Source of the DNA: Candidatus Poribacteria bacterium
Lineage (GTDB): Bacteria; Poribacteria; WGA-4E; WGA-3G
DNA: 64,000 nucleotides
NCBI GenBank assembly: GCA_965214095.1
Contig: OZ243938.1
Location: 3,712,001 to 3,776,000, forward strand
Direction: 5' to 3'
Position numbers and translations under genes: made by a program. Below the pieces are notes generated by a model. It had not been told where the DNA came from. It made no database searches and was given only the letters and a program-made list of their open reading frames with translations. Every line of letters starts with the position of its first letter. Positions within the stretch are counted from its first letter, which is position 1. Positions 1 to 64,000 of this stretch are shown one piece after another.

Positions 1-2
1 TT

Positions 3-1133
3 TTAGATTTGAGTCGTCTCGCTGCCGAACAGTTGTTGTTGGATAACCAAGAAATCATCATATACAAGAACAATACAGATTACAAAGGACATAGTTACGG
101 ATCGCATGAGAACTACCTGATGTCACGTAAGATTCCGTTTCCGGACATAGTAAACGGTCTGATACCATTTCTCGTTACACGACAAATCATTACTGGCAGT
201 GGAAAGGTAGGCGCGGAAAACGGAGCGGATGAAACCGAATTCCAAATTTCGCAACGGGCAGACTTCTTTGAAAAAGAGGTAGGACTCAGCACAATGGTTG
301 AACGGCCATTGATTAACACTCGCGATGAACCACATGCAGATTCAAAGTTGTATCGCCGGTTGCATGTTATCGTGGGTGATTCAAATATGTCCGAATTCAC
401 TATATATCTGAAGGTTGGTATAACTGCGATCGTTCTGCAATTGATTGAGAAGAGGGTGGTTGGTAAGCAATTTGCTTTACATGATCCTGTAGCGGTGATA
501 AAATCAGTATCTCGGGATTTGTCATGTAAGCATGTCTATGAACTAAAAGATGAGCGCAAATGGACAGCAGTAGAAATCCAGCAGGCATATCTTGAACTTG
601 CACATAAACACCTTACCACTGAAGAACGGACACCTGTAGTGGAAGATGTTTTGGAGAAATGGGAATTTGTGTTAGAAGGTTTGAAATCTGACCCGATGTG
701 TTTAGGACACCATTTAGATTGGGTGATAAAGAAAAAACTGATTGATGCGTATATTACTCGACACGGCTTTAAATGGACAGACCCGCGTATCAGAATGCTT
801 GACCTACAATATCATGACTTGCGTCCAGATAAAGGACTTTATAATCGCTTACAAAAAAATGGCCATGTGGAGCGCATATTAACGCATGAAGAAATAGTTC
901 ATGGGATACAGCATCCCCCATTAGATACACGTGCTTATTTTCGTGGTACATGTCTGCGGAAATTCCCAGATAGTATTCACAGCGTAAGTTGGAATTCAAT
1001 TGTTTTCAACGGTTCAAACGGTTTTGATAAGATAATGATGGATCGTCCACACTTTGGCACCCAAGCGATTGTCGGTGAACTGTTGAATACTTGTACTGTT
1101 GATGAGCTTGTTGACAAAATCCGAAATGACTGA
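3..1133 (+). CDS. dop: Pup deamidase/depupylase Dop (5'-truncated by the window edge)
   Basis: Motifs KNNTDYKGHSYGSHENYL, QISQRADFFE, INTRDEPHAD, RRLHVIVGD and DLQYHD; lies directly upstream of pup; a second, PafA-like paralogue lies downstream. Confidence 0.9.
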   Translation, partial: LDLSRLAAEQLLLDNQEIIIYKNNTDYKGHSYGSHENYLMSRKIPFPDIVNGLIPFLVTRQIITGSGKVGAENGADETEFQISQRADFFEKEVGLSTMVERPLINTRDEPHADSKLYRRLHVIVGDSNMSEFTIYLKVGITAIVLQLIEKRVVGKQFALHDPVAVIKSVSRDLSCKHVYELKDERKWTAVEIQQAYLELAHKHLTTEERTPVVEDVLEKWEFVLEGLKSDPMCLGHHLDWVIKKKLIDAYITRHGFKWTDPRIRMLDLQYHDLRPDKGLYNRLQKNGHVERILTHEEIVHGIQHPPLDTRAYFRGTCLRKFPDSIHSVSWNSIVFNGSNGFDKIMMDRPHFGTQAIVGELLNTCTVDELVDKIRND

Positions 1134-1214
1134 AGTGAATCTTGTTGAATAGGAATTATGTTCATTATTTATAGATAAAGGTTATTCGTAACCGTAATTG
1201 TAAAGGAGCACACA

Positions 1215-1412
1215 ATGCCACGCGAAAAACAGCAAGAATACCGCGATCACCCCACCAATGAAAGTGAGGAGATCCAACCAAATCCAGAAATCAATGAAAA
1301 CGTTGATGATATAACGGATGATTTAGATGCCCTTCTTGATGAAATTGATGAAATTTTAGAAGAAGATTCGGAGGAATTTGTCGAGAACTATATCCAGCGG
1401 GGAGGTCAATAG
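1215..1412 (+). CDS. pup: Prokaryotic ubiquitin-like protein Pup
   Basis: 65-aa acidic protein ending LLDEIDEILEEDSEEFVENYIQRGGQ; AAGGAG RBS; sits between dop and prcB. Confidence 0.95.
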   Translation: MPREKQQEYRDHPTNESEEIQPNPEINENVDDITDDLDALLDEIDEILEEDSEEFVENYIQRGGQ

Positions 1413-1414
1413 GA

Positions 1415-2206
1415 TTGCTCAAACCCGATGACTATGGCACGACCGATTTCTTACAGATCCTGAAGAGCAGATATCCCGATCAGGTTGCAGACTGGAACCG
1501 TCTCAATAAGGTGCAAGATGACTTTCCACACAATTATTTGGAAGGTACTACTGTCCTCGCGCTTGTCTATGATGCTGGTGTGATTGTTGCAGGAGACCGT
1601 CAAGCAACTGAAGGATATCAAGTAGGTGAACGTCGCATTCAAAAAGTGTTTAAGATTGACAGACACTCTGCAATTGCTGTTGCAGGTGTTGCGGGTCCCT
1701 GTTTTGAAACTGCTAAACTCTTCCAAGTCCAAGTTGAATTTTACGAAAAGATGGAAGGGGTGTCTCTAAGTCTAGATGGACAAGCGAACTATCTTTCAAG
1801 CCTTGTTAGAATGAATTTGAGTTTAGCTATGCAAGGTCTGATTGTCCTTCCGATTTTTGCTGGATACGATTTAAAACAGAAGAAGGGACGAATCTTTAAA
1901 TATGATGCTCTCGGTGGACGTTACGAGGAAGACACCTATTATTCCATCGGTTCTGGTGGTAAAGATGCACGTTCTACCTTAAAAAAGATGTATCGCCCTG
2001 ATATGTCTGAACAAGATGCTCTAACAGCGGTAGCAGAGGCATTATGGGACGCTGCGGATGAGGACATTGCAACGGGTGGTCCCGATTTGATTAGGAAGAT
2101 ATTTCCTACGTTGATTTCCATTACAGAACAAGGTGTTTCAGATGTTTCGGATGAGACTGTAGCCGGATTGTTTGAGGCATTGATTTCCAGATTGGAACAA
2201 AGATAA
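1415..2206 (+). CDS. prcB: 20S proteasome beta subunit
   Basis: Propeptide followed by G/TTVLAL (catalytic Thr), AGDRQAT, GSG and D-ATGG motifs; TTG start. Confidence 0.93.
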   Translation: MLKPDDYGTTDFLQILKSRYPDQVADWNRLNKVQDDFPHNYLEGTTVLALVYDAGVIVAGDRQATEGYQVGERRIQKVFKIDRHSAIAVAGVAGPCFETAKLFQVQVEFYEKMEGVSLSLDGQANYLSSLVRMNLSLAMQGLIVLPIFAGYDLKQKKGRIFKYDALGGRYEEDTYYSIGSGGKDARSTLKKMYRPDMSEQDALTAVAEALWDAADEDIATGGPDLIRKIFPTLISITEQGVSDVSDETVAGLFEALISRLEQR

Positions 2207-2223
2207 CTCCCCAACTTTTATGA

Positions 2224-2330
2224 TATAACGGTAAATTATTGAATTAATTCTACACATTGATCAGACGAGGTTAGGAAACCTCGCCTACCGTTGATAGAAA
2301 ATGTAGATATAATTATATGCTTCACCATAG
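2224..2330. repeat. REP-like palindrome (GACGAGGTTAGGAAACCTCGCCTAC) inside imperfect AT-rich terminal inverted repeats
   Basis: Core hairpin 2263-2290; the same family occurs at 19005, 30610, 43327 and 57301. Confidence 0.75.
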
Positions 2331-2343
2331 ATTAGAGGAATAA

Positions 2344-3054
2344 ATGTCAACCCCTTATTACGTTTCACCTGACCAGATTTGGGAAGATAAAAAGGTATTT
2401 GTTGATCGCGGCATAGGACAAGCAAAGGAGGTGGTTGTTTTAGAATATAACAACGGTCTCCTGATGGTAGCAGAGAACCCGCGAAGAACTATATTCAAGA
2501 TTTCAGAAATATATGATAGGATAGCACTTGCTTCTACTGGTCGTGTTTCGGAATATGAAACACTGCGTGTAATCGGTATTCGTGAGGCAGAGGTGAAAGG
2601 ATATACCTATTACCGAGAAGATGTGACAGGTAAATGGTTGACGAACCTATATTCACAACACATGATGGCAATTGCACAAGCGTGGGATGTAAAGCCGTTG
2701 GAGATTGAACTACTCGTCTGTGAAGTGGATGGAGAACCGGATGTGAGAAGCCAGATATACAAGATCGGATTTGATGGGACTTATGAGGAAATGGAGAATT
2801 TCGCAGTTATAGGAGGAAGAGCAGAAGCCATAACCGAGAAACTAAATGAGACATACACAGAGGGGTTGGACTTAACCGAAGCGATGCAACTTGCATCAGA
2901 CACTTTTGAATCTATTGAAGTAGAAGAGTCAGAACCGTATCAGATAACACCGCAATCCATTGAAGTAGGGTGTCTGGATGCGACTTATGAACGTCGTAAG
3001 TTTCGTCGTTTCACCGTTGAAGAGATAGTAGAGATATTTAACCATGCATCGTAG
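2344..3054 (+). CDS. prcA: 20S proteasome alpha subunit
   Basis: N-terminus PYYVSPDQ, KISEIYDRIA motif, LDAT..RRKFRR tail; follows prcB. Confidence 0.92.
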   Translation: MSTPYYVSPDQIWEDKKVFVDRGIGQAKEVVVLEYNNGLLMVAENPRRTIFKISEIYDRIALASTGRVSEYETLRVIGIREAEVKGYTYYREDVTGKWLTNLYSQHMMAIAQAWDVKPLEIELLVCEVDGEPDVRSQIYKIGFDGTYEEMENFAVIGGRAEAITEKLNETYTEGLDLTEAMQLASDTFESIEVEESEPYQITPQSIEVGCLDATYERRKFRRFTVEEIVEIFNHAS

Positions 3055-4405
3055 AATTTACGGATTGGAAACCGAATACGGCATAATCTGTACCCCAGAT
3101 AAGAACAGAGGAAAAAAACTTACTGTACAGAATGTTGTCATGTATCTGTTTCGTGAAATCATTTCGGGGCGTATGTATCCCGATGTGTTTTTGGAGAACG
3201 GTGCAAGATTTTATCAAGATATAGGATGCCATCCGGAATATGCTACACCAGAATGTGATGATGTTATTGAACTTGTTGCACACGATAAAGCGGGAGAACG
3301 TATTGTCACACGTCTCGCTACCACAGCAGAACGTAGAATGCGGACAGATGGATTTCGAGGAAAAATCTCCATCTTCAAAAACAATTTAGATACAGTTGGT
3401 AATACTTACGGCTGTCATGAAAACTACCTGATGGAACGCGAAAAGGTGAGTTTTCGGCAGTTAGCATCACAACTCATACCATTTTTTGTCACCCGGCAAA
3501 TATATTCAGGTGCAGGCAAAGTTAAACGAAGCGACCAAGGCTTCTATGAGATTTCTCAGCGTGCACAACATATCCGAGAAGAAATATCTATTGCGACAAC
3601 AACTGCACGTGGTATTATCAACACGCGAGATGAACCCCACGCAGACAGAGAAAAATATAGACGATTGCACGTCATCGTTGGCGATTCCAATATGTCCGAA
3701 TTGTCCACGTTTTTGAAAGTTGGCACGACAGGCATTATCCTACGAATGATAGAAGATCATTTCATTACCGAACGATTCGCACTCCGCAATTCTGTACAAG
3801 CTATTCATGATATTTCAGAGGATATATCGTGTAGACGTTTAATTGAGCTTGAGAATGGCAAACGTCTATCTGCTATTGAACTTCAATGGCAATACTTTGA
3901 ATGCGCGAAACGGTATCTTGAACAAGCAGAATCTGATCCTACTACAGATGAGGTTATGTCGCGCTGGGAATATGTAATGACACGGCTGGAGAAGGATCCG
4001 ATGCAATTGGACCGTGAGCTTGATTGGGTTATCAAGCGAAAGTGGCTTGAGGCTTATGTCAGCCGTAGTTCGGTAGACTGGAATTCTGCCGAAGTGAGAC
4101 GTTTAGATTTGGAATACCATAACATACGTCAAGATGCCAGTGTCTATTATAAAGCAGAAAAGAGAGGATTAACGGAAAGGATTTTAGATGAAAACCAGAT
4201 TCGCCAAGCGATGCATGTGCCACCACAACGCACTCGTGCAAAGTTTCGTGGAAGGTTTATCAAACTTGTAAATAATGGTAAAGTCTTGTGCGGTGTTAAT
4301 TGGAGTTATATCCAATTGTATGAACCGTATCAGAAACTATATTTATCTACGGATCCACTTGAACCAGAATTTGAAGAAGCGAGTAGAATGATTTATTCTA
4401 TATAA
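3044..4405 (+). CDS. pafA: Pup--protein ligase PafA
   Basis: RRIYGLETEYG, FLENGARFYQDIGCHPEYATPEC, GCHENYL and RRLHVIVGDSNM motifs. Confidence 0.92.
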   Translation: MHRRIYGLETEYGIICTPDKNRGKKLTVQNVVMYLFREIISGRMYPDVFLENGARFYQDIGCHPEYATPECDDVIELVAHDKAGERIVTRLATTAERRMRTDGFRGKISIFKNNLDTVGNTYGCHENYLMEREKVSFRQLASQLIPFFVTRQIYSGAGKVKRSDQGFYEISQRAQHIREEISIATTTARGIINTRDEPHADREKYRRLHVIVGDSNMSELSTFLKVGTTGIILRMIEDHFITERFALRNSVQAIHDISEDISCRRLIELENGKRLSAIELQWQYFECAKRYLEQAESDPTTDEVMSRWEYVMTRLEKDPMQLDRELDWVIKRKWLEAYVSRSSVDWNSAEVRRLDLEYHNIRQDASVYYKAEKRGLTERILDENQIRQAMHVPPQRTRAKFRGRFIKLVNNGKVLCGVNWSYIQLYEPYQKLYLSTDPLEPEFEEASRMIYSI

Positions 4406-4499
4406 ATAGTCATGAGCAGTCTGTGATCGGCTAAATTCTGGATCATACTGTACTATACATGGTTTCAGAAAGCCGGCAAATTATAACAGGAGGAATTTA

Positions 4500-7133
4500 A
4501 TGTCACAACCAAAGTATGTTTACTTCTTTGGAGGCGATGAATCCGAAGGAAATGCAACGATGCGTCTCCTTCTCGGTGGGAAAGGTGCAAATCTTGCTGA
4601 AATGTCTACTCTCGGCATTCCAGTACCACCAGGATTCACCATCTCCACTGAAGTATGCAAATTCTATTATGATCACAATAATAAGTACCCGAGTGGTCTT
4701 GACCAACAGATAACCGAAAACATTCAGAAATTGGAAGATGTACTTGATGCGAAGTTCGGTGATACTGAGAATCCGATGCTTTTGTCAGTTCGTTCAGGTG
4801 CTGCAGTTTCAATGCCCGGTATGATGGACACAATCCTAAATCTCGGTTTGAATGATGATGCCGTGAAAGGACTCATTAATAAGTCTGGTAACGAAAGGTT
4901 TTCTTACGATGCATATCGTAGATTTGTTCAGATGTTCGGTAACGTAGTGTTAGATGTTGACCACGACGCGTTTGAACACCTACTTGAAGAAAAGAAAAAA
5001 GATAAAGGTGTTACATTAGATACTGAATTAGATGCATCCGATCTGTCAGACCTTGTCAAAGAATTCAAGACTATCATCAAGCAGAAAACGGGTAATGATT
5101 TTCCGGATGAACCCCGTCGACAGTTAGACATGGCACGTGATGCTGTGTTTGAATCTTCCGGTAATCCACGTGCAATTACGTACCGCCGAATCAACGATAT
5201 ATCTGAAGAGCTTGGACGTACCGCCGTGAATGTACAGGCGATGGTATTCGGTAACATGGGTGGCAGTTCTGGAACAGGAGTTGCTTTTTCACGGAACCCA
5301 TCTACGGGTGCGAATCAGTTCTACGGTGAATTCTTGATGAATGCACAAGGTGAAGACGTAGTTGCAGGTATCCGAACCCCGTTGCCAATATCTGAGTTGA
5401 GAAATATTAATTCTGAAGCGTACGATGAATTGGTAGGTATTGGTTTAAAATTAGAGAAACACTACAAAGATATGCAGGATGTGGAGTTCACAATTCAAGA
5501 TGGTACGCTTTATATGCTTCAAACACGGAATGGTAAACGCACAGGTCAAGCTGCTGTTCGTATCGCCGTAGAGATGGTTGAAGAAGGTTTGATAGACAAA
5601 GAAACCGCATTGACACGTGTTCCTGCGAATGATTTGGATCAATTATTACATCCAAGTGTTGACCCTGACGCATCTGTTGAGGTGATTGCTCAGGGATTGC
5701 CAGCATCACCGGGTGCTGCGCTTGGTAAAGTCGTCTTCACAGCACTGCGCGCAGAAGAAATGGCTGCTAAAGGAGAAAAGGTCATCCTCGTCCGTTCAGA
5801 AACTTCACCAGAAGATATTGGGGGTATGGATGCAGCAGAAGGTATTCTTACCGCACGTGGTGGTATGACAAGTCACGCAGCTGTAGTTGCCCGCGGTATG
5901 GGAAAATGTTGTGTTGCAGGATGTTCTGACTTGTTCATTAATGAAAAGTCATTAGAATTTTTTGCGGGTGGAAATCGTTACGCTGAAGGTGATTTTATCA
6001 CACTCAACGGATCCACGGGAGATGTGCTTAAGGGACAAGTATCACTCATACAACCTGAGCTGAGTGGACAATTCGGTATTCTGATGGAGTGGGCGGATGA
6101 AGTGCGCACGCTTGATGTTCGGACAAATGCCGATACACCCGATGATGCTAAGACAGCCAGAGAATTTGGTGCAGAAGGTATAGGACTCTGTCGGACTGAG
6201 CATATGTTCTTCGGAACTGGAATTGATGCCGTTAGAGAGATGATCCTTGCTGATGATACAATAGAACGCAAACAGGCATTGGCAAAACTGTTAGCACATC
6301 AGCGCACAGATTTCATCGGTATATTTGAGGCGATGGCTGGGTATCCCGTTACTATCCGTACACTTGACCCTCCATTGCACGAGTTCCTACCGAAAAATGA
6401 ATCAGAAATCAAAGAACTTGCTGAAAGAATTAATGTAGATGCACAGAAACTTCATGAACGTGTTGAAGAATTACATGAGTTCAATCCAATGCTTGGACAT
6501 CGCGGATGCCGACTCGGTATCGTCTATCCAGAGATAACCGAAATGCAAGCACGTGCTATATTTGAAGCTGCAGTTGATGTTTCCAAACGCGGTATAAAGA
6601 TTTTGCCAGAAATTATGATACCACTTGTTGGACATATCAATGAGTTCTCATTGCAACGCGAAGTCGTTGTTGACACTGCGGAAAAAGTATTCAAAGAAAC
6701 AGGTTCCCGTGTAGAATATCTTGTTGGGACGATGATTGAACTGCCGCGTGCTGCACTCACTGCAGACAAAATCGCTGCAGAAGCGGAATTCTTCTCCTAC
6801 GGCACAAACGACCTGACGCAAACAACATTTGGCATGAGTCGTGATGATGCTGTGAAATTCCTTGACGATTATGTTAAAAATGGCGTACTTGAATATGATC
6901 CATTCCAAGTATTAGACCAAGAAGGTGTTGGCAGTCTACTGCAAATCGGTTGTGAAAAAGGACGATCCGTACGACCAGAATTGAAGGTCGGTATCTGTGG
7001 GGAGCACGGTGGCGAACCGAATTCTGTGAAGTTCTGTTATGGATTGGACTTCAATTATGTATCTTGTTCTCCGTTCCGTGTACCGATTGCTCGACTTTCA
7101 GCAGCGCAGGCTGTTATTGAATCAAAAGCGTAG
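4500..7133 (+). CDS. ppdK: Pyruvate, phosphate dikinase
   Basis: LLGGKGANLAEM, SVRSGA, GGMTSHAAVVARG (phospho-His), GIGLCRTEHMF and GICGEHGG motifs. Confidence 0.97.
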   Translation: MSQPKYVYFFGGDESEGNATMRLLLGGKGANLAEMSTLGIPVPPGFTISTEVCKFYYDHNNKYPSGLDQQITENIQKLEDVLDAKFGDTENPMLLSVRSGAAVSMPGMMDTILNLGLNDDAVKGLINKSGNERFSYDAYRRFVQMFGNVVLDVDHDAFEHLLEEKKKDKGVTLDTELDASDLSDLVKEFKTIIKQKTGNDFPDEPRRQLDMARDAVFESSGNPRAITYRRINDISEELGRTAVNVQAMVFGNMGGSSGTGVAFSRNPSTGANQFYGEFLMNAQGEDVVAGIRTPLPISELRNINSEAYDELVGIGLKLEKHYKDMQDVEFTIQDGTLYMLQTRNGKRTGQAAVRIAVEMVEEGLIDKETALTRVPANDLDQLLHPSVDPDASVEVIAQGLPASPGAALGKVVFTALRAEEMAAKGEKVILVRSETSPEDIGGMDAAEGILTARGGMTSHAAVVARGMGKCCVAGCSDLFINEKSLEFFAGGNRYAEGDFITLNGSTGDVLKGQVSLIQPELSGQFGILMEWADEVRTLDVRTNADTPDDAKTAREFGAEGIGLCRTEHMFFGTGIDAVREMILADDTIERKQALAKLLAHQRTDFIGIFEAMAGYPVTIRTLDPPLHEFLPKNESEIKELAERINVDAQKLHERVEELHEFNPMLGHRGCRLGIVYPEITEMQARAIFEAAVDVSKRGIKILPEIMIPLVGHINEFSLQREVVVDTAEKVFKETGSRVEYLVGTMIELPRAALTADKIAAEAEFFSYGTNDLTQTTFGMSRDDAVKFLDDYVKNGVLEYDPFQVLDQEGVGSLLQIGCEKGRSVRPELKVGICGEHGGEPNSVKFCYGLDFNYVSCSPFRVPIARLSAAQAVIESKA

Positions 7134-7156
7134 TAGTGTTCTGTCTACACTAATCT

Positions 7157-7241
7157 TGTAGGTCGGGTAGAGGGACGAAACCCGACATGCAGCCATTTAT
7201 CATTAATAAAGTCGGGTTTCGGTGCCTCTACCCGACCTACA
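7157..7241. repeat. GTAG-type REP doublet (inverted pair of hairpins)
   Basis: GTAGGTCGGGTAGAGG...AAACCCGAC followed by its reverse complement GTCGGGTTTC...CCTCTACCCGACCTAC. Confidence 0.8.
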
Positions 7242-7287
7242 ATGTCCGAATGGACACTCCAGTAGACGCAACATATCTGATTTCTAT

Positions 7288-7328
7288 AGGTGTGTGTGTA
7301 ATAAATTACATACACACCTTTTCTTTTA
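7288..7328 (+). terminator. Probable intrinsic terminator after ppdK
   Basis: AGGTGTGTGTGTAAT/ATTACATACACACCT hairpin followed by a T-rich tract. Confidence 0.6.
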
Positions 7329-7418
7329 TATTTATTGCCACATTAGAAAATCAGTTGAATTTCAATATCAAATTGTGGTAAATTGACATGAGAAAAAGAA
7401 ATCATAGGAGAACAAAAA

Positions 7419-7988
7419 ATGAATGCTCAGGAAGTACAACACATCACACCCAACAGTCTTCCACCTGATATTCCACAGATGACATTGGAGGAGTTCCTTG
7501 AAAGTGATTTAGAGGGATATGAATATATAAAAGGAGAATTAATTCCAATGGCACCAACATCTGTTGAACACGGTGACATTAGTATGAACTTAATTACACC
7601 ATTAAACTTACATGTTCGTGCAAATCAATTAGGTCGTGTGTATGCCCCGGATACAGGTTTTCAGGTTGGAGATAGGTTCCTAATACCTGATATCGCATTC
7701 ATATCAACAGATAAACGTCCTACAGACCGTAGCAAAGCGTTTAAAGTTCCACCAGACCTCGCTATTGAAGTGGTATCTCCCACAGATATATTACGTCGGG
7801 TTGAAGATAAGGTGTTTGCATACCTTGAGGCTGGGACCCAGTTAGTATGGGTGATTAGTCCGGGAGCCAAAACGGTAACTGTTTATCGTTCTGAAACAGA
7901 CATCACGCTGCTCACGCGGAATGACACACTTAGTGGTGAAGAGGTAGTTGCAGGATTTTCCTGTGAAGTTGCAGAACTTTTTGAATAG
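7419..7988 (+). CDS. Uma2 family PD-(D/E)xK endonuclease-like protein
   Basis: YEYIKGELIPM, PDIAFIS, PPDLAIEVVSP and YLEAGTQLVWVI motifs. Confidence 0.9.
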   Translation: MNAQEVQHITPNSLPPDIPQMTLEEFLESDLEGYEYIKGELIPMAPTSVEHGDISMNLITPLNLHVRANQLGRVYAPDTGFQVGDRFLIPDIAFISTDKRPTDRSKAFKVPPDLAIEVVSPTDILRRVEDKVFAYLEAGTQLVWVISPGAKTVTVYRSETDITLLTRNDTLSGEEVVAGFSCEVAELFE

Positions 7989-8102
7989 AACCTATGAATA
8001 GATAGAAATTATCCAACTACAGCAATTAGAAATAGTGATATGATAAATTGAATTGTAAAAGAATTTAGATAAAAGCACAGCAACACATCAAGGAGAACAA
8101 AA

Positions 8103-8672
8103 ATGAATGCACAAGAAGTTCAATACATCACACCCAACAGTCTTCCACCTGATATTCCACAGATGACATTGGAGGAGTTCCTTGAAAGTGATTTAGAGGG
8201 CTATGAATATATAAAAGGAGAATTAATTCCGATGGCACCAGCGTCAGTGGAACATGGTAGGATTAGTGCTAAGTTAACTATTTATTTAGGATCTTATATT
8301 CATGAAAATCGGTTAGGATGTATTGCAGTTTCTGGTACAGGATTCAAGGTTGGTGAACGCGCACTGATACCAGATATTGCATTTATTTCAACTGATCGTA
8401 TCCCAGCTGACAGTAGCAAAGCGTCTCCAGTACCACCAGACCTTGCAGTAGAGGTAGTTTCTCCTTCAGACTCGTCTCATAAAGTTGAAGAAAAGGCATT
8501 TACCTATCTTGAAGAAGGCACCAAATTGGTATGGGTGATTAAACCGACCTCCAAAACCGTAACTGTATATCGTTCTGAAACGGATATTACACTGCTAACA
8601 CAGAATGACACACTAAGCGGGGAAGAGGTAGTTGAGGGATTCTCCTGTCAAGTTGCAGAACTTTTTGAATAA
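8103..8672 (+). CDS. Uma2 family protein, tandem paralogue
   Basis: Same motifs and same length (189 aa) as 7419-7988. Confidence 0.9.
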   Translation: MNAQEVQYITPNSLPPDIPQMTLEEFLESDLEGYEYIKGELIPMAPASVEHGRISAKLTIYLGSYIHENRLGCIAVSGTGFKVGERALIPDIAFISTDRIPADSSKASPVPPDLAVEVVSPSDSSHKVEEKAFTYLEEGTKLVWVIKPTSKTVTVYRSETDITLLTQNDTLSGEEVVEGFSCQVAELFE

Positions 8673-8711
8673 AAAACATAAAATACTGTTCTATAAGAAA
8701 GGAAAACATTA

Positions 8712-9161
8712 ATGTTAATTGCAGATGTAAATGAAATTGAGGGGCGGACATATCCTGCCCGTAGACGCACCAGAAATCTTGTTGGTGGTGCATCCCCTAT
8801 TCAGATAAAGGAATTCAGCATGGGGTTCGTCGTTTTAGAACCGAATGGTGGACAAGTCCCATGGCACAATCACGAACAGGAAGAGATTTACTTTATTGTT
8901 GAAGGTGAAGGGGAAATGTGTCTTGGTGAAGAACGGCAAACGATTTCTGCTGGACAAACAGTTTTTATTCCATCGTGGGTTTTCCACCAGTTGACGAATA
9001 CCAGTGATGCACCTATGCACATGGTCTACTGCTATGGACCAGCAGGAGATGTTGATCATTGGAAACAGGAACTTGCTGGTACACTACCGAAAGCGGGAAT
9101 AGATGTTCCTGCACTCCCAGAAGGTGCAGCACCTCAATGTACGGACAAACCCAAGGATTAG
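8712..9161 (+). CDS. Cupin domain protein
   Basis: PWHNHEQEEIYFIVEGEG and IPSWVFHQLTN cupin metal motifs. Confidence 0.85.
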   Translation: MLIADVNEIEGRTYPARRRTRNLVGGASPIQIKEFSMGFVVLEPNGGQVPWHNHEQEEIYFIVEGEGEMCLGEERQTISAGQTVFIPSWVFHQLTNTSDAPMHMVYCYGPAGDVDHWKQELAGTLPKAGIDVPALPEGAAPQCTDKPKD

Positions 9162-9162
9162 T

Positions 9163-9298
9163 TATACCAATTCTAAAAATAAAGTTGCATTATGAGATTT
9201 ATTAGGCATTGTGAATGTCCGAGGCGCAATGAATTGCGCGGCTACAAGCGCGTTTTTTCTTAATGTGAAGTGTAATGTTAATTTTAGATTTTACTATA
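9163..9298. repeat. MITE/REP-like element with internal GGCGCAATGAATTGCGCGGCTAC palindrome
   Basis: Imperfect terminal inverted repeats; the core recurs at 44544-44570. Confidence 0.65.
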
Positions 9299-9312
9299 AA
9301 TAAGGATTATTA

Positions 9313-10482
9313 ATGACCAACCATACCCCTAATACACATCGTGTGGGAATCATAATGAATGGTGTCACAGGTAGGATGGGAACAAATCAACACCTCATCC
9401 GTTCTATTTTATCCATTGCAGAAGATGGTGGTATCCCAATTGGTGATGGCGATGTGATTATGCCTGACCCATATCTTGTTGGGAGAAATCCAGCGAAACT
9501 TGAGAAACTATCTGAATCCACAGGTGTGGAAAAGTGGAGCACAGACCTTGACGTTGCCCTCGCTGATGATAACTATTCTGTCTATTTTGACGCACAAGTT
9601 ACATCGCTACGAGTGAAGGCAGTGCAAGCAGCGATTTCAGCTGGAAAACATATCTATTGTGAAAAACCAACTGCAACCAGCACAGATGATGCATATTCAT
9701 TATATGAACAGGCTGCAAAAGCAGGACTGAAAAACGGTGTTGTTCAGGATAAACTTTGGTTGCCGGGAATTCAGAAATTGAAACGTCTGATTGATGCTGA
9801 TTTTTTTGGTAGAATCATCGCTGTTCGTGGTGAATTCGGATATTGGGTTTTTCAGGGGGATGCAATTCCGACACAACGTCCATCATGGAACTATCGATCA
9901 GAAGATGGTGGTGGAATAATCCTTGATATGTTTAGTCACTGGCGATATGTTTTGGACAATCTATTTGGGGCAGTGAAAGGTGTTTCTTGTATTGCTACGA
10001 CACATCTACCGCAACGATGGGATGAGTCTGATGAGATGTATGAATGTACTGCGGAAGATGCCGCGTATGCTACCTTTGAAATAGAAAATGGTATAATTGC
10101 ACATTTTAACTCATCATGGGCAGTACGGGTAAGACGTGATGATCTGTTAACGATACATGTGGATGGCATAAATGGTTCTGCTGTTGCTGGATTGAGAGAT
10201 TGTTGGATTCAACCGATCTCTGGCACACCGCGTCCTGTCTGGAATCCCGATATTGAACAACCGATTGACTTTTTTGATGGATGGCTCAAAGTGCCAGAAC
10301 AGGAAACCTACGAAAATGCATTCAGGGCACAGTGGGAGTTGTTTCTACGTCATGTTGTTGCTGATGAACCTTTTCCGTGGACACTACTTGAAGGTGCAAA
10401 AGGTGTACAGTTGGCAGATAAAGGTATGGAATCTTGGCAGGCTCGAAAGTGGATAGAATTGCCTGAACTCTCAGCACTATAA
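9313..10482 (+). CDS. Gfo/Idh/MocA family oxidoreductase
   Basis: Rossmann GVTGRMG, AGKHIYCEKP and GGGIILDM motifs. Confidence 0.9.
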   Translation: MTNHTPNTHRVGIIMNGVTGRMGTNQHLIRSILSIAEDGGIPIGDGDVIMPDPYLVGRNPAKLEKLSESTGVEKWSTDLDVALADDNYSVYFDAQVTSLRVKAVQAAISAGKHIYCEKPTATSTDDAYSLYEQAAKAGLKNGVVQDKLWLPGIQKLKRLIDADFFGRIIAVRGEFGYWVFQGDAIPTQRPSWNYRSEDGGGIILDMFSHWRYVLDNLFGAVKGVSCIATTHLPQRWDESDEMYECTAEDAAYATFEIENGIIAHFNSSWAVRVRRDDLLTIHVDGINGSAVAGLRDCWIQPISGTPRPVWNPDIEQPIDFFDGWLKVPEQETYENAFRAQWELFLRHVVADEPFPWTLLEGAKGVQLADKGMESWQARKWIELPELSAL

Positions 10483-10580
10483 ACGAAGGTAGTGAAGATT
10501 TTCGTGCCATCCTTCTCATCTTTACGTTTCCATTTACAAAAATCCGCGTCCTCTGTGTCTTCCGCGATTCAGACAAAATG

Positions 10581-10609
10581 TTGCGTACTCCAGAGAGATA
10601 TCGTATAAT
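10581..10609 (+). promoter_or_regulatory. Sigma70-type promoter for the 10702 gene and rtcB
   Basis: TTGCGT-N17-TATAAT. Confidence 0.55.
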
Positions 10610-10701
10610 AGAATCTGACTTAAACATTCTGTTGTAGGTGGGATGTGCATTGAGTTATAACGTTTCCTACACTCAAATTTTTTCTAAGGAGAGTATCTTA
10701 C

Positions 10702-11307
10702 ATGGCGTATAGCAATTTTACCTTAGAGGAAGCGTGCAAGATATTTCACCTCAAAACAGACGAAGCTGCTGGCATCTTTGCGAATGTAGAACCTGTTCCC
10801 CCAAGTACACTTCTCACCACGGTGTTGGAGCGAAATGTGCCATTAGCGTTTGCTATAGGCACTGAGAAGGCAAAATCAGAACTGATTGTTGCCTTCGTTC
10901 TGGTTGAGCTCCGGGAACACTTTGAGCGACGCATCAGTTTTTTTTCTGGGATTGACTTTAACGTGGATGCCGAAGACGGGCTCACCGGGGTTTGCGATTT
11001 TTTGGTAAGCTTATCTCCGGAACAGTTTTATTTGGAAGCCCCTGCCCTAATCCTCGTTGAGGCAAAAAAGGATGATCTGACATCAGGACTCGGTCAGTGC
11101 GTTGCGGAAATGGTCGCTGCACAACGTTTTAACGCAGAAGAAGGGAATGACATCGCTTGCATTTATGGAACCATCACATCCGGGATAGATTGGCTTTTCC
11201 TCAAATTGGAGGGAAAGAAACTCTACATTGACATGAATGCCTATCAAATTTCACAGTGCGATACGATCCTGGGGATTCTCGCAAGTATGGTGGCACAAAA
11301 AGCGTGA
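10702..11307 (+). CDS. Hypothetical protein, restriction-endonuclease-like (PD-(D/E)xK) fold
   Basis: CDFLVS...ILVEAKK...GLGQCVAEM pattern; AAGGAG RBS. Confidence 0.6.
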   Translation: MAYSNFTLEEACKIFHLKTDEAAGIFANVEPVPPSTLLTTVLERNVPLAFAIGTEKAKSELIVAFVLVELREHFERRISFFSGIDFNVDAEDGLTGVCDFLVSLSPEQFYLEAPALILVEAKKDDLTSGLGQCVAEMVAAQRFNAEEGNDIACIYGTITSGIDWLFLKLEGKKLYIDMNAYQISQCDTILGILASMVAQKA

Positions 11308-11346
11308 GAAAAATAAATAATAAAGTACACAGTGGAAAGGACCATC

Positions 11347-12801
11347 ATGGCACAAAACATAACACTCCAAAAAATAGATGATTACAGGTGGCGTATTCCT
11401 AAAAGTTATATGAAAGGTATGCGTGTTGACGGAATTATCTATGCCAATGAGAAACTTCTGAATCAGGCAAAAAGTAATGAAGCATTGCAGCAAGTTGCAA
11501 ACGTCGCACATCTTCCCGGTATCGTTAAACACTCACTTGCCATGCCAGACTTACATTGGGGATACGGGTTTGTGATTGGTGGCGTGGCAGCAACGGATCC
11601 AAAAGCCGATGGTGTTGTTTCTCCCGGTGGCATCGGTTATGACATTAATTGCGGGGTGCGATTAATCCGAAGCAACCTTAATGCCAAACAATTAGAAGGT
11701 AAAACCAAAGGACTCATCGGTGAACTCTTTGACAATGTCCCTTGCGGTGTGGGTTCCAAAGGTAAGATTCAACTCTCACTCAATGAAGAACGGTATATGT
11801 TAGAAAAAGGTGCAAGTTGGGCAATTGAGCGAGAATACGGACATCCGCAAGATCTGCAATATACTGAAGCATCTGGTTTTCTTGATCACGCCAACGCAGA
11901 CGCTGCGAGCCAGCGCGCTTTAGAACGTGGTAAGAATCAACTGGGTACTCTCGGTTCAGGTAATCATTTCCTTGAGGTACAAGTGGTTGACCGTATCTTT
12001 TACCGTGAAGCTGCGGATGCGATGGGTTTGAGTGAAGGCAACGTCTGTGTCATGATTCATACCGGTTCACGTGGATTCGGTTATCAGATTTGTGATGAGC
12101 ATGTTAAGAGTTGGGTTCAGGTTGCTGAAAGGTATGGGATAAACCTACCTGACCGTCAACTTGCTTCTGCTCCAATCAACTCGCCAGAGGGACAAGATTA
12201 TATTACTGCTATGGCGTGTAGTGCGAATTATGCGTGGAACAATCGGCAATGTATTATGCACCTTGTTCGACAGACCTTTATGAAGTATTTTGATACGACA
12301 GAAGATGAGCTCGGTTTGGAACTTGTCTATGATGTCGCACACAACATCGGTAAGTTTGAAAAGCATAAAGTTGATGGTAAGGAACGCGAGTTGTTTATCC
12401 ACCGCAAAGGTGCGACCCGTGCGTTTCCTGCTGGACATCCAGAAATACCTGCAAAATATCAAAAGGTCGGACAACCTGTGTTGATACCTGGTGATATGGG
12501 AACTGCATCTTACGTTTTGGTGGGTAATCCGGGTGCGATGGCTGAGACATTTGGCACAACATGTCACGGTGCGGGTAGGGTGCTCTCACGCAGGAAAGCG
12601 ATAGAGTTGACTAAAGGAAAATCCATCAAGGATGATCTTGAGAAGAAAGGGATCTATGTGCGTGCCGAAGGCAAACGCACCTTACAGGAAGAGGTGTCTG
12701 AGGCATATAAGGATGTTGATGAGGTAGTGCGAGTTGTTGATGAAGCGGGATTATCTCGTCGTGTTGCGCGCCTTCGTCCGATTGGGGTTGTGAAGGGGTA
12801 A
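11347..12801 (+). CDS. rtcB: RtcB RNA-splicing/repair ligase
   Basis: MPDLHWGYGF, GYDINCG, QLGTLGSGNHFLE, HTGSRG, HRKGAT and HGAGR motifs. Confidence 0.95.
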   Translation: MAQNITLQKIDDYRWRIPKSYMKGMRVDGIIYANEKLLNQAKSNEALQQVANVAHLPGIVKHSLAMPDLHWGYGFVIGGVAATDPKADGVVSPGGIGYDINCGVRLIRSNLNAKQLEGKTKGLIGELFDNVPCGVGSKGKIQLSLNEERYMLEKGASWAIEREYGHPQDLQYTEASGFLDHANADAASQRALERGKNQLGTLGSGNHFLEVQVVDRIFYREAADAMGLSEGNVCVMIHTGSRGFGYQICDEHVKSWVQVAERYGINLPDRQLASAPINSPEGQDYITAMACSANYAWNNRQCIMHLVRQTFMKYFDTTEDELGLELVYDVAHNIGKFEKHKVDGKERELFIHRKGATRAFPAGHPEIPAKYQKVGQPVLIPGDMGTASYVLVGNPGAMAETFGTTCHGAGRVLSRRKAIELTKGKSIKDDLEKKGIYVRAEGKRTLQEEVSEAYKDVDEVVRVVDEAGLSRRVARLRPIGVVKG

Positions 12802-12877
12802 ATATATCAAATATTTGTTTTATTTTAAGACGCGCATACGATTCATCCTAATGATTCTGTATGAAGAAAACAGGACC

Positions 12878-13357
12878 TTATTCCATATAAAACAGATGGC
12901 TGCGTTCAAAAACACCATCAAGTTTTACCTCTACAATCCAGTAACCTGATGCAAACCGTTCCCCACTCAATCCGCCTGTCGGAGCATCAATATAAAACCA
13001 TGTGATCTTCTCTCCTGTTGTGGAGGAAAAAGTTCTTTTTTCTGTATGATATGGGGGATCGTCCAAATCATCAGCAGGAGAGATCCATGATACCTCCACT
13101 TGGTGTGTATCATCAATATTTCCCCATAAAATCCATAAGAACACCTTATCATCTAATTCTGAATCAAATGAATCAGTAATATCTTGCGGTCTGTCATTTG
13201 TAACTTCAACAGCCATAACAGAGTCTATTATTTTCGGTTCGCCTCTTGCAACATCAATAACCCCGCTACCGCCAGATGTAGTTTCTTCACAACCCGTCAA
13301 CACAAAGGTAAATGCAACCAACAGTATTGCGCTAAATGTAATATAGTAAGACTTCAT
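12878..13357 (-). CDS. Hypothetical lipoprotein
   Basis: Signal peptide with LTGC lipobox; AGGAG RBS. Confidence 0.7.
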   Translation of the reverse strand: MKSYYITFSAILLVAFTFVLTGCEETTSGGSGVIDVARGEPKIIDSVMAVEVTNDRPQDITDSFDSELDDKVFLWILWGNIDDTHQVEVSWISPADDLDDPPYHTEKRTFSSTTGEKITWFYIDAPTGGLSGERFASGYWIVEVKLDGVFERSHLFYME

Positions 13358-13472
13358 TTTAAATTCTCCTACAACAATAGTATATTCTGATTGTTAACAC
13401 ATATAAATGTAAACGTAGTTTGTTCTTTTAGGTTTACATACCAATATTCATTTTCAAGTGTTATATTATTGA

Positions 13473-13501
13473 TTGACAAAGACAATCATAAGATGTAAAA
13501 T
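13473..13501 (+). promoter_or_regulatory. Sigma70-type promoter
   Basis: TTGACA-N17-TAAAAT upstream of the ThuA-PhyH-argH-pyrF-sulfatase run. Confidence 0.65.
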
Positions 13502-13558
13502 TAAGGAAAATATATTGTCGTTTATAGGATTATACACAATAAGAATCAAGGAGCGTAT

Positions 13559-14362
13559 ATGTCAACAAAAACAAGAATAGTGTTCGTTGCTGGTGGTGCA
13601 AGTCATGGAAGTGGTTCGCATGAACATCCAGGCGGATGTGAATTTTTAGCAGATCAATTGAACAAAGCCATTGAAGGTATGGATGCAGTTGTTCATCAAG
13701 GATGGCCCTCAGAACCAACGATTTTTGACAGGACAGATGCCATAATTGTCTACTCGGATGGTGGTGGCGGACATCTATGTATTCCTCATCTTGAACAGAT
13801 TTCAGAATTAACATCTAAAGGCATGGGGCTTGCAATGCTTCACTATGCCGTTGAAGTGCCGAAGGGTGATCCGGGGAATTGTTTCCTTGATTGGATCGGT
13901 GGTTATTTTGAGACACATCTGTCTGTGAATCCACACTGGACAGCAGAATTCACATCATTTCCAGAACATCCAATAACACAAGGATTGAAGCCGTTTTCTT
14001 CGGACGATGAATGGTATTATCACATGCGGTTTCGTGATAATATGAACGGTGTAACACCTGTCTTGAGTGCAATTGCTCCAGATTCAACAATGACAAGACC
14101 TGATGGTCCTCATAGCGGCAATCCACATGTTCGTGCCTCCGTTGCGAACAAGGAACTACAACATCTTGGGTGGTGTGTAGAACGTCCGGATGGTGGACGC
14201 GGATTCGGTTTTACAGGTGGTCATTATCATAAGAATTGGGGTGATGATAACATTCGTAGGTTTATCCTCAACGCAATTGCTTGGACTGCAAGCGTGGATA
14301 TTCCAGAAGGTGGTATCTCAACATCTACTCCGACAGAAAAAGAATTGAATTCGTATCTGTAA
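13559..14362 (+). CDS. ThuA domain (class I glutamine amidotransferase-like) protein
   Basis: SHGSGSHEH, HPITQG, DEWYY and GRGFGFTGGH motifs. Confidence 0.8.
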   Translation: MSTKTRIVFVAGGASHGSGSHEHPGGCEFLADQLNKAIEGMDAVVHQGWPSEPTIFDRTDAIIVYSDGGGGHLCIPHLEQISELTSKGMGLAMLHYAVEVPKGDPGNCFLDWIGGYFETHLSVNPHWTAEFTSFPEHPITQGLKPFSSDDEWYYHMRFRDNMNGVTPVLSAIAPDSTMTRPDGPHSGNPHVRASVANKELQHLGWCVERPDGGRGFGFTGGHYHKNWGDDNIRRFILNAIAWTASVDIPEGGISTSTPTEKELNSYL

Positions 14363-14435
14363 TAGTTGTTTATTTGTAACGGTATCTGAGAAAAGGATAG
14401 GGTCAAACCCATGTTTGGCAACTCAGGAGTTAAAT

Positions 14436-15290
14436 ATGGATCAAGAACAACTTGATTATCTATTTGATCTACAAGGTTATCTTGTTTTAGAAAATGCAAT
14501 TTCCCAAGAGGATCTTGATAAGATAAACGAATGGATTGATGCACATTGGGACTATGTTGAGGAACCGTGGGAACCAGACTCTGATAATAGACGTATTCCG
14601 AAATGGATTGGCAATATTGAAACGCATACCTATAACATTGAGAATGGTGTCAATTTTCAGAATATCATTGAGGGTGGCGAGGTATTTGAAAAATTAATTG
14701 ACCATCCCGCGTGGGTAAATCACATTAGGAAATATGTTCATGAGGTGAATGGTTTATCCATACACGAGAATTTCCTGAATGTGCGTGGTCCCGGTGGTTT
14801 CATTCATATTCACTGCGGGGGACATGTGCCGTTGAGTTATTTGACATTTCGTCAAATCAATACAGGTGAATGGCTTGTTGGACAGATTAATGTCTTGATG
14901 GCAATTAACGATATTGGCCCCGGAGACGGTGCTCCTGTATTAATTCCCGGTAGTCATAAATCTGCTGAGATTCACCCGCGTTTGAAACATGATGGGAAAG
15001 GCATAGTCTACGATGGCATTAGCGGAAAACCTGCTGGTACTGCCTTTGCTACACAAGAGGTGCATTTGAAGGCAGGGGATGTTGTGATGTTCACAGATGC
15101 CATTACACACGGCTCTGCAGAACGGACTAATCCTGGGTATCGTAGGTCAATTGTCTATCGTTATTCACCTAAATATGTCCGTGAACGTTTTGACTATCCG
15201 CATTCACATGAGTTGTTAGGTCGATTGACACCTGATCAACGTAAGATTATCCAACCGAATGCGCCACGTAGACCTCCGCAAGTTGGGTAA
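14436..15290 (+). CDS. Phytanoyl-CoA dioxygenase (PhyH) family protein
   Basis: FDLQGYLVLENA, LIPGSHKS and LKAGDVVMFTDAITHGS motifs; ATG after AGGAG. Confidence 0.85.
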   Translation: MDQEQLDYLFDLQGYLVLENAISQEDLDKINEWIDAHWDYVEEPWEPDSDNRRIPKWIGNIETHTYNIENGVNFQNIIEGGEVFEKLIDHPAWVNHIRKYVHEVNGLSIHENFLNVRGPGGFIHIHCGGHVPLSYLTFRQINTGEWLVGQINVLMAINDIGPGDGAPVLIPGSHKSAEIHPRLKHDGKGIVYDGISGKPAGTAFATQEVHLKAGDVVMFTDAITHGSAERTNPGYRRSIVYRYSPKYVRERFDYPHSHELLGRLTPDQRKIIQPNAPRRPPQVG

Positions 15291-15302
15291 GACCTGATAA
15301 AC

Positions 15303-16793
15303 ATGAAAACCTCACATAAAACACTTTGGAGTGGACGATTTAGTTCAAATCTTACTTCAGAAACAGTCGCCTTCACACACTCTATTGAAGCAGATATACG
15401 TCTTATCGGATACGATATATGGGGAAGTCAAGCACATGCGATTATGCTTGCCCGGCAAAATATTATATCCGATGCTGATCTAAAAGAGATACTCTATTGG
15501 CTACGCAAAGCAGAGGATGATTACCAAAACGGAACATTAACTCTTGATCCAAATAAAGAAGATGTGCACATGAATGTGGAGTCTTATCTGATAGAGAATG
15601 CAAGGATTGAATTCGGTGGAAAGTTGCATACTGCACGGTCTCGTAATGATCAAGTACTTGTTGATGCGCGACTCTATATTCGGGATGAGATTCTGAATGT
15701 CAATCGTGGTATTTCTACACTGTGTGATGCATTTCTAAGTATTGCAAAAGAACATGTTGATACGGTCATGCCGGGGTATACGCATACGCAACACGCACAA
15801 CCGATAAGTCTCGGTTTCTGGGCAACTGCTTATGTGAGTATGTTTCTCAGAGACCAAAAACGTTTACAGGCAGCTTACGAACTTGTCAACACAAATCCTC
15901 TTGGTGCGTGCGCGCTTGCTGGTACAACCTTCCCTATTGACAGAAACATTACCACAGATCTACTCGGTTTTGATTCCACACATGAACATGCACTTGATGT
16001 TATCAGTAGTCGGGATTTCATTGCAGAAACGCTCTTTGCTTTGTCTCTTATAATGGCAAATTTATCACGAATTAGCGAAGAATTAGTCTATTGGACAACT
16101 TACGAATTCGGTATTGCAGAACTTGACGATGCGTATAGTTCGGGAAGTTCCATTATGCCGCAAAAAAAGAATGCGGACATTGCGGAACTGACGCGCGGAC
16201 GTACAGGACGTGTTTATGGGGCATTGATGGATCTGTTGACCAACCTAAAAGGATTGCCTTTAGGTTACAACCGAGATTTTCAAGAGGATAAACCACCACT
16301 GTGGGAAGCGTTTGATATTGTGAAGGCATGTCTCGGTATTCTACCAAATCTGCTCAATACAACTGAATTCAAGACGGATCGTATGACCGATTTAGTAAAT
16401 GCAAACTTTGCTACTGCCACTGAGTTAGCAAATTATCTGGTGAAAGAGCATCAGATTAGTTTCCGTGAGTCTCACGAGATTGTAGGGTGGATTGTTGGGG
16501 AGTTGGTTCAACAAGAGCAGACGTTCTTGGATTGGGAATTAACCCAAAACCTTCTGAAACAGAAAGATATAGATTTACCTATATCTGAACTGCAGCAGAT
16601 TTTGGACGCAGAATTGGCAATTCAGAATAACCAGAGTCTTGGTGGCACTTCACCCGCGGAGGTGTCTCGGATGATAGATAGTTTTGAGGAACAACTGAAC
16701 GAGAATGCAAAGCACATCTACACTTGTCAGACGCAAATTGAAAATGCGATAAACGAGACACAACGAATCGTAGAAGAGACATTAGCGGAATAA
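15303..16793 (+). CDS. argH: Argininosuccinate lyase
   Basis: LWSGRF, EDVH, LHTARSRNDQV, MPGYTH and GSSIMPQKKN motifs. Confidence 0.95.
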   Translation: MKTSHKTLWSGRFSSNLTSETVAFTHSIEADIRLIGYDIWGSQAHAIMLARQNIISDADLKEILYWLRKAEDDYQNGTLTLDPNKEDVHMNVESYLIENARIEFGGKLHTARSRNDQVLVDARLYIRDEILNVNRGISTLCDAFLSIAKEHVDTVMPGYTHTQHAQPISLGFWATAYVSMFLRDQKRLQAAYELVNTNPLGACALAGTTFPIDRNITTDLLGFDSTHEHALDVISSRDFIAETLFALSLIMANLSRISEELVYWTTYEFGIAELDDAYSSGSSIMPQKKNADIAELTRGRTGRVYGALMDLLTNLKGLPLGYNRDFQEDKPPLWEAFDIVKACLGILPNLLNTTEFKTDRMTDLVNANFATATELANYLVKEHQISFRESHEIVGWIVGELVQQEQTFLDWELTQNLLKQKDIDLPISELQQILDAELAIQNNQSLGGTSPAEVSRMIDSFEEQLNENAKHIYTCQTQIENAINETQRIVEETLAE

Positions 16794-16808
16794 ACTCTAT
16801 ATGGAGAA

Positions 16809-17528
16809 ATGAAATTGAAGAACAAATTGATAGTTGCACTGGATATGGATGACGGTGAAGAAATTGATTGGCTATCTGGAACGCTCATGGATATAGTCGG
16901 TTGGTTTAAGATGGGCTTTCAAGCGTTCAGTACGCTTGGTATGGAAGCTTTTCCATGGTTCAAACAGAACGGATATAGAACTTTTGTTGACCTGAAATTC
17001 CACGACATCCCGAACACAGTAGCGCGTGATGTCGGCATGATGACGAAACATGGCGCAAATATGATTAACATGCATGCTTCCGGTGGACTTGAGATGATGC
17101 AAACTGCAAGAAGCAGCGCAGATGATGCCGCATACAAAGCAAGTATTCCAAGACCTATTCTACTCGGTGTGACAATTCTGACGAGTATTGATGAAACCGG
17201 ATTTCAGCAAAATTTCGGTTCAGAACGGCAACTGACAGACCAAGTAGTCTTTCTCGCACAATTAGCACAGGCAGCCGGATTAGACGGTGTTGTGGCATCC
17301 CCGTTGGAGATTGAACCGATACGAAAAGCATGCGGTGACAAATTTTTGATAGTCACACCAGGGATACGACCGGAATGGGCAGAGATAGGAGATCAACGGC
17401 GCATTACAACACCTGCTGAAGCCATAAATCGTGGAGCAGACTTCATTGTTGTTGGAAGACCGATTATTGAAGCTGATAATCCGTCAGAGGCAGCTGAAAG
17501 AATTTTAGATGAAATGAAAGGGGTATAA
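16809..17528 (+). CDS. pyrF: Orotidine-5'-phosphate decarboxylase
   Basis: LIVALD, DLKFHDIPNTV, VTPGIR and IVVGRPI motifs. Confidence 0.96.
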   Translation: MKLKNKLIVALDMDDGEEIDWLSGTLMDIVGWFKMGFQAFSTLGMEAFPWFKQNGYRTFVDLKFHDIPNTVARDVGMMTKHGANMINMHASGGLEMMQTARSSADDAAYKASIPRPILLGVTILTSIDETGFQQNFGSERQLTDQVVFLAQLAQAAGLDGVVASPLEIEPIRKACGDKFLIVTPGIRPEWAEIGDQRRITTPAEAINRGADFIVVGRPIIEADNPSEAAERILDEMKGV

Positions 17529-17532
17529 CTGT

Positions 17533-18969
17533 ATGAATATTGTATGTATCTGTTTAGACACTTTTAGAGCAGACATCATCGGTGAAGGCAAGAAGTTCAG
17601 TCATGTGCAGACACCGAACCTTGATGCGTTTGCCTCGGACAGTGTCCGTTTTACGCGCGCTTTTGGTGAAGGTCAACCGACGTTACAGATACGAAGGGGT
17701 AACTTCACTGGCATGCGGAGTTTTCCGTGGAAATATAACTTTGATCGTCGTGGACATTGGCATCACGCACCCGGTTGGCACAAAATACCACCCGAACAGG
17801 ATACCATCGCTGAGGTGCTTTTGGAACGCGGGTATCTGACGGCTCTGATTGCAGATACGTATCACATGTTCAAACCGACAATGAACTTCTCTCGCGGTTT
17901 TGCACATTTTGATTTTATCCGTGGACAGGAATCAGATAATTGGCATAGCGGGGATCCGAGGCTGATTGAGGACACTCTCAAAAAGCATGTTCGCGAACCT
18001 ATCAACTGGCAACGACATGTGGGAATTGTGAATTATCTTTTGTCGCAACGGCATCGTCAATCGGAAGACGACTATAGTTGTGCTCGTGTTTTCCGTGCTG
18101 CTGCTGATTGGCTTGAAGATAATCACACTGTCGGTCCTTTCTTTTTATGGGTGGATAGTTTCGACCCGCATGAACCTTGGGATCCACCGAAATCCTATGC
18201 AGATATTTATATGCCGGACTACACAGGTAAAGACTTTATCACTCCCGGCAGTGCGAATGAAGGTGGCGGACCTTCTGAGGAGGAACGGGACAGGATTGAA
18301 GCACTCTATTTCGGTGAAGTGACCTTTGTGGATAAATGGGTTGGTGTGTTGTTGGATAAGATTGAAGCACTTAATATGCGTGATGAGACGATTATTGTAG
18401 TTATGTCTGACCATGGAACGCAAATGCGCGACCATGGGAGTTTTGGTAAAGGTGCGAACAAACTCCATCCTTTCAATACACAACTAAACCTGATGATTCG
18501 TCATCCTTCAGGACCGCATGACAAGGAGATATTTGCTTTTGTGCAAAACCACGATCTGATGCCGACACTGCTCAATCTTGTTGGCATTCCATGCGGATGG
18601 ACTGATGGTGAGGATATGTGGCAACTCGTTACGCAAAAGAAAGCGTATCTACGTGAACGTATCATCAATGGTTGGGCAGGTTTTGCAACTGGCAATGCAG
18701 TTGGACGTGTGAGTGTGCGAGATGACCATTGGAATTTCTGCACTTCTGTTGGATATAAAGATAATAAAGGAGATGAACTTTTTGACATTCTAAACGATTC
18801 TGATGAAAGGAATAACGTTGCGAGTGATCATCCTGAAGTTGTATCTGAACGTCGTAGAGATATAGAAGCATTGATAGGACAACAGTTGCCGGGACATTTC
18901 ATTGAGGTTTGTGATCCTGGACATGCCCCGATGCGGGTGTGGTTGCAGAAGAAGTTGGCTGAGATGTAA
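17533..18969 (+). CDS. Sulfatase/alkaline-phosphatase superfamily hydrolase with a non-canonical active site
   Basis: LDTFRAD, TPNLD, DPHEPWDPP and SDHG motifs; PTLQIRR stands where C/SxPxR is expected. Confidence 0.8.
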   Translation: MNIVCICLDTFRADIIGEGKKFSHVQTPNLDAFASDSVRFTRAFGEGQPTLQIRRGNFTGMRSFPWKYNFDRRGHWHHAPGWHKIPPEQDTIAEVLLERGYLTALIADTYHMFKPTMNFSRGFAHFDFIRGQESDNWHSGDPRLIEDTLKKHVREPINWQRHVGIVNYLLSQRHRQSEDDYSCARVFRAAADWLEDNHTVGPFFLWVDSFDPHEPWDPPKSYADIYMPDYTGKDFITPGSANEGGGPSEEERDRIEALYFGEVTFVDKWVGVLLDKIEALNMRDETIIVVMSDHGTQMRDHGSFGKGANKLHPFNTQLNLMIRHPSGPHDKEIFAFVQNHDLMPTLLNLVGIPCGWTDGEDMWQLVTQKKAYLRERIINGWAGFATGNAVGRVSVRDDHWNFCTSVGYKDNKGDELFDILNDSDERNNVASDHPEVVSERRRDIEALIGQQLPGHFIEVCDPGHAPMRVWLQKKLAEM

Positions 18970-19004
18970 TTTAACGTGAGTTTGACAATTCAAATATATT
19001 GAAT

Positions 19005-19032
19005 CGGTACGGTTAGGAAATCGTACCTACCG
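19005..19032. repeat. REP-like palindrome
   Basis: CGGTACGGTTAGGAAATCGTACCTACCG between convergent genes. Confidence 0.7.
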
Positions 19033-19046
19033 AGTTATTGATCAAT

Positions 19047-21035
19047 CTAATTGTCATTCAACCGTTGCTGAACTTTTTCCCAATCCCAAATTAAGATTAC
19101 ACCAGAATCCCTGCCACTAATCAGCAAATTGTTTTCTACAGACAATTTGACTATACTTGTGAACTGTGGGTTGATTGTAATAAGTTTATCCGAATGTAGA
19201 TCGTATAATTTCAGACCATCCCGTGCTGCGATAATGAGGATGTTCCCATCAGGTGAAAAAGTTAACTCTTGGATAATAGCATTTTTATGTTGTTTGATGT
19301 GCTTGAGTTGCGTTCCCGATTGGACATGCCACAAAAATAGTTGATAACTTCCACTTGCAAGGACTTGATTATTCGGAGAGAAGGCGAAAGCGTTTACACG
19401 CCATCTGTGTCCTTCAAGCGTATGTATAGTCCTTGCATTTTCCACATCCCATACCCGAAACTCTTGGTCTCTACCACCCGTAGCAAGCTTTGTTCCATCT
19501 GGTGAAAACGCTAATGACCAGACCATTTGTGTATGTTCCTTTGCTGTGAATAGAATCTGTGGTGGTTGTTGCTTGTCAATAATATTCCAGACATGCACTG
19601 AATAGTCTTCCCCTCCTGCAGCCAACATACTTCCATCATTAGAGTATGCAAATCTGACATTCAATCCACTTCTCGGATAGTCTGCCAAGGAGAAATTTGA
19701 CAATCTTCTTAATGATTTTTCTGTGATTTCCCATAAAGCACAATTTCCAGATGTGCCGTGAGTTACACACGTCTTTCCATCTGGTGATACAACCAACGTA
19801 GATCCATCTATGTGTTTTTGATATGTTGAAGACAATTGGACACCAGTGTTGATATCCCATCGTCGTTGTTGAAAAACACCTGGAGGGTTGTATGGTTGAT
19901 TTAGCGTGGTAATGGAATCACCATCTTCAGATAGAGCGATATCCCTGATACCTTCAAGGTGACCTGTGCAAGTGTAAAGCTGATCTCCAGTGGTAGTATC
20001 CCAAGCCTGAATTGTTCCGTCTTTACTGGCAGTGAGTAATGTTTCTTCATCTGGAGAAAACGCGAATTTGTAGATATAATCCTCATGTTCTCTTAAAATC
20101 CTAATGCTCGTATATTCTCCGATAGTATCTCTTCGTGGGACGTTGACATCTGGTTTCTTTTGCCACAGTCTGACCCCGTTATAATGTCCACTTGCTATGA
20201 ATCTGCCCTTTGGTGAGTATGCCAGAGAGTGTGTTGATGTTCCTCTTCTCCATTTCATTGTAGACTTTATTTTTCCTGTTTCGGTGTCCCACATAAGAAT
20301 GGATTCATATTCGTCTCCACTTATGATTGTCTTACTATCTGGAGAGAAAGCGAGAGATTTGATCCATCTTTTATGACCATTGAGTGTGTACAATAGTCTA
20401 CCAGTGGATGCCTCATATAATTCGACTGGATATTCTTTGTGTTGCCAATTTGGTATTGCGATTGCAAGATATTGTCTATCTGGTGAGAGCTTCACCAACC
20501 ATGAATCACCCCAACTGTTATATGCTAATTTCATTTCTGTAATCAGAATTGGTGGAGCATCTGTGACTATCTCCCATATATTAACTATACCAAAATATCC
20601 AGCACAAGCGAGTTGTGTTGCATCATCTGAAAAGAAAAGTGAAGATATTCCGATAGGTGAAGGCATAGATGCAATGGCTTTATTCTCAGTGATGTTCCAT
20701 AATTGTACTTCTCCACGTCCTGACATACCTGTTGCAATTGCAAGGGTGTTTCCATCAGGTGAGAATGCAATTTTACCGACTCCTTTTCCTTCCTGTTTAA
20801 ACAGAGAAATTTCTTTTCCAGTATCTGCATTATAAATCCATATACCGATATTTGTGGAGGCGGCAAATTGTGTGCCATCTGGTGAAAATGTAATGTCATT
20901 TGCTCTGCCTTTTCCAATTCGCATTGTAGCACCATCGGGTAGATGCCATTTTGTGTAGTCTTGAGCAAATCCGATTGTATTGATTGCCGTTAAAAGGAGA
21001 ACAAATGCTATTTTGACAAGAGTCGGTTTATACAT
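19047..21035 (-). CDS. Secreted WD40-repeat protein
   Basis: Many AFSPDG/GH..W repeats; signal peptide; start moved to the ATG at 21035 (AAGGA RBS). Confidence 0.9.
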   Translation of the reverse strand: MYKPTLVKIAFVLLLTAINTIGFAQDYTKWHLPDGATMRIGKGRANDITFSPDGTQFAASTNIGIWIYNADTGKEISLFKQEGKGVGKIAFSPDGNTLAIATGMSGRGEVQLWNITENKAIASMPSPIGISSLFFSDDATQLACAGYFGIVNIWEIVTDAPPILITEMKLAYNSWGDSWLVKLSPDRQYLAIAIPNWQHKEYPVELYEASTGRLLYTLNGHKRWIKSLAFSPDSKTIISGDEYESILMWDTETGKIKSTMKWRRGTSTHSLAYSPKGRFIASGHYNGVRLWQKKPDVNVPRRDTIGEYTSIRILREHEDYIYKFAFSPDEETLLTASKDGTIQAWDTTTGDQLYTCTGHLEGIRDIALSEDGDSITTLNQPYNPPGVFQQRRWDINTGVQLSSTYQKHIDGSTLVVSPDGKTCVTHGTSGNCALWEITEKSLRRLSNFSLADYPRSGLNVRFAYSNDGSMLAAGGEDYSVHVWNIIDKQQPPQILFTAKEHTQMVWSLAFSPDGTKLATGGRDQEFRVWDVENARTIHTLEGHRWRVNAFAFSPNNQVLASGSYQLFLWHVQSGTQLKHIKQHKNAIIQELTFSPDGNILIIAARDGLKLYDLHSDKLITINPQFTSIVKLSVENNLLISGRDSGVILIWDWEKVQQRLNDN

Positions 21036-21196
21036 TATTGAGTTCCTTCTACTGTATGATAATTCAAAATCCATCGGGTTAGAAACCCTTCCTACAAGTG
21101 TGATCACGAATAGGTAGCAACTTAGGTTATACTATCCATTTCTGAACATGGTAATTAGACATTTTATCTGCATATATATTTATTGATATTTGATAT

Positions 21197-23149
21197 CTAC
21201 TTGACATGACTTACGTCCCACACAAGAATTGTTCCATCTCTACTGCCGCTTGCAAGAGTTTTTTTGTCTTGTGAAAATGTGAATTGAGTTACTTCATCTG
21301 AATGTGCAGAATGATTGAACCATACCCGTGACTGAGTTTCTACATTCCATAATTCGACCTCACCCGATGGTCCACCTTTGGCAATGAATTTGCCGTTAGG
21401 AGAGAATCTCAAGGCTTTAATGGTTCCTCTTGACTGTTTGAAATCAACTAAGTGTTGATAGGTGTTAACATCCCACAATTGAAACCCTCCACTCCAATCG
21501 CCACTTGCGATCAAACGTCCATTAGGTGAAAAAGTTAGTGCATAGAAATCTTGTTTTTTAGAAGGATGCCACCAAGTTGATTTGGATTCTAATGTGTTTA
21601 CTTCGCCTGATGGTAGTTCCCACAGATTAATTTCGTTAGTTCTTACTGCAAATGCATATCTTTTGAGGTCTAGTGAGAATGCATAAGCATTCGGGATGAG
21701 ATTAGATGATTTGGCTCTTGGCAATTTGTATAATTCCCTTCGCTTTTCAACATCCCACACAATTGTCTCACCCCAAAAACTCACACTGCCAAGCGTCTTT
21801 CCATCTTCAGAAAATTGCAGGTGTTTGAACACACTACCATGTGTGTGTCCAATCAAAGTTGCAATTTGTGTGCGTGTGTCAGCATCCCATAAACGAATTA
21901 TGCCATCAACACTTCCAAGCGCGATTGTTTTTTCGTTTTTAGACATTGCAAGTGCAAACACGTGCCACTTTTGTTTTGTAGGAAATAGTTGCTCAGTTCC
22001 CTTTTCCGAGTCCCAAAATCGAAATGTACCATCAGCACCACAACTGAACAGAGTCTTACCATCTTGTAAAAACTCTAAGCATTTAACTGCCGTTGTGTGC
22101 CCATGTATAGCAAACTCCTGTTTCATATTCGCAACATTCGATATTCTAACAGTGCTATCTGAACTACCACTTGCAAGAAATCTGCTGTTTGATGTAAAGT
22201 CTAAGGATTTAATTGGTAATGAGTTGTGTTCTGTAATGGTTGTTGGTCCTGAATTGTTTATCAGAGGAAGATTCCATAGCGAAATAGTTCCTGCATAATC
22301 ACCTGTAACAAGTATTTTTCCATTTGGAGAGAATGTCATTGCCCCCGCAACACGCGGTATTGTCGGTAATGCTCCCAATTCTTCACCACTTTCTACATCC
22401 CATAGTCGGACAGTCGTACGTCCACTCGCAAGCATCTTTCCATTAGGTGATAACGCTAATGTCTGCGCCAATGAAGTATTCCTTGGAACACCAACATCTT
22501 CATCTAACGTATGGAGTAAAAGGTTTTTATCAATATCCCAAATCCTGACAGTATTCCCACTTGCAGAAGCAAGGAGATTCGTATCTTGTGAAATTACTAA
22601 AGGTGTATGAATGCCACCACTTGATCTCTGATCCCCTGAAAAACTAAGTATTTGACTACCTGTTGGGATCTTCCATGCAGTGAGTTTGACATCTCTTTGT
22701 AGATGTGCACAAAATAGATTGATGCCATCATCTGAAAACTTCAATACCTTAATTGTGCCAATTTCATCATCTATTAGAAAACCGGACTCCCCTGAAGTTG
22801 TATCCCATAACTGAATGGGACCACTAAACCGCCAGAGGGTGCTTGCAATGGTTTTACTATCGGGTGAAAAGGCGATCGTACTTGCATATCTGTGACCTAT
22901 CCGTTTTTCCTTCAACAAAGCGATTTCTGCACCGGTTTCTGCGTCGTAGAGCCACACGCCGATTGAAGTTGCTACTGCTAACAACTTGTCATCAGGTGAA
23001 AATTTAATTTCATTAATAGATCCTTTACCAAGTCGTGCTTTAGCGTTATCAGGTAAACGCCACTTAGAGTATTCTTGTGTATAACCGTATGACAATAACA
23101 AATTCATAGTGATAATTATTAATATGTAGAACAATAAAGATTTTCTCAT
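21197..23149 (-). CDS. Secreted WD40-repeat protein
   Basis: Signal peptide, QEYSKWRLPDNAKARLGKG, WD40 repeats, GSRDGTILVWD end. Confidence 0.9.
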   Translation of the reverse strand: MRKSLLFYILIIITMNLLLSYGYTQEYSKWRLPDNAKARLGKGSINEIKFSPDDKLLAVATSIGVWLYDAETGAEIALLKEKRIGHRYASTIAFSPDSKTIASTLWRFSGPIQLWDTTSGESGFLIDDEIGTIKVLKFSDDGINLFCAHLQRDVKLTAWKIPTGSQILSFSGDQRSSGGIHTPLVISQDTNLLASASGNTVRIWDIDKNLLLHTLDEDVGVPRNTSLAQTLALSPNGKMLASGRTTVRLWDVESGEELGALPTIPRVAGAMTFSPNGKILVTGDYAGTISLWNLPLINNSGPTTITEHNSLPIKSLDFTSNSRFLASGSSDSTVRISNVANMKQEFAIHGHTTAVKCLEFLQDGKTLFSCGADGTFRFWDSEKGTEQLFPTKQKWHVFALAMSKNEKTIALGSVDGIIRLWDADTRTQIATLIGHTHGSVFKHLQFSEDGKTLGSVSFWGETIVWDVEKRRELYKLPRAKSSNLIPNAYAFSLDLKRYAFAVRTNEINLWELPSGEVNTLESKSTWWHPSKKQDFYALTFSPNGRLIASGDWSGGFQLWDVNTYQHLVDFKQSRGTIKALRFSPNGKFIAKGGPSGEVELWNVETQSRVWFNHSAHSDEVTQFTFSQDKKTLASGSRDGTILVWDVSHVK

Positions 23150-23172
23150 TTAATTCTCCTGAATGTATTCTG

Positions 23173-24957
23173 TCAATTAGTACCAATATCCTTAATACAC
23201 TTCTCCCAATCCCATAAGAGTATAGTTCCATCGTCACTTCCACTTGTCATGGTTTTGCCATCTGCGGAAAATGCCAGATTTCTTATCCAACCGTTGTGTC
23301 CAGATAGTGTTGCAATTGGAATATCTATTTCAGATTTTGCATTCCATAATTCAATTCTGTTATATCTATTAGTACTTACAACAGTATTGCTATCTAATGA
23401 AAAAATGACATCGATAATAGCAAATGAATTTCCAAGTTTAGCAATCTGTTTTCTGGTGCCGAGATCCCACAACCGCAATGTACTATCCCAACTGCCACTT
23501 GCTAACATTTTTCCATCGGGAGAAAATGCTAAGGATTCAACCCTCTTAGTGTGACCGGTGAGTGTGTATAATAGTTTTCCATTGCTTGTGTTCCAGACAC
23601 GAATATCTCCTTCCTTTCCTGCTCCTGCTAACATTTTTGTATCAGCAGAAAAAGCTAAGTCAATGATTACTTCCTTAAAACCGGAACGGAACTTTAATAT
23701 TTCATCTCCTGTTGAAACATTCCACAATCGAATTTTCCTATCTGTAGACCCATTAGCAATAAAAGAATTGTCTGGAGAAAACGTTGTGCCAGGATAGCCT
23801 CCTTTGTGTTTCTTAAAAGATATGTATGATATTTCTCTATTTGTCGCAACATCAGTAATTGTCAGTTTGAATCCGTCAACGCTAAATAGTTTCTGACTAT
23901 CGTTTGAAAAAACTAATTTTCTTATTAAGCCATAAGATTTCATCTTTTGTGTCGGTTTCTCGCGACCAGTTTTGATATGCCATAGACTGATTACACCTCG
24001 AGATGTGCCTGCGACAGAATTTGCATCAGGTGCTAATGCCATTTCTTCAACAAAGTGAGGATGTCCTTTAATTATACCAATCTGTTTACCTGTAATAGTG
24101 TCCCACACTCTAATTGTTGCATCCCACGACCCACTTGCTAACATTTTACTATCAGGAGAAAATGCAACTGCCTGAATTGCATCCGTATGTCCTCTGAATG
24201 TTAGGATTTTATGTTTTGTTTCAACGTCCCATAGATATAAACCACCACCAAAATTTCCATTTGCAACCTTTTTGCCATCCTGACTGATAGCAATCGCATG
24301 AGATGGTGAAGATGTGGTAAGTGTCTGTTTGCGTTTTTGTGTGGCTACATCCCATAAATGGATACCTCCATCTTCACTTCCACTGACCAGAGTGTTTCCG
24401 TCATAAGAAAATGCTGTAGCAAAAGAAGGTCTGGTATGTGCTTTTAAATTTGCATTACGTTGACCACCTTGTAAATCATACAAAGTTATTGAACCACCCA
24501 TTGATCCGTTAGCAAGTAGTTCACCGTTAGGTGATAAGGATGGTCCCATTGCATATCCTAATCTTGTAGAATGACTTAGTATTTGGGGAATGATAGGTTT
24601 TGTTGGAGGCGTTTGTGTATTCAACTTCCAAGTCAATGTCGGTCCAAGTTCGCTTGCAGTTATAAGCGTTTCACCATCATCAATAAAAGAAATTGCATTA
24701 ATAGTATCTCTCTCAGATCTCATAAAGGTAATTTCTTTAAGGGATTGAACATCATAAATCCAAATCCCAATGCTTGTTCCGACTGCTAATTGTTTTCCAT
24801 CAGGTGAAAACTTAATGTCGTTTATTTCGCCCTTCCCCAACCGCATTTTTGCACCATCGGGTAGATGCCATTTTGTGTAGTCTTGAGCGAAGCAGTATGA
24901 AAAAAACAGGTTTAGAACTAAGAAAAATACGATGAAGAGAAATAATATATTTTTCAT
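23173..24957 (-). CDS. Secreted WD40-repeat protein
   Basis: Signal peptide, QDYTKWHLPDGAKMRLGKG, WD40 repeats. Confidence 0.9.
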   Translation of the reverse strand: MKNILFLFIVFFLVLNLFFSYCFAQDYTKWHLPDGAKMRLGKGEINDIKFSPDGKQLAVGTSIGIWIYDVQSLKEITFMRSERDTINAISFIDDGETLITASELGPTLTWKLNTQTPPTKPIIPQILSHSTRLGYAMGPSLSPNGELLANGSMGGSITLYDLQGGQRNANLKAHTRPSFATAFSYDGNTLVSGSEDGGIHLWDVATQKRKQTLTTSSPSHAIAISQDGKKVANGNFGGGLYLWDVETKHKILTFRGHTDAIQAVAFSPDSKMLASGSWDATIRVWDTITGKQIGIIKGHPHFVEEMALAPDANSVAGTSRGVISLWHIKTGREKPTQKMKSYGLIRKLVFSNDSQKLFSVDGFKLTITDVATNREISYISFKKHKGGYPGTTFSPDNSFIANGSTDRKIRLWNVSTGDEILKFRSGFKEVIIDLAFSADTKMLAGAGKEGDIRVWNTSNGKLLYTLTGHTKRVESLAFSPDGKMLASGSWDSTLRLWDLGTRKQIAKLGNSFAIIDVIFSLDSNTVVSTNRYNRIELWNAKSEIDIPIATLSGHNGWIRNLAFSADGKTMTSGSDDGTILLWDWEKCIKDIGTN

Positions 24958-25012
24958 TTTTTGTCTACTAATGTTTTAGTGATAATTCCTTTTAAAGTAT
25001 TGTATTTTCCGA

Positions 25013-27061
25013 TTAACGATCAGGAGCAATTTTCTCCCAATCCCAGAGAAGAATTGTGCCATCCCTGCTTCCACTGGCAAGAATTTTGCCGTTAGGAGAG
25101 AATTTCAATTCCGACACCGCCCCTATATGCCCCCTAAAAAATGGAATAGGGTCTTCCTTTGAGATGGAATTCTTCAATCCGTTGAGCATTGACGATAACA
25201 AATTTACAAGTGGCAAATTGTAATTAATGTCTATGTTCGCAAGATGAATCGTTCCATTCCACTTGCCAATTAATAATGTTTTGTCATCCGGAGCAAACTG
25301 TAAAGTTTTTACTCCGTTTTGGTTTCTGATAACAGAAATTTGAGTGGCGTTGACCGTGTTCCATAAACGAATTGTAGAGTCATTACTTGCAGACACGAGA
25401 ATTTTTCCATCAAGTGAGAACGCTAATGTCTCAACTCTATTTCTATGTTTTGTTATAGTGTGTAATGGTGTTCCATCAGTCATGTTCCAGATGCGAATTT
25501 TAGACTCCCAATTTGTAGCGTTCCAACTGCTGGAAACCAAAGTTTCTCCATTCGGTGAAAATGCTAATCTCCAAATTGGTGCAGTATGCCCTTTAAGAGT
25601 GTATTGAGGCATGTTCATATCGGAATTGGTGGTATCCCAAACTCGAATAACTGTATCTCTACCACCACTTGCAACGATCTTACCATCAGATGAAATTGTC
25701 AATTGGTTATGTGGATCCCTTGTCGGTTGTCCTTTTAAAATAGTGATCTGCTGTTTGGTTTGAACATCCCACACATCTAAAGAACCATCCCAATTATTGT
25801 AAACGACAGTTTTACCGACAAGTGAAATTGTACCACTGCCCTTGATATCTAAGTATTCAGTAAAAAGTTGTTCCGCCAGATTCATATCCCATTGTTGTAT
25901 TCGGATGTTTCCCGAACCTGAATAGCTGGTGAGTACATGGGTAAGCGCACCATCTACCTTGGAAAACTTAAGCCTCTTTATGGAACGCAGATGTTTTGTC
26001 AAACAGAACGCTTGGTCCCAGGTAATAGTGTTCCACGCCCTGATTGTACCATGACTACTGACAGCAAGCAGCGTGGTTTCGTCTGGTGAAAACGCCAACT
26101 TATGAATATCGTTTTTACCTTTATTGAGTATTAGCTGGTGATTATCTTCGCCTATAACTGGTGTCCATGGTGGCTTTCGTTCAACTGCTTTTTTCCACAA
26201 CCTCACACCATCCCCATGGGCAGTAGCAAGGAACCTGCCTTTTGGTGAAAAAGTTAATGTAATAAATCCACTATTAGTAGGTCGAATAGAAGTTTCCTGA
26301 CGTTTAGCAAATTCCAAATTTGCAAATCGAATAGCTCCGATGTGACCGCCGCTTGCAAGGATTTCACTATCAGGTGAAAACACAAGTCCTGTCCTATGTT
26401 TATCGTTACTGGTTACAGATATCAGGTACTTCCCAGTTTTAATGTTCCACACTCGAAATTGATATGCTCGCTGGGCAAAAAATACTGCAGCCAATAACTG
26501 ACCATCTGGAGAGACCGCAACCGACTTGAACCATGAACCTATCAGATACTCTGAACCAAACTTTATATCCTCAAATTCCATTTGCGTTTTTTTGGTGCCG
26601 AAATTCCATACGCGAATCTGTCCCTCATTTCCAACACAAGTGAGTTTTGTTCCATCCGTCGAGAAAGATAAGATTTTGATTCCAGCGGGGGCGGTTAAAG
26701 TCATAAAGGGTTTTTCTGCATCTATATCCCACAGTAGCACTTCACTCCCTGATGCGCTGGCGATCATGTTACCATCAGGCGAAAATGTCACTATGTTGAT
26801 TCTATTGTCTGGTGTGTTTAGAAACTTGATATCTTTGCCTGAGAGTGCATCATATATCCAAATTCCTATAGAAGTCGCGACAGCAAACTGAGATCCATCT
26901 GGCGAATATTTGATGTCGTAAACTAATCCTCTGCCGAGACGCGCGATCGCTCCCTCAGGCAAGTGCCACTGGGTTGTGTAATCTTGTGCCAGGCTTGCAT
27001 CTAATGTAAACAAGTTTACAATCAACAAGGGGACTGCATAGATAAAGTAACATCTTTTCAT
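25013..27061 (-). CDS. Secreted WD40-repeat protein
   Basis: Signal peptide, QWHLPEGAIARLGRG, WD40 repeats. Confidence 0.9.
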   Translation of the reverse strand: MKRCYFIYAVPLLIVNLFTLDASLAQDYTTQWHLPEGAIARLGRGLVYDIKYSPDGSQFAVATSIGIWIYDALSGKDIKFLNTPDNRINIVTFSPDGNMIASASGSEVLLWDIDAEKPFMTLTAPAGIKILSFSTDGTKLTCVGNEGQIRVWNFGTKKTQMEFEDIKFGSEYLIGSWFKSVAVSPDGQLLAAVFFAQRAYQFRVWNIKTGKYLISVTSNDKHRTGLVFSPDSEILASGGHIGAIRFANLEFAKRQETSIRPTNSGFITLTFSPKGRFLATAHGDGVRLWKKAVERKPPWTPVIGEDNHQLILNKGKNDIHKLAFSPDETTLLAVSSHGTIRAWNTITWDQAFCLTKHLRSIKRLKFSKVDGALTHVLTSYSGSGNIRIQQWDMNLAEQLFTEYLDIKGSGTISLVGKTVVYNNWDGSLDVWDVQTKQQITILKGQPTRDPHNQLTISSDGKIVASGGRDTVIRVWDTTNSDMNMPQYTLKGHTAPIWRLAFSPNGETLVSSSWNATNWESKIRIWNMTDGTPLHTITKHRNRVETLAFSLDGKILVSASNDSTIRLWNTVNATQISVIRNQNGVKTLQFAPDDKTLLIGKWNGTIHLANIDINYNLPLVNLLSSMLNGLKNSISKEDPIPFFRGHIGAVSELKFSPNGKILASGSRDGTILLWDWEKIAPDR

Positions 27062-27222
27062 TTACAGACTCCTTTTCACAAGATTCATTCCTGAGATGTC
27101 TTTCTCATTTTTGTGATTAGTTTAACACGTGAACCCTCTAAAAAACAAGCAGTATTTCATAGCTTCAAGAATTCATTTGATGTTTGTCATAGATTCATAA
27201 CTAAGAAAAAAAGAAAAAATAA

Positions 27223-27251
27223 TTGATATAGACTTTGGGATTTAGTATAAT
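27223..27251 (+). promoter_or_regulatory. Sigma70-type promoter for fpr
   Basis: TTGATA-N17-TATAAT. Confidence 0.65.
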
Positions 27252-27298
27252 ATATGGTAGTTTAACAGAACCGAAATAATAATTTGAAGGATAAGAAT

Positions 27299-28069
27299 AT
27301 GCAAAGAAAAAGTTCCAGATCGCGATACTGTATTGGTGAACTCATTGAACGTGAAGATTTTTCTGAAGATTTAGCGGCTTTTAAATTCAAAACGGATCAG
27401 CAACTCCCCTTTATTCCCGGGCAATATGCGACTATCGGATTTGAAGTTGACGAGAAGATTGTCCAACGTCCCTATTCTATAGTCTCATCTCCGCATGAAC
27501 CTTTTATGGAAGTTTTTGTTGAGTTGGTGCCTGAGGGTGCTACAACTCCACTTTTTTGGGAGTTGAAACTGGGTGATACTGTTTTCATCAGGGATCGTCT
27601 TGTAGGGAAATTCGTGATGGATACTGAAAGTGGAATGACTCGTCATGTGATGGCGGGGACTGTCACTGGTGCTGCACCTTATATCAGCATTGCCCGCACA
27701 CTGAAAATTGAACAGGAACAGGGAAAAGCAAGTCCACATGAGATTATTTCTATCGTGGGTGCGAGTCGTTCTTGGGAACTCGGTTATTATATGGATGAAT
27801 TGAATGAATTGGCTGCTCAAGAGGAGTGGTTCACTTTTGTTCCGACTGTGAGTCGTCCTTGGGAAGACCCGGAATGGGAAGGTGAAAGTGGTCGTGCTGA
27901 GGATGTTATTCGGAAATATGGTGATCAGCTGGGGTTTGACCATACGAATTCGGTTGTGTATGCGTGCGGTCATCCGCAGATGATTGAGAATTCTAAAGCG
28001 ATCTGGGCGCGTGCGCGTTTTCCTGAAGAACGGATTAAAGAGGAGAAGTTTTTTGTGATTAAGGAGTAG
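27299..28069 (+). CDS. fpr: Ferredoxin--NADP+ reductase family protein
   Basis: FIPGQY, RPYSIVS, TVTGAAPY, VSRP, YACGHPQMI and EKF motifs. Confidence 0.85.
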   Translation: MQRKSSRSRYCIGELIEREDFSEDLAAFKFKTDQQLPFIPGQYATIGFEVDEKIVQRPYSIVSSPHEPFMEVFVELVPEGATTPLFWELKLGDTVFIRDRLVGKFVMDTESGMTRHVMAGTVTGAAPYISIARTLKIEQEQGKASPHEIISIVGASRSWELGYYMDELNELAAQEEWFTFVPTVSRPWEDPEWEGESGRAEDVIRKYGDQLGFDHTNSVVYACGHPQMIENSKAIWARARFPEERIKEEKFFVIKE

Positions 28070-28106
28070 GGTAATTAAGCAACATTTATATATCAACATA
28101 AATAGT

Positions 28107-28147
28107 AAAACCCCGTGCTTCTAAATTTGGAATGGCACGGGGTTTTT
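28107..28147 (+). terminator. Intrinsic terminator after fpr
   Basis: AAAACCCCGTGC/GCACGGGGTTTT hairpin. Confidence 0.65.
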
Positions 28148-28320
28148 GCATGATTATATTATCGTATGAGTGTTTATCTAACTTTGAAAAATACATTAAA
28201 CTACATTATAGGTCAAGTTCTGACACGTGTTTTGTGACAGAACCGCTAAAGCCGAGATTAAGCAATAGAGAATCTCGAAAATTGAAAGACTCTGCAAACC
28301 CCAAAACACTAATCTCTATC

Positions 28321-28349
28321 TTGACAGAAAATCTACTATCTGATAACAT
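28321..28349 (+). promoter_or_regulatory. Sigma70-type promoter
   Basis: TTGACA-N17-TAACAT with a TG extension. Confidence 0.55.
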
Positions 28350-28469
28350 AAGCACAGTCTCAAAACAACCCTAAACCAAATATGTAATCCAAACAAATGA
28401 TTTTGAATTTACATATCGTAGGGTATTTAGAAATCACAACATATACCTTCAGTATAGGAGGGAAGAAAC

Positions 28470-29267
28470 GTGTATTTAAAGCCATTGAATAAAAAGCAAA
28501 TGAGTTTCGTAGTCATCACAATTATGGTGTTTGTTTGTATCTTTTCATCATACGCATCTGTAGATAGAAATACCGTTGCAGTGTGGCTGTTTGAAGAAGG
28601 AGGTGGGAATACAGTCCGAGATGCTTCTGGCAATGGACATGATGGAAAAATAAACGGTAAACTCAATTGGGTCGATGCAAAGATTGGAATTGGTTTGGAA
28701 TTCCCCGGCGATGCGAGTGGTTATATCGCCGTTAATTCAACTAACAAATTGGAATTAGAAACGCTTAGTATTGAAGCGTGGGTTAAAGTTACATCTGCTA
28801 CCGGGAAATGGCAAGGGATTGTTTGTAAACAGCAAGCAGGATGTACAAACCGAAACTATGGGATTTGGGTACATAATGTTGAGAGTGTCTTACATGCACA
28901 GATAGGAGCAAATGGAGGATGTGCATTTAATATGAATGCGACCACTGTGATTACAGACAACACGTGGCATCACCTTGCATTTACGTTTGATGGGAACACG
29001 GCTCGGGTTTATGTAGATGGTAAATTAGAAGGTCAACAGGCAAATGAGGTTACATTTCAAAGTAACGATGCGATTACTATAGGTGCACCACAGAAAGATA
29101 ATCCTAACGGACTTCTGGGAATTATTGAAGAGATCCGTATTTCTGACATCGCCCGATCAGAAGAAGAAATAAACAAGGCAATGAATGTCGGATTAGCACA
29201 AATTTTGAGTGTTGACCCACGATCAAAACTAACTACACGGTGGGGTTATATCAAACAGGTTCGGTAA
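28470..29267 (+). CDS. Secreted LamG-like jellyroll protein
   Basis: WLFEEGGG..VRDASGNGHDG, SIEAWVK, WHHLAFTFDG and IEEIRIS motifs; tail VDPRSKLTTRWGYIK. Confidence 0.85.
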   Translation: MYLKPLNKKQMSFVVITIMVFVCIFSSYASVDRNTVAVWLFEEGGGNTVRDASGNGHDGKINGKLNWVDAKIGIGLEFPGDASGYIAVNSTNKLELETLSIEAWVKVTSATGKWQGIVCKQQAGCTNRNYGIWVHNVESVLHAQIGANGGCAFNMNATTVITDNTWHHLAFTFDGNTARVYVDGKLEGQQANEVTFQSNDAITIGAPQKDNPNGLLGIIEEIRISDIARSEEEINKAMNVGLAQILSVDPRSKLTTRWGYIKQVR

Positions 29268-29285
29268 ATCAATCAGGAGACCCAT

Positions 29286-30524
29286 TTGAGAGCATTTAAG
29301 TATACGACGTTATTATCACTGTTCTGTTTTTGTCTACTTGCTTATGGATCTGGTCCAGATATCCCTGAATATGGTCTTCCGGTGGCAGTACCAGAGGACG
29401 TTGGTGTTTCAAGTGAGAAACTTAAGGTAATCGCACCTACGCTGCAAGGTTATGTTGACAAAGGACAACTTCCGGGTTTCTTGACTGTCATTGCACGGAA
29501 AGGGAAAGTTGTCCATTTTGAACCTCTCGGTATGCAAAATGTTGAGAGTAAAAAACCGATTAAATCGGACACGATATTTCGAATCTACTCCATGTCAAAA
29601 CCGATTACCAGTGTTGCTGTGATGATACTGTACGACGAGGGACACATTAGACTTGATGACCCAGTTGAGAAATATATTCCAGCATTCAAAGACATAAAGG
29701 TTTTTAATAATCAACAGACACAAACCCATACCGCCAAGAATAAGATGACGATAAAGCATCTACTCACACATACTTCCGGACTGACTTACGGGTGGGGTGA
29801 TAGACCTGTTGATAAACTTTATACCAAATTAAAAGTATTTGACAGTAATTCAACATTAGCAGAAAAGATAGAGAAACTTAGCAAAATCCCGCTTGTATTC
29901 GAACCCGGTAAACGTTGGAAATACGGTGTTTCTACGGATGTTCTCGGTTATATTGTGGAAGTTGTTTCTGAAATGCCATTTGAAGAATTCTTACAAAAGA
30001 AGATTTTCAAACCGCTTGGTATGGATGATACAGGGTTTTCAGTACCACCATCAAAAGTGGGAAGATTTGCAGGGATATATAGAGCTACTGAAGCAGGTGG
30101 ATTAAATCTTGTGGGTAAACCTCCTCTTGCAACTGATAATATGACATTCTTTCCTTCTGGTGGCGGTGGACTTGTTTCAACTGGTGTGGATTACCTCCGT
30201 TTTTGTCAGATGTTACTCAATGGTGGTGAATTGGATGGTGTGCGCATTTTAAAGACAGAAACCGTTGAATTAATGCATTCTCCTCATCAAAAATATCATA
30301 GAGATGGATGGTCTTATGGATTTGGATTCCATGTTGTTACACGAAAAAACCAACGGTCGACTGGAACATTTAGTGGTGGTGGTTTGGCTGGGACTAACTT
30401 TTGGATTGACCCAGAAAAAGAACTCATTGGGATTTTGATGACACAGATTCTCAATAACCAACATCCATTTCAAGGCGAATTCAGGAAATCCGTCTATCAG
30501 GCTTTGATAGACTCAGAGAAATAG
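29286..30524 (+). CDS. Beta-lactamase-family serine hydrolase (exported)
   Basis: FRIYSMSK (SxxK), LLTHTSGL, PG..WKYG and SGGGGL motifs. Confidence 0.88.
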   Translation: MRAFKYTTLLSLFCFCLLAYGSGPDIPEYGLPVAVPEDVGVSSEKLKVIAPTLQGYVDKGQLPGFLTVIARKGKVVHFEPLGMQNVESKKPIKSDTIFRIYSMSKPITSVAVMILYDEGHIRLDDPVEKYIPAFKDIKVFNNQQTQTHTAKNKMTIKHLLTHTSGLTYGWGDRPVDKLYTKLKVFDSNSTLAEKIEKLSKIPLVFEPGKRWKYGVSTDVLGYIVEVVSEMPFEEFLQKKIFKPLGMDDTGFSVPPSKVGRFAGIYRATEAGGLNLVGKPPLATDNMTFFPSGGGGLVSTGVDYLRFCQMLLNGGELDGVRILKTETVELMHSPHQKYHRDGWSYGFGFHVVTRKNQRSTGTFSGGGLAGTNFWIDPEKELIGILMTQILNNQHPFQGEFRKSVYQALIDSEK

Positions 30525-30572
30525 CGTAATCTGTGAGAAAAACCATACCTAATTTTAATGTGTAATTGATCT

Positions 30573-30712
30573 TATAGTAGATTTTGAAATTACTTGAACA
30601 CTCTGCATTGGCGAGGTTAGGAAACCTCACCTACCGTGGGGCGAAAGGCGAGGTTAGGAAACCTAGCCTACCGTGGGGCGAAAGTGTCAACTTATATTTA
30701 TAATTCACTATA
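30573..30712. repeat. MITE-like element with ~29-bp imperfect TIRs and two tandem 37-bp REP units
   Basis: Units at 30610-30646 and 30647-30683; ends TATAGTAG...ACAC / GTGT...CACTATA. Confidence 0.8.
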
Positions 30713-30727
30713 TCAAAGGAGAACAAC

Positions 30728-31981
30728 TTGAGAATATTTAGATATACATTATTGTCGCTATTTTGCATCTCTATATTCGCTTGTGGAGCTGCTACATACT
30801 CACCAGAACATGGTTTACCATTGGCAGAACCTGAGAAATCCGGTTTTTCCAGTGAAGGTCTTGCTAAAATTGCACCAAAGTTGCAAGAATATATTGATAA
30901 TGGACAACTCCCGGGTTTCTTGACTGTTGTAGCGAAAAATGGAAAGATCGTCCATTTTCATTCACAGGGAATGCGTGATGTTGATGCACAAAAACCGGTA
31001 GAAGCAGACACGATATTCCGAATCTACTCCATGTCCAAACCGATTACAAGTGTTGCTGTAATGATACTATATGACGAGGGAAAACTTAAACTTGACGATC
31101 CTGTGGAAAAATATATTCCTGCGTTTAAGGAACTGAAGGTCTTTAACAAAGAGCAGACAGAAACGCAGGATGCACAGAATAAGATGACAATACAACATCT
31201 CCTTACACATTCTTCAGGATTGACTTACGGATGGGGTGGCAAACCTGTTGATAAGCTTTATGGCGAACTAAAAATATTCCAAAAAGGGTCGGGATTAGCT
31301 GATATGGTAGAAAAACTGGCGAAAATCCCGCTTGTTTTTGAACCCGGTGAACGGTGGAACTACGGTGTTTCCACGGATGTTCTCGGTTATCTTGTAGAAG
31401 TTGTTTCGGAAATGCCTTTTGAACAATTCTTACAAACCAGAATCTTCCAACCACTCGGAATGAATGATACAGCGTTTTCGGTGCCAAAAGCAAAAGTAGA
31501 ACGTTTTGCAGCACTCTATAGACCTACCGAAGAGGGAGGACTCAGACTTGCAAGAAACGTCCCACTTGCAACCGATGATCTCACTTTTTTCCCTTCTGGT
31601 GGTGGGGGACTCGTATCAACTGCAGCGGATTATCTGCGTTTCTGTCAAATGCTACTCAACGGTGGTGAATTGGATGGAAAACGAATACTAAAATCCGATA
31701 CCGTTGAACTTATACGCTATCCACATCTACAATACCGCAAAGATGGTGCTTTCGGACTCGGTTTCCATGTTGTCACGCGTAAAGATACCGAGAAAGACAA
31801 AAGAGCTACAGGATCATATAGTTGGGGTGGCGCGGCTGCAACCACTTTCTGGATTGACCCTGAGAACGAACTTGTCGCTGTTCTAATGACACAGTTAATG
31901 AATAATCGCCACGGTTTTGCAGGAGACTTTGAAAGGTTAACCTATCAGGCAATGGATAGTTCTGGTCAATCTGAAAACTAA
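30728..31981 (+). CDS. Beta-lactamase-family serine hydrolase (probable lipoprotein)
   Basis: IFAC lipobox-like site, YSMSK, LLTHSSG and WGG motifs. Confidence 0.88.
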   Translation: MRIFRYTLLSLFCISIFACGAATYSPEHGLPLAEPEKSGFSSEGLAKIAPKLQEYIDNGQLPGFLTVVAKNGKIVHFHSQGMRDVDAQKPVEADTIFRIYSMSKPITSVAVMILYDEGKLKLDDPVEKYIPAFKELKVFNKEQTETQDAQNKMTIQHLLTHSSGLTYGWGGKPVDKLYGELKIFQKGSGLADMVEKLAKIPLVFEPGERWNYGVSTDVLGYLVEVVSEMPFEQFLQTRIFQPLGMNDTAFSVPKAKVERFAALYRPTEEGGLRLARNVPLATDDLTFFPSGGGGLVSTAADYLRFCQMLLNGGELDGKRILKSDTVELIRYPHLQYRKDGAFGLGFHVVTRKDTEKDKRATGSYSWGGAAATTFWIDPENELVAVLMTQLMNNRHGFAGDFERLTYQAMDSSGQSEN

Positions 31982-32006
31982 AATAATTGGATATTCTAAA
32001 GGAGAA

Positions 32007-33185
32007 ATGTTTATGGACTATGGTATCCCGCGCGCTGTCCCAGAAGAAGTCGGTATGTCAGCCGCGCGGTTGGAAAAAATTGCCCCCGTTATGCAACGGT
32101 GGGTAGACGATGGGAAAATCCCTGGTGCATTGACGATGATTGCGCGAGAAGGTAAACTCGTCCATCTTGAAAAAGTCGGATTGCAGGACACCGCAACTGC
32201 AACACCGATAGAATTTGATACGATCTTCCGCATCTATTCAATGACAAAACCGATAACCAGTGTTGCCGTTATGATGCTGTATGAGGAAGGACATTATCAA
32301 CTCAATTCACCAGTATCGGACTTTATTCCAGCATTCAAGGACATGAAGGTCTACGCTAATCACGGAGATGCAATCGTTGATGCAGAACGGGAGATGACCA
32401 TCAAACATCTCCTTACGCATACATCTGGACTCATCTATGGTGGCGATTGGGTGCACCCGATAAATGATCGATACAGAGAAGCAACTTTTTTCGAGGGTGA
32501 TCTTGAACACATGGTTAATGAACTCGGTAAAATACCTCTCTTACACCATCCGGGTGATGCATGGAATTACGGTATGTCTACTGATGTGCTCGGATATCTT
32601 GTGGAAGTTGTTTCAGGAATGCCGTTTGCAGAGTTTTTGAATAAACGCATTCTTGAGCCTTTAGGTATGGTTGATACAGACTTCTCAGTTCCAGAAGAAA
32701 AATCAGACCGCTATGCGACTCTATATGAACCGACTGAAGATGGTGGTATCCAAGTGCTTGAGAACCCACCTGTCTCAACAGGACCACTTAGTTTTTTCCA
32801 TGCAGGTGGCGCAGGACTGCAGTCTACCGCAGCAGATTATCTCCGTTTTTGCCAAATGATGTTGAACGAAGGAGAATTGAACGGGAACCGTCTGCTTGGA
32901 AGAAAAACCGTTGAACTGATACGGATGAATCATATAGCGGAAGATTGGCAACCACTATGGAGAACGGGAAGCGGTTTCGGTTTAGGATTTGCAGTTATAA
33001 CCAACGTCGCTGATACGCACAGTCTCGGTTCGGTGGGTACCTATAGTTGGGGTGGTCTTGCAAGTACAACATTTTGGATTGATCCAGTGGAAGATTTGGT
33101 CGCTATTTTTATGACACAATTAATTGGTGATTCTCCATTCCACCCCCAATTCCGAGTGCTCACATATCAGGCAATAGTTGATTAG
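32007..33185 (+). CDS. Beta-lactamase-family serine hydrolase (no signal peptide)
   Basis: YSMTK, LLTHTSG and WGG motifs. Confidence 0.88.
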   Translation: MFMDYGIPRAVPEEVGMSAARLEKIAPVMQRWVDDGKIPGALTMIAREGKLVHLEKVGLQDTATATPIEFDTIFRIYSMTKPITSVAVMMLYEEGHYQLNSPVSDFIPAFKDMKVYANHGDAIVDAEREMTIKHLLTHTSGLIYGGDWVHPINDRYREATFFEGDLEHMVNELGKIPLLHHPGDAWNYGMSTDVLGYLVEVVSGMPFAEFLNKRILEPLGMVDTDFSVPEEKSDRYATLYEPTEDGGIQVLENPPVSTGPLSFFHAGGAGLQSTAADYLRFCQMMLNEGELNGNRLLGRKTVELIRMNHIAEDWQPLWRTGSGFGLGFAVITNVADTHSLGSVGTYSWGGLASTTFWIDPVEDLVAIFMTQLIGDSPFHPQFRVLTYQAIVD

Positions 33186-33254
33186 AGAGTCTTTTTACTA
33201 TTTAGTGATAGGTTAATAATTTCCAACCGATTCCAGGCAAACTTGGATAAAACA

Positions 33255-34178
33255 ATGAATCTGATTCAGTTAGAAAATGTCCGCAAACAATTTGGCTATT
33301 TCACTGCTGTTGACGACATCTCATTTAGCATTGAGAAAGGTTCTATATACGGATTGCTCGGACCCAACGGTGCTGGTAAAACGACGACGCTTCGCATGAT
33401 AATGGACATTATCGCACCAGATTCCGGCAAGATTACGTTTAGTGAAAACCGACAGATCAAAAACTTCTTGGACAGTATCGGGTATCTCCCGGAAGAGCGC
33501 GGACTTTACCGAAAAATGAAGGTACGCGATGTCGTTCTTTTTATTGCAGAATTGAAAGGCATGCGTAAACATGAGGCTATAACTGAGATAGAAAAGTGGT
33601 TTGTGCTTATGCAACTAAACGAATGGGGAGACAAGCGAGTTGATCAACTCTCAAAAGGTATGGCACAGAAGATTCAGTTCATCACAACTGTAATGCATAA
33701 ACCAGAGTTGATCATTTTGGACGAACCATTTTCTGGACTTGACCCGATTAACATGACGCTTCTCAAAGATTTGATGCTTGAACTGCGAGACAACGGTGCT
33801 ACGATAATTTTCTCAACACACGTGATGGAGCAAGTTGAAAAATTGTGTGATCACATCTGTCTTATCAATAAAGGCAGCATTTTGCTTGAGGGTGAACTCC
33901 GCACAATTAAGCAGAGTTTCGGAAAGAGTTCGGTGGAAATTGAATACATCGGTAGCATTGAACCTATTCGTAACTCCTCTTGGATCAAAGACTGTAATGA
34001 TTTTGGTCAGTACGCTGAGGTGAAGCTTAAGACACCTGAGGACTATCGTCCATTTCTACGTGAACTGGTTGATAACAAGGTTGATGTAACACGGTTTGAA
34101 TTAATGGAACCGACACTGCACGATATTTTCGTCCGTAGTGTTGAAGCACACAAAGGGACGGTAGAAGATGCCGAATAA
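33255..34178 (+). CDS. ABC-2 type transporter ATP-binding protein
   Basis: GPNGAGKTT, LSKGM and LDEPFSGLDP motifs. Confidence 0.92.
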   Translation: MNLIQLENVRKQFGYFTAVDDISFSIEKGSIYGLLGPNGAGKTTTLRMIMDIIAPDSGKITFSENRQIKNFLDSIGYLPEERGLYRKMKVRDVVLFIAELKGMRKHEAITEIEKWFVLMQLNEWGDKRVDQLSKGMAQKIQFITTVMHKPELIILDEPFSGLDPINMTLLKDLMLELRDNGATIIFSTHVMEQVEKLCDHICLINKGSILLEGELRTIKQSFGKSSVEIEYIGSIEPIRNSSWIKDCNDFGQYAEVKLKTPEDYRPFLRELVDNKVDVTRFELMEPTLHDIFVRSVEAHKGTVEDAE

Positions 34179-35499
34179 AGTTCTCACCGTCATCAAACGT
34201 GAATACATGACGCGTATTAAATCAAAGACGTTTCTCTTTTCTTTATTTCTTATGCCACTGTTGATGTGCGGAATGGTGTTCTTGTCTGCTTTTCTCACGA
34301 CCATGCAATCCAAACCCAAAGAGATGAGAAAACTCGTGGTTATAGACGAGACAGGGGAAATCTTTGCACCTATGCAAGCAGCTATCGCGGACCATCGGAC
34401 ATTTCAACATAAAGGAAAACTTGTCTATCAACTGCAAGAGAAGTCTGCTACGACGGAAGAAGCAATAATCGCACTCAGGAAGCGTGTTGACAAAAAAGAT
34501 CTCTATGCATACATTGTAATACCACAGGATATTTTTGAAAACGGTGAGGTTAAATTATATTCAAGAACAACAACGAATTTTGAGGTGCAAAGTGCGTTCC
34601 GAAGTGTCATCTCAAGAATCGTTCGTGACAAACGGTTTGCTGAGAGTGGTTATAATCAAAGGGAAGTCAGCCGACTCATGCGCTCTATCAGATTCAACGC
34701 TTTCGCTATTAAAAGTAGCAAAGGAAAAACTGGCGAAACAGAAGTTGAAAATCCATTTGAAACGGGAGCACGGATCGGACTCGGATACATACTCGTTATT
34801 GTGCTTTACATGTTTGTCCTCATCTATGCAAGCTCAATCATGCGGAGTGTGTTAGAAGAAAAAACGACACGAATTGTTGAGGTAATCGTTTCGTCAATAA
34901 AACCGCATCAACTTTTACTCGGCAAACTCGTCGGTGTTTGCTCTGTTTGTATTACAATGTTCGCTGTCTGGGTGTTGTTCGGTGTCCTATTGGTAATGAA
35001 CATAGATCCGCTACTCGGAATCTTTGGCATTGATAGTCTACCAACGCAGCTTGTTGAAGCGATTGGAACCCTCAAAGAGAGTAGCGGTGGGGTGCTTACA
35101 TACTTTTTCATTTATTTCATCGTCGGTTTCTTTATGTATTCAACACTATTTGCAGTTGTCGGTGCAATTTGCAACAGTGAAGAGGAAGCACAACAAACAA
35201 TGGGACCACTCACACTACTTATAATTTTACCGTTTATCATGATGTTTCATTTATTTAGAATTCCCGATTCGGCATTAAGTATACTGCTCTCGCACATCCC
35301 GTTTTTCTCGCCGATACTAATGTTCATGCGCATCAACGTGCTGATGCCACCCTTTTGGGAAATTGCACTTAATATCTTGCTGATGTGTGCGACTGTCTTG
35401 CTTGTTACATTTTTCAGCGGAAAAATCTATCGGGTTGGCATTCTAATGTACGGTAAACGTCCGACGTTAAGAGAATTATGGCAGTGGAGCAGGTATTAA
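34168..35499 (+). CDS. ABC-2 type transporter permease (NatB/YhaP-like)
   Basis: EEKTTRIVE..SS and LLGKL motifs, several TM helices, KIYRVGILMYGK end. Confidence 0.9.
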   Translation: MPNKVLTVIKREYMTRIKSKTFLFSLFLMPLLMCGMVFLSAFLTTMQSKPKEMRKLVVIDETGEIFAPMQAAIADHRTFQHKGKLVYQLQEKSATTEEAIIALRKRVDKKDLYAYIVIPQDIFENGEVKLYSRTTTNFEVQSAFRSVISRIVRDKRFAESGYNQREVSRLMRSIRFNAFAIKSSKGKTGETEVENPFETGARIGLGYILVIVLYMFVLIYASSIMRSVLEEKTTRIVEVIVSSIKPHQLLLGKLVGVCSVCITMFAVWVLFGVLLVMNIDPLLGIFGIDSLPTQLVEAIGTLKESSGGVLTYFFIYFIVGFFMYSTLFAVVGAICNSEEEAQQTMGPLTLLIILPFIMMFHLFRIPDSALSILLSHIPFFSPILMFMRINVLMPPFWEIALNILLMCATVLLVTFFSGKIYRVGILMYGKRPTLRELWQWSRY

Positions 35500-35573
35500 A
35501 TGTTCAAGACATCTTCAGATAACTAAGAAACTCGTTTCTATGCTTAGAGCCGTTCACAGTAAGGAGACTAAAT

Positions 35574-36194
35574 ATGATGCAGATTGCTGTCGTAACAGGA
35601 GAGCACGGTTTTCGCGAAAAAGATTTTGACGCAGTTTTTCAAAGTATGGAAAACATAACGTTTGTCAGAGAAGATTTAGATGACTTTGTGGATAATCCAA
35701 AGCAGAATGAATATGACACCGTTGTCTTTTACAACTTTCACCGTCCATATCCATCAGAGGCACAGGCAAAATCTATTTTGAGATTGACTGAAAAAGGACA
35801 AGGAATTGTCATCCTTCACCATGCTATTCTCGCATTTCCAGAGTGGGATGCTTTCTCTGATATGTGCGGCATTGATGAACGTGCTGAGTTTGACTACTTT
35901 CCAAAACAGACATTCCAAGTGCAAATCATTGATAAGACCCACCCCATTACCGAAGGACTTGCCGATTGGGAAATGGGTGATGAAACCTATACGATGACAT
36001 CAGCAGATGAAGATAGCACTATCCTGCTAACAACCAATCATCCAGACAGTATGGACGTGTTAGGTTGGGTGCGTGAATATGGGAATTCGCGTATTTTCTG
36101 TCTCCAGAGTGGACACGACAACGTTACCTATTCAAATCCAAACTTCCGTGAGGTATTGCAGCGCGGTATTCAGTGGTGTGGAAAAAATAGTTGA
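35574..36194 (+). CDS. ThuA domain protein
   Basis: VTGEH, HPITEGL, DETY and RIFCLQSGH motifs. Confidence 0.8.
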   Translation: MMQIAVVTGEHGFREKDFDAVFQSMENITFVREDLDDFVDNPKQNEYDTVVFYNFHRPYPSEAQAKSILRLTEKGQGIVILHHAILAFPEWDAFSDMCGIDERAEFDYFPKQTFQVQIIDKTHPITEGLADWEMGDETYTMTSADEDSTILLTTNHPDSMDVLGWVREYGNSRIFCLQSGHDNVTYSNPNFREVLQRGIQWCGKNS

Positions 36195-36205
36195 GAGAAA
36201 AAGCA

Positions 36206-37312
36206 ATGAAGTTTAACACCTTCTCTATTCTCCTTCTCCTCTGTCTTGGAACAGTTTGTGTTATTCTGTTACTTTCAAAAACACTTGTAAACGCTGATAA
36301 AGGTAAAACGATGCCACAAACAACTTATATAGCAGGACATTCACACCAGTCAGACGGTTATGACATCTATTCCATAGAACAAAAGGGTATAGCCGTTGCT
36401 GAAATTGTTCCTGCACTCGGAAATAATTGTTATTCTTTTATGGTAAGCGATGGACACTTTTGGTATAACTTGATAGATCCGCCACCTGATTTGAATACAT
36501 TGGCACAACGTCCAACTGCTTACGGCAATCCAATACTATTCCCGTTTCCCAACCGAATACGAAACGGCAAATGGGAATTTGAAGGAAAAACTTATCAGTT
36601 TGACAAGCAACCTGAATCTCCCACGACAATACACGGTCTGCTTTTGAATCGACCCTATAAAGTTGACAAACATACTGTCGATGAAAACGGGGCAACATTG
36701 GTATGTTCATTGAACTCACAAGAATTCCCAGATGTCATCCGACAATATCCCTTTCCATTCAAAATTGAAATTACCTATACAATCACAGATGGCGTATTGA
36801 CAATGGGTATTGTCATTAAGAATACGGGAGAGAGTAATATGCCGATGGGATTTGGTATACATCCTTATTTTAGTGTAGACATTTCCGCTAAAGCGGATGC
36901 GTCAAAAGCTGTAATAACTGTTCCTGCTAACAAGTATTGGGAATTGGATGATGTGCTTGTTCCAACAGGTAGACAACTTGATGTTGATGGAACGGTTGAT
37001 TTACGTTATGGACAACCGTTTGAAAAACTCAAACTTGATCATGTCTTCACAGATGTCGATTTTGTTGACGGTGTAAGTCGGTGTAGCATTGAAAATAAAG
37101 ATACAGGATACGGTATGGTGATGGAATCAGATGCACAATTTAGAGAATTAGTGGTTTATACTCCGCCAGATAGGGATGCTATCTGTTTTGAACCTTACAC
37201 TTGCCCGACAGATGCTATTAATTTAGAAGCAAAAGGTATTCCAGCAGGAGTGATTGTGCTTGCACCTGATGAGACATTTTCAGCAACCGTGCGGATATTT
37301 CTAACACATTAA
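36206..37312 (+). CDS. Aldose 1-epimerase family protein with N-terminal signal/anchor
   Basis: GNPILFPFPNRI, IHG, GFGIHPYF and ICFEP motifs. Confidence 0.88.
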   Translation: MKFNTFSILLLLCLGTVCVILLLSKTLVNADKGKTMPQTTYIAGHSHQSDGYDIYSIEQKGIAVAEIVPALGNNCYSFMVSDGHFWYNLIDPPPDLNTLAQRPTAYGNPILFPFPNRIRNGKWEFEGKTYQFDKQPESPTTIHGLLLNRPYKVDKHTVDENGATLVCSLNSQEFPDVIRQYPFPFKIEITYTITDGVLTMGIVIKNTGESNMPMGFGIHPYFSVDISAKADASKAVITVPANKYWELDDVLVPTGRQLDVDGTVDLRYGQPFEKLKLDHVFTDVDFVDGVSRCSIENKDTGYGMVMESDAQFRELVVYTPPDRDAICFEPYTCPTDAINLEAKGIPAGVIVLAPDETFSATVRIFLTH

Positions 37313-37317
37313 TCCAG

Positions 37318-38256
37318 ATGAACCAAACAATGAGATATGTTGTTCTACTATTCTTCTCGATTCTACTGATACTCTCGGAACCGTGTGATGCTATTTTTGA
37401 AGGTACTGCCAATGCGAACATCTTTATCAGAATTTACAAACAACGTGGAGACTTCGGTAGACTTGCTTTATGGCACGAAACAGCCGCAGAATGCCTTAAT
37501 CTAATCTCTGTTCCAATGAATAAAATCATACACAATTACTACAAAAGTAATGGATATGAAAAATGGACAGAACGAGCAGAAAAGGAAGCACATGAAATTC
37601 AGGAACAGAGACTGTTTCACCTTGAAAAGGCTAAGGATGCATGGAAAAAGTCAAAAACTGCTGAGAATGTCCTAAAAACTGAACGTGAAAAGATCGCTAA
37701 ATTTATGAATACGTGGTTGCCACATTATCCAGACAGGTTCTATAATTTTGGTGTATATGTCACCTTTTTTAAAGAACAGCAAGAACGCGCTGAACTGAGA
37801 AAGGATTATAGAAGAGTCCTAAAACTTGAAGCAGATGCAGCTGAAATGTGCGCTATGCAATACGATAAAATACCAATTGCCAATGGATTGAAAGAATATG
37901 TTGAAAAACGCGATGCATATCTGCGACACACAACTTTACTCAGAACACTTGCGAAACCAACACTCAAAAAATTACCAACAGGAATAGAAATAGGTAAAAA
38001 CGGACAACTACAGAAACCAATCAAGACAAATGTTCACCAGAAAACAGAGGATACAATACTTCACATTGCTAAAACCAATCTACGTATTAAGAGCTTAATA
38101 TCGGACCATAAGGGTGTTCGTGAATATGCATGGTTTCAAGGTTTTGCATGGACAGTCAGCTTCTATAACCACGGTTGGGGTAATCTGGCAATTGCAGTTA
38201 TTGACGACAAGACAGGGAAAATAACTGACATTTTAGAAGGTGAACAACAGGAATAG
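37318..38256 (+). CDS. Hypothetical exported protein
   Basis: 312-aa ORF in operon context with an N-terminal signal peptide. Confidence 0.6.
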   Translation: MNQTMRYVVLLFFSILLILSEPCDAIFEGTANANIFIRIYKQRGDFGRLALWHETAAECLNLISVPMNKIIHNYYKSNGYEKWTERAEKEAHEIQEQRLFHLEKAKDAWKKSKTAENVLKTEREKIAKFMNTWLPHYPDRFYNFGVYVTFFKEQQERAELRKDYRRVLKLEADAAEMCAMQYDKIPIANGLKEYVEKRDAYLRHTTLLRTLAKPTLKKLPTGIEIGKNGQLQKPIKTNVHQKTEDTILHIAKTNLRIKSLISDHKGVREYAWFQGFAWTVSFYNHGWGNLAIAVIDDKTGKITDILEGEQQE

Positions 38257-38262
38257 TATCGT

Positions 38263-41200
38263 ATGAATCAACAGCACTCAACAGTAATTCTTCATCTATC
38301 AGTTTTCCTAATAGTCGGAATTATCTATTGTTATACTACTAACAACGGGAATGCCGCAACACCTGAAATTACGCCAGGAGAGTTATTAATTCGACTCACT
38401 CCCGAAGCTGCAACAGAACTACATCAATTGCGATCCAAAGCTGCTATAACAGAACTGTTTCTAAAGCACAATGTAGAATCACAAAGGCGTATTTTCCCAA
38501 TTACTACTCGTTCATCAGATCTACAGAGAGCATATCTTCTAAGATTTTCAATCACCGCAAACATGGAAGAAGTTAAGAGATCGTTTGAAGAGAGCAATCT
38601 TATTGAAGAGGTGTCATATAACTACTTGCGTCCAACATTAGCAGATACAATTGTTCCTAACGATCCACAATATCCAGAACAGTGGAGTTTGCCGTTGATA
38701 AAATTACCAGAAACTTGGGCAGTTGAGAAAGGAAATAAGGATGTAATTATTGCCATCATAGACTCTGGGATCGATTATAGACATGAAGACTTGAAACAGA
38801 AAATCTGGATGAATCCTGGTGAGATAGCGGAGAATGGATTAGACGATGATGGCAATGGTTACATTGATGACATACACGGTTGGGATTTCACAGATGCCCC
38901 TAATGTACAAGCAGAAGGAGATTTCACAGATGGAGACAATGAACCGATTGATGAATCTGGACACGGAACACATGTTGCTGGGATAGCAGGTGCAATGCCA
39001 GACAACGGTATCGGTATCGCAGGCGTGGCATGGAATTGTCCATTGATGGCAGTTCGTGCAGGACTCTCACTTGGAGGCAGTTCACGCATGCAGGATGATG
39101 ATTCTGCGGCAGCCATAGTCTACGCTACAGATAATGGGGCACGCATCATCAATATGAGTTGGGGAAGTAATCAACACTCCTTTGTCATTCAGGATGCTAT
39201 CAATTATGCTCATGCACAAGGTGTGTTATTAATCGGAGCTGCCGGGAATTCAAAGGAATCTGAGAGTTTTTTTCCTGCTGCATATCAAAAAGTCATCTCA
39301 GTAGCATCAACAACCCAACACAAACAACGTTTCCACAGAAGCAATTTCGGTGCTTCAGTAGACATCGGGGCACCCGGCAATGCTATTCTAAGTACACAAA
39401 TCAACAACAACTATCGCATTTTAACTGGTACTTCTATGGCAGCACCCCATGTTGCAGGTGTTGCTGCATTGATGCTTTCAAAACGTCCTGCACTCACACA
39501 CGAAGAGATCAGGCAAATCCTCATCCAGTCCTCTGATATTATTCTCCAAGAAGATAGTGATGAACTCGATCCAAAACTTGTAGGTGCTGGAACACTTAAT
39601 GCGGAACGTGCTTTGCTATCAAGTGGAGTTATGCATGCCCGAATTCATCTGCCGCAAACAAACAGTGGTGGATCGAATTCAATCACTTTTATCGGCACTG
39701 TGGGAGGCTATAAATTTGATCGTTGGCAGCTCCTGTATGGTAGTTCTACTGTTCCAACTTCATTCGAACCTTTCACCGAACACGTAACAACGCCGAAAGT
39801 AGGTGAACACTTAGCTACTTGGGATACTACAACTATACCCGAAGATGTCTACACAGTCCGTCTTGTCGTCACTGGGAGAGATGGAACACAGATACACGAT
39901 CAGGTTGTGGTTACGGTAGACCGATCACCGCCAGATATTTTCTCCATTTACGTCACTGAAACGTTATATGGTAACAGTACTACAAGTGTTTTTTCTTGGG
40001 CAACAGATGATATAACCCGTTGTACTTTCTATTATAGACAAAGCGATAGAATCTCATCCTTCGTTCCGATTGAGGAGAGGGCACTTGGTAAAGAACATCT
40101 ATTTTCTCTTGATTTGACATCAGGAAAATACCAATTCTATATTACCGCATTGAATACTGTCGGATTAGAAACGATTAATGATAACAATGGGAAATATTAT
40201 ACAATTGATGTTATCGGTAGTGCAATATCTCCAAACGGTTTTATAGACACAAGGCTCAGTATTTCAGCACTACAAATTGCAAATACAGTTGCAGATTTTG
40301 ATAAAGACGGATTGCCAGAACTTGTTGCAACACCACTGTCTGATCCATCTCCAAAAAGTCTCATAGTACCTAAAAGTCTTGTCATATATGAACGTTCACC
40401 AGAAGGAAAATTTAACTTGGTACACGCACTTACTCAAAATGCAAGTGTTGCTGACTCTGTTGTCAGTCAGAATACAGAGATTGATTTAGCGACATTTAAA
40501 CCGTGGTCGGTTGGAGATACGGACTCAGATGGATTGTTGGAAGTTCTTGCCAGTGATACAGAGCGCACTTTTTTGTTAGAGAGCAAAACACCAAATGGAT
40601 ACCCGAACCAAATTGTCTGGGAGACACCTTTCATCTCAGGTGGAAAAAGTGCTGATCTTGATGGTGATGGAAAAATTGAAATTATTGGGGTTGATAACAA
40701 TAATAACCGAATTCTTATCTTTGAGAATAGAGGAAATGACCAGTTTGACATAACTGCTGAATTAACTGATGAAACAGAAGGAAAAAACATCTTTGCCCAA
40801 CAGATTGCAATTGATGACTTCAATGCAGATGGAAATACTGATATAGTGTTTGGGGATAGTGATGGGGATCTGTTCGTATACTCCGGTTTGGCAAATGACA
40901 GTTTCAATCTACAGTGGCAAACGAATCTCAATGTAGATGATGTTAAGTTATTAACTACCGGAGATTTAACAAGAGATGGCATACCAGAATTAGTTGTGGG
41001 TGGCACATTTTCACCACCAGATATTACTTCCGCATCACTTTTCTGGAAGTTCCTTGTTTATACATACATTTCTGGTAAATATAGATTGCTATGGGAACAA
41101 ACGATAGCACCATATCGGATGAATGGTAACAGCATTGCCATTGCGGAAATCAATGGGGATGGATATAACGAACTTATATTGCATACCTTTCCTCATCTAT

Positions 41201-42294
41201 ACATTCTGGCATGGGATGGAACGACGTTTGTACCGACATTTCACAAAAAAGTTACTGAAACACCTTTCCTTCTCTCAGCTGACTTGAATCAGAATGGTTT
41301 TGATGAACTCTATATCAACGTTGATGATAGATTAAATATCATTGAATCCGTTACTGCTACAAATAGCAATGCAGTTGATGTCCTAATACCGTGGGACATT
41401 GATGCTACTCCAATATCAGAAAAGGTTGTTCAGATTAAATGGAAGGCAATAGAAGCAACAGATGTTCCAATAGGTTTCACTTTGTATCGTGCACTTGGAG
41501 AAAAAGGAAAAGCACCGGACGACTCCAAGTTTGAAGTGATGGTACAGAACCACACTTCCACCAGATATTTGGATAGAACAGTAAAGAGAGATCAGACCTA
41601 TTGGTACGCTGTCACGACGAAGGGAGAAAACGGCACTGAAACAGATCGTAGTGAAGCAGTTTCAGTTACACCACGCACAGCACCCAAAATTGTCAATACT
41701 AACTATCAGGTTCCGAATTGGATAATTGTTACCTTTGACAGACAGATGAGTTCAACCATAAGCGATGAACGACGGTATCTTTTGAGGATAAAGAACCAGT
41801 TGGCAGGTCTTTTGCCAATATCCGCTATCCGAGACAGAATGGGAACACGTGCACTCTTAACATTCAATCCAGAGAAATTACAAGCACTCACAAATGATAC
41901 AACGAATCAATATGAGATTGCAATTAACAATCTAACTGATATTGATGAAAACCCGGTTCGTGTAGGAACAAGTCCCATTAAATTTCAACAGAATCAAGAT
42001 CCTTCTGAAGTAAGAGATTTCACCAAAGTAAGGGTCTATCCGAATCCTGTCCGTCCGAATATATCAGACAAAGCTGCGATCACCTTTGATAGAATACCTA
42101 TAGGTACCCTGATCCAATTATTTACACCAAAGGGTGAACTTCTTGAGCATTTGAACGTTACAGAAAGCGATGGCAACAGCAAAGAATGGTGGTTGACAAA
42201 TGGTAAAATCGGTGATGTGGCAACCGGAATCTATATCTATATACTTGAATTTGAGGAACAAAAGAAGGTTGGCAAAATTGCAGTAATAAAGTAA
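38263..42294 (+). CDS. S8 subtilisin-family peptidase with FG-GAP/VCBS repeats, FN3/Ig-like domains and a C-terminal sorting-like domain
   Basis: Catalytic triad IIDSG, HGTHVAG, GTSMAAPHVAG; DxDxDG repeats; VYPNP...GIYIY...GKIAVIK tail. Confidence 0.9.
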   Translation: MNQQHSTVILHLSVFLIVGIIYCYTTNNGNAATPEITPGELLIRLTPEAATELHQLRSKAAITELFLKHNVESQRRIFPITTRSSDLQRAYLLRFSITANMEEVKRSFEESNLIEEVSYNYLRPTLADTIVPNDPQYPEQWSLPLIKLPETWAVEKGNKDVIIAIIDSGIDYRHEDLKQKIWMNPGEIAENGLDDDGNGYIDDIHGWDFTDAPNVQAEGDFTDGDNEPIDESGHGTHVAGIAGAMPDNGIGIAGVAWNCPLMAVRAGLSLGGSSRMQDDDSAAAIVYATDNGARIINMSWGSNQHSFVIQDAINYAHAQGVLLIGAAGNSKESESFFPAAYQKVISVASTTQHKQRFHRSNFGASVDIGAPGNAILSTQINNNYRILTGTSMAAPHVAGVAALMLSKRPALTHEEIRQILIQSSDIILQEDSDELDPKLVGAGTLNAERALLSSGVMHARIHLPQTNSGGSNSITFIGTVGGYKFDRWQLLYGSSTVPTSFEPFTEHVTTPKVGEHLATWDTTTIPEDVYTVRLVVTGRDGTQIHDQVVVTVDRSPPDIFSIYVTETLYGNSTTSVFSWATDDITRCTFYYRQSDRISSFVPIEERALGKEHLFSLDLTSGKYQFYITALNTVGLETINDNNGKYYTIDVIGSAISPNGFIDTRLSISALQIANTVADFDKDGLPELVATPLSDPSPKSLIVPKSLVIYERSPEGKFNLVHALTQNASVADSVVSQNTEIDLATFKPWSVGDTDSDGLLEVLASDTERTFLLESKTPNGYPNQIVWETPFISGGKSADLDGDGKIEIIGVDNNNNRILIFENRGNDQFDITAELTDETEGKNIFAQQIAIDDFNADGNTDIVFGDSDGDLFVYSGLANDSFNLQWQTNLNVDDVKLLTTGDLTRDGIPELVVGGTFSPPDITSASLFWKFLVYTYISGKYRLLWEQTIAPYRMNGNSIAIAEINGDGYNELILHTFPHLYILAWDGTTFVPTFHKKVTETPFLLSADLNQNGFDELYINVDDRLNIIESVTATNSNAVDVLIPWDIDATPISEKVVQIKWKAIEATDVPIGFTLYRALGEKGKAPDDSKFEVMVQNHTSTRYLDRTVKRDQTYWYAVTTKGENGTETDRSEAVSVTPRTAPKIVNTNYQVPNWIIVTFDRQMSSTISDERRYLLRIKNQLAGLLPISAIRDRMGTRALLTFNPEKLQALTNDTTNQYEIAINNLTDIDENPVRVGTSPIKFQQNQDPSEVRDFTKVRVYPNPVRPNISDKAAITFDRIPIGTLIQLFTPKGELLEHLNVTESDGNSKEWWLTNGKIGDVATGIYIYILEFEEQKKVGKIAVIK

Positions 42295-42342
42295 CATCTT
42301 ATTATCAACATCTTCTTAGCATAATCAGCATAGGATTGTATT

Positions 42343-43239
42343 ATGGACGAATACATACTCATCGCAAACCCAATTTCTGGTAAAGGTAAAGGCAAACCAG
42401 TTGCCGAACAAGCGCACAAGGCATTGACATCTGCCGGTCGTAAAGGTGAGTTAAAACTAACTACCGGAATGGGTGATGTCAAACGTTTTACCGAGGAAGC
42501 GATTTCAAACGGTATCAAATGGATATTTGCCTGTGGTGGTGACGGAACACTACACGAAGTCGTCAATACGATTGCAGGCAATACTGATATTACTTTAGGA
42601 GTTCTTCCATGTGGACGTGGCAATGACTTAGCAACTGCTATGAACATTTCACGAAAACCCCAGCAAGCCATTCAAACCTTGTTAACTGGCACCACCAAAA
42701 GTATGGATTTAGGGCATGTCCGTTCAGAAAAAGGGAGTGAACACTATTTTACCACGATAGCCACGTGTGGGTACGATACTGAAGTAAGTCGTCTTGCGGC
42801 ATCTCGCGCTACCCCTTTTGCAGGAACTGCATCATACATTTACGCTGCAATAGTCACACTGAAAGACTACGAATGTCCATCTGTTCGTATTGAAGGAGAC
42901 TTTGGGATATATGAAAGTCCAATTCTACTCACCGCAACAGGTAATACAAGTAGTTATGGCGGAGGATTTAAAATCGTACCGAATGCTCGTTTTGACGATG
43001 GACTATTTGATGTTTGTATCATTCGTTCAGTTTCATCTTTCACTGTGCTCGGGTTGATGGTTACGCTGTTTTGGGGTGGACATACATTTCATCCAGCAGT
43101 GGAAATACATCAAACCCGTAGTTTAAAAATTGAAACCAATCCGCCTGTGATGCTTTATGCCGATGGAGAACCGATGTGTGAAACCCCTGCTACGATAGAG
43201 ATTATCAAGAATGGACTCAATGTCCTTGTCTCATCTTAA
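42343..43239 (+). CDS. Diacylglycerol kinase family (YegS/BmrU) lipid kinase
   Basis: NPISG, GGDGTLHEV, LPCGRGNDLA, YGGG and DGE motifs. Confidence 0.9.
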   Translation: MDEYILIANPISGKGKGKPVAEQAHKALTSAGRKGELKLTTGMGDVKRFTEEAISNGIKWIFACGGDGTLHEVVNTIAGNTDITLGVLPCGRGNDLATAMNISRKPQQAIQTLLTGTTKSMDLGHVRSEKGSEHYFTTIATCGYDTEVSRLAASRATPFAGTASYIYAAIVTLKDYECPSVRIEGDFGIYESPILLTATGNTSSYGGGFKIVPNARFDDGLFDVCIIRSVSSFTVLGLMVTLFWGGHTFHPAVEIHQTRSLKIETNPPVMLYADGEPMCETPATIEIIKNGLNVLVSS

Positions 43240-43326
43240 AGAAAATAAACCGAATGAGTAATATCGTTGTCATATAAAATTAAATTTATTAAATATTAGC
43301 ACCTAAAATAAATTGATATTTCCCCA

Positions 43327-43391
43327 CGGTAGACGAGGTTTTCTAACCTCGCCGATGCATTGTGTCTAATTATTTTTAAGACTTACCATAA
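43327..43391. repeat. REP-like palindrome (reverse orientation) with AT-rich end
   Basis: CGGTAGACGAGGTTTTCTAACCTCGCC, reverse complement of the 2263/30610 family. Confidence 0.7.
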
Positions 43392-43418
43392 ATTGGAGAA
43401 AACTGACTATCAAGAATT

Positions 43419-44543
43419 ATGAATGCAATAGAACTAACCAAAAAGCTTATTGGATACAACACAGTAAGTCCAAAGAGTAACGTTGAAGTCATGGACTTCT
43501 TAACAATAACATTAGAATCAATCGGATGTGAAGTTGAGAGAGTTGAATATAATGATCCAGCAGGTGTCCTAAAAGTAAATCTGATTGGAAGGAAAGGACC
43601 TGATAATGGAAAACGTGGATTAGGACTTCTCGGTCACATAGACACCGTTCCTGCCATTGGATGGTCGGAGGATCCCTTTGAAGCACGGATCGTTGATGGA
43701 AAAATGTATGGACGTGGCAGCTGCGATATGAAAGGCAGTGTCGCATGCATGATTGAGACTGCTTCACGTTACGATGCTGCTGACCTACATGCACCGCTCT
43801 ATGTAGTTATCACTGCTGATGAAGAGGTAGGTTATTTCGGGGCAACTGCTGTCGCTGAAAAATCCGAAATGTTTAAAGAACACGGATTCCCGCAATACGG
43901 GGTCGTTGGTGAACCGACTGAACTAAAGGCTGTTTATGCACATAAAGGAGCAGTCCGATTTTCAGTAACCGCGTATGGACGCGCAGCGCATAGCAGCACA
44001 GGTGAAGGTGACAACGCAAACCTTAAACTCATTCCATTTCTTTCAGAAATGAGGGATATTTATGAAGAATTGATGTCCGATCCGCAATATTATAACGTTG
44101 AGTTCACGCCACCCTATACAGATTGGAATATCACATTAAGTGATGGAGAGTGCACTGCCAACATCACCTCACCGCGAAGTGTATGTAATATCAACTACCG
44201 TCCGATGCCGGGTGATGATATCCAATATTGGATCGATCGTGGACGAAATGCAGCAGAGAAATATGGACTGGAATTTGACCTATTCATCAATGCCGGACCT
44301 GTTCGCACACCACCCGATGCAGAGATCATCAAAGCAGCACTTGAAATTACGGGAGACACAAAACCGCATACTGTGGCATACGGCACAGATGCTGCGGAAT
44401 TTGCCAATCACATGGAAACTGTCATAATAGGTCCTGGAAGTATTCTACAGGCACATACTGTTGATGAATGGATGGCAATAGATCAGTTTGAGAAGGGAAC
44501 AGATATTTTTTGTCAGTTTGTTGATAGGTTCTGCGTTGGTTAA
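43419..44543 (+). CDS. M20 family metallopeptidase (ArgE/DapE-like deacylase)
   Basis: GHIDTVP, GRGSCDMKG, ADEE, GEPT and AHTVDE motifs. Confidence 0.88.
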   Translation: MNAIELTKKLIGYNTVSPKSNVEVMDFLTITLESIGCEVERVEYNDPAGVLKVNLIGRKGPDNGKRGLGLLGHIDTVPAIGWSEDPFEARIVDGKMYGRGSCDMKGSVACMIETASRYDAADLHAPLYVVITADEEVGYFGATAVAEKSEMFKEHGFPQYGVVGEPTELKAVYAHKGAVRFSVTAYGRAAHSSTGEGDNANLKLIPFLSEMRDIYEELMSDPQYYNVEFTPPYTDWNITLSDGECTANITSPRSVCNINYRPMPGDDIQYWIDRGRNAAEKYGLEFDLFINAGPVRTPPDAEIIKAALEITGDTKPHTVAYGTDAAEFANHMETVIIGPGSILQAHTVDEWMAIDQFEKGTDIFCQFVDRFCVG

Positions 44544-44570
44544 GAGGCGCAATGAATTGCGCGACTACGA
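44544..44570. repeat. REP-like palindrome
   Basis: GAGGCGCAATGAATTGCGCGACTAC, near-identical to 9221-9245. Confidence 0.7.
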
Positions 44571-44648
44571 ACACCTATTTTGATAATGACAAGTTATCTT
44601 TTGGAAATGGTATTATCAGGTGACTGATGACTGAAAATCGACTGCCAA

Positions 44649-45092
44649 TTACGTGTGTTCAGGAAGTTCTTCAAAAAACACAGCATCCGGTTTCACCCAT
44701 TCGGCATCGCCATCCTCCCACACCTCGCGTTTCCAGATAGGTACAATCTGTTTCAGACGGTTCATCGCATACTGACATGCTTCAAACCCATCTTTACGAT
44801 GTGGAGAGGCAACGGCTACAGCCACACTCACTTCGCCTATTTCTAACTTACCGATGCGATGTATCATAGCGACTCGATGTACACCCCATTTATCCGCAAT
44901 CTCATCAGCAATTTCCGCCATCTTTTTTTCTGCCATCGGTGGATATGCCTCATATTCAAGGTATTTTGTCGGTCTATCATCTGTGTTATTCCGAACAGTG
45001 CCAAAGAACAGAATCACTGCGCCAGCATCAGGTGCTTCCACAGCTTCCCGCACCTCTGCACCAGTTATAACATCAGCAGTAATCTTGAACAT
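44649..45092 (-). CDS. moaE: Molybdopterin synthase catalytic subunit
   Basis: GAVILFFGTVR, LEYEAY, HRIGKL, SPHR and LK..VPIWKRE motifs. Confidence 0.95.
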   Translation of the reverse strand: MFKITADVITGAEVREAVEAPDAGAVILFFGTVRNNTDDRPTKYLEYEAYPPMAEKKMAEIADEIADKWGVHRVAMIHRIGKLEIGEVSVAVAVASPHRKDGFEACQYAMNRLKQIVPIWKREVWEDGDAEWVKPDAVFFEELPEHT

Positions 45093-45339
45093 CTCTTCCC
45101 CCCGTCACAGGTGGTATCAACGCCACTTCATCACCATCTACAAGTTCTGTCTCTTCGGTAGCATATTCCCAATTAACAGCCATCTGCATCACTTCGTAGA
45201 ACTCCGCAATTTCTGGCCATTCTTCTTCAAGTTGCTTTAATATCGTATTGACAGTGGAACCTTCAGGAAGTTGCATCTCTTCTTCGGATCTATTCAACAT
45301 CTCGTGGCATACGGCAAAGTATTTGACTGTAACCTTCAT
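45073..45339 (-). CDS. moaD: Molybdopterin synthase sulfur carrier MoaD with C-terminal extension
   Basis: VKYFA, AVN.EY and DGDEVALIPPVTGG motifs, followed by RDVQDYC. Confidence 0.9.
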   Translation of the reverse strand: MKVTVKYFAVCHEMLNRSEEEMQLPEGSTVNTILKQLEEEWPEIAEFYEVMQMAVNWEYATEETELVDGDEVALIPPVTGGRDVQDYC

Positions 45340-45386
45340 TCGAACTCCTTCTCTTTTCTATTTTCAGTAAGTATGTTATTAATAAG

Positions 45387-45415
45387 AGTATATCATAACA
45401 GATAAAGTGTGTCAA
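45387..45415 (-). promoter_or_regulatory. Sigma70 promoter of moaDE
   Basis: TTGACA-N17-TATACT on the minus strand. Confidence 0.7.
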
Positions 45416-45469
45416 TTTCGGATTGTATTATTGGTGTGTAAAGTTTTGGGCAAAATGGACGCAGACATC

Positions 45470-45562
45470 CTGTAGGAGCGATCTCCGCATCGCGATTTCT
45501 TCCATTGTCCGAGCGATCTCCGAATCGCGAACTGTCGGGAATCAGAGATTGCTCTGACAGGT
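45470..45562. repeat. Degenerate GTAG-type REP cluster
   Basis: GAGCGATCTCCG(C/A)ATCGCGA twice plus an inverted degenerate copy ending TGACAGG. Confidence 0.6.
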
Positions 45563-45690
45563 CTTTTGATCATATTTTGTCAATAAATTTACACGCCACT
45601 CGGAAAATATCTGATTGACTACATCGTGCTGCTGTTGTATAATCTCATACAAGAAGCCTTGACTATTTGCAAAGAAAGTGATAAACCGAT

Positions 45691-48600
45691 ATGCCTCAAG
45701 CAACACAAATGCCTTTACCATTCGGAAACGAAGAATCAGATAACGGATTCTACGATGCACTCAACTACATCCGACAAAACGCCAACACACAATTCGGAAA
45801 AGGTAGGCTATTCGAACGGTTAATAAGGGCATATCTGCTTGAAGACCCATTTTACCAAAAGCGATTTTCAGAGGTATATCTATGGGGAGAATGGGCAGAA
45901 AATCAACCCGGATTTGACCTTGTAGACCGTGGTATAGATCTCGTTGCCATAGAACGTACGGGTGGTATCTGCGCTATCCAGTGCAAATGTTACGCAGAAG
46001 ACAAACGTATATCAAAATCTGATATTGATACCTTCATATCAGAATCCAATCGGCAACCGTTCACCGCACGGATCTTTGTTGACACTGGCAAAAGCTGGAG
46101 TGCAAACCTCATCAAAGCCATTGATGGATTAGAACCGCCATGCCAACGGATAAGCGCAGCAGACCTCGCAAGTCGACCTGTTCAGTGGCCCGACCTAAGC
46201 CTACAAGAACCAGACCACCTAAACTATCAACTGGAAAGTTTCAGCCTACGCGAACATCAACAAAATGCGTTTGACGATGTTGTCAAAGGATTCAAAGAGT
46301 CTGACCGCGGCAAAATGATTATGGCGTGCGGCACAGGGAAAACATTCACCGCACTCCGTATCGCAGAGGAAATCGCTGGTGTGGGTGGACGGGTGTTATA
46401 TCTCGTGCCATCCATCGGACTGTTTGCACAAGCGATGCGTGAATGGGCAGAACAGCAGAAAGTGCCACATCGCTACATCGGAATATGCTCCGATACAAAG
46501 GCAGGTAGAACAGACGAGGACGCATCCCTCTATGAACTGGAATTCCCTGTTACCACCGATGAAACTGTCATCTCCGAAGCATTACAATCTTCTAACAGTG
46601 CTGGAGACGAAGACACCATGCGCGTCGTATTCTCCACCTATCAGTCACTCCCAAAAGTCGCGGAAGCACAAGATGCCGGTGCTCCACCTTTTGATATTAT
46701 TTTTTGCGATGAAGGTCACAGAACCACCGGCATTGACAGACCCGATGATAAGACCTCACCTTTCGTTCTCGTCCACGATACTGAACGTATCCGTGCCAAC
46801 AAACGACTCTATATGACCGCGACACCCCGTCTGTATACGCAAAGCGCGAAAACAAAAGCAGCAAAACACGATATTGAAGTGTTCTCTATGGACGATCCAA
46901 ACACTTATGGTCCCGAATTCCACCGACTCCCATTCTCAAAAGCAGTGGCGCAAGACCTACTCTCTGATTATAAGGTTGTCGTGCTCGCAATGTCCGAACA
47001 AGGTGTGCAGGATACGTTACACAACTATCTCAGCAATGGTGGCAGTGAGGTTAACATCAGCGATGCAGCTAAGATTGTCGGCTGTTGGCGTGCACTACAG
47101 AACCCCGAAAGGAAATCACCAGACGACAGGACAATCAAACCCCTCACACGCGCCATTGCATTCACAAACACCATCAAGTCATCACAGAACCTTGTGAACC
47201 ATTGGAACGGTATTATAGAGAGTGCCGTTGAACGGACATCGGAAGACCAACGTCCTGACGATTTCACATGCGAAACCGCACACGTCGACGGAACAAAGAA
47301 CGCCCTTGATAGAAAAAGACTTATTGAATGGCTAAAAGGCGATACGGATGATGTTTGTCGTATCCTCTCCAATGCCCGATGCCTGTCCGAAGGGATTGAT
47401 GTCCCTGCGCTTGATGCTGTGCTGTTCATGTCACCGCGCAACTCACACGTTGACATCGTGCAGGCAGTTGGTCGTGTGATGCGCAAAGCACCCGGTAAGC
47501 AATACGGCTATATCGTGTTGCCAGTCGCTATTCCGCCAGATGTTGACCCTGTCGACGCACTCAACGATAACGAAAGGTTCGCGACCGTGTGGGGTGTCCT
47601 CCGCGCACTCCGTTCACACGATGATAGACTCAATGCCGAAATCAATAAAATTGACCTTAACAACGATCCAGGTGATATTATTATCATTGATGATCATTTA
47701 GGTGAAGGCAAAGGTGGAAATGGAGATGGAACTATCGACCCTAAGCAGTTACTGCTGCCCTTTGGTATTCCTGCCGATGCAATTTATGCCAAAATCGTGG
47801 AGAAATGTGGTGATAGAAAATACTGGGAAAGTTGGGCAAAGGATGTCGCAGATATCTTCAAACGACTCGTCGGACGCATTGAAAATCTGCTGGAGAATCC
47901 TGATAATAGCGCGCTGCAAATGTGGTTTGACGATTTTCACAACGAGTTAAAGGAGACAATCAACGACTCAATCACCCGTGAAAGTGCTATTGATATGATG
48001 GCACAACACATTATCACACGACCCGTCTTTGAAGCACTCTTTGATAACTACGATTTTGCGTCCGGCAACCCGGTGGCAAACGCACTCAATAAACTCCAAA
48101 ACGATTTTGGTGAATTCGGTCTGGAAAACGAAACGCGTGATCTGGAAGGTTTCTACGAAAGTGTCCGCATGCGCGCACAAGGACTTGACAATAGCGAAGC
48201 ACGTCAACGCGTTTTGTTGGAACTCTATGAGAAGTTTTTTGTTACCGCATTGAAAAAGGAGGTAGAACGGCTTGGTATCGTCTACACACCGATTGAAGTT
48301 GTGGATTTCATACTCCATAGTGCCAACGAGGTGCTGCAAGATGAATTCGGACGTTGTCTCAGTGATGAAGGCGTGCATGTGCTGGATCCGTTCACCGGCA
48401 CCGGTATATTTCTCACACGCCTGCTGCAGTCCGATATTATCCAAGATGCTGACCTTGAACGCAAATATCGAGAAGAACTCCACGCAAACGAGATCGTCCT
48501 ATTGGCATACTACATTGCTACCGTCAACATAGAGGAGACATTCCGCGGACGGCGCGGCGTTGACAAAGGATATGAACCGTTCAACGGCATTGTCCTAACC

Positions 48601-50511
48601 GATACCTTCAATCTCAACAAAAAAGATGACCCTACGCTTTTTCCCAAAGAATGGCTGCCAGATAACAACAAACGCGCCGAACGCCAACAGAAACTTCCAA
48701 TCCAAGTCATCGTCGGTAATCCTCCATATTCCGCAGGACAACGAAGTTCCACAGATGACAATCCGAATGTGGAATACCCAACTCTTGCAGAACGTGTTAG
48801 TAAAACGTATGTTGAACGTGTAAAAACAACATTAAAACGGACTCTCTATGATACATATAAGATGGCAATCCGTTGGGCATCCGACAGGATTGATAAACAA
48901 GGGGTTGTAGCCTTTGTCACCAATGGTTCTTGGATTGACGGGAACGCCGATGCAGGGATTCGAGCATGTTTGGCGGAAGAGTTTAGTTCAGCCCATATCC
49001 TGCACTTACGAGGAGATGCATATACATCTGGAGAGCGTCGACGTGCTGAAGGGGGAAATGTGTTCGGTAGTGGTTCACGTACACCTGTCGCTGTCATGAT
49101 CCTCGTCAAGAACCCTAACGCTACACATGAGGGTTGCAAAATCCAATACCGTGATATTGGCGACTATCTCACACGCGAGGCGAAACTGGAAGTACTGCGT
49201 GAGGCGGAATCTATTAAAAAGATTAGTGATTGGAAGACGGTCATACCAGATCAACATCACGATTGGATTGGACAACGAAGCCAAGAATTTACAAAATTCT
49301 ATCCACTTGGTACAAAAGAAATGAAAGCGGGAAAAATCGAAAATGCAATATTTCAATTATATTCGTTGGGATTGTCAACAAACAGAAATGCCTACGTATA
49401 TAATTTTTCACGAGATACATGTGCACAGAAAGCTTTGTTGATGACTCAGGATTATCTCGCAGCTGTTTCCGATCTTGAAAAAAATCCGGGTCTTAATGTA
49501 AAAGAGGTAACGCGTCACAATTCCATAAATATTAAGTGGGATGACACACTCAAGAATAGACTAAAACAAAAGAAAAAATCGAGATTTAATGATGATTACA
49601 TTCGAAAGGTTATCTATCGCCCCTTTGTTGCCACCAATTGTTATGGTGACTATACTTTCATTACCAGAAAGGGACAAATGGATAAGATTTTCCCAGACAG
49701 TTCCAGCGAGAATTGGGTAATCTGTGCAACGGGTATCGGATCAAAAATACCTTTTTCTGCTTTTATGACCAATATACTGCCAGATCTTGAACTAATTTCT
49801 AAAGGACAATGCTTCCCCCGCTACCGATATCCCACACCATCGGATACACCAGACGCATCAGAAACGCTTCTTGATGTTGACGACTCACCTGATCGTATTG
49901 ACAATATATCAGATATCGCACTAAAAGCATTCCAAGAACATTACAGCGATGACTCTATCACAAAGGATGACATCTTTTATTATGTCTACGGCATCCTCCA
50001 CGCTCCAAGTTACCGAGAACAGTTCGCTAACGACTTATCCAAGATGCTCCCGCGTATCCCTTATGCGCCAGATTTCCGCGCATTCGCAGAAGCAGGTAAA
50101 AAGTTGGCAGACCTCCATCTCAACTACGAGACGTGCGAACAGTATCCACTCACAGTAGAGTATCCAAATATGTCCTCACCACCAACAGACCCGAACATTT
50201 TCCGGCTAACGGAAAGAGCCATGCGTTTTGGAGATATTGAAAGAAGATCGCTTCTCATCAACGAACCTGTCCACCTAACAGGTATTCCCGAAGATGCTCA
50301 TCGCTATGTCGTCAACGGCAGATCGCCGCTGGAGTGGTTTATTGATAGGTATTATATTAAGACTGATAAGGATAGTGGTATTGTCAACGACCCAAACGGT
50401 TGGTTTGCTGACCCACGGGATATTGTTGGTGCTATTCGGCGGATTGTTTATGTGAGTGTGAAGTCTGCTCGGATTGTTGATGGACTGCCTGGGGAGATAA
50501 CAGATGGGTAA
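45691..50511 (+). CDS. Type ISP restriction-modification enzyme (Mrr-like nuclease, SF2 helicase, N6-adenine MTase, TRD)
   Basis: GIDLVA..AIQCK nuclease motif; MACGTGKT, DEGH, MTATP and QAVGRVMR helicase motifs; DPFTGTG and GNPPY MTase motifs; 1606 aa. Confidence 0.92.
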   Translation: MPQATQMPLPFGNEESDNGFYDALNYIRQNANTQFGKGRLFERLIRAYLLEDPFYQKRFSEVYLWGEWAENQPGFDLVDRGIDLVAIERTGGICAIQCKCYAEDKRISKSDIDTFISESNRQPFTARIFVDTGKSWSANLIKAIDGLEPPCQRISAADLASRPVQWPDLSLQEPDHLNYQLESFSLREHQQNAFDDVVKGFKESDRGKMIMACGTGKTFTALRIAEEIAGVGGRVLYLVPSIGLFAQAMREWAEQQKVPHRYIGICSDTKAGRTDEDASLYELEFPVTTDETVISEALQSSNSAGDEDTMRVVFSTYQSLPKVAEAQDAGAPPFDIIFCDEGHRTTGIDRPDDKTSPFVLVHDTERIRANKRLYMTATPRLYTQSAKTKAAKHDIEVFSMDDPNTYGPEFHRLPFSKAVAQDLLSDYKVVVLAMSEQGVQDTLHNYLSNGGSEVNISDAAKIVGCWRALQNPERKSPDDRTIKPLTRAIAFTNTIKSSQNLVNHWNGIIESAVERTSEDQRPDDFTCETAHVDGTKNALDRKRLIEWLKGDTDDVCRILSNARCLSEGIDVPALDAVLFMSPRNSHVDIVQAVGRVMRKAPGKQYGYIVLPVAIPPDVDPVDALNDNERFATVWGVLRALRSHDDRLNAEINKIDLNNDPGDIIIIDDHLGEGKGGNGDGTIDPKQLLLPFGIPADAIYAKIVEKCGDRKYWESWAKDVADIFKRLVGRIENLLENPDNSALQMWFDDFHNELKETINDSITRESAIDMMAQHIITRPVFEALFDNYDFASGNPVANALNKLQNDFGEFGLENETRDLEGFYESVRMRAQGLDNSEARQRVLLELYEKFFVTALKKEVERLGIVYTPIEVVDFILHSANEVLQDEFGRCLSDEGVHVLDPFTGTGIFLTRLLQSDIIQDADLERKYREELHANEIVLLAYYIATVNIEETFRGRRGVDKGYEPFNGIVLTDTFNLNKKDDPTLFPKEWLPDNNKRAERQQKLPIQVIVGNPPYSAGQRSSTDDNPNVEYPTLAERVSKTYVERVKTTLKRTLYDTYKMAIRWASDRIDKQGVVAFVTNGSWIDGNADAGIRACLAEEFSSAHILHLRGDAYTSGERRRAEGGNVFGSGSRTPVAVMILVKNPNATHEGCKIQYRDIGDYLTREAKLEVLREAESIKKISDWKTVIPDQHHDWIGQRSQEFTKFYPLGTKEMKAGKIENAIFQLYSLGLSTNRNAYVYNFSRDTCAQKALLMTQDYLAAVSDLEKNPGLNVKEVTRHNSINIKWDDTLKNRLKQKKKSRFNDDYIRKVIYRPFVATNCYGDYTFITRKGQMDKIFPDSSSENWVICATGIGSKIPFSAFMTNILPDLELISKGQCFPRYRYPTPSDTPDASETLLDVDDSPDRIDNISDIALKAFQEHYSDDSITKDDIFYYVYGILHAPSYREQFANDLSKMLPRIPYAPDFRAFAEAGKKLADLHLNYETCEQYPLTVEYPNMSSPPTDPNIFRLTERAMRFGDIERRSLLINEPVHLTGIPEDAHRYVVNGRSPLEWFIDRYYIKTDKDSGIVNDPNGWFADPRDIVGAIRRIVYVSVKSARIVDGLPGEITDG

Positions 50512-50551
50512 AGTGTCTGTTTATTGAGTTAAGTATATTCGTCACTTTTCC

Positions 50552-50581
50552 TTGACAAGACGTGAGAGAATGTGTTAATAT
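50552..50581 (+). promoter_or_regulatory. Promoter upstream of the structured leader
   Basis: TTGACA-N18-TAATAT with a TGn extension; predicted start near 50588. Confidence 0.55.
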
Positions 50582-50588
50582 ACTATTA

Positions 50589-51105
50589 TGAATCATTACG
50601 ACTCTGCAAACGTCAAATGATTCAACGATCCATGGCAGACACTCATATTTACTAAACGTGAATTTATGAGTGTCGGAACGCCTTTCGTGTTTCTCCTGAT
50701 AGCATGTATGTTCGGAACGCTTATCCAAGAGACTCTGTTTAATGACACAGGTCTCTTTAATGCCACTTCTAAGGCTCTCAGTAGCCTTCATACAAACATG
50801 TTGACTAACATGATGTCAACTGAACTAACAAAATGGGTGGTTCAAAAATCCCATTTTTATATATTAGGAGGTATTTTTATGTTAGGAAATTTCAGAAAAA
50901 ATTTGGCAAGGTATATAAACCTAATATCCGCAAACAACCCTAAAGGGGACACGGAAGAAGTTCGTGAGTGGGTTTAAATACTCACATAGAAGTAGGGGGA
51001 CATATAAGAAGTCCCCCTTGGATGTGCATGCAATAACCCTTCTTGAGTTACCTCCTACCTTTTCAAATTTCCCATAAGTTCAGTTATCGTCTACTGATAG
51101 TCAAT
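50589..51105 (+). ncRNA. Candidate large structured RNA or leader (unknown class)
   Basis: At least 8 local hairpins plus four nested long-range complementary blocks (see findings). Confidence 0.5.
50879..50977 (+). CDS. Putative 32-aa small protein (MLGNFRKNLARYINLISANNPKGDTEEVREWV)
   Basis: AGGAGG 7 nt before the ATG; followed by the AGGGGGAC/GTCCCCCT hairpin. Confidence 0.45.
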   Translation: MLGNFRKNLARYINLISANNPKGDTEEVREWV

Positions 51106-51134
51106 CTAGCTTTTGGAATACCTTATACGTTATT

Positions 51135-53888
51135 ATGTTCACTAATCCCTATTCCATTTACATAGATAAACGCCCGATGAGGATCGTGTTCCTTGTGAGT
51201 CCTTCACAGGACAGCATTGAGATAGTCGATAAAATAATAAATTACAACAGGGGATTGTGGGGTGGTCGATACAACCCAATTATTCTAACTGATGGAAAAG
51301 CAATCGAAGATAATTGGTGGAAGTTTCTACGCGACCTTGACCCAGATGTTATCAAACCTTTAGTGCCTCTGAGCAATGAACTCATAGAAAAATTTGAAAA
51401 CTTCCTCTCTCCTTTGACAATTGAAGAGTTTCGAGAAGATGACAATTCAAGATTAGAAGTAGGTACCCGCATTTCTCCTGCACGTGTAAATCCTAAATCA
51501 ATAAATTCCCGTGAATCTTTGGTCTTGTTTAGAGAACCAATACTTGGGCTTTTTAATGTAGATGAGATGGACTCCGGCGTAGATAAACTTTTCATTGACC
51601 GCAATTTTGGAGTATCTGCAGACGGAAGACATCATTACGGTTGGGATGCATTTGATATTCCGATATCGCTTGAGACAGCATTGTCGCGCGGAGAAGTTCC
51701 TCAAGAGATACATGAAGGATTTATAAAAAAAGGACTTGAAGAAAAAGGTATACCTTTTTCTCAGGAAGTTTTCAGTAAAGAATCAGTGCAAGAACCTGGA
51801 AATTGGGCAATAATAGATAGGGAAAATAATGGTATACACTACATTGAACGTAGGGATGGAAGATTATGTGTTCTTCCTTATAGGAAAAGTAAGATTCTCA
51901 ACTCTGATGAAAATGAGATTGAGAAAAATATCTACTTAACGGTTGATCGGGAAAGTCTCGTTGATGCTTTATCAGAACTCGCTAAAACTAATAATATGAT
52001 ATACCGTGATCAAATTTGTGCTTTTCCGAATACAGAACGAGATGTTGAAAAACAAGAACAAGATCGTTTTCAAGTTATTGTAGGTGATACTATAGAAGAT
52101 CTTGTCTATTTTTGGAACAGACCTTGGTTGATAAGTCGATGGAAACGGCAGTATATGCATCAGTTATGGCTTCCCACTGCCTTAGCTACTGATCCAGATA
52201 TGGAAGATGCGCTCTGTGCTTGGATAAACAAGAATTCTTGGATTGAGCGTGAAAATTCCAAAGCAATCCAGTTTGTTAGCTTCAGCACTGAAGAAGAGGA
52301 TCTTAAGAATATAGCAAGTAGGTTCCGGAATAAACTAAGGTTTTCTACTAACGTAAAATGTTACGATGAACCACAAACACCTAATTTTCGTTCTGAAGAT
52401 CCATTATTCTCCTTGCGTCAAAATCCATTTACCGATAGAGATAGTAATATTGAACTTCATAGGGGACAAGGTAATACAAACATACTTGAATTAACCGAAC
52501 CTAATGGAATTGCCCAACGCGATCTGGACGGACATTGGATGGCAGATTTTTATATTGAGTTTACAAGTGATATGTACAATAATCATGATGCACCAATAAT
52601 AAGAATAAGAAACCAATTTTCCTTTTGGCAGTTTCCAAACCGCAACCATTTGACGCGCAACATGTTTGATAGATTTTGCAGAATCCGACAGAACGGTTTC
52701 CCAACCGCCCTGATGAAACGAGGAGAAAAAGTATTAAGGTTCACGCTTGAAAATCCTGAGGTTGTAGTAGCTTCACTATTTTATGGTAATAATCGTTTTG
52801 AGTATGTTGATAGCGATCCACGGACTCAGGTTGCGATTGCCCCATACTATTACTCAAAAATATCAGATAAAGGAAAATATCTTCAAGGTGTACTCGAACT
52901 GTTTGGTAATCTGACCTATGCTTACGAAATATTCAGGAACCCGTATTGGCGGGCAATGTTTGATCTCTTGTGCAAAAACACTCGCGCAGAACAGAATGCG
53001 AAAAAGTTAGTCGAGGACAAATTGAGAAAACTAATCAATAGGTCGGAACCGTTGACATCTTCTAACCAAAATGCTATTGAGGCACTTGCCACACAAGCTG
53101 TAGACATCGCAAAAAAACTAAAATTAAAACAGAAAGAAGTTCCTTTCAAAGCATTTGAAGTAGAAGCAGAGATAAGGCGAGATACCTTTATTGAAGGCGT
53201 AAAATCAACAGGTAACTACTCCGAAAGGGACCTAATGGGTTTTGGTTTTAGACCCGAAGATGTGAAAGATGCTCTTTCACAATTAACAGAGAGGAATATT
53301 ATCCAGATTGGTGTAAACCCACGATGCCCTAATTGCGGTATAACAACATGGTTTCATGTAGACGACATCGGACAACAATTAACATGTCAAGGATGTAGGA
53401 GACCATTTCCTCTTCATCCACAACTTACTTGGCAATATAGATTGAATAATCTCGCCCATGCTGCTCATGCCCAACATGGAACTACGCCTCTAATTTTAGT
53501 TTTGGGACAATTGTTCAATGAAAGCAGATGTTCTTTTCTCTATTCTCCTAATTTAAATTTATGTGCTGAACAGCAGGACAACTCGTCTGTAGACTTAGAC
53601 TTAGATTCAATTGCAGAAGTCGATATCGCATGCATTCAGGATAGTAAATTCATTATTGGTGAAGTCAAGCAGTCAATGAGTCTTTTCAGTAAAAAGGATT
53701 TTGATGATATGGCAGAGATTGCCAAGAGAGTAAAACCAGATAAGGTTTTATTTTCATGTATAGATAAACAACAACCAACTCAAAACATAACTAACCACAT
53801 TGAAAGAATCAAAAAGGAACTATGTCCACTTGAAATTGATGTTATATGGTACGAATTGGAATCTTTGGATTATTCATATAGTGTGTAG
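51135..53888 (+). CDS. Large hypothetical protein with C-terminal Zn ribbon and PD-(D/E)xK-like nuclease motif
   Basis: CPNC..CQGC; EVDIACIQDSKFIIGEVK; 917 aa inside the defence island. Confidence 0.7.
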   Translation: MFTNPYSIYIDKRPMRIVFLVSPSQDSIEIVDKIINYNRGLWGGRYNPIILTDGKAIEDNWWKFLRDLDPDVIKPLVPLSNELIEKFENFLSPLTIEEFREDDNSRLEVGTRISPARVNPKSINSRESLVLFREPILGLFNVDEMDSGVDKLFIDRNFGVSADGRHHYGWDAFDIPISLETALSRGEVPQEIHEGFIKKGLEEKGIPFSQEVFSKESVQEPGNWAIIDRENNGIHYIERRDGRLCVLPYRKSKILNSDENEIEKNIYLTVDRESLVDALSELAKTNNMIYRDQICAFPNTERDVEKQEQDRFQVIVGDTIEDLVYFWNRPWLISRWKRQYMHQLWLPTALATDPDMEDALCAWINKNSWIERENSKAIQFVSFSTEEEDLKNIASRFRNKLRFSTNVKCYDEPQTPNFRSEDPLFSLRQNPFTDRDSNIELHRGQGNTNILELTEPNGIAQRDLDGHWMADFYIEFTSDMYNNHDAPIIRIRNQFSFWQFPNRNHLTRNMFDRFCRIRQNGFPTALMKRGEKVLRFTLENPEVVVASLFYGNNRFEYVDSDPRTQVAIAPYYYSKISDKGKYLQGVLELFGNLTYAYEIFRNPYWRAMFDLLCKNTRAEQNAKKLVEDKLRKLINRSEPLTSSNQNAIEALATQAVDIAKKLKLKQKEVPFKAFEVEAEIRRDTFIEGVKSTGNYSERDLMGFGFRPEDVKDALSQLTERNIIQIGVNPRCPNCGITTWFHVDDIGQQLTCQGCRRPFPLHPQLTWQYRLNNLAHAAHAQHGTTPLILVLGQLFNESRCSFLYSPNLNLCAEQQDNSSVDLDLDSIAEVDIACIQDSKFIIGEVKQSMSLFSKKDFDDMAEIAKRVKPDKVLFSCIDKQQPTQNITNHIERIKKELCPLEIDVIWYELESLDYSYSV

Positions 53889-53904
53889 TGTGAAATAGAT
53901 TTAT

Positions 53905-54050
53905 AGCGATGATACTAAATTAATGCGGACAAGTCAAGAAGGCACTTTGTCTCTGAACCTGAACGAAATGCAGACAATTCAGTCCCATTTGCAACGCTAC
54001 AATGCAATCCAACTGATGTAGAGTTTGAGACTTTTCCGCGCGGTTTGGTT
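53905..54050 (+). pseudogene. purL: Degenerate internal fragment of purL (FGAM synthase)
   Basis: With one frameshift it reads SDDTKLMRTSQEGTLSLNLNEMQTIQSH-ATLQCNPTDVEFETF, resembling the PurL LxLxxxEM..I..RNPTDVELE motif. Confidence 0.6.
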
Positions 54051-54054
54051 TAGG

Positions 54055-54135
54055 GCAATTAAATGTATTGTTTATGTGAGTGTGGAATCTGCTTGCATTA
54101 TTGATAATCTGCCCGCTGAAATAACTGCGGAATAA
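54055..54135 (+). repeat. Diverged copy of the Type ISP gene 3' end
   Basis: Reads AIKCIVYVSVESACIIDNLPAEITAE*, 17/26 aa identical to the Type ISP C-terminus. Confidence 0.9.
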
Positions 54136-54203
54136 GGTTCCCCTGTACTTTTTGAATTGGAATTGAAGAAACTGTTATAGAATAAAATGAACACAGAAAT
54201 TAT

Positions 54204-54252
54204 AAGATGGTTGGACACTCAGTTGCAACAAATTCCAAGACCATCTTTTTTC
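54204..54252 (+). terminator. Terminator/attenuator-like hairpin just upstream of the AlbA_2 gene
   Basis: AAGATGGT-TGGA...TCCA-AG-ACCATCTT followed by a T run. Confidence 0.45.
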
Positions 54253-54265
54253 TAAAGGTAGATCA

Positions 54266-55480
54266 ATGTATACTAACCGAACCGAACTCATAGAAAAAAT
54301 ATTTCTTGGTGAAGACACAACAATTGAATTCAAAAGAGAGATGCCTCACAGAAACAGTTTGGCAGACGAGATTGCTGCTTTTGCAAACGCCCAAGGCGGC
54401 GTAATACTTATCGGCGTTGACGACTATAGGGAAATTGTTGGCCTTGAACTGCCGGAGCTGGATAGGATAGAAAAAACGGTTGTTGAAATATGCAATGACT
54501 GGATTGAACCTACCGTTCCCATCTTCACAGAAAAATTAAGGTTTGATGGTAAAAACCTACTAAAAATTGATGTGTCGCGTAGTCTTTTTGTTCATAAAAC
54601 GTCTAACGGTTATTTCACCCGTAAAGAAAGATGCAAGAAAGAGATGTCAACACAACAGTTAGCCCGACTGTTTCAAACCCGTTCACAGCCGCGCAAAATT
54701 CACTTTGACACACTACCTGTCCCAAACACACATAGAAGAACATTAAGGGAATCGTTATATCGACGATGCATCACAGAAAACGTCTCTGAAGATGAGATAG
54801 AAGACCTACTCTTGAAAAGAAGTTTACTTGTTAAAGAAGGACAGACGACCCGTGCTACTGTTGCTGGCGTTTTAATGTGTCACGATACACCTGATGATTT
54901 TCTCTATAACAGTTTTATTCAAGCCGTTTATTATAGCGGCAAAGTAAAAGATGCGAACTACCAAATTGATGCAAAAGATTTTAGAGGACCACTTGACCAA
55001 CAGATTATAGATGCCTTTAAGTTTGTCCAAAAACACAATGAGGTATCAGCGCGTAAGGACATTGGTAGGATAGACCGACCTCAATACAGCATGCGCGCCG
55101 TTTTCGAGGCAATCGTTAACGCAGTTGTACATAGAGATTATTCTAAAGACGAGTCAAGAATTCGTCTTTTCATGTTTGCTGATCGACTGGAACTATATTC
55201 TCCCGGTGCATTAGCAAATACTGTAACAATTGAAAAATTACCCTATAACCAAGCTACCCGTAATGAACTCTTAGCACGTTTACTTTCGGAAATTAATTTA
55301 GATGATGATGTTGGAGGAGAAGTGAAGCGGAGACACTTTTTAGAGGGACGTGGTGAAGGTGTAGGTATCATCCTGAACGAAAGTGAACAATTGAGTGGAA
55401 AAATACCTGTCTATGAACTATTTAACGAAGAATTGTGCTTAACAATTTTCGCCGCAAAATCCCTTCAAGAAACAGTATAA
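54266..55480 (+). CDS. Schlafen/AlbA_2 domain plus HATPase_c_4 (RecG-C-like) protein
   Basis: GEDTTIEFK, IAAFANAQGGVILIGVDD, EAIVNAVVHRDY, DRLELYSPG and EGRGEG motifs. Confidence 0.85.
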   Translation: MYTNRTELIEKIFLGEDTTIEFKREMPHRNSLADEIAAFANAQGGVILIGVDDYREIVGLELPELDRIEKTVVEICNDWIEPTVPIFTEKLRFDGKNLLKIDVSRSLFVHKTSNGYFTRKERCKKEMSTQQLARLFQTRSQPRKIHFDTLPVPNTHRRTLRESLYRRCITENVSEDEIEDLLLKRSLLVKEGQTTRATVAGVLMCHDTPDDFLYNSFIQAVYYSGKVKDANYQIDAKDFRGPLDQQIIDAFKFVQKHNEVSARKDIGRIDRPQYSMRAVFEAIVNAVVHRDYSKDESRIRLFMFADRLELYSPGALANTVTIEKLPYNQATRNELLARLLSEINLDDDVGGEVKRRHFLEGRGEGVGIILNESEQLSGKIPVYELFNEELCLTIFAAKSLQETV

Positions 55481-55596
55481 ACGATTGGTTTTCAGATCCA
55501 TACGATATTATTGAAGCAATCAAGCGGATTGTTTATGTGAGTGTAGAATCTACGCGAATTATTGATGGGCTGCCTAATGAGATAACTACTGACTAA
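55480..55596 (+). repeat. Second diverged copy of the Type ISP gene 3' end
   Basis: Reads NDWFSDPYDIIEAIKRIVYVSVESTRIIDGLPNEITTD*, 26/38 aa identical to 50395-50511. Confidence 0.92.
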
Positions 55597-55635
55597 TGTA
55601 ATCACCACGCACTATCGTCAAATCTTTTATAAGAA

Positions 55636-55730
55636 TGTACTGCCAGCGGATACTCTTTTCAGTTAGAGTGTTATTATACCGTAATCTGGGTTTAGACTGT
55701 GGACACAATTTCCGATGGCAGTACAGTTTT
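55636..55730. other. Multi-branched stem-loop between convergent units
   Basis: TGTACTGCCA-G-CGGA...TCCG-A-TGGCAGTACA closing stem with an internal ACTCT/AGAGT hairpin. Confidence 0.55.
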
Positions 55731-55782
55731 TCTGATATGTATTGCATTGCTATAGAACAAAGATGAGGAAATTCAGTAGATT

Positions 55783-56757
55783 TTATTCAAGAGAATCCTC
55801 AAGCTCCATTAACATCTTTGGAACTTGTAGCATCATTTTATATTGCTTCTGAAGTGAATTCTGATGAGATGAAATCCAAGAAAGGGCATTAGCAACATCA
55901 TAGATATTTTCTGCAGGTTGTGCTCCAGGCACATTACCTTCCAAAGAAATTCTAATCATATAACAATCTTTTTTTTCTTCAGTTTTTTTGTCTTTGAATC
56001 TTGTGATCTTTGCATCTTGTCCTGTTTCCAGAATACTATATACTCTTTCAGCATTCCTGCGTCCCCACTTATCAGAGACTATAGTGTCAATCCAGTTCTG
56101 TAGTATTTCTGCATCTGTATCAGCATTTAGTTCTTTCTGTTTCCATTTTGTATATACTTCTTTTTCTCGTTGAATTTTTGAGATGTTTTCATTTAGATAT
56201 TCAATCAGTAATCCAGGATTTAAAGACCTTGTATGTCGTTTACTAAATCTACTTTCTGTGTCTAAACACATAAGCCCGTTCAAACAAACAAGTCTGTACC
56301 AAGATAACTCAAAAGCTAATTGAGCATTTCCATCTACAGAGTTCCTAACATGCAACTGAGGTATGAGTATATGGCCATCTCCTGGATCAAATATATATCC
56401 TTTCAAGAATTGTATTTTCAACCACATACGCTCGCCGTATTCTGTTAAATACAAGTTGCATTCGGTTTCATCTATGTTATATCCCAGATTTTCAAATGCT
56501 TTAGTAATAATTTCAAGTATCTCAGAATGTTGAACAAGAGAATATGATTTAGATACTGTTGCGACAGGTATGCCACCATGTGAAGTATTTACGATTACAT
56601 CAAAATGTTTATTCTCCAATCCGCCTACTTCAAAAGGCTGCTTCCTAAAAACAGATATATAATCTGCAATTTCTACAAGATTTCCTTTATGTTCATTAAC
56701 TAATCTACTGTCCCATTCTAAATTATTTAGGTGGTATGTATTCTCTAAGGTGTTCAT
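55783..56757 (-). CDS. DUF932/DUF945 family protein
   Basis: VSKSYSLVQH, NSVDG, YRLVCLNGL and N.YDVANAL motifs. Confidence 0.8.
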   Translation of the reverse strand: MNTLENTYHLNNLEWDSRLVNEHKGNLVEIADYISVFRKQPFEVGGLENKHFDVIVNTSHGGIPVATVSKSYSLVQHSEILEIITKAFENLGYNIDETECNLYLTEYGERMWLKIQFLKGYIFDPGDGHILIPQLHVRNSVDGNAQLAFELSWYRLVCLNGLMCLDTESRFSKRHTRSLNPGLLIEYLNENISKIQREKEVYTKWKQKELNADTDAEILQNWIDTIVSDKWGRRNAERVYSILETGQDAKITRFKDKKTEEKKDCYMIRISLEGNVPGAQPAENIYDVANALSWISSHQNSLQKQYKMMLQVPKMLMELEDSLE

Positions 56758-57037
56758 GGTAATTTCCGTGTTCTAATTTATTAGCTTTTCTAGCTGAGAT
56801 TATGCGAATTACATTTCCCCGTTCAGTATGAATAACAACCAGCAATCTGTTTTTAACAGAATATCCAGTAGTTTTATATCTTTCTTCATCTTGTGAGTGT
56901 AGATCATCGTTCTCTGTTAATGATAGAGAAGATGAGAATACTGTCATTGCTTCATGAAAAGTTACTTTATGTTTTTTTACATTGTTTGTTTGCTTGTTCT
57001 CGTCCCACTCAAATTTAAGGTTATCATTGAATTCCAC
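56723..57037 (-). CDS. brnT: BrnT family ribonuclease toxin
   Basis: FEWDENK..NVKKHKVTF.EA, EER...G, LVVIHTER and IRIISARKA motifs. Confidence 0.9.
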   Translation of the reverse strand: MEFNDNLKFEWDENKQTNNVKKHKVTFHEAMTVFSSSLSLTENDDLHSQDEERYKTTGYSVKNRLLVVIHTERGNVIRIISARKANKLEHGNYHEHLREYIPPK

Positions 57038-57107
57038 GTACCCATCTCTGCCCCGCAGGAAATTGCTTTATGCAATCTCTAATAATCTATTTTGTGATGT
57101 GAAATCT

Positions 57108-57136
57108 ATGATAACATATTTCTTAGAGCTTGTCAA
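57108..57136 (-). promoter_or_regulatory. Sigma70 promoter of brnT-DUF932
   Basis: TTGACA-N17-TATCAT with a TG extension on the minus strand. Confidence 0.65.
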
Positions 57137-57197
57137 GAAATTGCTTTAACTGGGGTGTGTGAAGTTTTTGGCACAGAGATACACGCTTCTGTTTTCT

Positions 57198-57495
57198 TTA
57201 GTCCCGTAGGGACAGAATGTTTGTAGAAACCGAGTAGCATTCAACTCTTTAGTCCCGTATGAAGATTAAGAAATAAATTGGGTAATTTCCTTGAGAAGTC
57301 CGGTGCGGTTAGGAAACCGCACTATAGGCATCAATTTAGTGTTAATTATGCATTTTCCCCAAGACGGTAGGTTCGGTTTCCTAACCGAACCGGATCCTAC
57401 GGTAGAACCTCTATGAAGGTATTTGGCACAAAGCCGGTGCGGTTAGGAAACCGAACCTACCGGCACTTGGAAGGACGCTAAATTGACACCTATGG
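57198..57495. repeat. Cluster of nested REP/MITE-like elements
   Basis: AGTCCCGTAGGGAC unit; three CGGTGCGGTTAGGAAACCG-type hairpins; TIRs ATAGGCATCAATTTAG / CTAAATTGACACCTAT. Confidence 0.8.
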
Positions 57496-57580
57496 TGAAA
57501 AACTTTACATACCCTTGTATTTTCATCATTCATCTGGTAAAATAGATATAGAAATAAACTACGAAGAAACACAACAAAAC

Positions 57581-57940
57581 ATGGACAATATCATCATAAA
57601 AGGTATAAGATTTCACGGACATCACGGTGTTCCTGAAGCAGAACGTCAAGTCGGTGGACACTATGAAGTTGATGCCACGTTGAGTTGTCCGCTGATAGAT
57701 GCAGGCAAGTCCGACACACTTGAAGACACAATTGATTATGCAAGTGTTGTTGATCTAATCATTGATATTGGCACACAAAGATCTTTTCAGCTGATAGAAG
57801 CATTAGCAGAGACAATAGCAACAGAGATCTTACAGCAGTATCCAATAGATTCTGTCCACCTTAAAGTCAAGAAACTCAAACCTCCAATAGAGCAACCCAT
57901 CACCTACTTTGCAGTTGAAATCTGTCGTCCAAAGGAGTGA
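57581..57940 (+). CDS. folB: Dihydroneopterin aldolase
   Basis: FHGHHGV..AER, DTIDYA, LIEALAE and K.KPPI motifs; start set at MDNIIIK. Confidence 0.92.
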   Translation: MDNIIIKGIRFHGHHGVPEAERQVGGHYEVDATLSCPLIDAGKSDTLEDTIDYASVVDLIIDIGTQRSFQLIEALAETIATEILQQYPIDSVHLKVKKLKPPIEQPITYFAVEICRPKE

Positions 57941-59145
57941 ACATGCGTTTTTGTAGAAGAATATGCATCGTTATTTTTTTGCTATGTCTAACAAATACTA
58001 TTACTTACGCAGGTGGCAAAAAAACACAACTCTTTGTTGACCTGTCAACAGGTCTCAACATCTACCGTTACGACTGGGATAAGGAAACTTGCATCCTATA
58101 TGTTGCTGAGATTTCTCGGAAAGAACCAACCCTACATTTTGAGGTCGGACTCGCAAATTCACAAGTTCTTGGCAAAGAGACTGTCCGATCTATTGCCCAA
58201 CGTCATACACAAAAGAATGACCGCCGCGTTGTCGTCGCTGTAAACGGAGGCTTCGGTGTTCTCGGTGATATGCGAGGTTACGGTGGTGTATTAGAAAGTC
58301 TACATATACAAGATGGTGAACTGATCACTCAACCAACGGACACTGATGCCTGCTTCGGAGTCACTGATACCGGTGATTTCCTCAGCACTCCCGTGCAAAT
58401 GAAAGCAACTATACAAATAGGTTCACATACATTAGATATCGGATGTATCAATCAGCGAAGACTTGATGGATGTAAGGTAATACTCTATACGCCACGTCTT
58501 GGGGACTCTACTCACACCAACCGCCGCAGAGGAAAGGAAATAATACTTAGTGGACTCACACTACCATTGACACCAAACTACACGCAATCATACAATGTTC
58601 AGGCAGTTTCCACCGCCGGTAACACTGCAATCCCTAAAGACAGTGCCGTTCTCTGGATAAGTTCACAGGTTAAAGACACAGCAATTTCTCAGTTCAAAGC
58701 GGGAGCAAAGGGGAAAATCAATGTCTCACTCACACCGCCTGAATGGAATAAGGTAAAACACGCACTCGGTGGAAGATTACGATTGCTCAAGAATGGAAAG
58801 ATAAACCAGATGCTTGTTGATATGCACAATAAAGAGAAAAAGCATGTCCCCGGTAAACGTAATCAAGTGCTCAATCTGAGTCATGAACCCAGAACAGCAC
58901 TCGCTTATAATGCCGATACACTTTTTTTGGTTGTCGCTGATGGCAGGCAACCAAAATATAGTATGGGATTAACTCTCTACGAACTTGCTGACATTCTTAT
59001 TGAACTGGGAGCAACTGAAGCGATCAATCTTGATGGGGGTTCTTCAAGCACTTTTGTTGTCAATGATGAAGTTATCAACAAACCTTCAGGAAATAGAGAA
59101 CGGGAAGTTCTTAATGCAGTGTTAATTACAAAGGATGTAGAATAA
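57937..59145 (+). CDS. Phosphodiester glycosidase (NAGPA-like) exported protein
   Basis: AVNGGF, EPRTA, VADGRQ and AINLDGGSS motifs. Confidence 0.85.
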   Translation: MNMRFCRRICIVIFLLCLTNTITYAGGKKTQLFVDLSTGLNIYRYDWDKETCILYVAEISRKEPTLHFEVGLANSQVLGKETVRSIAQRHTQKNDRRVVVAVNGGFGVLGDMRGYGGVLESLHIQDGELITQPTDTDACFGVTDTGDFLSTPVQMKATIQIGSHTLDIGCINQRRLDGCKVILYTPRLGDSTHTNRRRGKEIILSGLTLPLTPNYTQSYNVQAVSTAGNTAIPKDSAVLWISSQVKDTAISQFKAGAKGKINVSLTPPEWNKVKHALGGRLRLLKNGKINQMLVDMHNKEKKHVPGKRNQVLNLSHEPRTALAYNADTLFLVVADGRQPKYSMGLTLYELADILIELGATEAINLDGGSSSTFVVNDEVINKPSGNREREVLNAVLITKDVE

Positions 59146-59166
59146 TTCTAATTTTGGAGGCACACC

Positions 59167-60210
59167 GTGAAGACTTATATATCGTTACTATGTATTCTGT
59201 TTCTATTCTATTTTGTATCATCAAGCCAGCAAGCTGAGGAAACACCGCAATTATTGAAAGTAATTCCACTTTCACAAACAGCAATTCAACTCCAATATGA
59301 TGGTGAGTTGCTGCAGGAAACCGCTGAAGATACCTCAATTTATGAGATAACACCAGATGTCAAAATCGATTTCGCGCTACTTGATGATAGGTTGAACCGT
59401 GTCATGCTCTTCACATCTCCATTAGAGATAGGGAAAACATATAAATTCTCTTTAAAAAACACGCAGACAGCAATTGAAGTGACATTACCAGAGGAAAACG
59501 AAATCACCTTCGGAAGTGGTAACGCAGTTACATTTTCAGGCGGATTACAAGATACTAGTCTGATTGTCAATAAAGACCGTAAGACAAGAAACAACAATTC
59601 TGGTGCTGAATCTACACTTCTCTGTAATCCAGCTGGCACTGTCTTTTTTGTTGCTTTTGACCTCTTTGATGCCTTTGAAGATATGAATATCAGAGAACCG
59701 AAACAAGTCTTAGATGTAACTTTTAGTCTCCATGTTGAGAAATCTGAGGACGAGACTGCTCAGACAGTGATACTGCGACGTGTTTTGTTGCCTTGGAAAG
59801 AAGGCAGAGGAAAAGCCGAACGCGCAAAAGAGGACGAACTTACATACAACAGTCCATTACATCGCAACATGCCGTGGAATAAACCTCCGGCACAAGCGAT
59901 GTTAGCAGGAATTGATGGTGATAACGAAAGTGATTTCAACGGATCGGAGGATGTCGCGCATCGTATTGATGGATCTTATGAAATTCAAGAAACTGGAAAA
60001 CGTTATATCTTCAAGAGCGAATTAATCACCGATGCTGTCCGATTCTGGGTTAAAAATCCTGATTACAACTACGGCTATCTGTTCGCTTTGCGCGATGGCA
60101 GTGCTCCCATAACTTTCTCTTCAAAAGAAGCAGCTGATGAAAGCCTACGTCCAACATTAACTATACGTTACCAGACAAAATCTGATACTGAAATCATCCC
60201 TATTCGCTAA
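59167..60210 (+). CDS. Exported protein with DNRLRE/CBM96-like domain
   Basis: Signal peptide; RRVLLPWKEG, W..NPDYNYG and FSSKE..RPTLTI motifs. Confidence 0.65.
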   Translation: MKTYISLLCILFLFYFVSSSQQAEETPQLLKVIPLSQTAIQLQYDGELLQETAEDTSIYEITPDVKIDFALLDDRLNRVMLFTSPLEIGKTYKFSLKNTQTAIEVTLPEENEITFGSGNAVTFSGGLQDTSLIVNKDRKTRNNNSGAESTLLCNPAGTVFFVAFDLFDAFEDMNIREPKQVLDVTFSLHVEKSEDETAQTVILRRVLLPWKEGRGKAERAKEDELTYNSPLHRNMPWNKPPAQAMLAGIDGDNESDFNGSEDVAHRIDGSYEIQETGKRYIFKSELITDAVRFWVKNPDYNYGYLFALRDGSAPITFSSKEAADESLRPTLTIRYQTKSDTEIIPIR

Positions 60211-60224
60211 CCGTTCTTTTCACT

Positions 60225-60627
60225 GGCATTGATGTCCCAAACAAACCCGCTTATTTTGCAGGATTAGCTGTTTTAGGAAACTTGAAATATGACCATCAAA
60301 CAATTATTGATTTAATTTCGGAGGAAACCGTGCAAGAATCCCCTCTCGTTCAATACCTAACAGAAAAAGCTACGCTTGAAGCCAGACAAGAAGGTATACA
60401 GCAAGGAAAACAAGAAGGTATACAACAGGGTGAAAAGTTACGTGCACTTGAAGATATTCTTGATGTCTTGGAAGTACGTTTGCAACCAGACGCAGCAAAT
60501 GCCTTCAAACCTGAACTTGTTGAAATTGATGATCTTCCATCTCAAGGTATTACTTCGTGCTGCAAGCCTTGCTGATACTCCAGAAGATTTCCAGAAGGCT
60601 TTGGATTCAAATGGAATCAAACAATAA
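60225..60627 (+). pseudogene. C-terminal remnant of an Rpn/YhgA-like protein, frameshifted
   Basis: EETVQESPLVQ and QEGIQQGKQEGIQQG repeats; reading frame changes near 60540; no N-terminal nuclease domain. Confidence 0.7.
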
Positions 60628-60648
60628 CAGACACTTGCCTTAGAAAGT

Positions 60649-61935
60649 TTAGATATATTGTCGCAAATGTCTTAGTGTCCGTTCCACCGCGCCGAGATTA
60701 TCCTCTATCACTTGCCTACTAATCTTCCCGGTAATAATTCGTTCTTCTTTATTATCCAACCAGTCAGAAATAGCTGATGTCATCTGTTGAGGTGTATGCA
60801 CTACTTTGGCGGCTCCCTTCTCCAATAATAGAGAAGCTTCATAAGCATTCTGTATTGTTGGACCAACAATTATCGGTTTACCCATTGCTGCAGGTTCCAT
60901 CACATTATGCACACTCCCATGGAAACTCCCACCAACAAACGCAACATCTGCTAACTGATACAACTTTGCTAAAATCCCTACAGTATCAACGATAAGGACT
61001 TCTATGTCACTGAAATTAGTTTCACCGTTGAGTTCTGAATAACTTATGTGTGATATTTCCCGTTTATCCAATTCAACCTGAATTTCAACAACCCGATCAG
61101 AAGTCGGTTCATGTGGCACTAAAATCAGATGTGGAGTTGGTTCAGGTGAGGTGTCCCGTAAAATCTGATACGTTTCAAAAATCACTTTTTCATCATCTGC
61201 ATAAGTGCTACCCGCAATGAAAATAGGATGTTTAAAAGTCGTCTGTCCAGGAAAAAACGCAGTGTCAGGTTCAACTGAAATTGCACGTTGATAAACCCGT
61301 TCATATCGTGTATCACCTGTAACAACAACCTGATTATCTGAAACACAGAGCTGCTGAAATCGTGTTGCATCCTCATCTGAAATAGCACAATGTAGCGCAA
61401 TAAACCGATGCACACTTCTAAAAAACGACTTGCCAATTATTCCAAGTCGTTTGGACCGAGGATGAAGAGTACCCGCAATAATAACTATTGGAATCTCGTT
61501 CTTTGCAGTCTTCCAGACAAGGTTGGGCCATATATCATATCTGGAAAAAATTAGACACGTAGGTTTGATCAGGTTAATCAAACGTTTTGCATTGTAGGAG
61601 GTATCAAAAGGAAGAAAAATGGATGCATCAGCGTAAGGATAGGATTCTACATTAGGCGCAACCGAAGGAGAGAAATAGGTTAGTATAATACGGGTTTCTG
61701 TGTAAATCGCTTCAATCAGTGGTTTTGCTTGCTCAAATTCTCCTACAGAAGTAAAGTGAAACCATGCTGTTTTCTCTAAATTCCTGGCATCATTGAGTTG
61801 ACGTTTCAATTTCTCAAAAACCTGTTGGCGTCCGACAATCCCCTCACGAATTTTGCGATTAAACATACCAGCAAAATAGAAACTGATGAAGATTATAGGC
61901 AGCGCGAAGGCATTGTAAACAAATCGCCAAAACAT
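60649..61935 (-). CDS. waaA: 3-deoxy-D-manno-octulosonic acid (Kdo) transferase
   Basis: WFH..SVGE, LPFD, AGST, DTVGIL and AFVGGS..HNVMEPA motifs; start set at MFWRF. Confidence 0.9.
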   Translation of the reverse strand: MFWRFVYNAFALPIIFISFYFAGMFNRKIREGIVGRQQVFEKLKRQLNDARNLEKTAWFHFTSVGEFEQAKPLIEAIYTETRIILTYFSPSVAPNVESYPYADASIFLPFDTSYNAKRLINLIKPTCLIFSRYDIWPNLVWKTAKNEIPIVIIAGTLHPRSKRLGIIGKSFFRSVHRFIALHCAISDEDATRFQQLCVSDNQVVVTGDTRYERVYQRAISVEPDTAFFPGQTTFKHPIFIAGSTYADDEKVIFETYQILRDTSPEPTPHLILVPHEPTSDRVVEIQVELDKREISHISYSELNGETNFSDIEVLIVDTVGILAKLYQLADVAFVGGSFHGSVHNVMEPAAMGKPIIVGPTIQNAYEASLLLEKGAAKVVHTPQQMTSAISDWLDNKEERIITGKISRQVIEDNLGAVERTLRHLRQYI

Positions 61936-62039
61936 AGCGTCCTGATATAGAATAGAACATAGAAAAGGCACACAACTATCTATAGAAGCGCGCCGAAGCA
62001 AGGCTGCCCCGGCTCTCCAACTTCTACATACAGATGGTA

Positions 62040-62369
62040 TTATAGAGCATCCAAAATCTTTTTCTTGAGTGCTTCTTTGTTCATAGCACCGACAATTTGA
62101 CCCGCTACTTCCCCATCTTTGAAAACGAGCAATGTTGGAATGCTACGCACACTATATTTCATTGCTGTTTGACGGTTGTCGTCCACATTGACCTTCCCAA
62201 CCTTGAATGTATCCGCATTTTCTGCGGCAAGCTCATCCAAAATAGGTGCAATCATTTTGCACGGACCACACCATTCTGCCCAAAAGTCAACAACGACAGG
62301 CGTATCGGATTCAATTACCGTTCCTTCAAATGTGTCGTCGGTGATTTCAAAAGTATTCTCAGCCATCAT
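62040..62369 (-). CDS. trxA: Thioredoxin
   Basis: DFWAEWCGPCK and SIPTL motifs. Confidence 0.97.
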   Translation of the reverse strand: MMAENTFEITDDTFEGTVIESDTPVVVDFWAEWCGPCKMIAPILDELAAENADTFKVGKVNVDDNRQTAMKYSVRSIPTLLVFKDGEVAGQIVGAMNKEALKKKILDAL

Positions 62370-62546
62370 GACTCCTTATGAAAATAAAAATTAGGTATAT
62401 TACCCACCACGGTTATCAATCTTTGTGGTAATCTTGCTTTATTTATATGAGAAATCCATCGTTTTGATTAATTGGATTGATAGATATTCTCTCTTTGATG
62501 AAATGCTTAAATATGTTACCTTAATCTGAAATTAAATGCCAACCAA

Positions 62547-62593
62547 TTATCAACAAATTTTTTGTTGATAAAAAAAGTAGTACGTGATATATT
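62547..62593 (+). promoter_or_regulatory. Palindromic operator overlapping the -35 of the xanthine-dehydrogenase-family operon promoter
   Basis: TTATCAACAAA-N3-TTTGTTGATAA; TTGATA-N17-TATATT. Confidence 0.55.
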
Positions 62594-62673
62594 CTTCTCA
62601 ACCTGATAGAACATATAAGTTACCTTAGGCATTATAGATTTAATCGGATTTTCTAAGGCGAAGGAGGGAAAGT

Positions 62674-63315
62674 ATGTCAGAGAAAGATAAAGAGAAGAAA
62701 CAGGGTAAGAATATTTCTCGACGGAGTTTTATCAAAGGGGTAGGAACAGGTACAGTCGCAGCAACCGTTGCCCCCGCCATATTAGTCGGTGATGAGAAAG
62801 CAGCAGAAGCACAAACTGACGAAGCCGTTGCATCAGCAAAAATTCAATTGAATATCAATGAAGAGGTCACCGAAATTGAGGTTGAAGCACGCACCACTTT
62901 ACTATCCGTACTGCGCGATGGAATTGATACAACCGGAAACAACGTTGATCTCACAGGGGCAAAACTCATTTGTGACAAAGGTGAATGTGGTGGATGCACC
63001 GTGCTCGTTGATGGCAAACCAGTATACGCCTGTATGATGCTTGCAATGGACGCACAGGGAAAACAGATTACCACCGTGGAAGGCATCGCAAACGGAGCTG
63101 ACTTACATCCAGTGCAGGAAGCATTCATTCAACACGATGCACTGATGTGTGGATTCTGCACACCCGGTTTTGTCGTCTCATCCGTAGCACTCTTGAATGA
63201 AAACAACAAACCTACGATCGCAGAGATCAAGGAAGGCTTATCGGGCAACACTTGTCGTTGCGGCACTTACCCGTTTATATTTGACGCTGTTGAAACTGCA
63301 TCTCAAAAAATGTAG
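62674..63315 (+). CDS. 2[2Fe-2S] small subunit of a xanthine dehydrogenase/aldehyde oxidoreductase family enzyme, Tat signal
   Basis: SRRSFIK twin-arginine motif; CDKGECGGC, CGFCTPG and CRCG clusters. Confidence 0.92.
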   Translation: MSEKDKEKKQGKNISRRSFIKGVGTGTVAATVAPAILVGDEKAAEAQTDEAVASAKIQLNINEEVTEIEVEARTTLLSVLRDGIDTTGNNVDLTGAKLICDKGECGGCTVLVDGKPVYACMMLAMDAQGKQITTVEGIANGADLHPVQEAFIQHDALMCGFCTPGFVVSSVALLNENNKPTIAEIKEGLSGNTCRCGTYPFIFDAVETASQKM

Positions 63316-63382
63316 TGATTACTTACCTTTTCCTATAAGGTAGTCAATGTAAACGCGTAATTTATTGAGAAGGAGAAAAAAT

Positions 63383-64000
63383 ATGGCATCATGGGGAGAA
63401 GCAAGCCAGTCAAGACTTATTGGTAAGCGGATTACCCGTTTGTCCGGTAAGGATAAAGTTACTGGAAAAGCAAAATATACTTATGATATCAATCGTCCGG
63501 GTATGCTGTATGCAAGGATTCTGCGGTCTGATGTTGCACATGCAAACGTGATAGATATAGATTTATCTCGTGCCGAAGAACTGCCGGGTGTAAAAGCTGT
63601 CCTGCCAATAATTGAAGTTGGCAAGAAACTTCGCTATCAAGGACAGGAGATCGCCGCAGTCGCTGCAGAAACTGACGAGATTGCGAAAGACGCACTCAGA
63701 TTGATATTTGTTGACTTGGAAGAGTTACCCTACGTTGTAACAGAAGAAGATGCATTGGCAGAAGGGGCACCAGAGATCCGAGATGATTGGAAAGGGAATA
63801 AGAGTAATCCCGGCAAGAATGAAGAAGGTGATGTAGATGCAGCTTTCAATGAAGCAGCCGTTACAGTAGAAGCAACATACCATACACCTGTTCAAACCCA
63901 CGTATGTTTAGAAACACACGGACACGTCGTAGAATGGACAGATGATCAGAACCTAACCGTCTGGGCATCTACACAAGCGGTTTTTGGTGTCAGAGATGAT
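63383..64000 (+). CDS. Molybdopterin-binding subunit of a xanthine dehydrogenase family enzyme (3'-truncated)
   Basis: Manual translation: MASWG...KDKVTGKAKYTYDINRPGMLYARILRS..AHA; runs off the window. Confidence 0.88.
   Translation, partial: MASWGEASQSRLIGKRITRLSGKDKVTGKAKYTYDINRPGMLYARILRSDVAHANVIDIDLSRAEELPGVKAVLPIIEVGKKLRYQGQEIAAVAAETDEIAKDALRLIFVDLEELPYVVTEEDALAEGAPEIRDDWKGNKSNPGKNEEGDVDAAFNEAAVTVEATYHTPVQTHVCLETHGHVVEWTDDQNLTVWASTQAVFGVRDD

Follow-up and report, generated by a model that had tools for sequence, protein, structure and literature searches.

Orphan 3' ends of a Type ISP restriction-modification gene seem to serve as shared homology for exchange of defence genes

Integron arrays are linear stacks of promoter-less or short-leader cassettes with a recurring end element, and many of these cassettes are defence genes. 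In rhs and cdiA loci, orphan C-terminal modules, each consisting of a variable toxin tip and its immunity gene, are displaced downstream, and the arrays grow as each incoming end pushes out the previous one. Minimal mobile elements of Neisseria are cassettes exchanged between conserved flanks through transformation and homologous recombination, and homology-facilitated illegitimate recombination combines homology on one side with an illegitimate join at the far side. Compared with rhs/cdi loci, the island analyzed here likewise contains a main gene, downstream of which its 3' region recurs in 5'-truncated form with a separate gene behind each copy, and a short conserved stretch that permits homologous recombination with the main gene. 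It differs in that the orphan is the conserved last 20 to 100 codons, the specificity domain of the enzyme being lost, and in that the variable part is unrelated defence cargo with no cognate protective gene.

Insertion with long target duplication has been described for restriction-modification (RM) genes (Furuta, Abe & Kobayashi 2010, NAR, PMC2853133), and the repeats tabulated there are 88 to 100% identical, near-identical copies of the resident target. A stacked variant of such insertion is the best reading of the island, which lies in a 64-kb stretch of DNA (the window). As in the published cases, gene blocks lie between target-derived direct repeats of tens to hundreds of base pairs that often extend over a gene's 3' end, the phenomenon is tied to RM loci, transposases and integrases are absent (the inserts in the window and in locus L124 carry no mobility genes), repeats are longer than 30 bp (80 to 120 nt in the window and 282 nt in L124), and loci with a single tail exist. 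L124 (282 bp, 91% identity) fits the published pattern closely. In contrast to that pattern, the RM gene is the target here and the inserts are other defence genes (an AlbA_2 ATPase and a 917-aa protein), several units are stacked, the array repeats come from different alleles (58 to 85% identity) with no fresh duplication, and the flanks were reshuffled later, although the paper may hold similar cases. Near-identity of the published kind was found only in L124 (91%) and in locus L046 (95%) and not in the window.

The main gene of the island is an intact Type ISP restriction-modification gene (45691..50511, plus strand) encoding 1606 aa. Pfam domains in the ORF were Mrr_cat_2 (residues 52-174), ResIII (184-380), and Helicase_C (521-599), followed by ISP_coupler (711-836), N6_Mtase/Eco57I (841-1106), and Type_ISP_C (1219-1577), and PADLOC REase_MTase_IIG covered the full length of the protein. 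An Mrr-type nuclease, an SF2 helicase-like motor, a coupler, an N6-adenine methyltransferase, and a C-terminal specificity domain are carried on one polypeptide, the composition of a Type ISP enzyme. The last 39 codons of this gene (tail copy 1, 50395-50511, plus strand) recur at 54035/54055-54135 and at 55479-55596, both in frame and with the stop position kept. All elements of the first-pass annotation's observation of three tails were confirmed: 17 of 26 aa are identical in copy 2 and 26 of 38 in copy 3 (recounted by hand from the translations), the window contains the 17-mer ATTGTTTATGTGAGTGT at three positions only (50443, 54067, and 55528), 21 bp are common to copies 1 and 3, and copy 3 starts at the third position of the AlbA_2 stop codon (55478-55480). 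No fourth match to the 17-mer was found in the window with up to 2 mismatches allowed; the expected number was 0.02, and three copies were reached in 0 of 100 shuffles. In an unbiased repeat scan of 44400-57700, the tail family was the sole long direct-repeat family, and a tail search of the whole genome found no copy beyond the three. Identity to copy 1 over 121 nt is 61% for copy 2 and 74% for copy 3; across the last 60 nt the window copies are 77 to 82% identical, and their nearest relatives sit in other genomes.

The first cargo module begins with the spacer behind tail 1 (50512..50665, plus strand); conserved versions of this spacer follow full-length ISP genes in L057 and L059 and an orphan tail in L067 (downstream class 2). 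The window spacer has a fold z-score of -2.28 and contains a sigma-70-like site at 50552-50581 (TTGACA-18-TAATAT, 10 of 12 matches, although promoter rules for this phylum may differ). The region first described as a structured leader instead holds a conserved 103-aa gene (orf103, 50666..50977, plus strand), for which tblastn gave matches of 47% identity at the equivalent position behind the ISP gene in L057 and L058, and which had no match in family searches, Pfam and PADLOC among them. Next is the gene for the 917-aa cargo protein (p917, 51135..53888, plus strand), for which the initial label "nuclease-like" is unsupported, with no match in Pfam, PADLOC, NCBIfam, or PDB sequences; Atlas groups the protein with hypothetical-protein clusters, and homologues (63 to 67% identity) lie behind an ISP tail in L057 and L067.

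Tail copy 2 is preceded by a purL 5'-end pseudogene fragment (53908..54034, plus strand; about codons 20-62, with stops and a frameshift) that is 84% identical at the nucleotide level to the genuine purL of L048, L050, and L056. The fragment was also matched at the protein level, internal stops being present, and the intact equivalent ORF (L046:7111-7449) carries Pfam FGAR-AT_linker. Fused to it is the orphan ISP 3' end itself (54035..54135, plus strand; ISP codon ~1573 to the stop), which has stops ahead of it and is 84% identical at the nucleotide level to full-length tails in L045 and L046. The purL'::tail junction is identical in four genomes (the window, L044, L046, and L049), in which the cargo is unlike on both sides and homology ends at the tail stop codon. 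Downstream in the window, the c5+c4 pair usual for this tail type is deleted except for a 3'-end remnant of the 539-aa gene c4 (54182..54265, plus strand), and from 54182/54186 the window is collinear with the c4-AlbA_2 layout of L053 and L054. The AlbA_2 gene (54266..55480, plus strand; 404 aa, Schlafen AlbA_2 and HATPase_c_4 by Pfam) has homologues with 75 to 82% identity in 7 of the 14 related loci fetched first and in 7 loci fetched later.

Tail copy 3 (55479..55596, plus strand) is an orphan ISP 3' end of hybrid make-up: the 5' part has the AlbA_2-tail junction common to L043 and L044, and its 3' end and the next 20 nt equal the end of the full-length ISP gene in L060. A DUF932 gene (55783-56757, minus strand) and a BrnT toxin gene (56723-57037, minus strand), both identified by Pfam, form the island's right-hand block (55783..57037), which has 94% nucleotide identity to L044 and is also present behind the full-length ISP gene in L060. 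A long hairpin (55636..55725) separates tail 3 from the convergent DUF932 gene and has a 10-bp outer stem in both the MFE and centroid folds, the z-score of the whole region being only -1.2.

Searches of 61 related genomes with the tail peptide gave 28 long-frame and 31 short-frame matches (hand count over 73 rows, E <= 2e-5); many of the genomes surveyed are metagenome-assembled genomes (MAGs) of related species and not independent samples. Two internal ISP control peptides gave short-frame matches in 0 of 36 and 0 of 37 cases, and an N-terminal ISP control peptide gave about nine 5' stubs. The orphans begin at codons ranging from ~1504 to ~1584. Tails within an array are 58 to 85% alike over the last 60 nt, versus up to 95% for comparisons with full-length tails elsewhere, in agreement with the proposal that the cassettes came from other alleles. 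Each window tail with its downstream DNA has a counterpart in another genome with a full-length Type ISP gene and the same cargo: tail 1 with orf103 and p917 in L057; the tail-2 type with c5 and c4 in L051, L056, and L069, running on into AlbA_2 in L054; and tail 3 in L060, where the tail end, 20 identical downstream bases, and DUF932/BrnT are shared. The cargo varies among relatives, including Ppl, ThsB, CBASS, and PDC-S11, which supports the view of the tails as borders between different defence cassettes. Only one tail is present in some loci, L057-L060 and L069-L071 among them. In L124, a Caldilineaceae record from another phylum, a KAP-NTPase and OLD-like cassette lies between ISP-end repeats of 282 bp that are 91% identical, with 25 base changes, 7 amino-acid changes among them.

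Upstream junctions and downstream cargo were freely mixed. The 12 orphans with both flanks classifiable fell into 9 combinations, as expected if the tail is a homology anchor, the alternative to an att-like core in the first-pass annotation. In 6 of 6 cases, tails ending in ...P(L/V)QI..D* preceded a DUF4268 gene, at a distance of 48 to 50 nt in the five intact cases, although the upstream junctions were of four kinds. The landing-site claim is supported in so far as the tail is a homology anchor. The ISP tail is not unique in this respect: an orphan PEP-hydrolase-like tail lies behind a WD40-LRR gene, the 3' end of a neighbouring gene having been duplicated likewise, and ISP 5' stubs occur. 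Identities of an orphan tail and of the adjoining purL fragment to functional references were similar (84/84, 87/90, 90/89, and 75/79%); the tail is no better kept than the purL fragment, and therefore nothing indicates that the tail itself is under selection. In L057, the c5 module lies behind p917 without any tail, and tails are therefore dispensable.

We favour, with a probability of about 0.6, a reading in which the orphan tails are scars of block-wise joining of ISP-locus ends that were later reused as arms for homologous recombination. The island would consist of the 3'-terminal portions of three distinct Type ISP loci joined end to end, in which block 1 would be the intact ISP gene with orf103 and the 917-aa gene, block 2 the purL fragment joined to a second allele's tail with the c5/c4 remains and AlbA_2, and block 3 the tail of a third allele with DUF932/BrnT. 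Each orphan tail would mark the join of an incoming ISP-locus block ahead of an older one, a join that would cut off the older ISP gene and spare its last 20 to 100 codons. The founding joins would be illegitimate, the clearest candidate being that of purL codon ~62 to ISP codon ~1573. Such a join would be expected from tandem duplication of a cargo slot of the form "ISP tail ... purL 5' end" or, alternatively, from one-sided homology-facilitated insertion; homology-facilitated illegitimate recombination could thus produce founder junctions here. Once formed, an orphan tail would represent ~100 nt common to every ISP allele in the population and would offer an arm to RecA-type homologous recombination of the ordinary kind. 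Cassettes could then be gained, swapped, or lost between tails, or between a tail and purL, and a site-specific recombinase would be unnecessary. The leftover tails seem to serve in this way as common homology for swaps of defence genes without a dedicated enzyme. We infer homologous recombination as the process of exchange, along with the order of events and the route of entry of donor DNA. No recombination event was seen directly: contigs of the four runs X1-X4 contain no joint at any tail, although rare variants are lost from contigs. ComEC and DprA were found in the genome; both are nearly universal and therefore no more than permissive for competence. Part of the predominance of tails may have a simple cause, in that gene ends may survive deletions constrained to spare neighbours (about nine 5' stubs were found).

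A further step, which we consider possible and put forward tentatively, is that the orphan tails and purL'::tail linkers act as recombinase-free docking sites, with slots refilled by homologous recombination from a pool of ISP cargo. The purL'::tail linker would recreate both borders of the canonical cargo slot, with the ISP tail as its left border and the purL start as its right one, so that one locus would gain several slots, each refilled independently, and cassettes bearing such handles would spread more readily. Unlike in the Neisseria minimal mobile elements, the flank would here be a pseudogene remnant inside the island, giving one locus several exchangeable slots. On this tentative view, the conserved end of an RM gene would have become the shared "address" in a network through which sponge-associated bacteria exchange defence genes, a homology-based analogue of an integron.

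Integron-like insertion proper, in which a recombinase encoded elsewhere would recognize the 17-bp core and insert circular cassettes, is largely refuted and very improbable. The identical 17-mer in all three copies, the cassette-like layout (a linear stack with a recurring sequence element, as in integrons), and three tyrosine recombinase genes in the genome are in its favour, but these three PF00589 matches are the only ones in the whole genome and the nearest is ~0.8 Mb off. As stated in the first-pass annotation, the window has no integrase (a recombinase domain was found in 0 of 52 window ORFs scanned), and the only mobility enzymes among scanned ORFs of related loci were IS-type DDE transposases. 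The att-like invariant core proposed in the same annotation is contradicted by the codons of the 17-mer in 20 full-length homologues, whose synonymous conservation (0.65 to 1.00 per codon) equals that of flanking codons, the outcome named beforehand as refuting it; majority-codon fractions in 20 full-length tails were 0.74, 0.82, 1.00, 0.68, 0.65, and 0.80 for I-V-Y-V-S-V and 0.75 to 1.00 for flanking invariant residues. The exact 17-mer is missing from some full-length and some orphan tails, homology runs past the core in both directions to variable boundaries, and no inverted repeat was found in the tails by repeat scan. An att site in the tail was rejected on the ordinary codon conservation, the shifting boundaries, and the window without a recombinase, and an integron on the lack of both an adjacent integrase and an attC-type inverted repeat with a fixed crossover; IntI, attI, and a folded attC-type palindrome are absent, and the recurring element is a coding remnant. 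The probability of an assembly artefact, with repeat-induced chimeras in a MAG, is negligible: the genome is a MAG, as are most of its relatives, but the copies are only 61 to 82% identical and share at most 21 identical bases, a length that would not confuse an assembler, and the same junctions are found in separate genomes, of which several were assembled as a single contig. Runs X1 and X4 gave contigs that bridge tails 1 and 2 and cover 45514-54696 and 54669-57288 with zero differences, although the assembly may itself have been built from runs X1-X4.

A less probable reading is that the tails are pure scars, decaying remains of independent replacements or deletions with no later role in exchange. 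It accounts for the variable 5' boundaries (codon ~1504 to 1584), the eroded, frameshifted copies in L045, L051, L153, and L155, the equal decay of tail and adjoining purL fragment, the ISP 5' stubs, and the junction entirely without a tail in L057. It conflicts with the identical purL'::tail junction tied to three downstream modules, the last codons switching with the module, and with the AlbA_2-tail junction found in two downstream contexts. These switching pairs and the hybrid tail 3 require exchanges inside the tail, in which crossover points could not be mapped. Retention for expression, with a promoter or 5' UTR for the next gene in the ISP 3' end so that deletions stop upstream, is unlikely. 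The distance from tail stop to start codon is short and constant, as c5 starts 46 to 50 nt behind the stop in five loci (29 nt in L051) and DUF4268 starts 48 to 50 nt behind it, the spacers are well conserved with a ribosome-binding site, ~20 codons remain even in the shortest orphans (L048 and L051), and stubs come from both gene ends with none from internal parts. However, tails 2 and 3 lack a plus-strand sigma-70-like site and that of tail 1 lies past the stop codon (with the same caveat on promoter rules), c5 in L057 lacks an upstream tail, and recombinant flanks are left unexplained. That the orphans are small functional genes or decoys, making a peptide equal to the ISP C-terminal helix region, is exceedingly unlikely. 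Reading frame and stop position are kept in most orphans and pN/pS is below 1, but many orphans start mid-domain at differing codons or without a start codon, several have stops or frameshifts, and stops precede window copy 2. Values of pN/pS were 0.27 to 0.29 for orphan-orphan pairs versus 0.16 to 0.27 for full-length pairs, with largely synonymous differences, and are low in orphans because divergence accrued before orphaning.

The island is flanked on both sides by dispersed repeats. The left flank (44541..45530) contains moaE (44649-45092, minus strand, Pfam) and short dispersed repeats at 44541-44615 and 45433-45530 (repeat D2), with a contig depth 3 to 30 times that of the island. The right flank (57190..57940) contains folB (57515-57940, plus strand) and dispersed palindromic repeats at 57190-57500 (D3, I1, and I2), with a depth of ~160 times that of the island.

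An intact Type ISP gene of 1606 aa, with nuclease, helicase, coupler, methyltransferase, and specificity domains, was identified at 45691-50511 in an island bordered by moaE on one side and folB on the other. The last codons of this gene (50395-50511, copy 1) were found again at 54035/54055-54135 (copy 2) and 55479-55596 (copy 3), with the frame kept and the stop position the same in both; such 3' ends lacking the rest of the gene are referred to here as orphan tails. As the first-pass annotation had reported, the three tails share a 17-mer exactly (three copies in 64 kb versus 0.02 expected; three were reached by 0 of 100 shuffles). No other long direct repeats were detected in a repeat scan of the island, and no further tail copies were found elsewhere in the source genome, which contains three other Type_ISP_C genes with tails unlike the window ISP tail. 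Other island genes were a conserved 103-aa gene (orf103; 50666-50977), a 917-aa gene (51135-53888), an AlbA_2/HATPase_c_4 gene (54266-55480), and, on the opposite strand, DUF932 and BrnT genes. The protein encoded by orf103 was 47% identical to that of an ORF in the same position in two related loci (L057 and L058), so the region after copy 1 holds a conserved protein gene rather than the structured leader proposed earlier. Together, orf103 and the 917-aa gene probably form a two-gene cassette. Searches of Pfam, PADLOC, NCBIfam, PDB sequences, and Atlas gave no lead to the function of the 917-aa protein.

Each of the three copies had counterparts in related loci. Upstream of copy 2 lay 127 nt that were 84% identical to codons about 20 to 62 of real purL genes, joined to ISP codon about 1573 with essentially no microhomology (at most 1 to 3 nt). 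The identical purL-tail junction was present in three further genomes (L044, L046, and L049), and in L046 it formed an open frame of 112 aa that matched Pfam FGAR-AT_linker. The four sequences were unrelated beyond the tail stop codon, and their upstream cargo was also unlike: the junction was found between the 917-aa gene and a remnant of the 539-aa gene c4 plus AlbA_2 (window), a trypsin-like gene and a ThsB module (L044), a 194-aa gene and c4 with its partner c5 (L046), and CBASS and DUF4268 (L049). Directly 3' of copy 2, 84 nt of the c4 3' end continued into AlbA_2, which indicates that the c5-c4 pair usual behind that tail type has been deleted in the window. Copy 3 had the AlbA_2-tail junction common to L043 and L044, minus about 30 nt more, and thus sits on the AlbA_2 stop codon. 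At its 3' terminus, the final codons plus the following 20 bases matched a full-length ISP gene end in L060, where DUF932 and BrnT also lie downstream. With a 5' junction as in L043 and L044 and a 3' end as in L060, copy 3 is a hybrid. Copy 1, the spacer, orf103, and the 917-aa gene were also found behind a full-length ISP gene in L057 and behind an orphan tail in L067. In contigs from a sequencing run of another study (X5), the purL fragment and the preceding 3' end of the 917-aa gene (53299-54023) were almost unchanged (one or two differences and one 6-nt insertion), and the ISP and AlbA_2 pieces diverged by 4 to 9% from the window; this difference between conserved and divergent pieces again hints at mosaic exchange.

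In most genomes of the genus, the ISP island lies between a PEP-hydrolase-like gene and purL. This hotspot in the source genome (G000:C1:4348614-4357978; sulfatase, PEP-hydrolase-like, ..., purL, purQ) held a WD40-LRR gene alone, with no ISP gene or tail, and the ISP island, about 0.59 Mb away, retained the purL piece. The purL fragment in the island is therefore a relic, left from a previous location or a donor.

The 43-aa tail peptide was compared with 61 genomes of the order, which are kin and include many MAGs. Among the 73 matches listed (E ≤ 2e-5; counted by hand, with approximate tblastn boundaries), 28 were in open frames of at least 1162 aa, 14 were intermediate (split, truncated, or contig-end genes), and 31 were in frames of at most 129 aa, a few of which are frameshifted full-length genes (e.g., L054). 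Orphan tails were about as numerous as intact ISP genes in these genomes. Control peptides of 43 aa were used for comparison of counts; the best 150 matches of a whole-protein search were mostly paralogues. ISP residues 693-735 and 557-599 gave 36 and 37 strong matches, respectively, all in frames of at least 674 aa. Residues 1-43 gave 28 strong matches, with 15 in frames of at least 1359 aa, about 9 that look like 5' stubs, and the rest in split genes or at contig ends. The ends of the ISP gene persist while the middle is lost, and 3' ends outnumber 5' ends about threefold. In a close relative (L044:15319-19876), a Hypoth_Ymh gene and a 1033-aa methyltransferase-type paralogue have taken the place of the ISP body, and 5' and 3' stubs of about 80 and about 200 nt, respectively, remain of the ISP gene. 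Truncated ISP-type genes of 885 to 901 aa (coupler, methyltransferase, and specificity domains only) were present in L047 and L170, each with a degenerate orphan tail directly upstream (L047:9238-9327 and L170 around 3330-3400), and a gene of the same kind was downstream of a full-length ISP gene in L080.

Flanks were classified in 50 loci (the window, L043-L071, and L151-L170) by clustering 150 nt upstream and 150 nt downstream of each tail. Of 62 tail matches in these loci, 40 were orphans, 16 fell in long frames, and 6 came from full-length genes broken into pieces. The 12 orphans with both flanks classifiable represented nine different combinations. Leaders of c5, DUF4268, or ThsB occurred with the purL junction. 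The PEP-hydrolase flank was paired with c5, with DUF4268, or with a third class, and the AlbA_2 junction with DUF4268 and, in the window copy, with another end. The earlier expectation that the cargo following the tails would differ among relatives was borne out, with orphan tails preceding c5, DUF4268, ThsB, and other modules. The last tail codons tracked the downstream module, as tails ending in P(L/V)QI..D* were followed by a DUF4268 gene in 6/6 cases (gap of 48 to 50 nt in the five intact cases), and c5 began 46 to 50 nt past its tail in five loci (29 nt in L051). Exchanges must therefore have occurred inside the tails. Cargo in the arrays was defense related and included Ppl, ThsB and other TIR proteins, CBASS, Pycsar, GmrSD, PDC-S11, PDC-S20, and OLD-like ATPases. 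A family of 975- to 1000-aa proteins (L062:5843-8809, L064:10483-13485, and L065:10479-13406; 26 to 76% mutual identity) preceded an orphan ISP tail in three genomes that belong to two other families, directly adjoining the tail in L064 and L065 and separated from it by a TPR gene in L062. These proteins had no Pfam match and a weak PADLOC methyltransferase-motif match.

The first-pass annotation had proposed that the tail is a reusable landing site, either through an att-like core or as a homology anchor. In a set of 20 distinct full-length tails taken from related genomes, the majority codon at positions under the 17-mer was used in 0.65 to 1.00 of the sequences, compared with, for example, 0.90 (N), 1.00 (F), 0.85 (D), and 0.85 to 0.93 (I) for invariant flanking residues, and synonymous variants of the motif occurred in several full-length and orphan tails. 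The codons of the core are as conserved as those of its flanks, so the exact match in the window is expected from an invariant IVYVSV peptide with preferred codons, and an att-like core was not supported. In agreement with the earlier remark that no integrase is visible, none of the 52 window ORFs scanned contained a recombinase or transposase domain, and the three tyrosine-recombinase matches in the source genome were all at least 0.8 Mb away. The homology-anchor reading is favored by the free combination of flanks at orphans. No joints at the tails and no recombination event were seen in contigs from four sequencing runs (X1, X4, X5, and X6); the sole joints, with sides of 20 to 36 letters, linked short dispersed repeats at the island flanks and skipped about 12 kb. 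Excision as their source was set aside, and they were read as other copies of the same repeats.

Tails within one array were 58 to 85% identical over the last 60 nt, and the best matches over the same length, up to 95%, were in other genomes and mostly in full-length genes. Concerted evolution of tails inside one genome was rejected, the only same-locus pair at 95% being in L046. Differences were largely synonymous (pN/pS of 0.27 to 0.29 among orphans and 0.16 to 0.27 among full-length tails), which indicates that most divergence arose while the tails were coding and that orphaning was comparatively recent. Preservation of orphan tails did not exceed that of the purL pseudogene piece next to them, and judged against that piece, there was no sign of selection on orphan tails as such. 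Constraint from expression signals may well contribute to the survival of the very end of the ISP gene. A promoter and terminator scan gave counts not above those of shuffles (22 versus 22.6 and 4 versus 4.4), no Rfam family was found at E ≤ 1 across 44000-58000, and predicted folding was modest 3' of tail 1 (z = -2.28) and not significant 3' of tail 3 (whole-region z = -1.2).

The simplest account of the arrays has three steps. Rare illegitimate joins, with tandem duplication of the slot or one-sided homology-facilitated insertion as possible origins, would form junctions of cargo or a purL fragment with an ISP tail. The older ISP gene is thereby cut down to its end, with an intact allele upstream. 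The remnant, homologous to every ISP allele, would then allow homologous recombination between tails, or between tail and purL, to add, replace, or delete cassettes. ComEC and DprA are present in the source genome and are uninformative on mechanism.

The architecture was also found with a second anchor gene and in a second phylum. An orphan copy of about the last 118 nt of the upstream PEP-hydrolase-like gene was present behind a 953- to 956-aa WD40-LRR gene in three genomes (L053:9333-9450, 78% identical; L170:3152-3262; and L050 around 13831-14009), which is the ISP-tail arrangement with a different anchor. By record title, the related loci, many of them from MAGs, belong to "Candidatus Poribacteria" and other phyla. 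At L124:1420-9837, in a MAG titled Caldilineaceae, a full-length ISP gene and a second, 282-bp version of its 3' end (91% identical; 25 base changes and 7 amino acid changes) enclosed a cassette of a KAP-NTPase (PDC-S20-like) gene and an AAA_21/OLD-TOPRIM (OLD-like) gene. The pattern thus recurs beyond a single phylum and a single anchor gene.

Defense islands turn over fast, and the entry and exit of cassettes without mobility genes are poorly understood. Orphan modules are known from rhs/cdi loci, and the orphan ISP tails resemble them. Cassette boundaries are legible here, as the end of the RM gene formerly upstream of a cassette stays attached to it in every case, and the island therefore reads as a record of successive replacements of allele and cargo. 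Tail remnants offer a simple, recombinase-free route to stack and swap defense genes, and the pattern gives a testable model of island growth. Orphan tails could also mark cassette boundaries and new defense genes, such as those for the 917-aa protein, the c5-c4 pair, and the 975- to 1000-aa family. In the portions available of the literature on Type ISP systems, defense islands, long target duplication, and Poribacteria RM, no description of cassette arrays delimited by ISP tails was found. Insertion with long target duplication at RM loci (PMC2853133) is the closest phenomenon described; as far as the available part of that paper describes it, the present case is set apart by an RM gene that is the target rather than the insert, by stacking of units, by repeats derived from different alleles, and by reshuffled flanks.

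Residues 32-397 of the AlbA_2/HATPase_c_4 protein matched a PADLOC pAgo model (E = 4e-19). A 2026 preprint reportedly describes fusions of Schlafen and Argonaute with a GHKL ATPase, and the island gene may be an Argonaute-less counterpart of these fusions. Short dispersed repeats, partly palindromic, occurred on both sides of the island (44541-44615, 45433-45530, and 57190-57500), where contig depth exceeded that of the island by a factor of 3 to about 160. These repeats were present in other genomes of the genus, with a tandem run in L044, and may account for the location of the island between moaE and folB. Elsewhere in the window were four WD40-repeat genes in tandem (19047-27061, minus strand; 594 to 686 aa), three beta-lactamase-family genes in tandem (29286-33185, plus strand), a Pup-ligase/proteasome gene cluster (9-4405), and two tandem Uma2-family genes (7419-8672).
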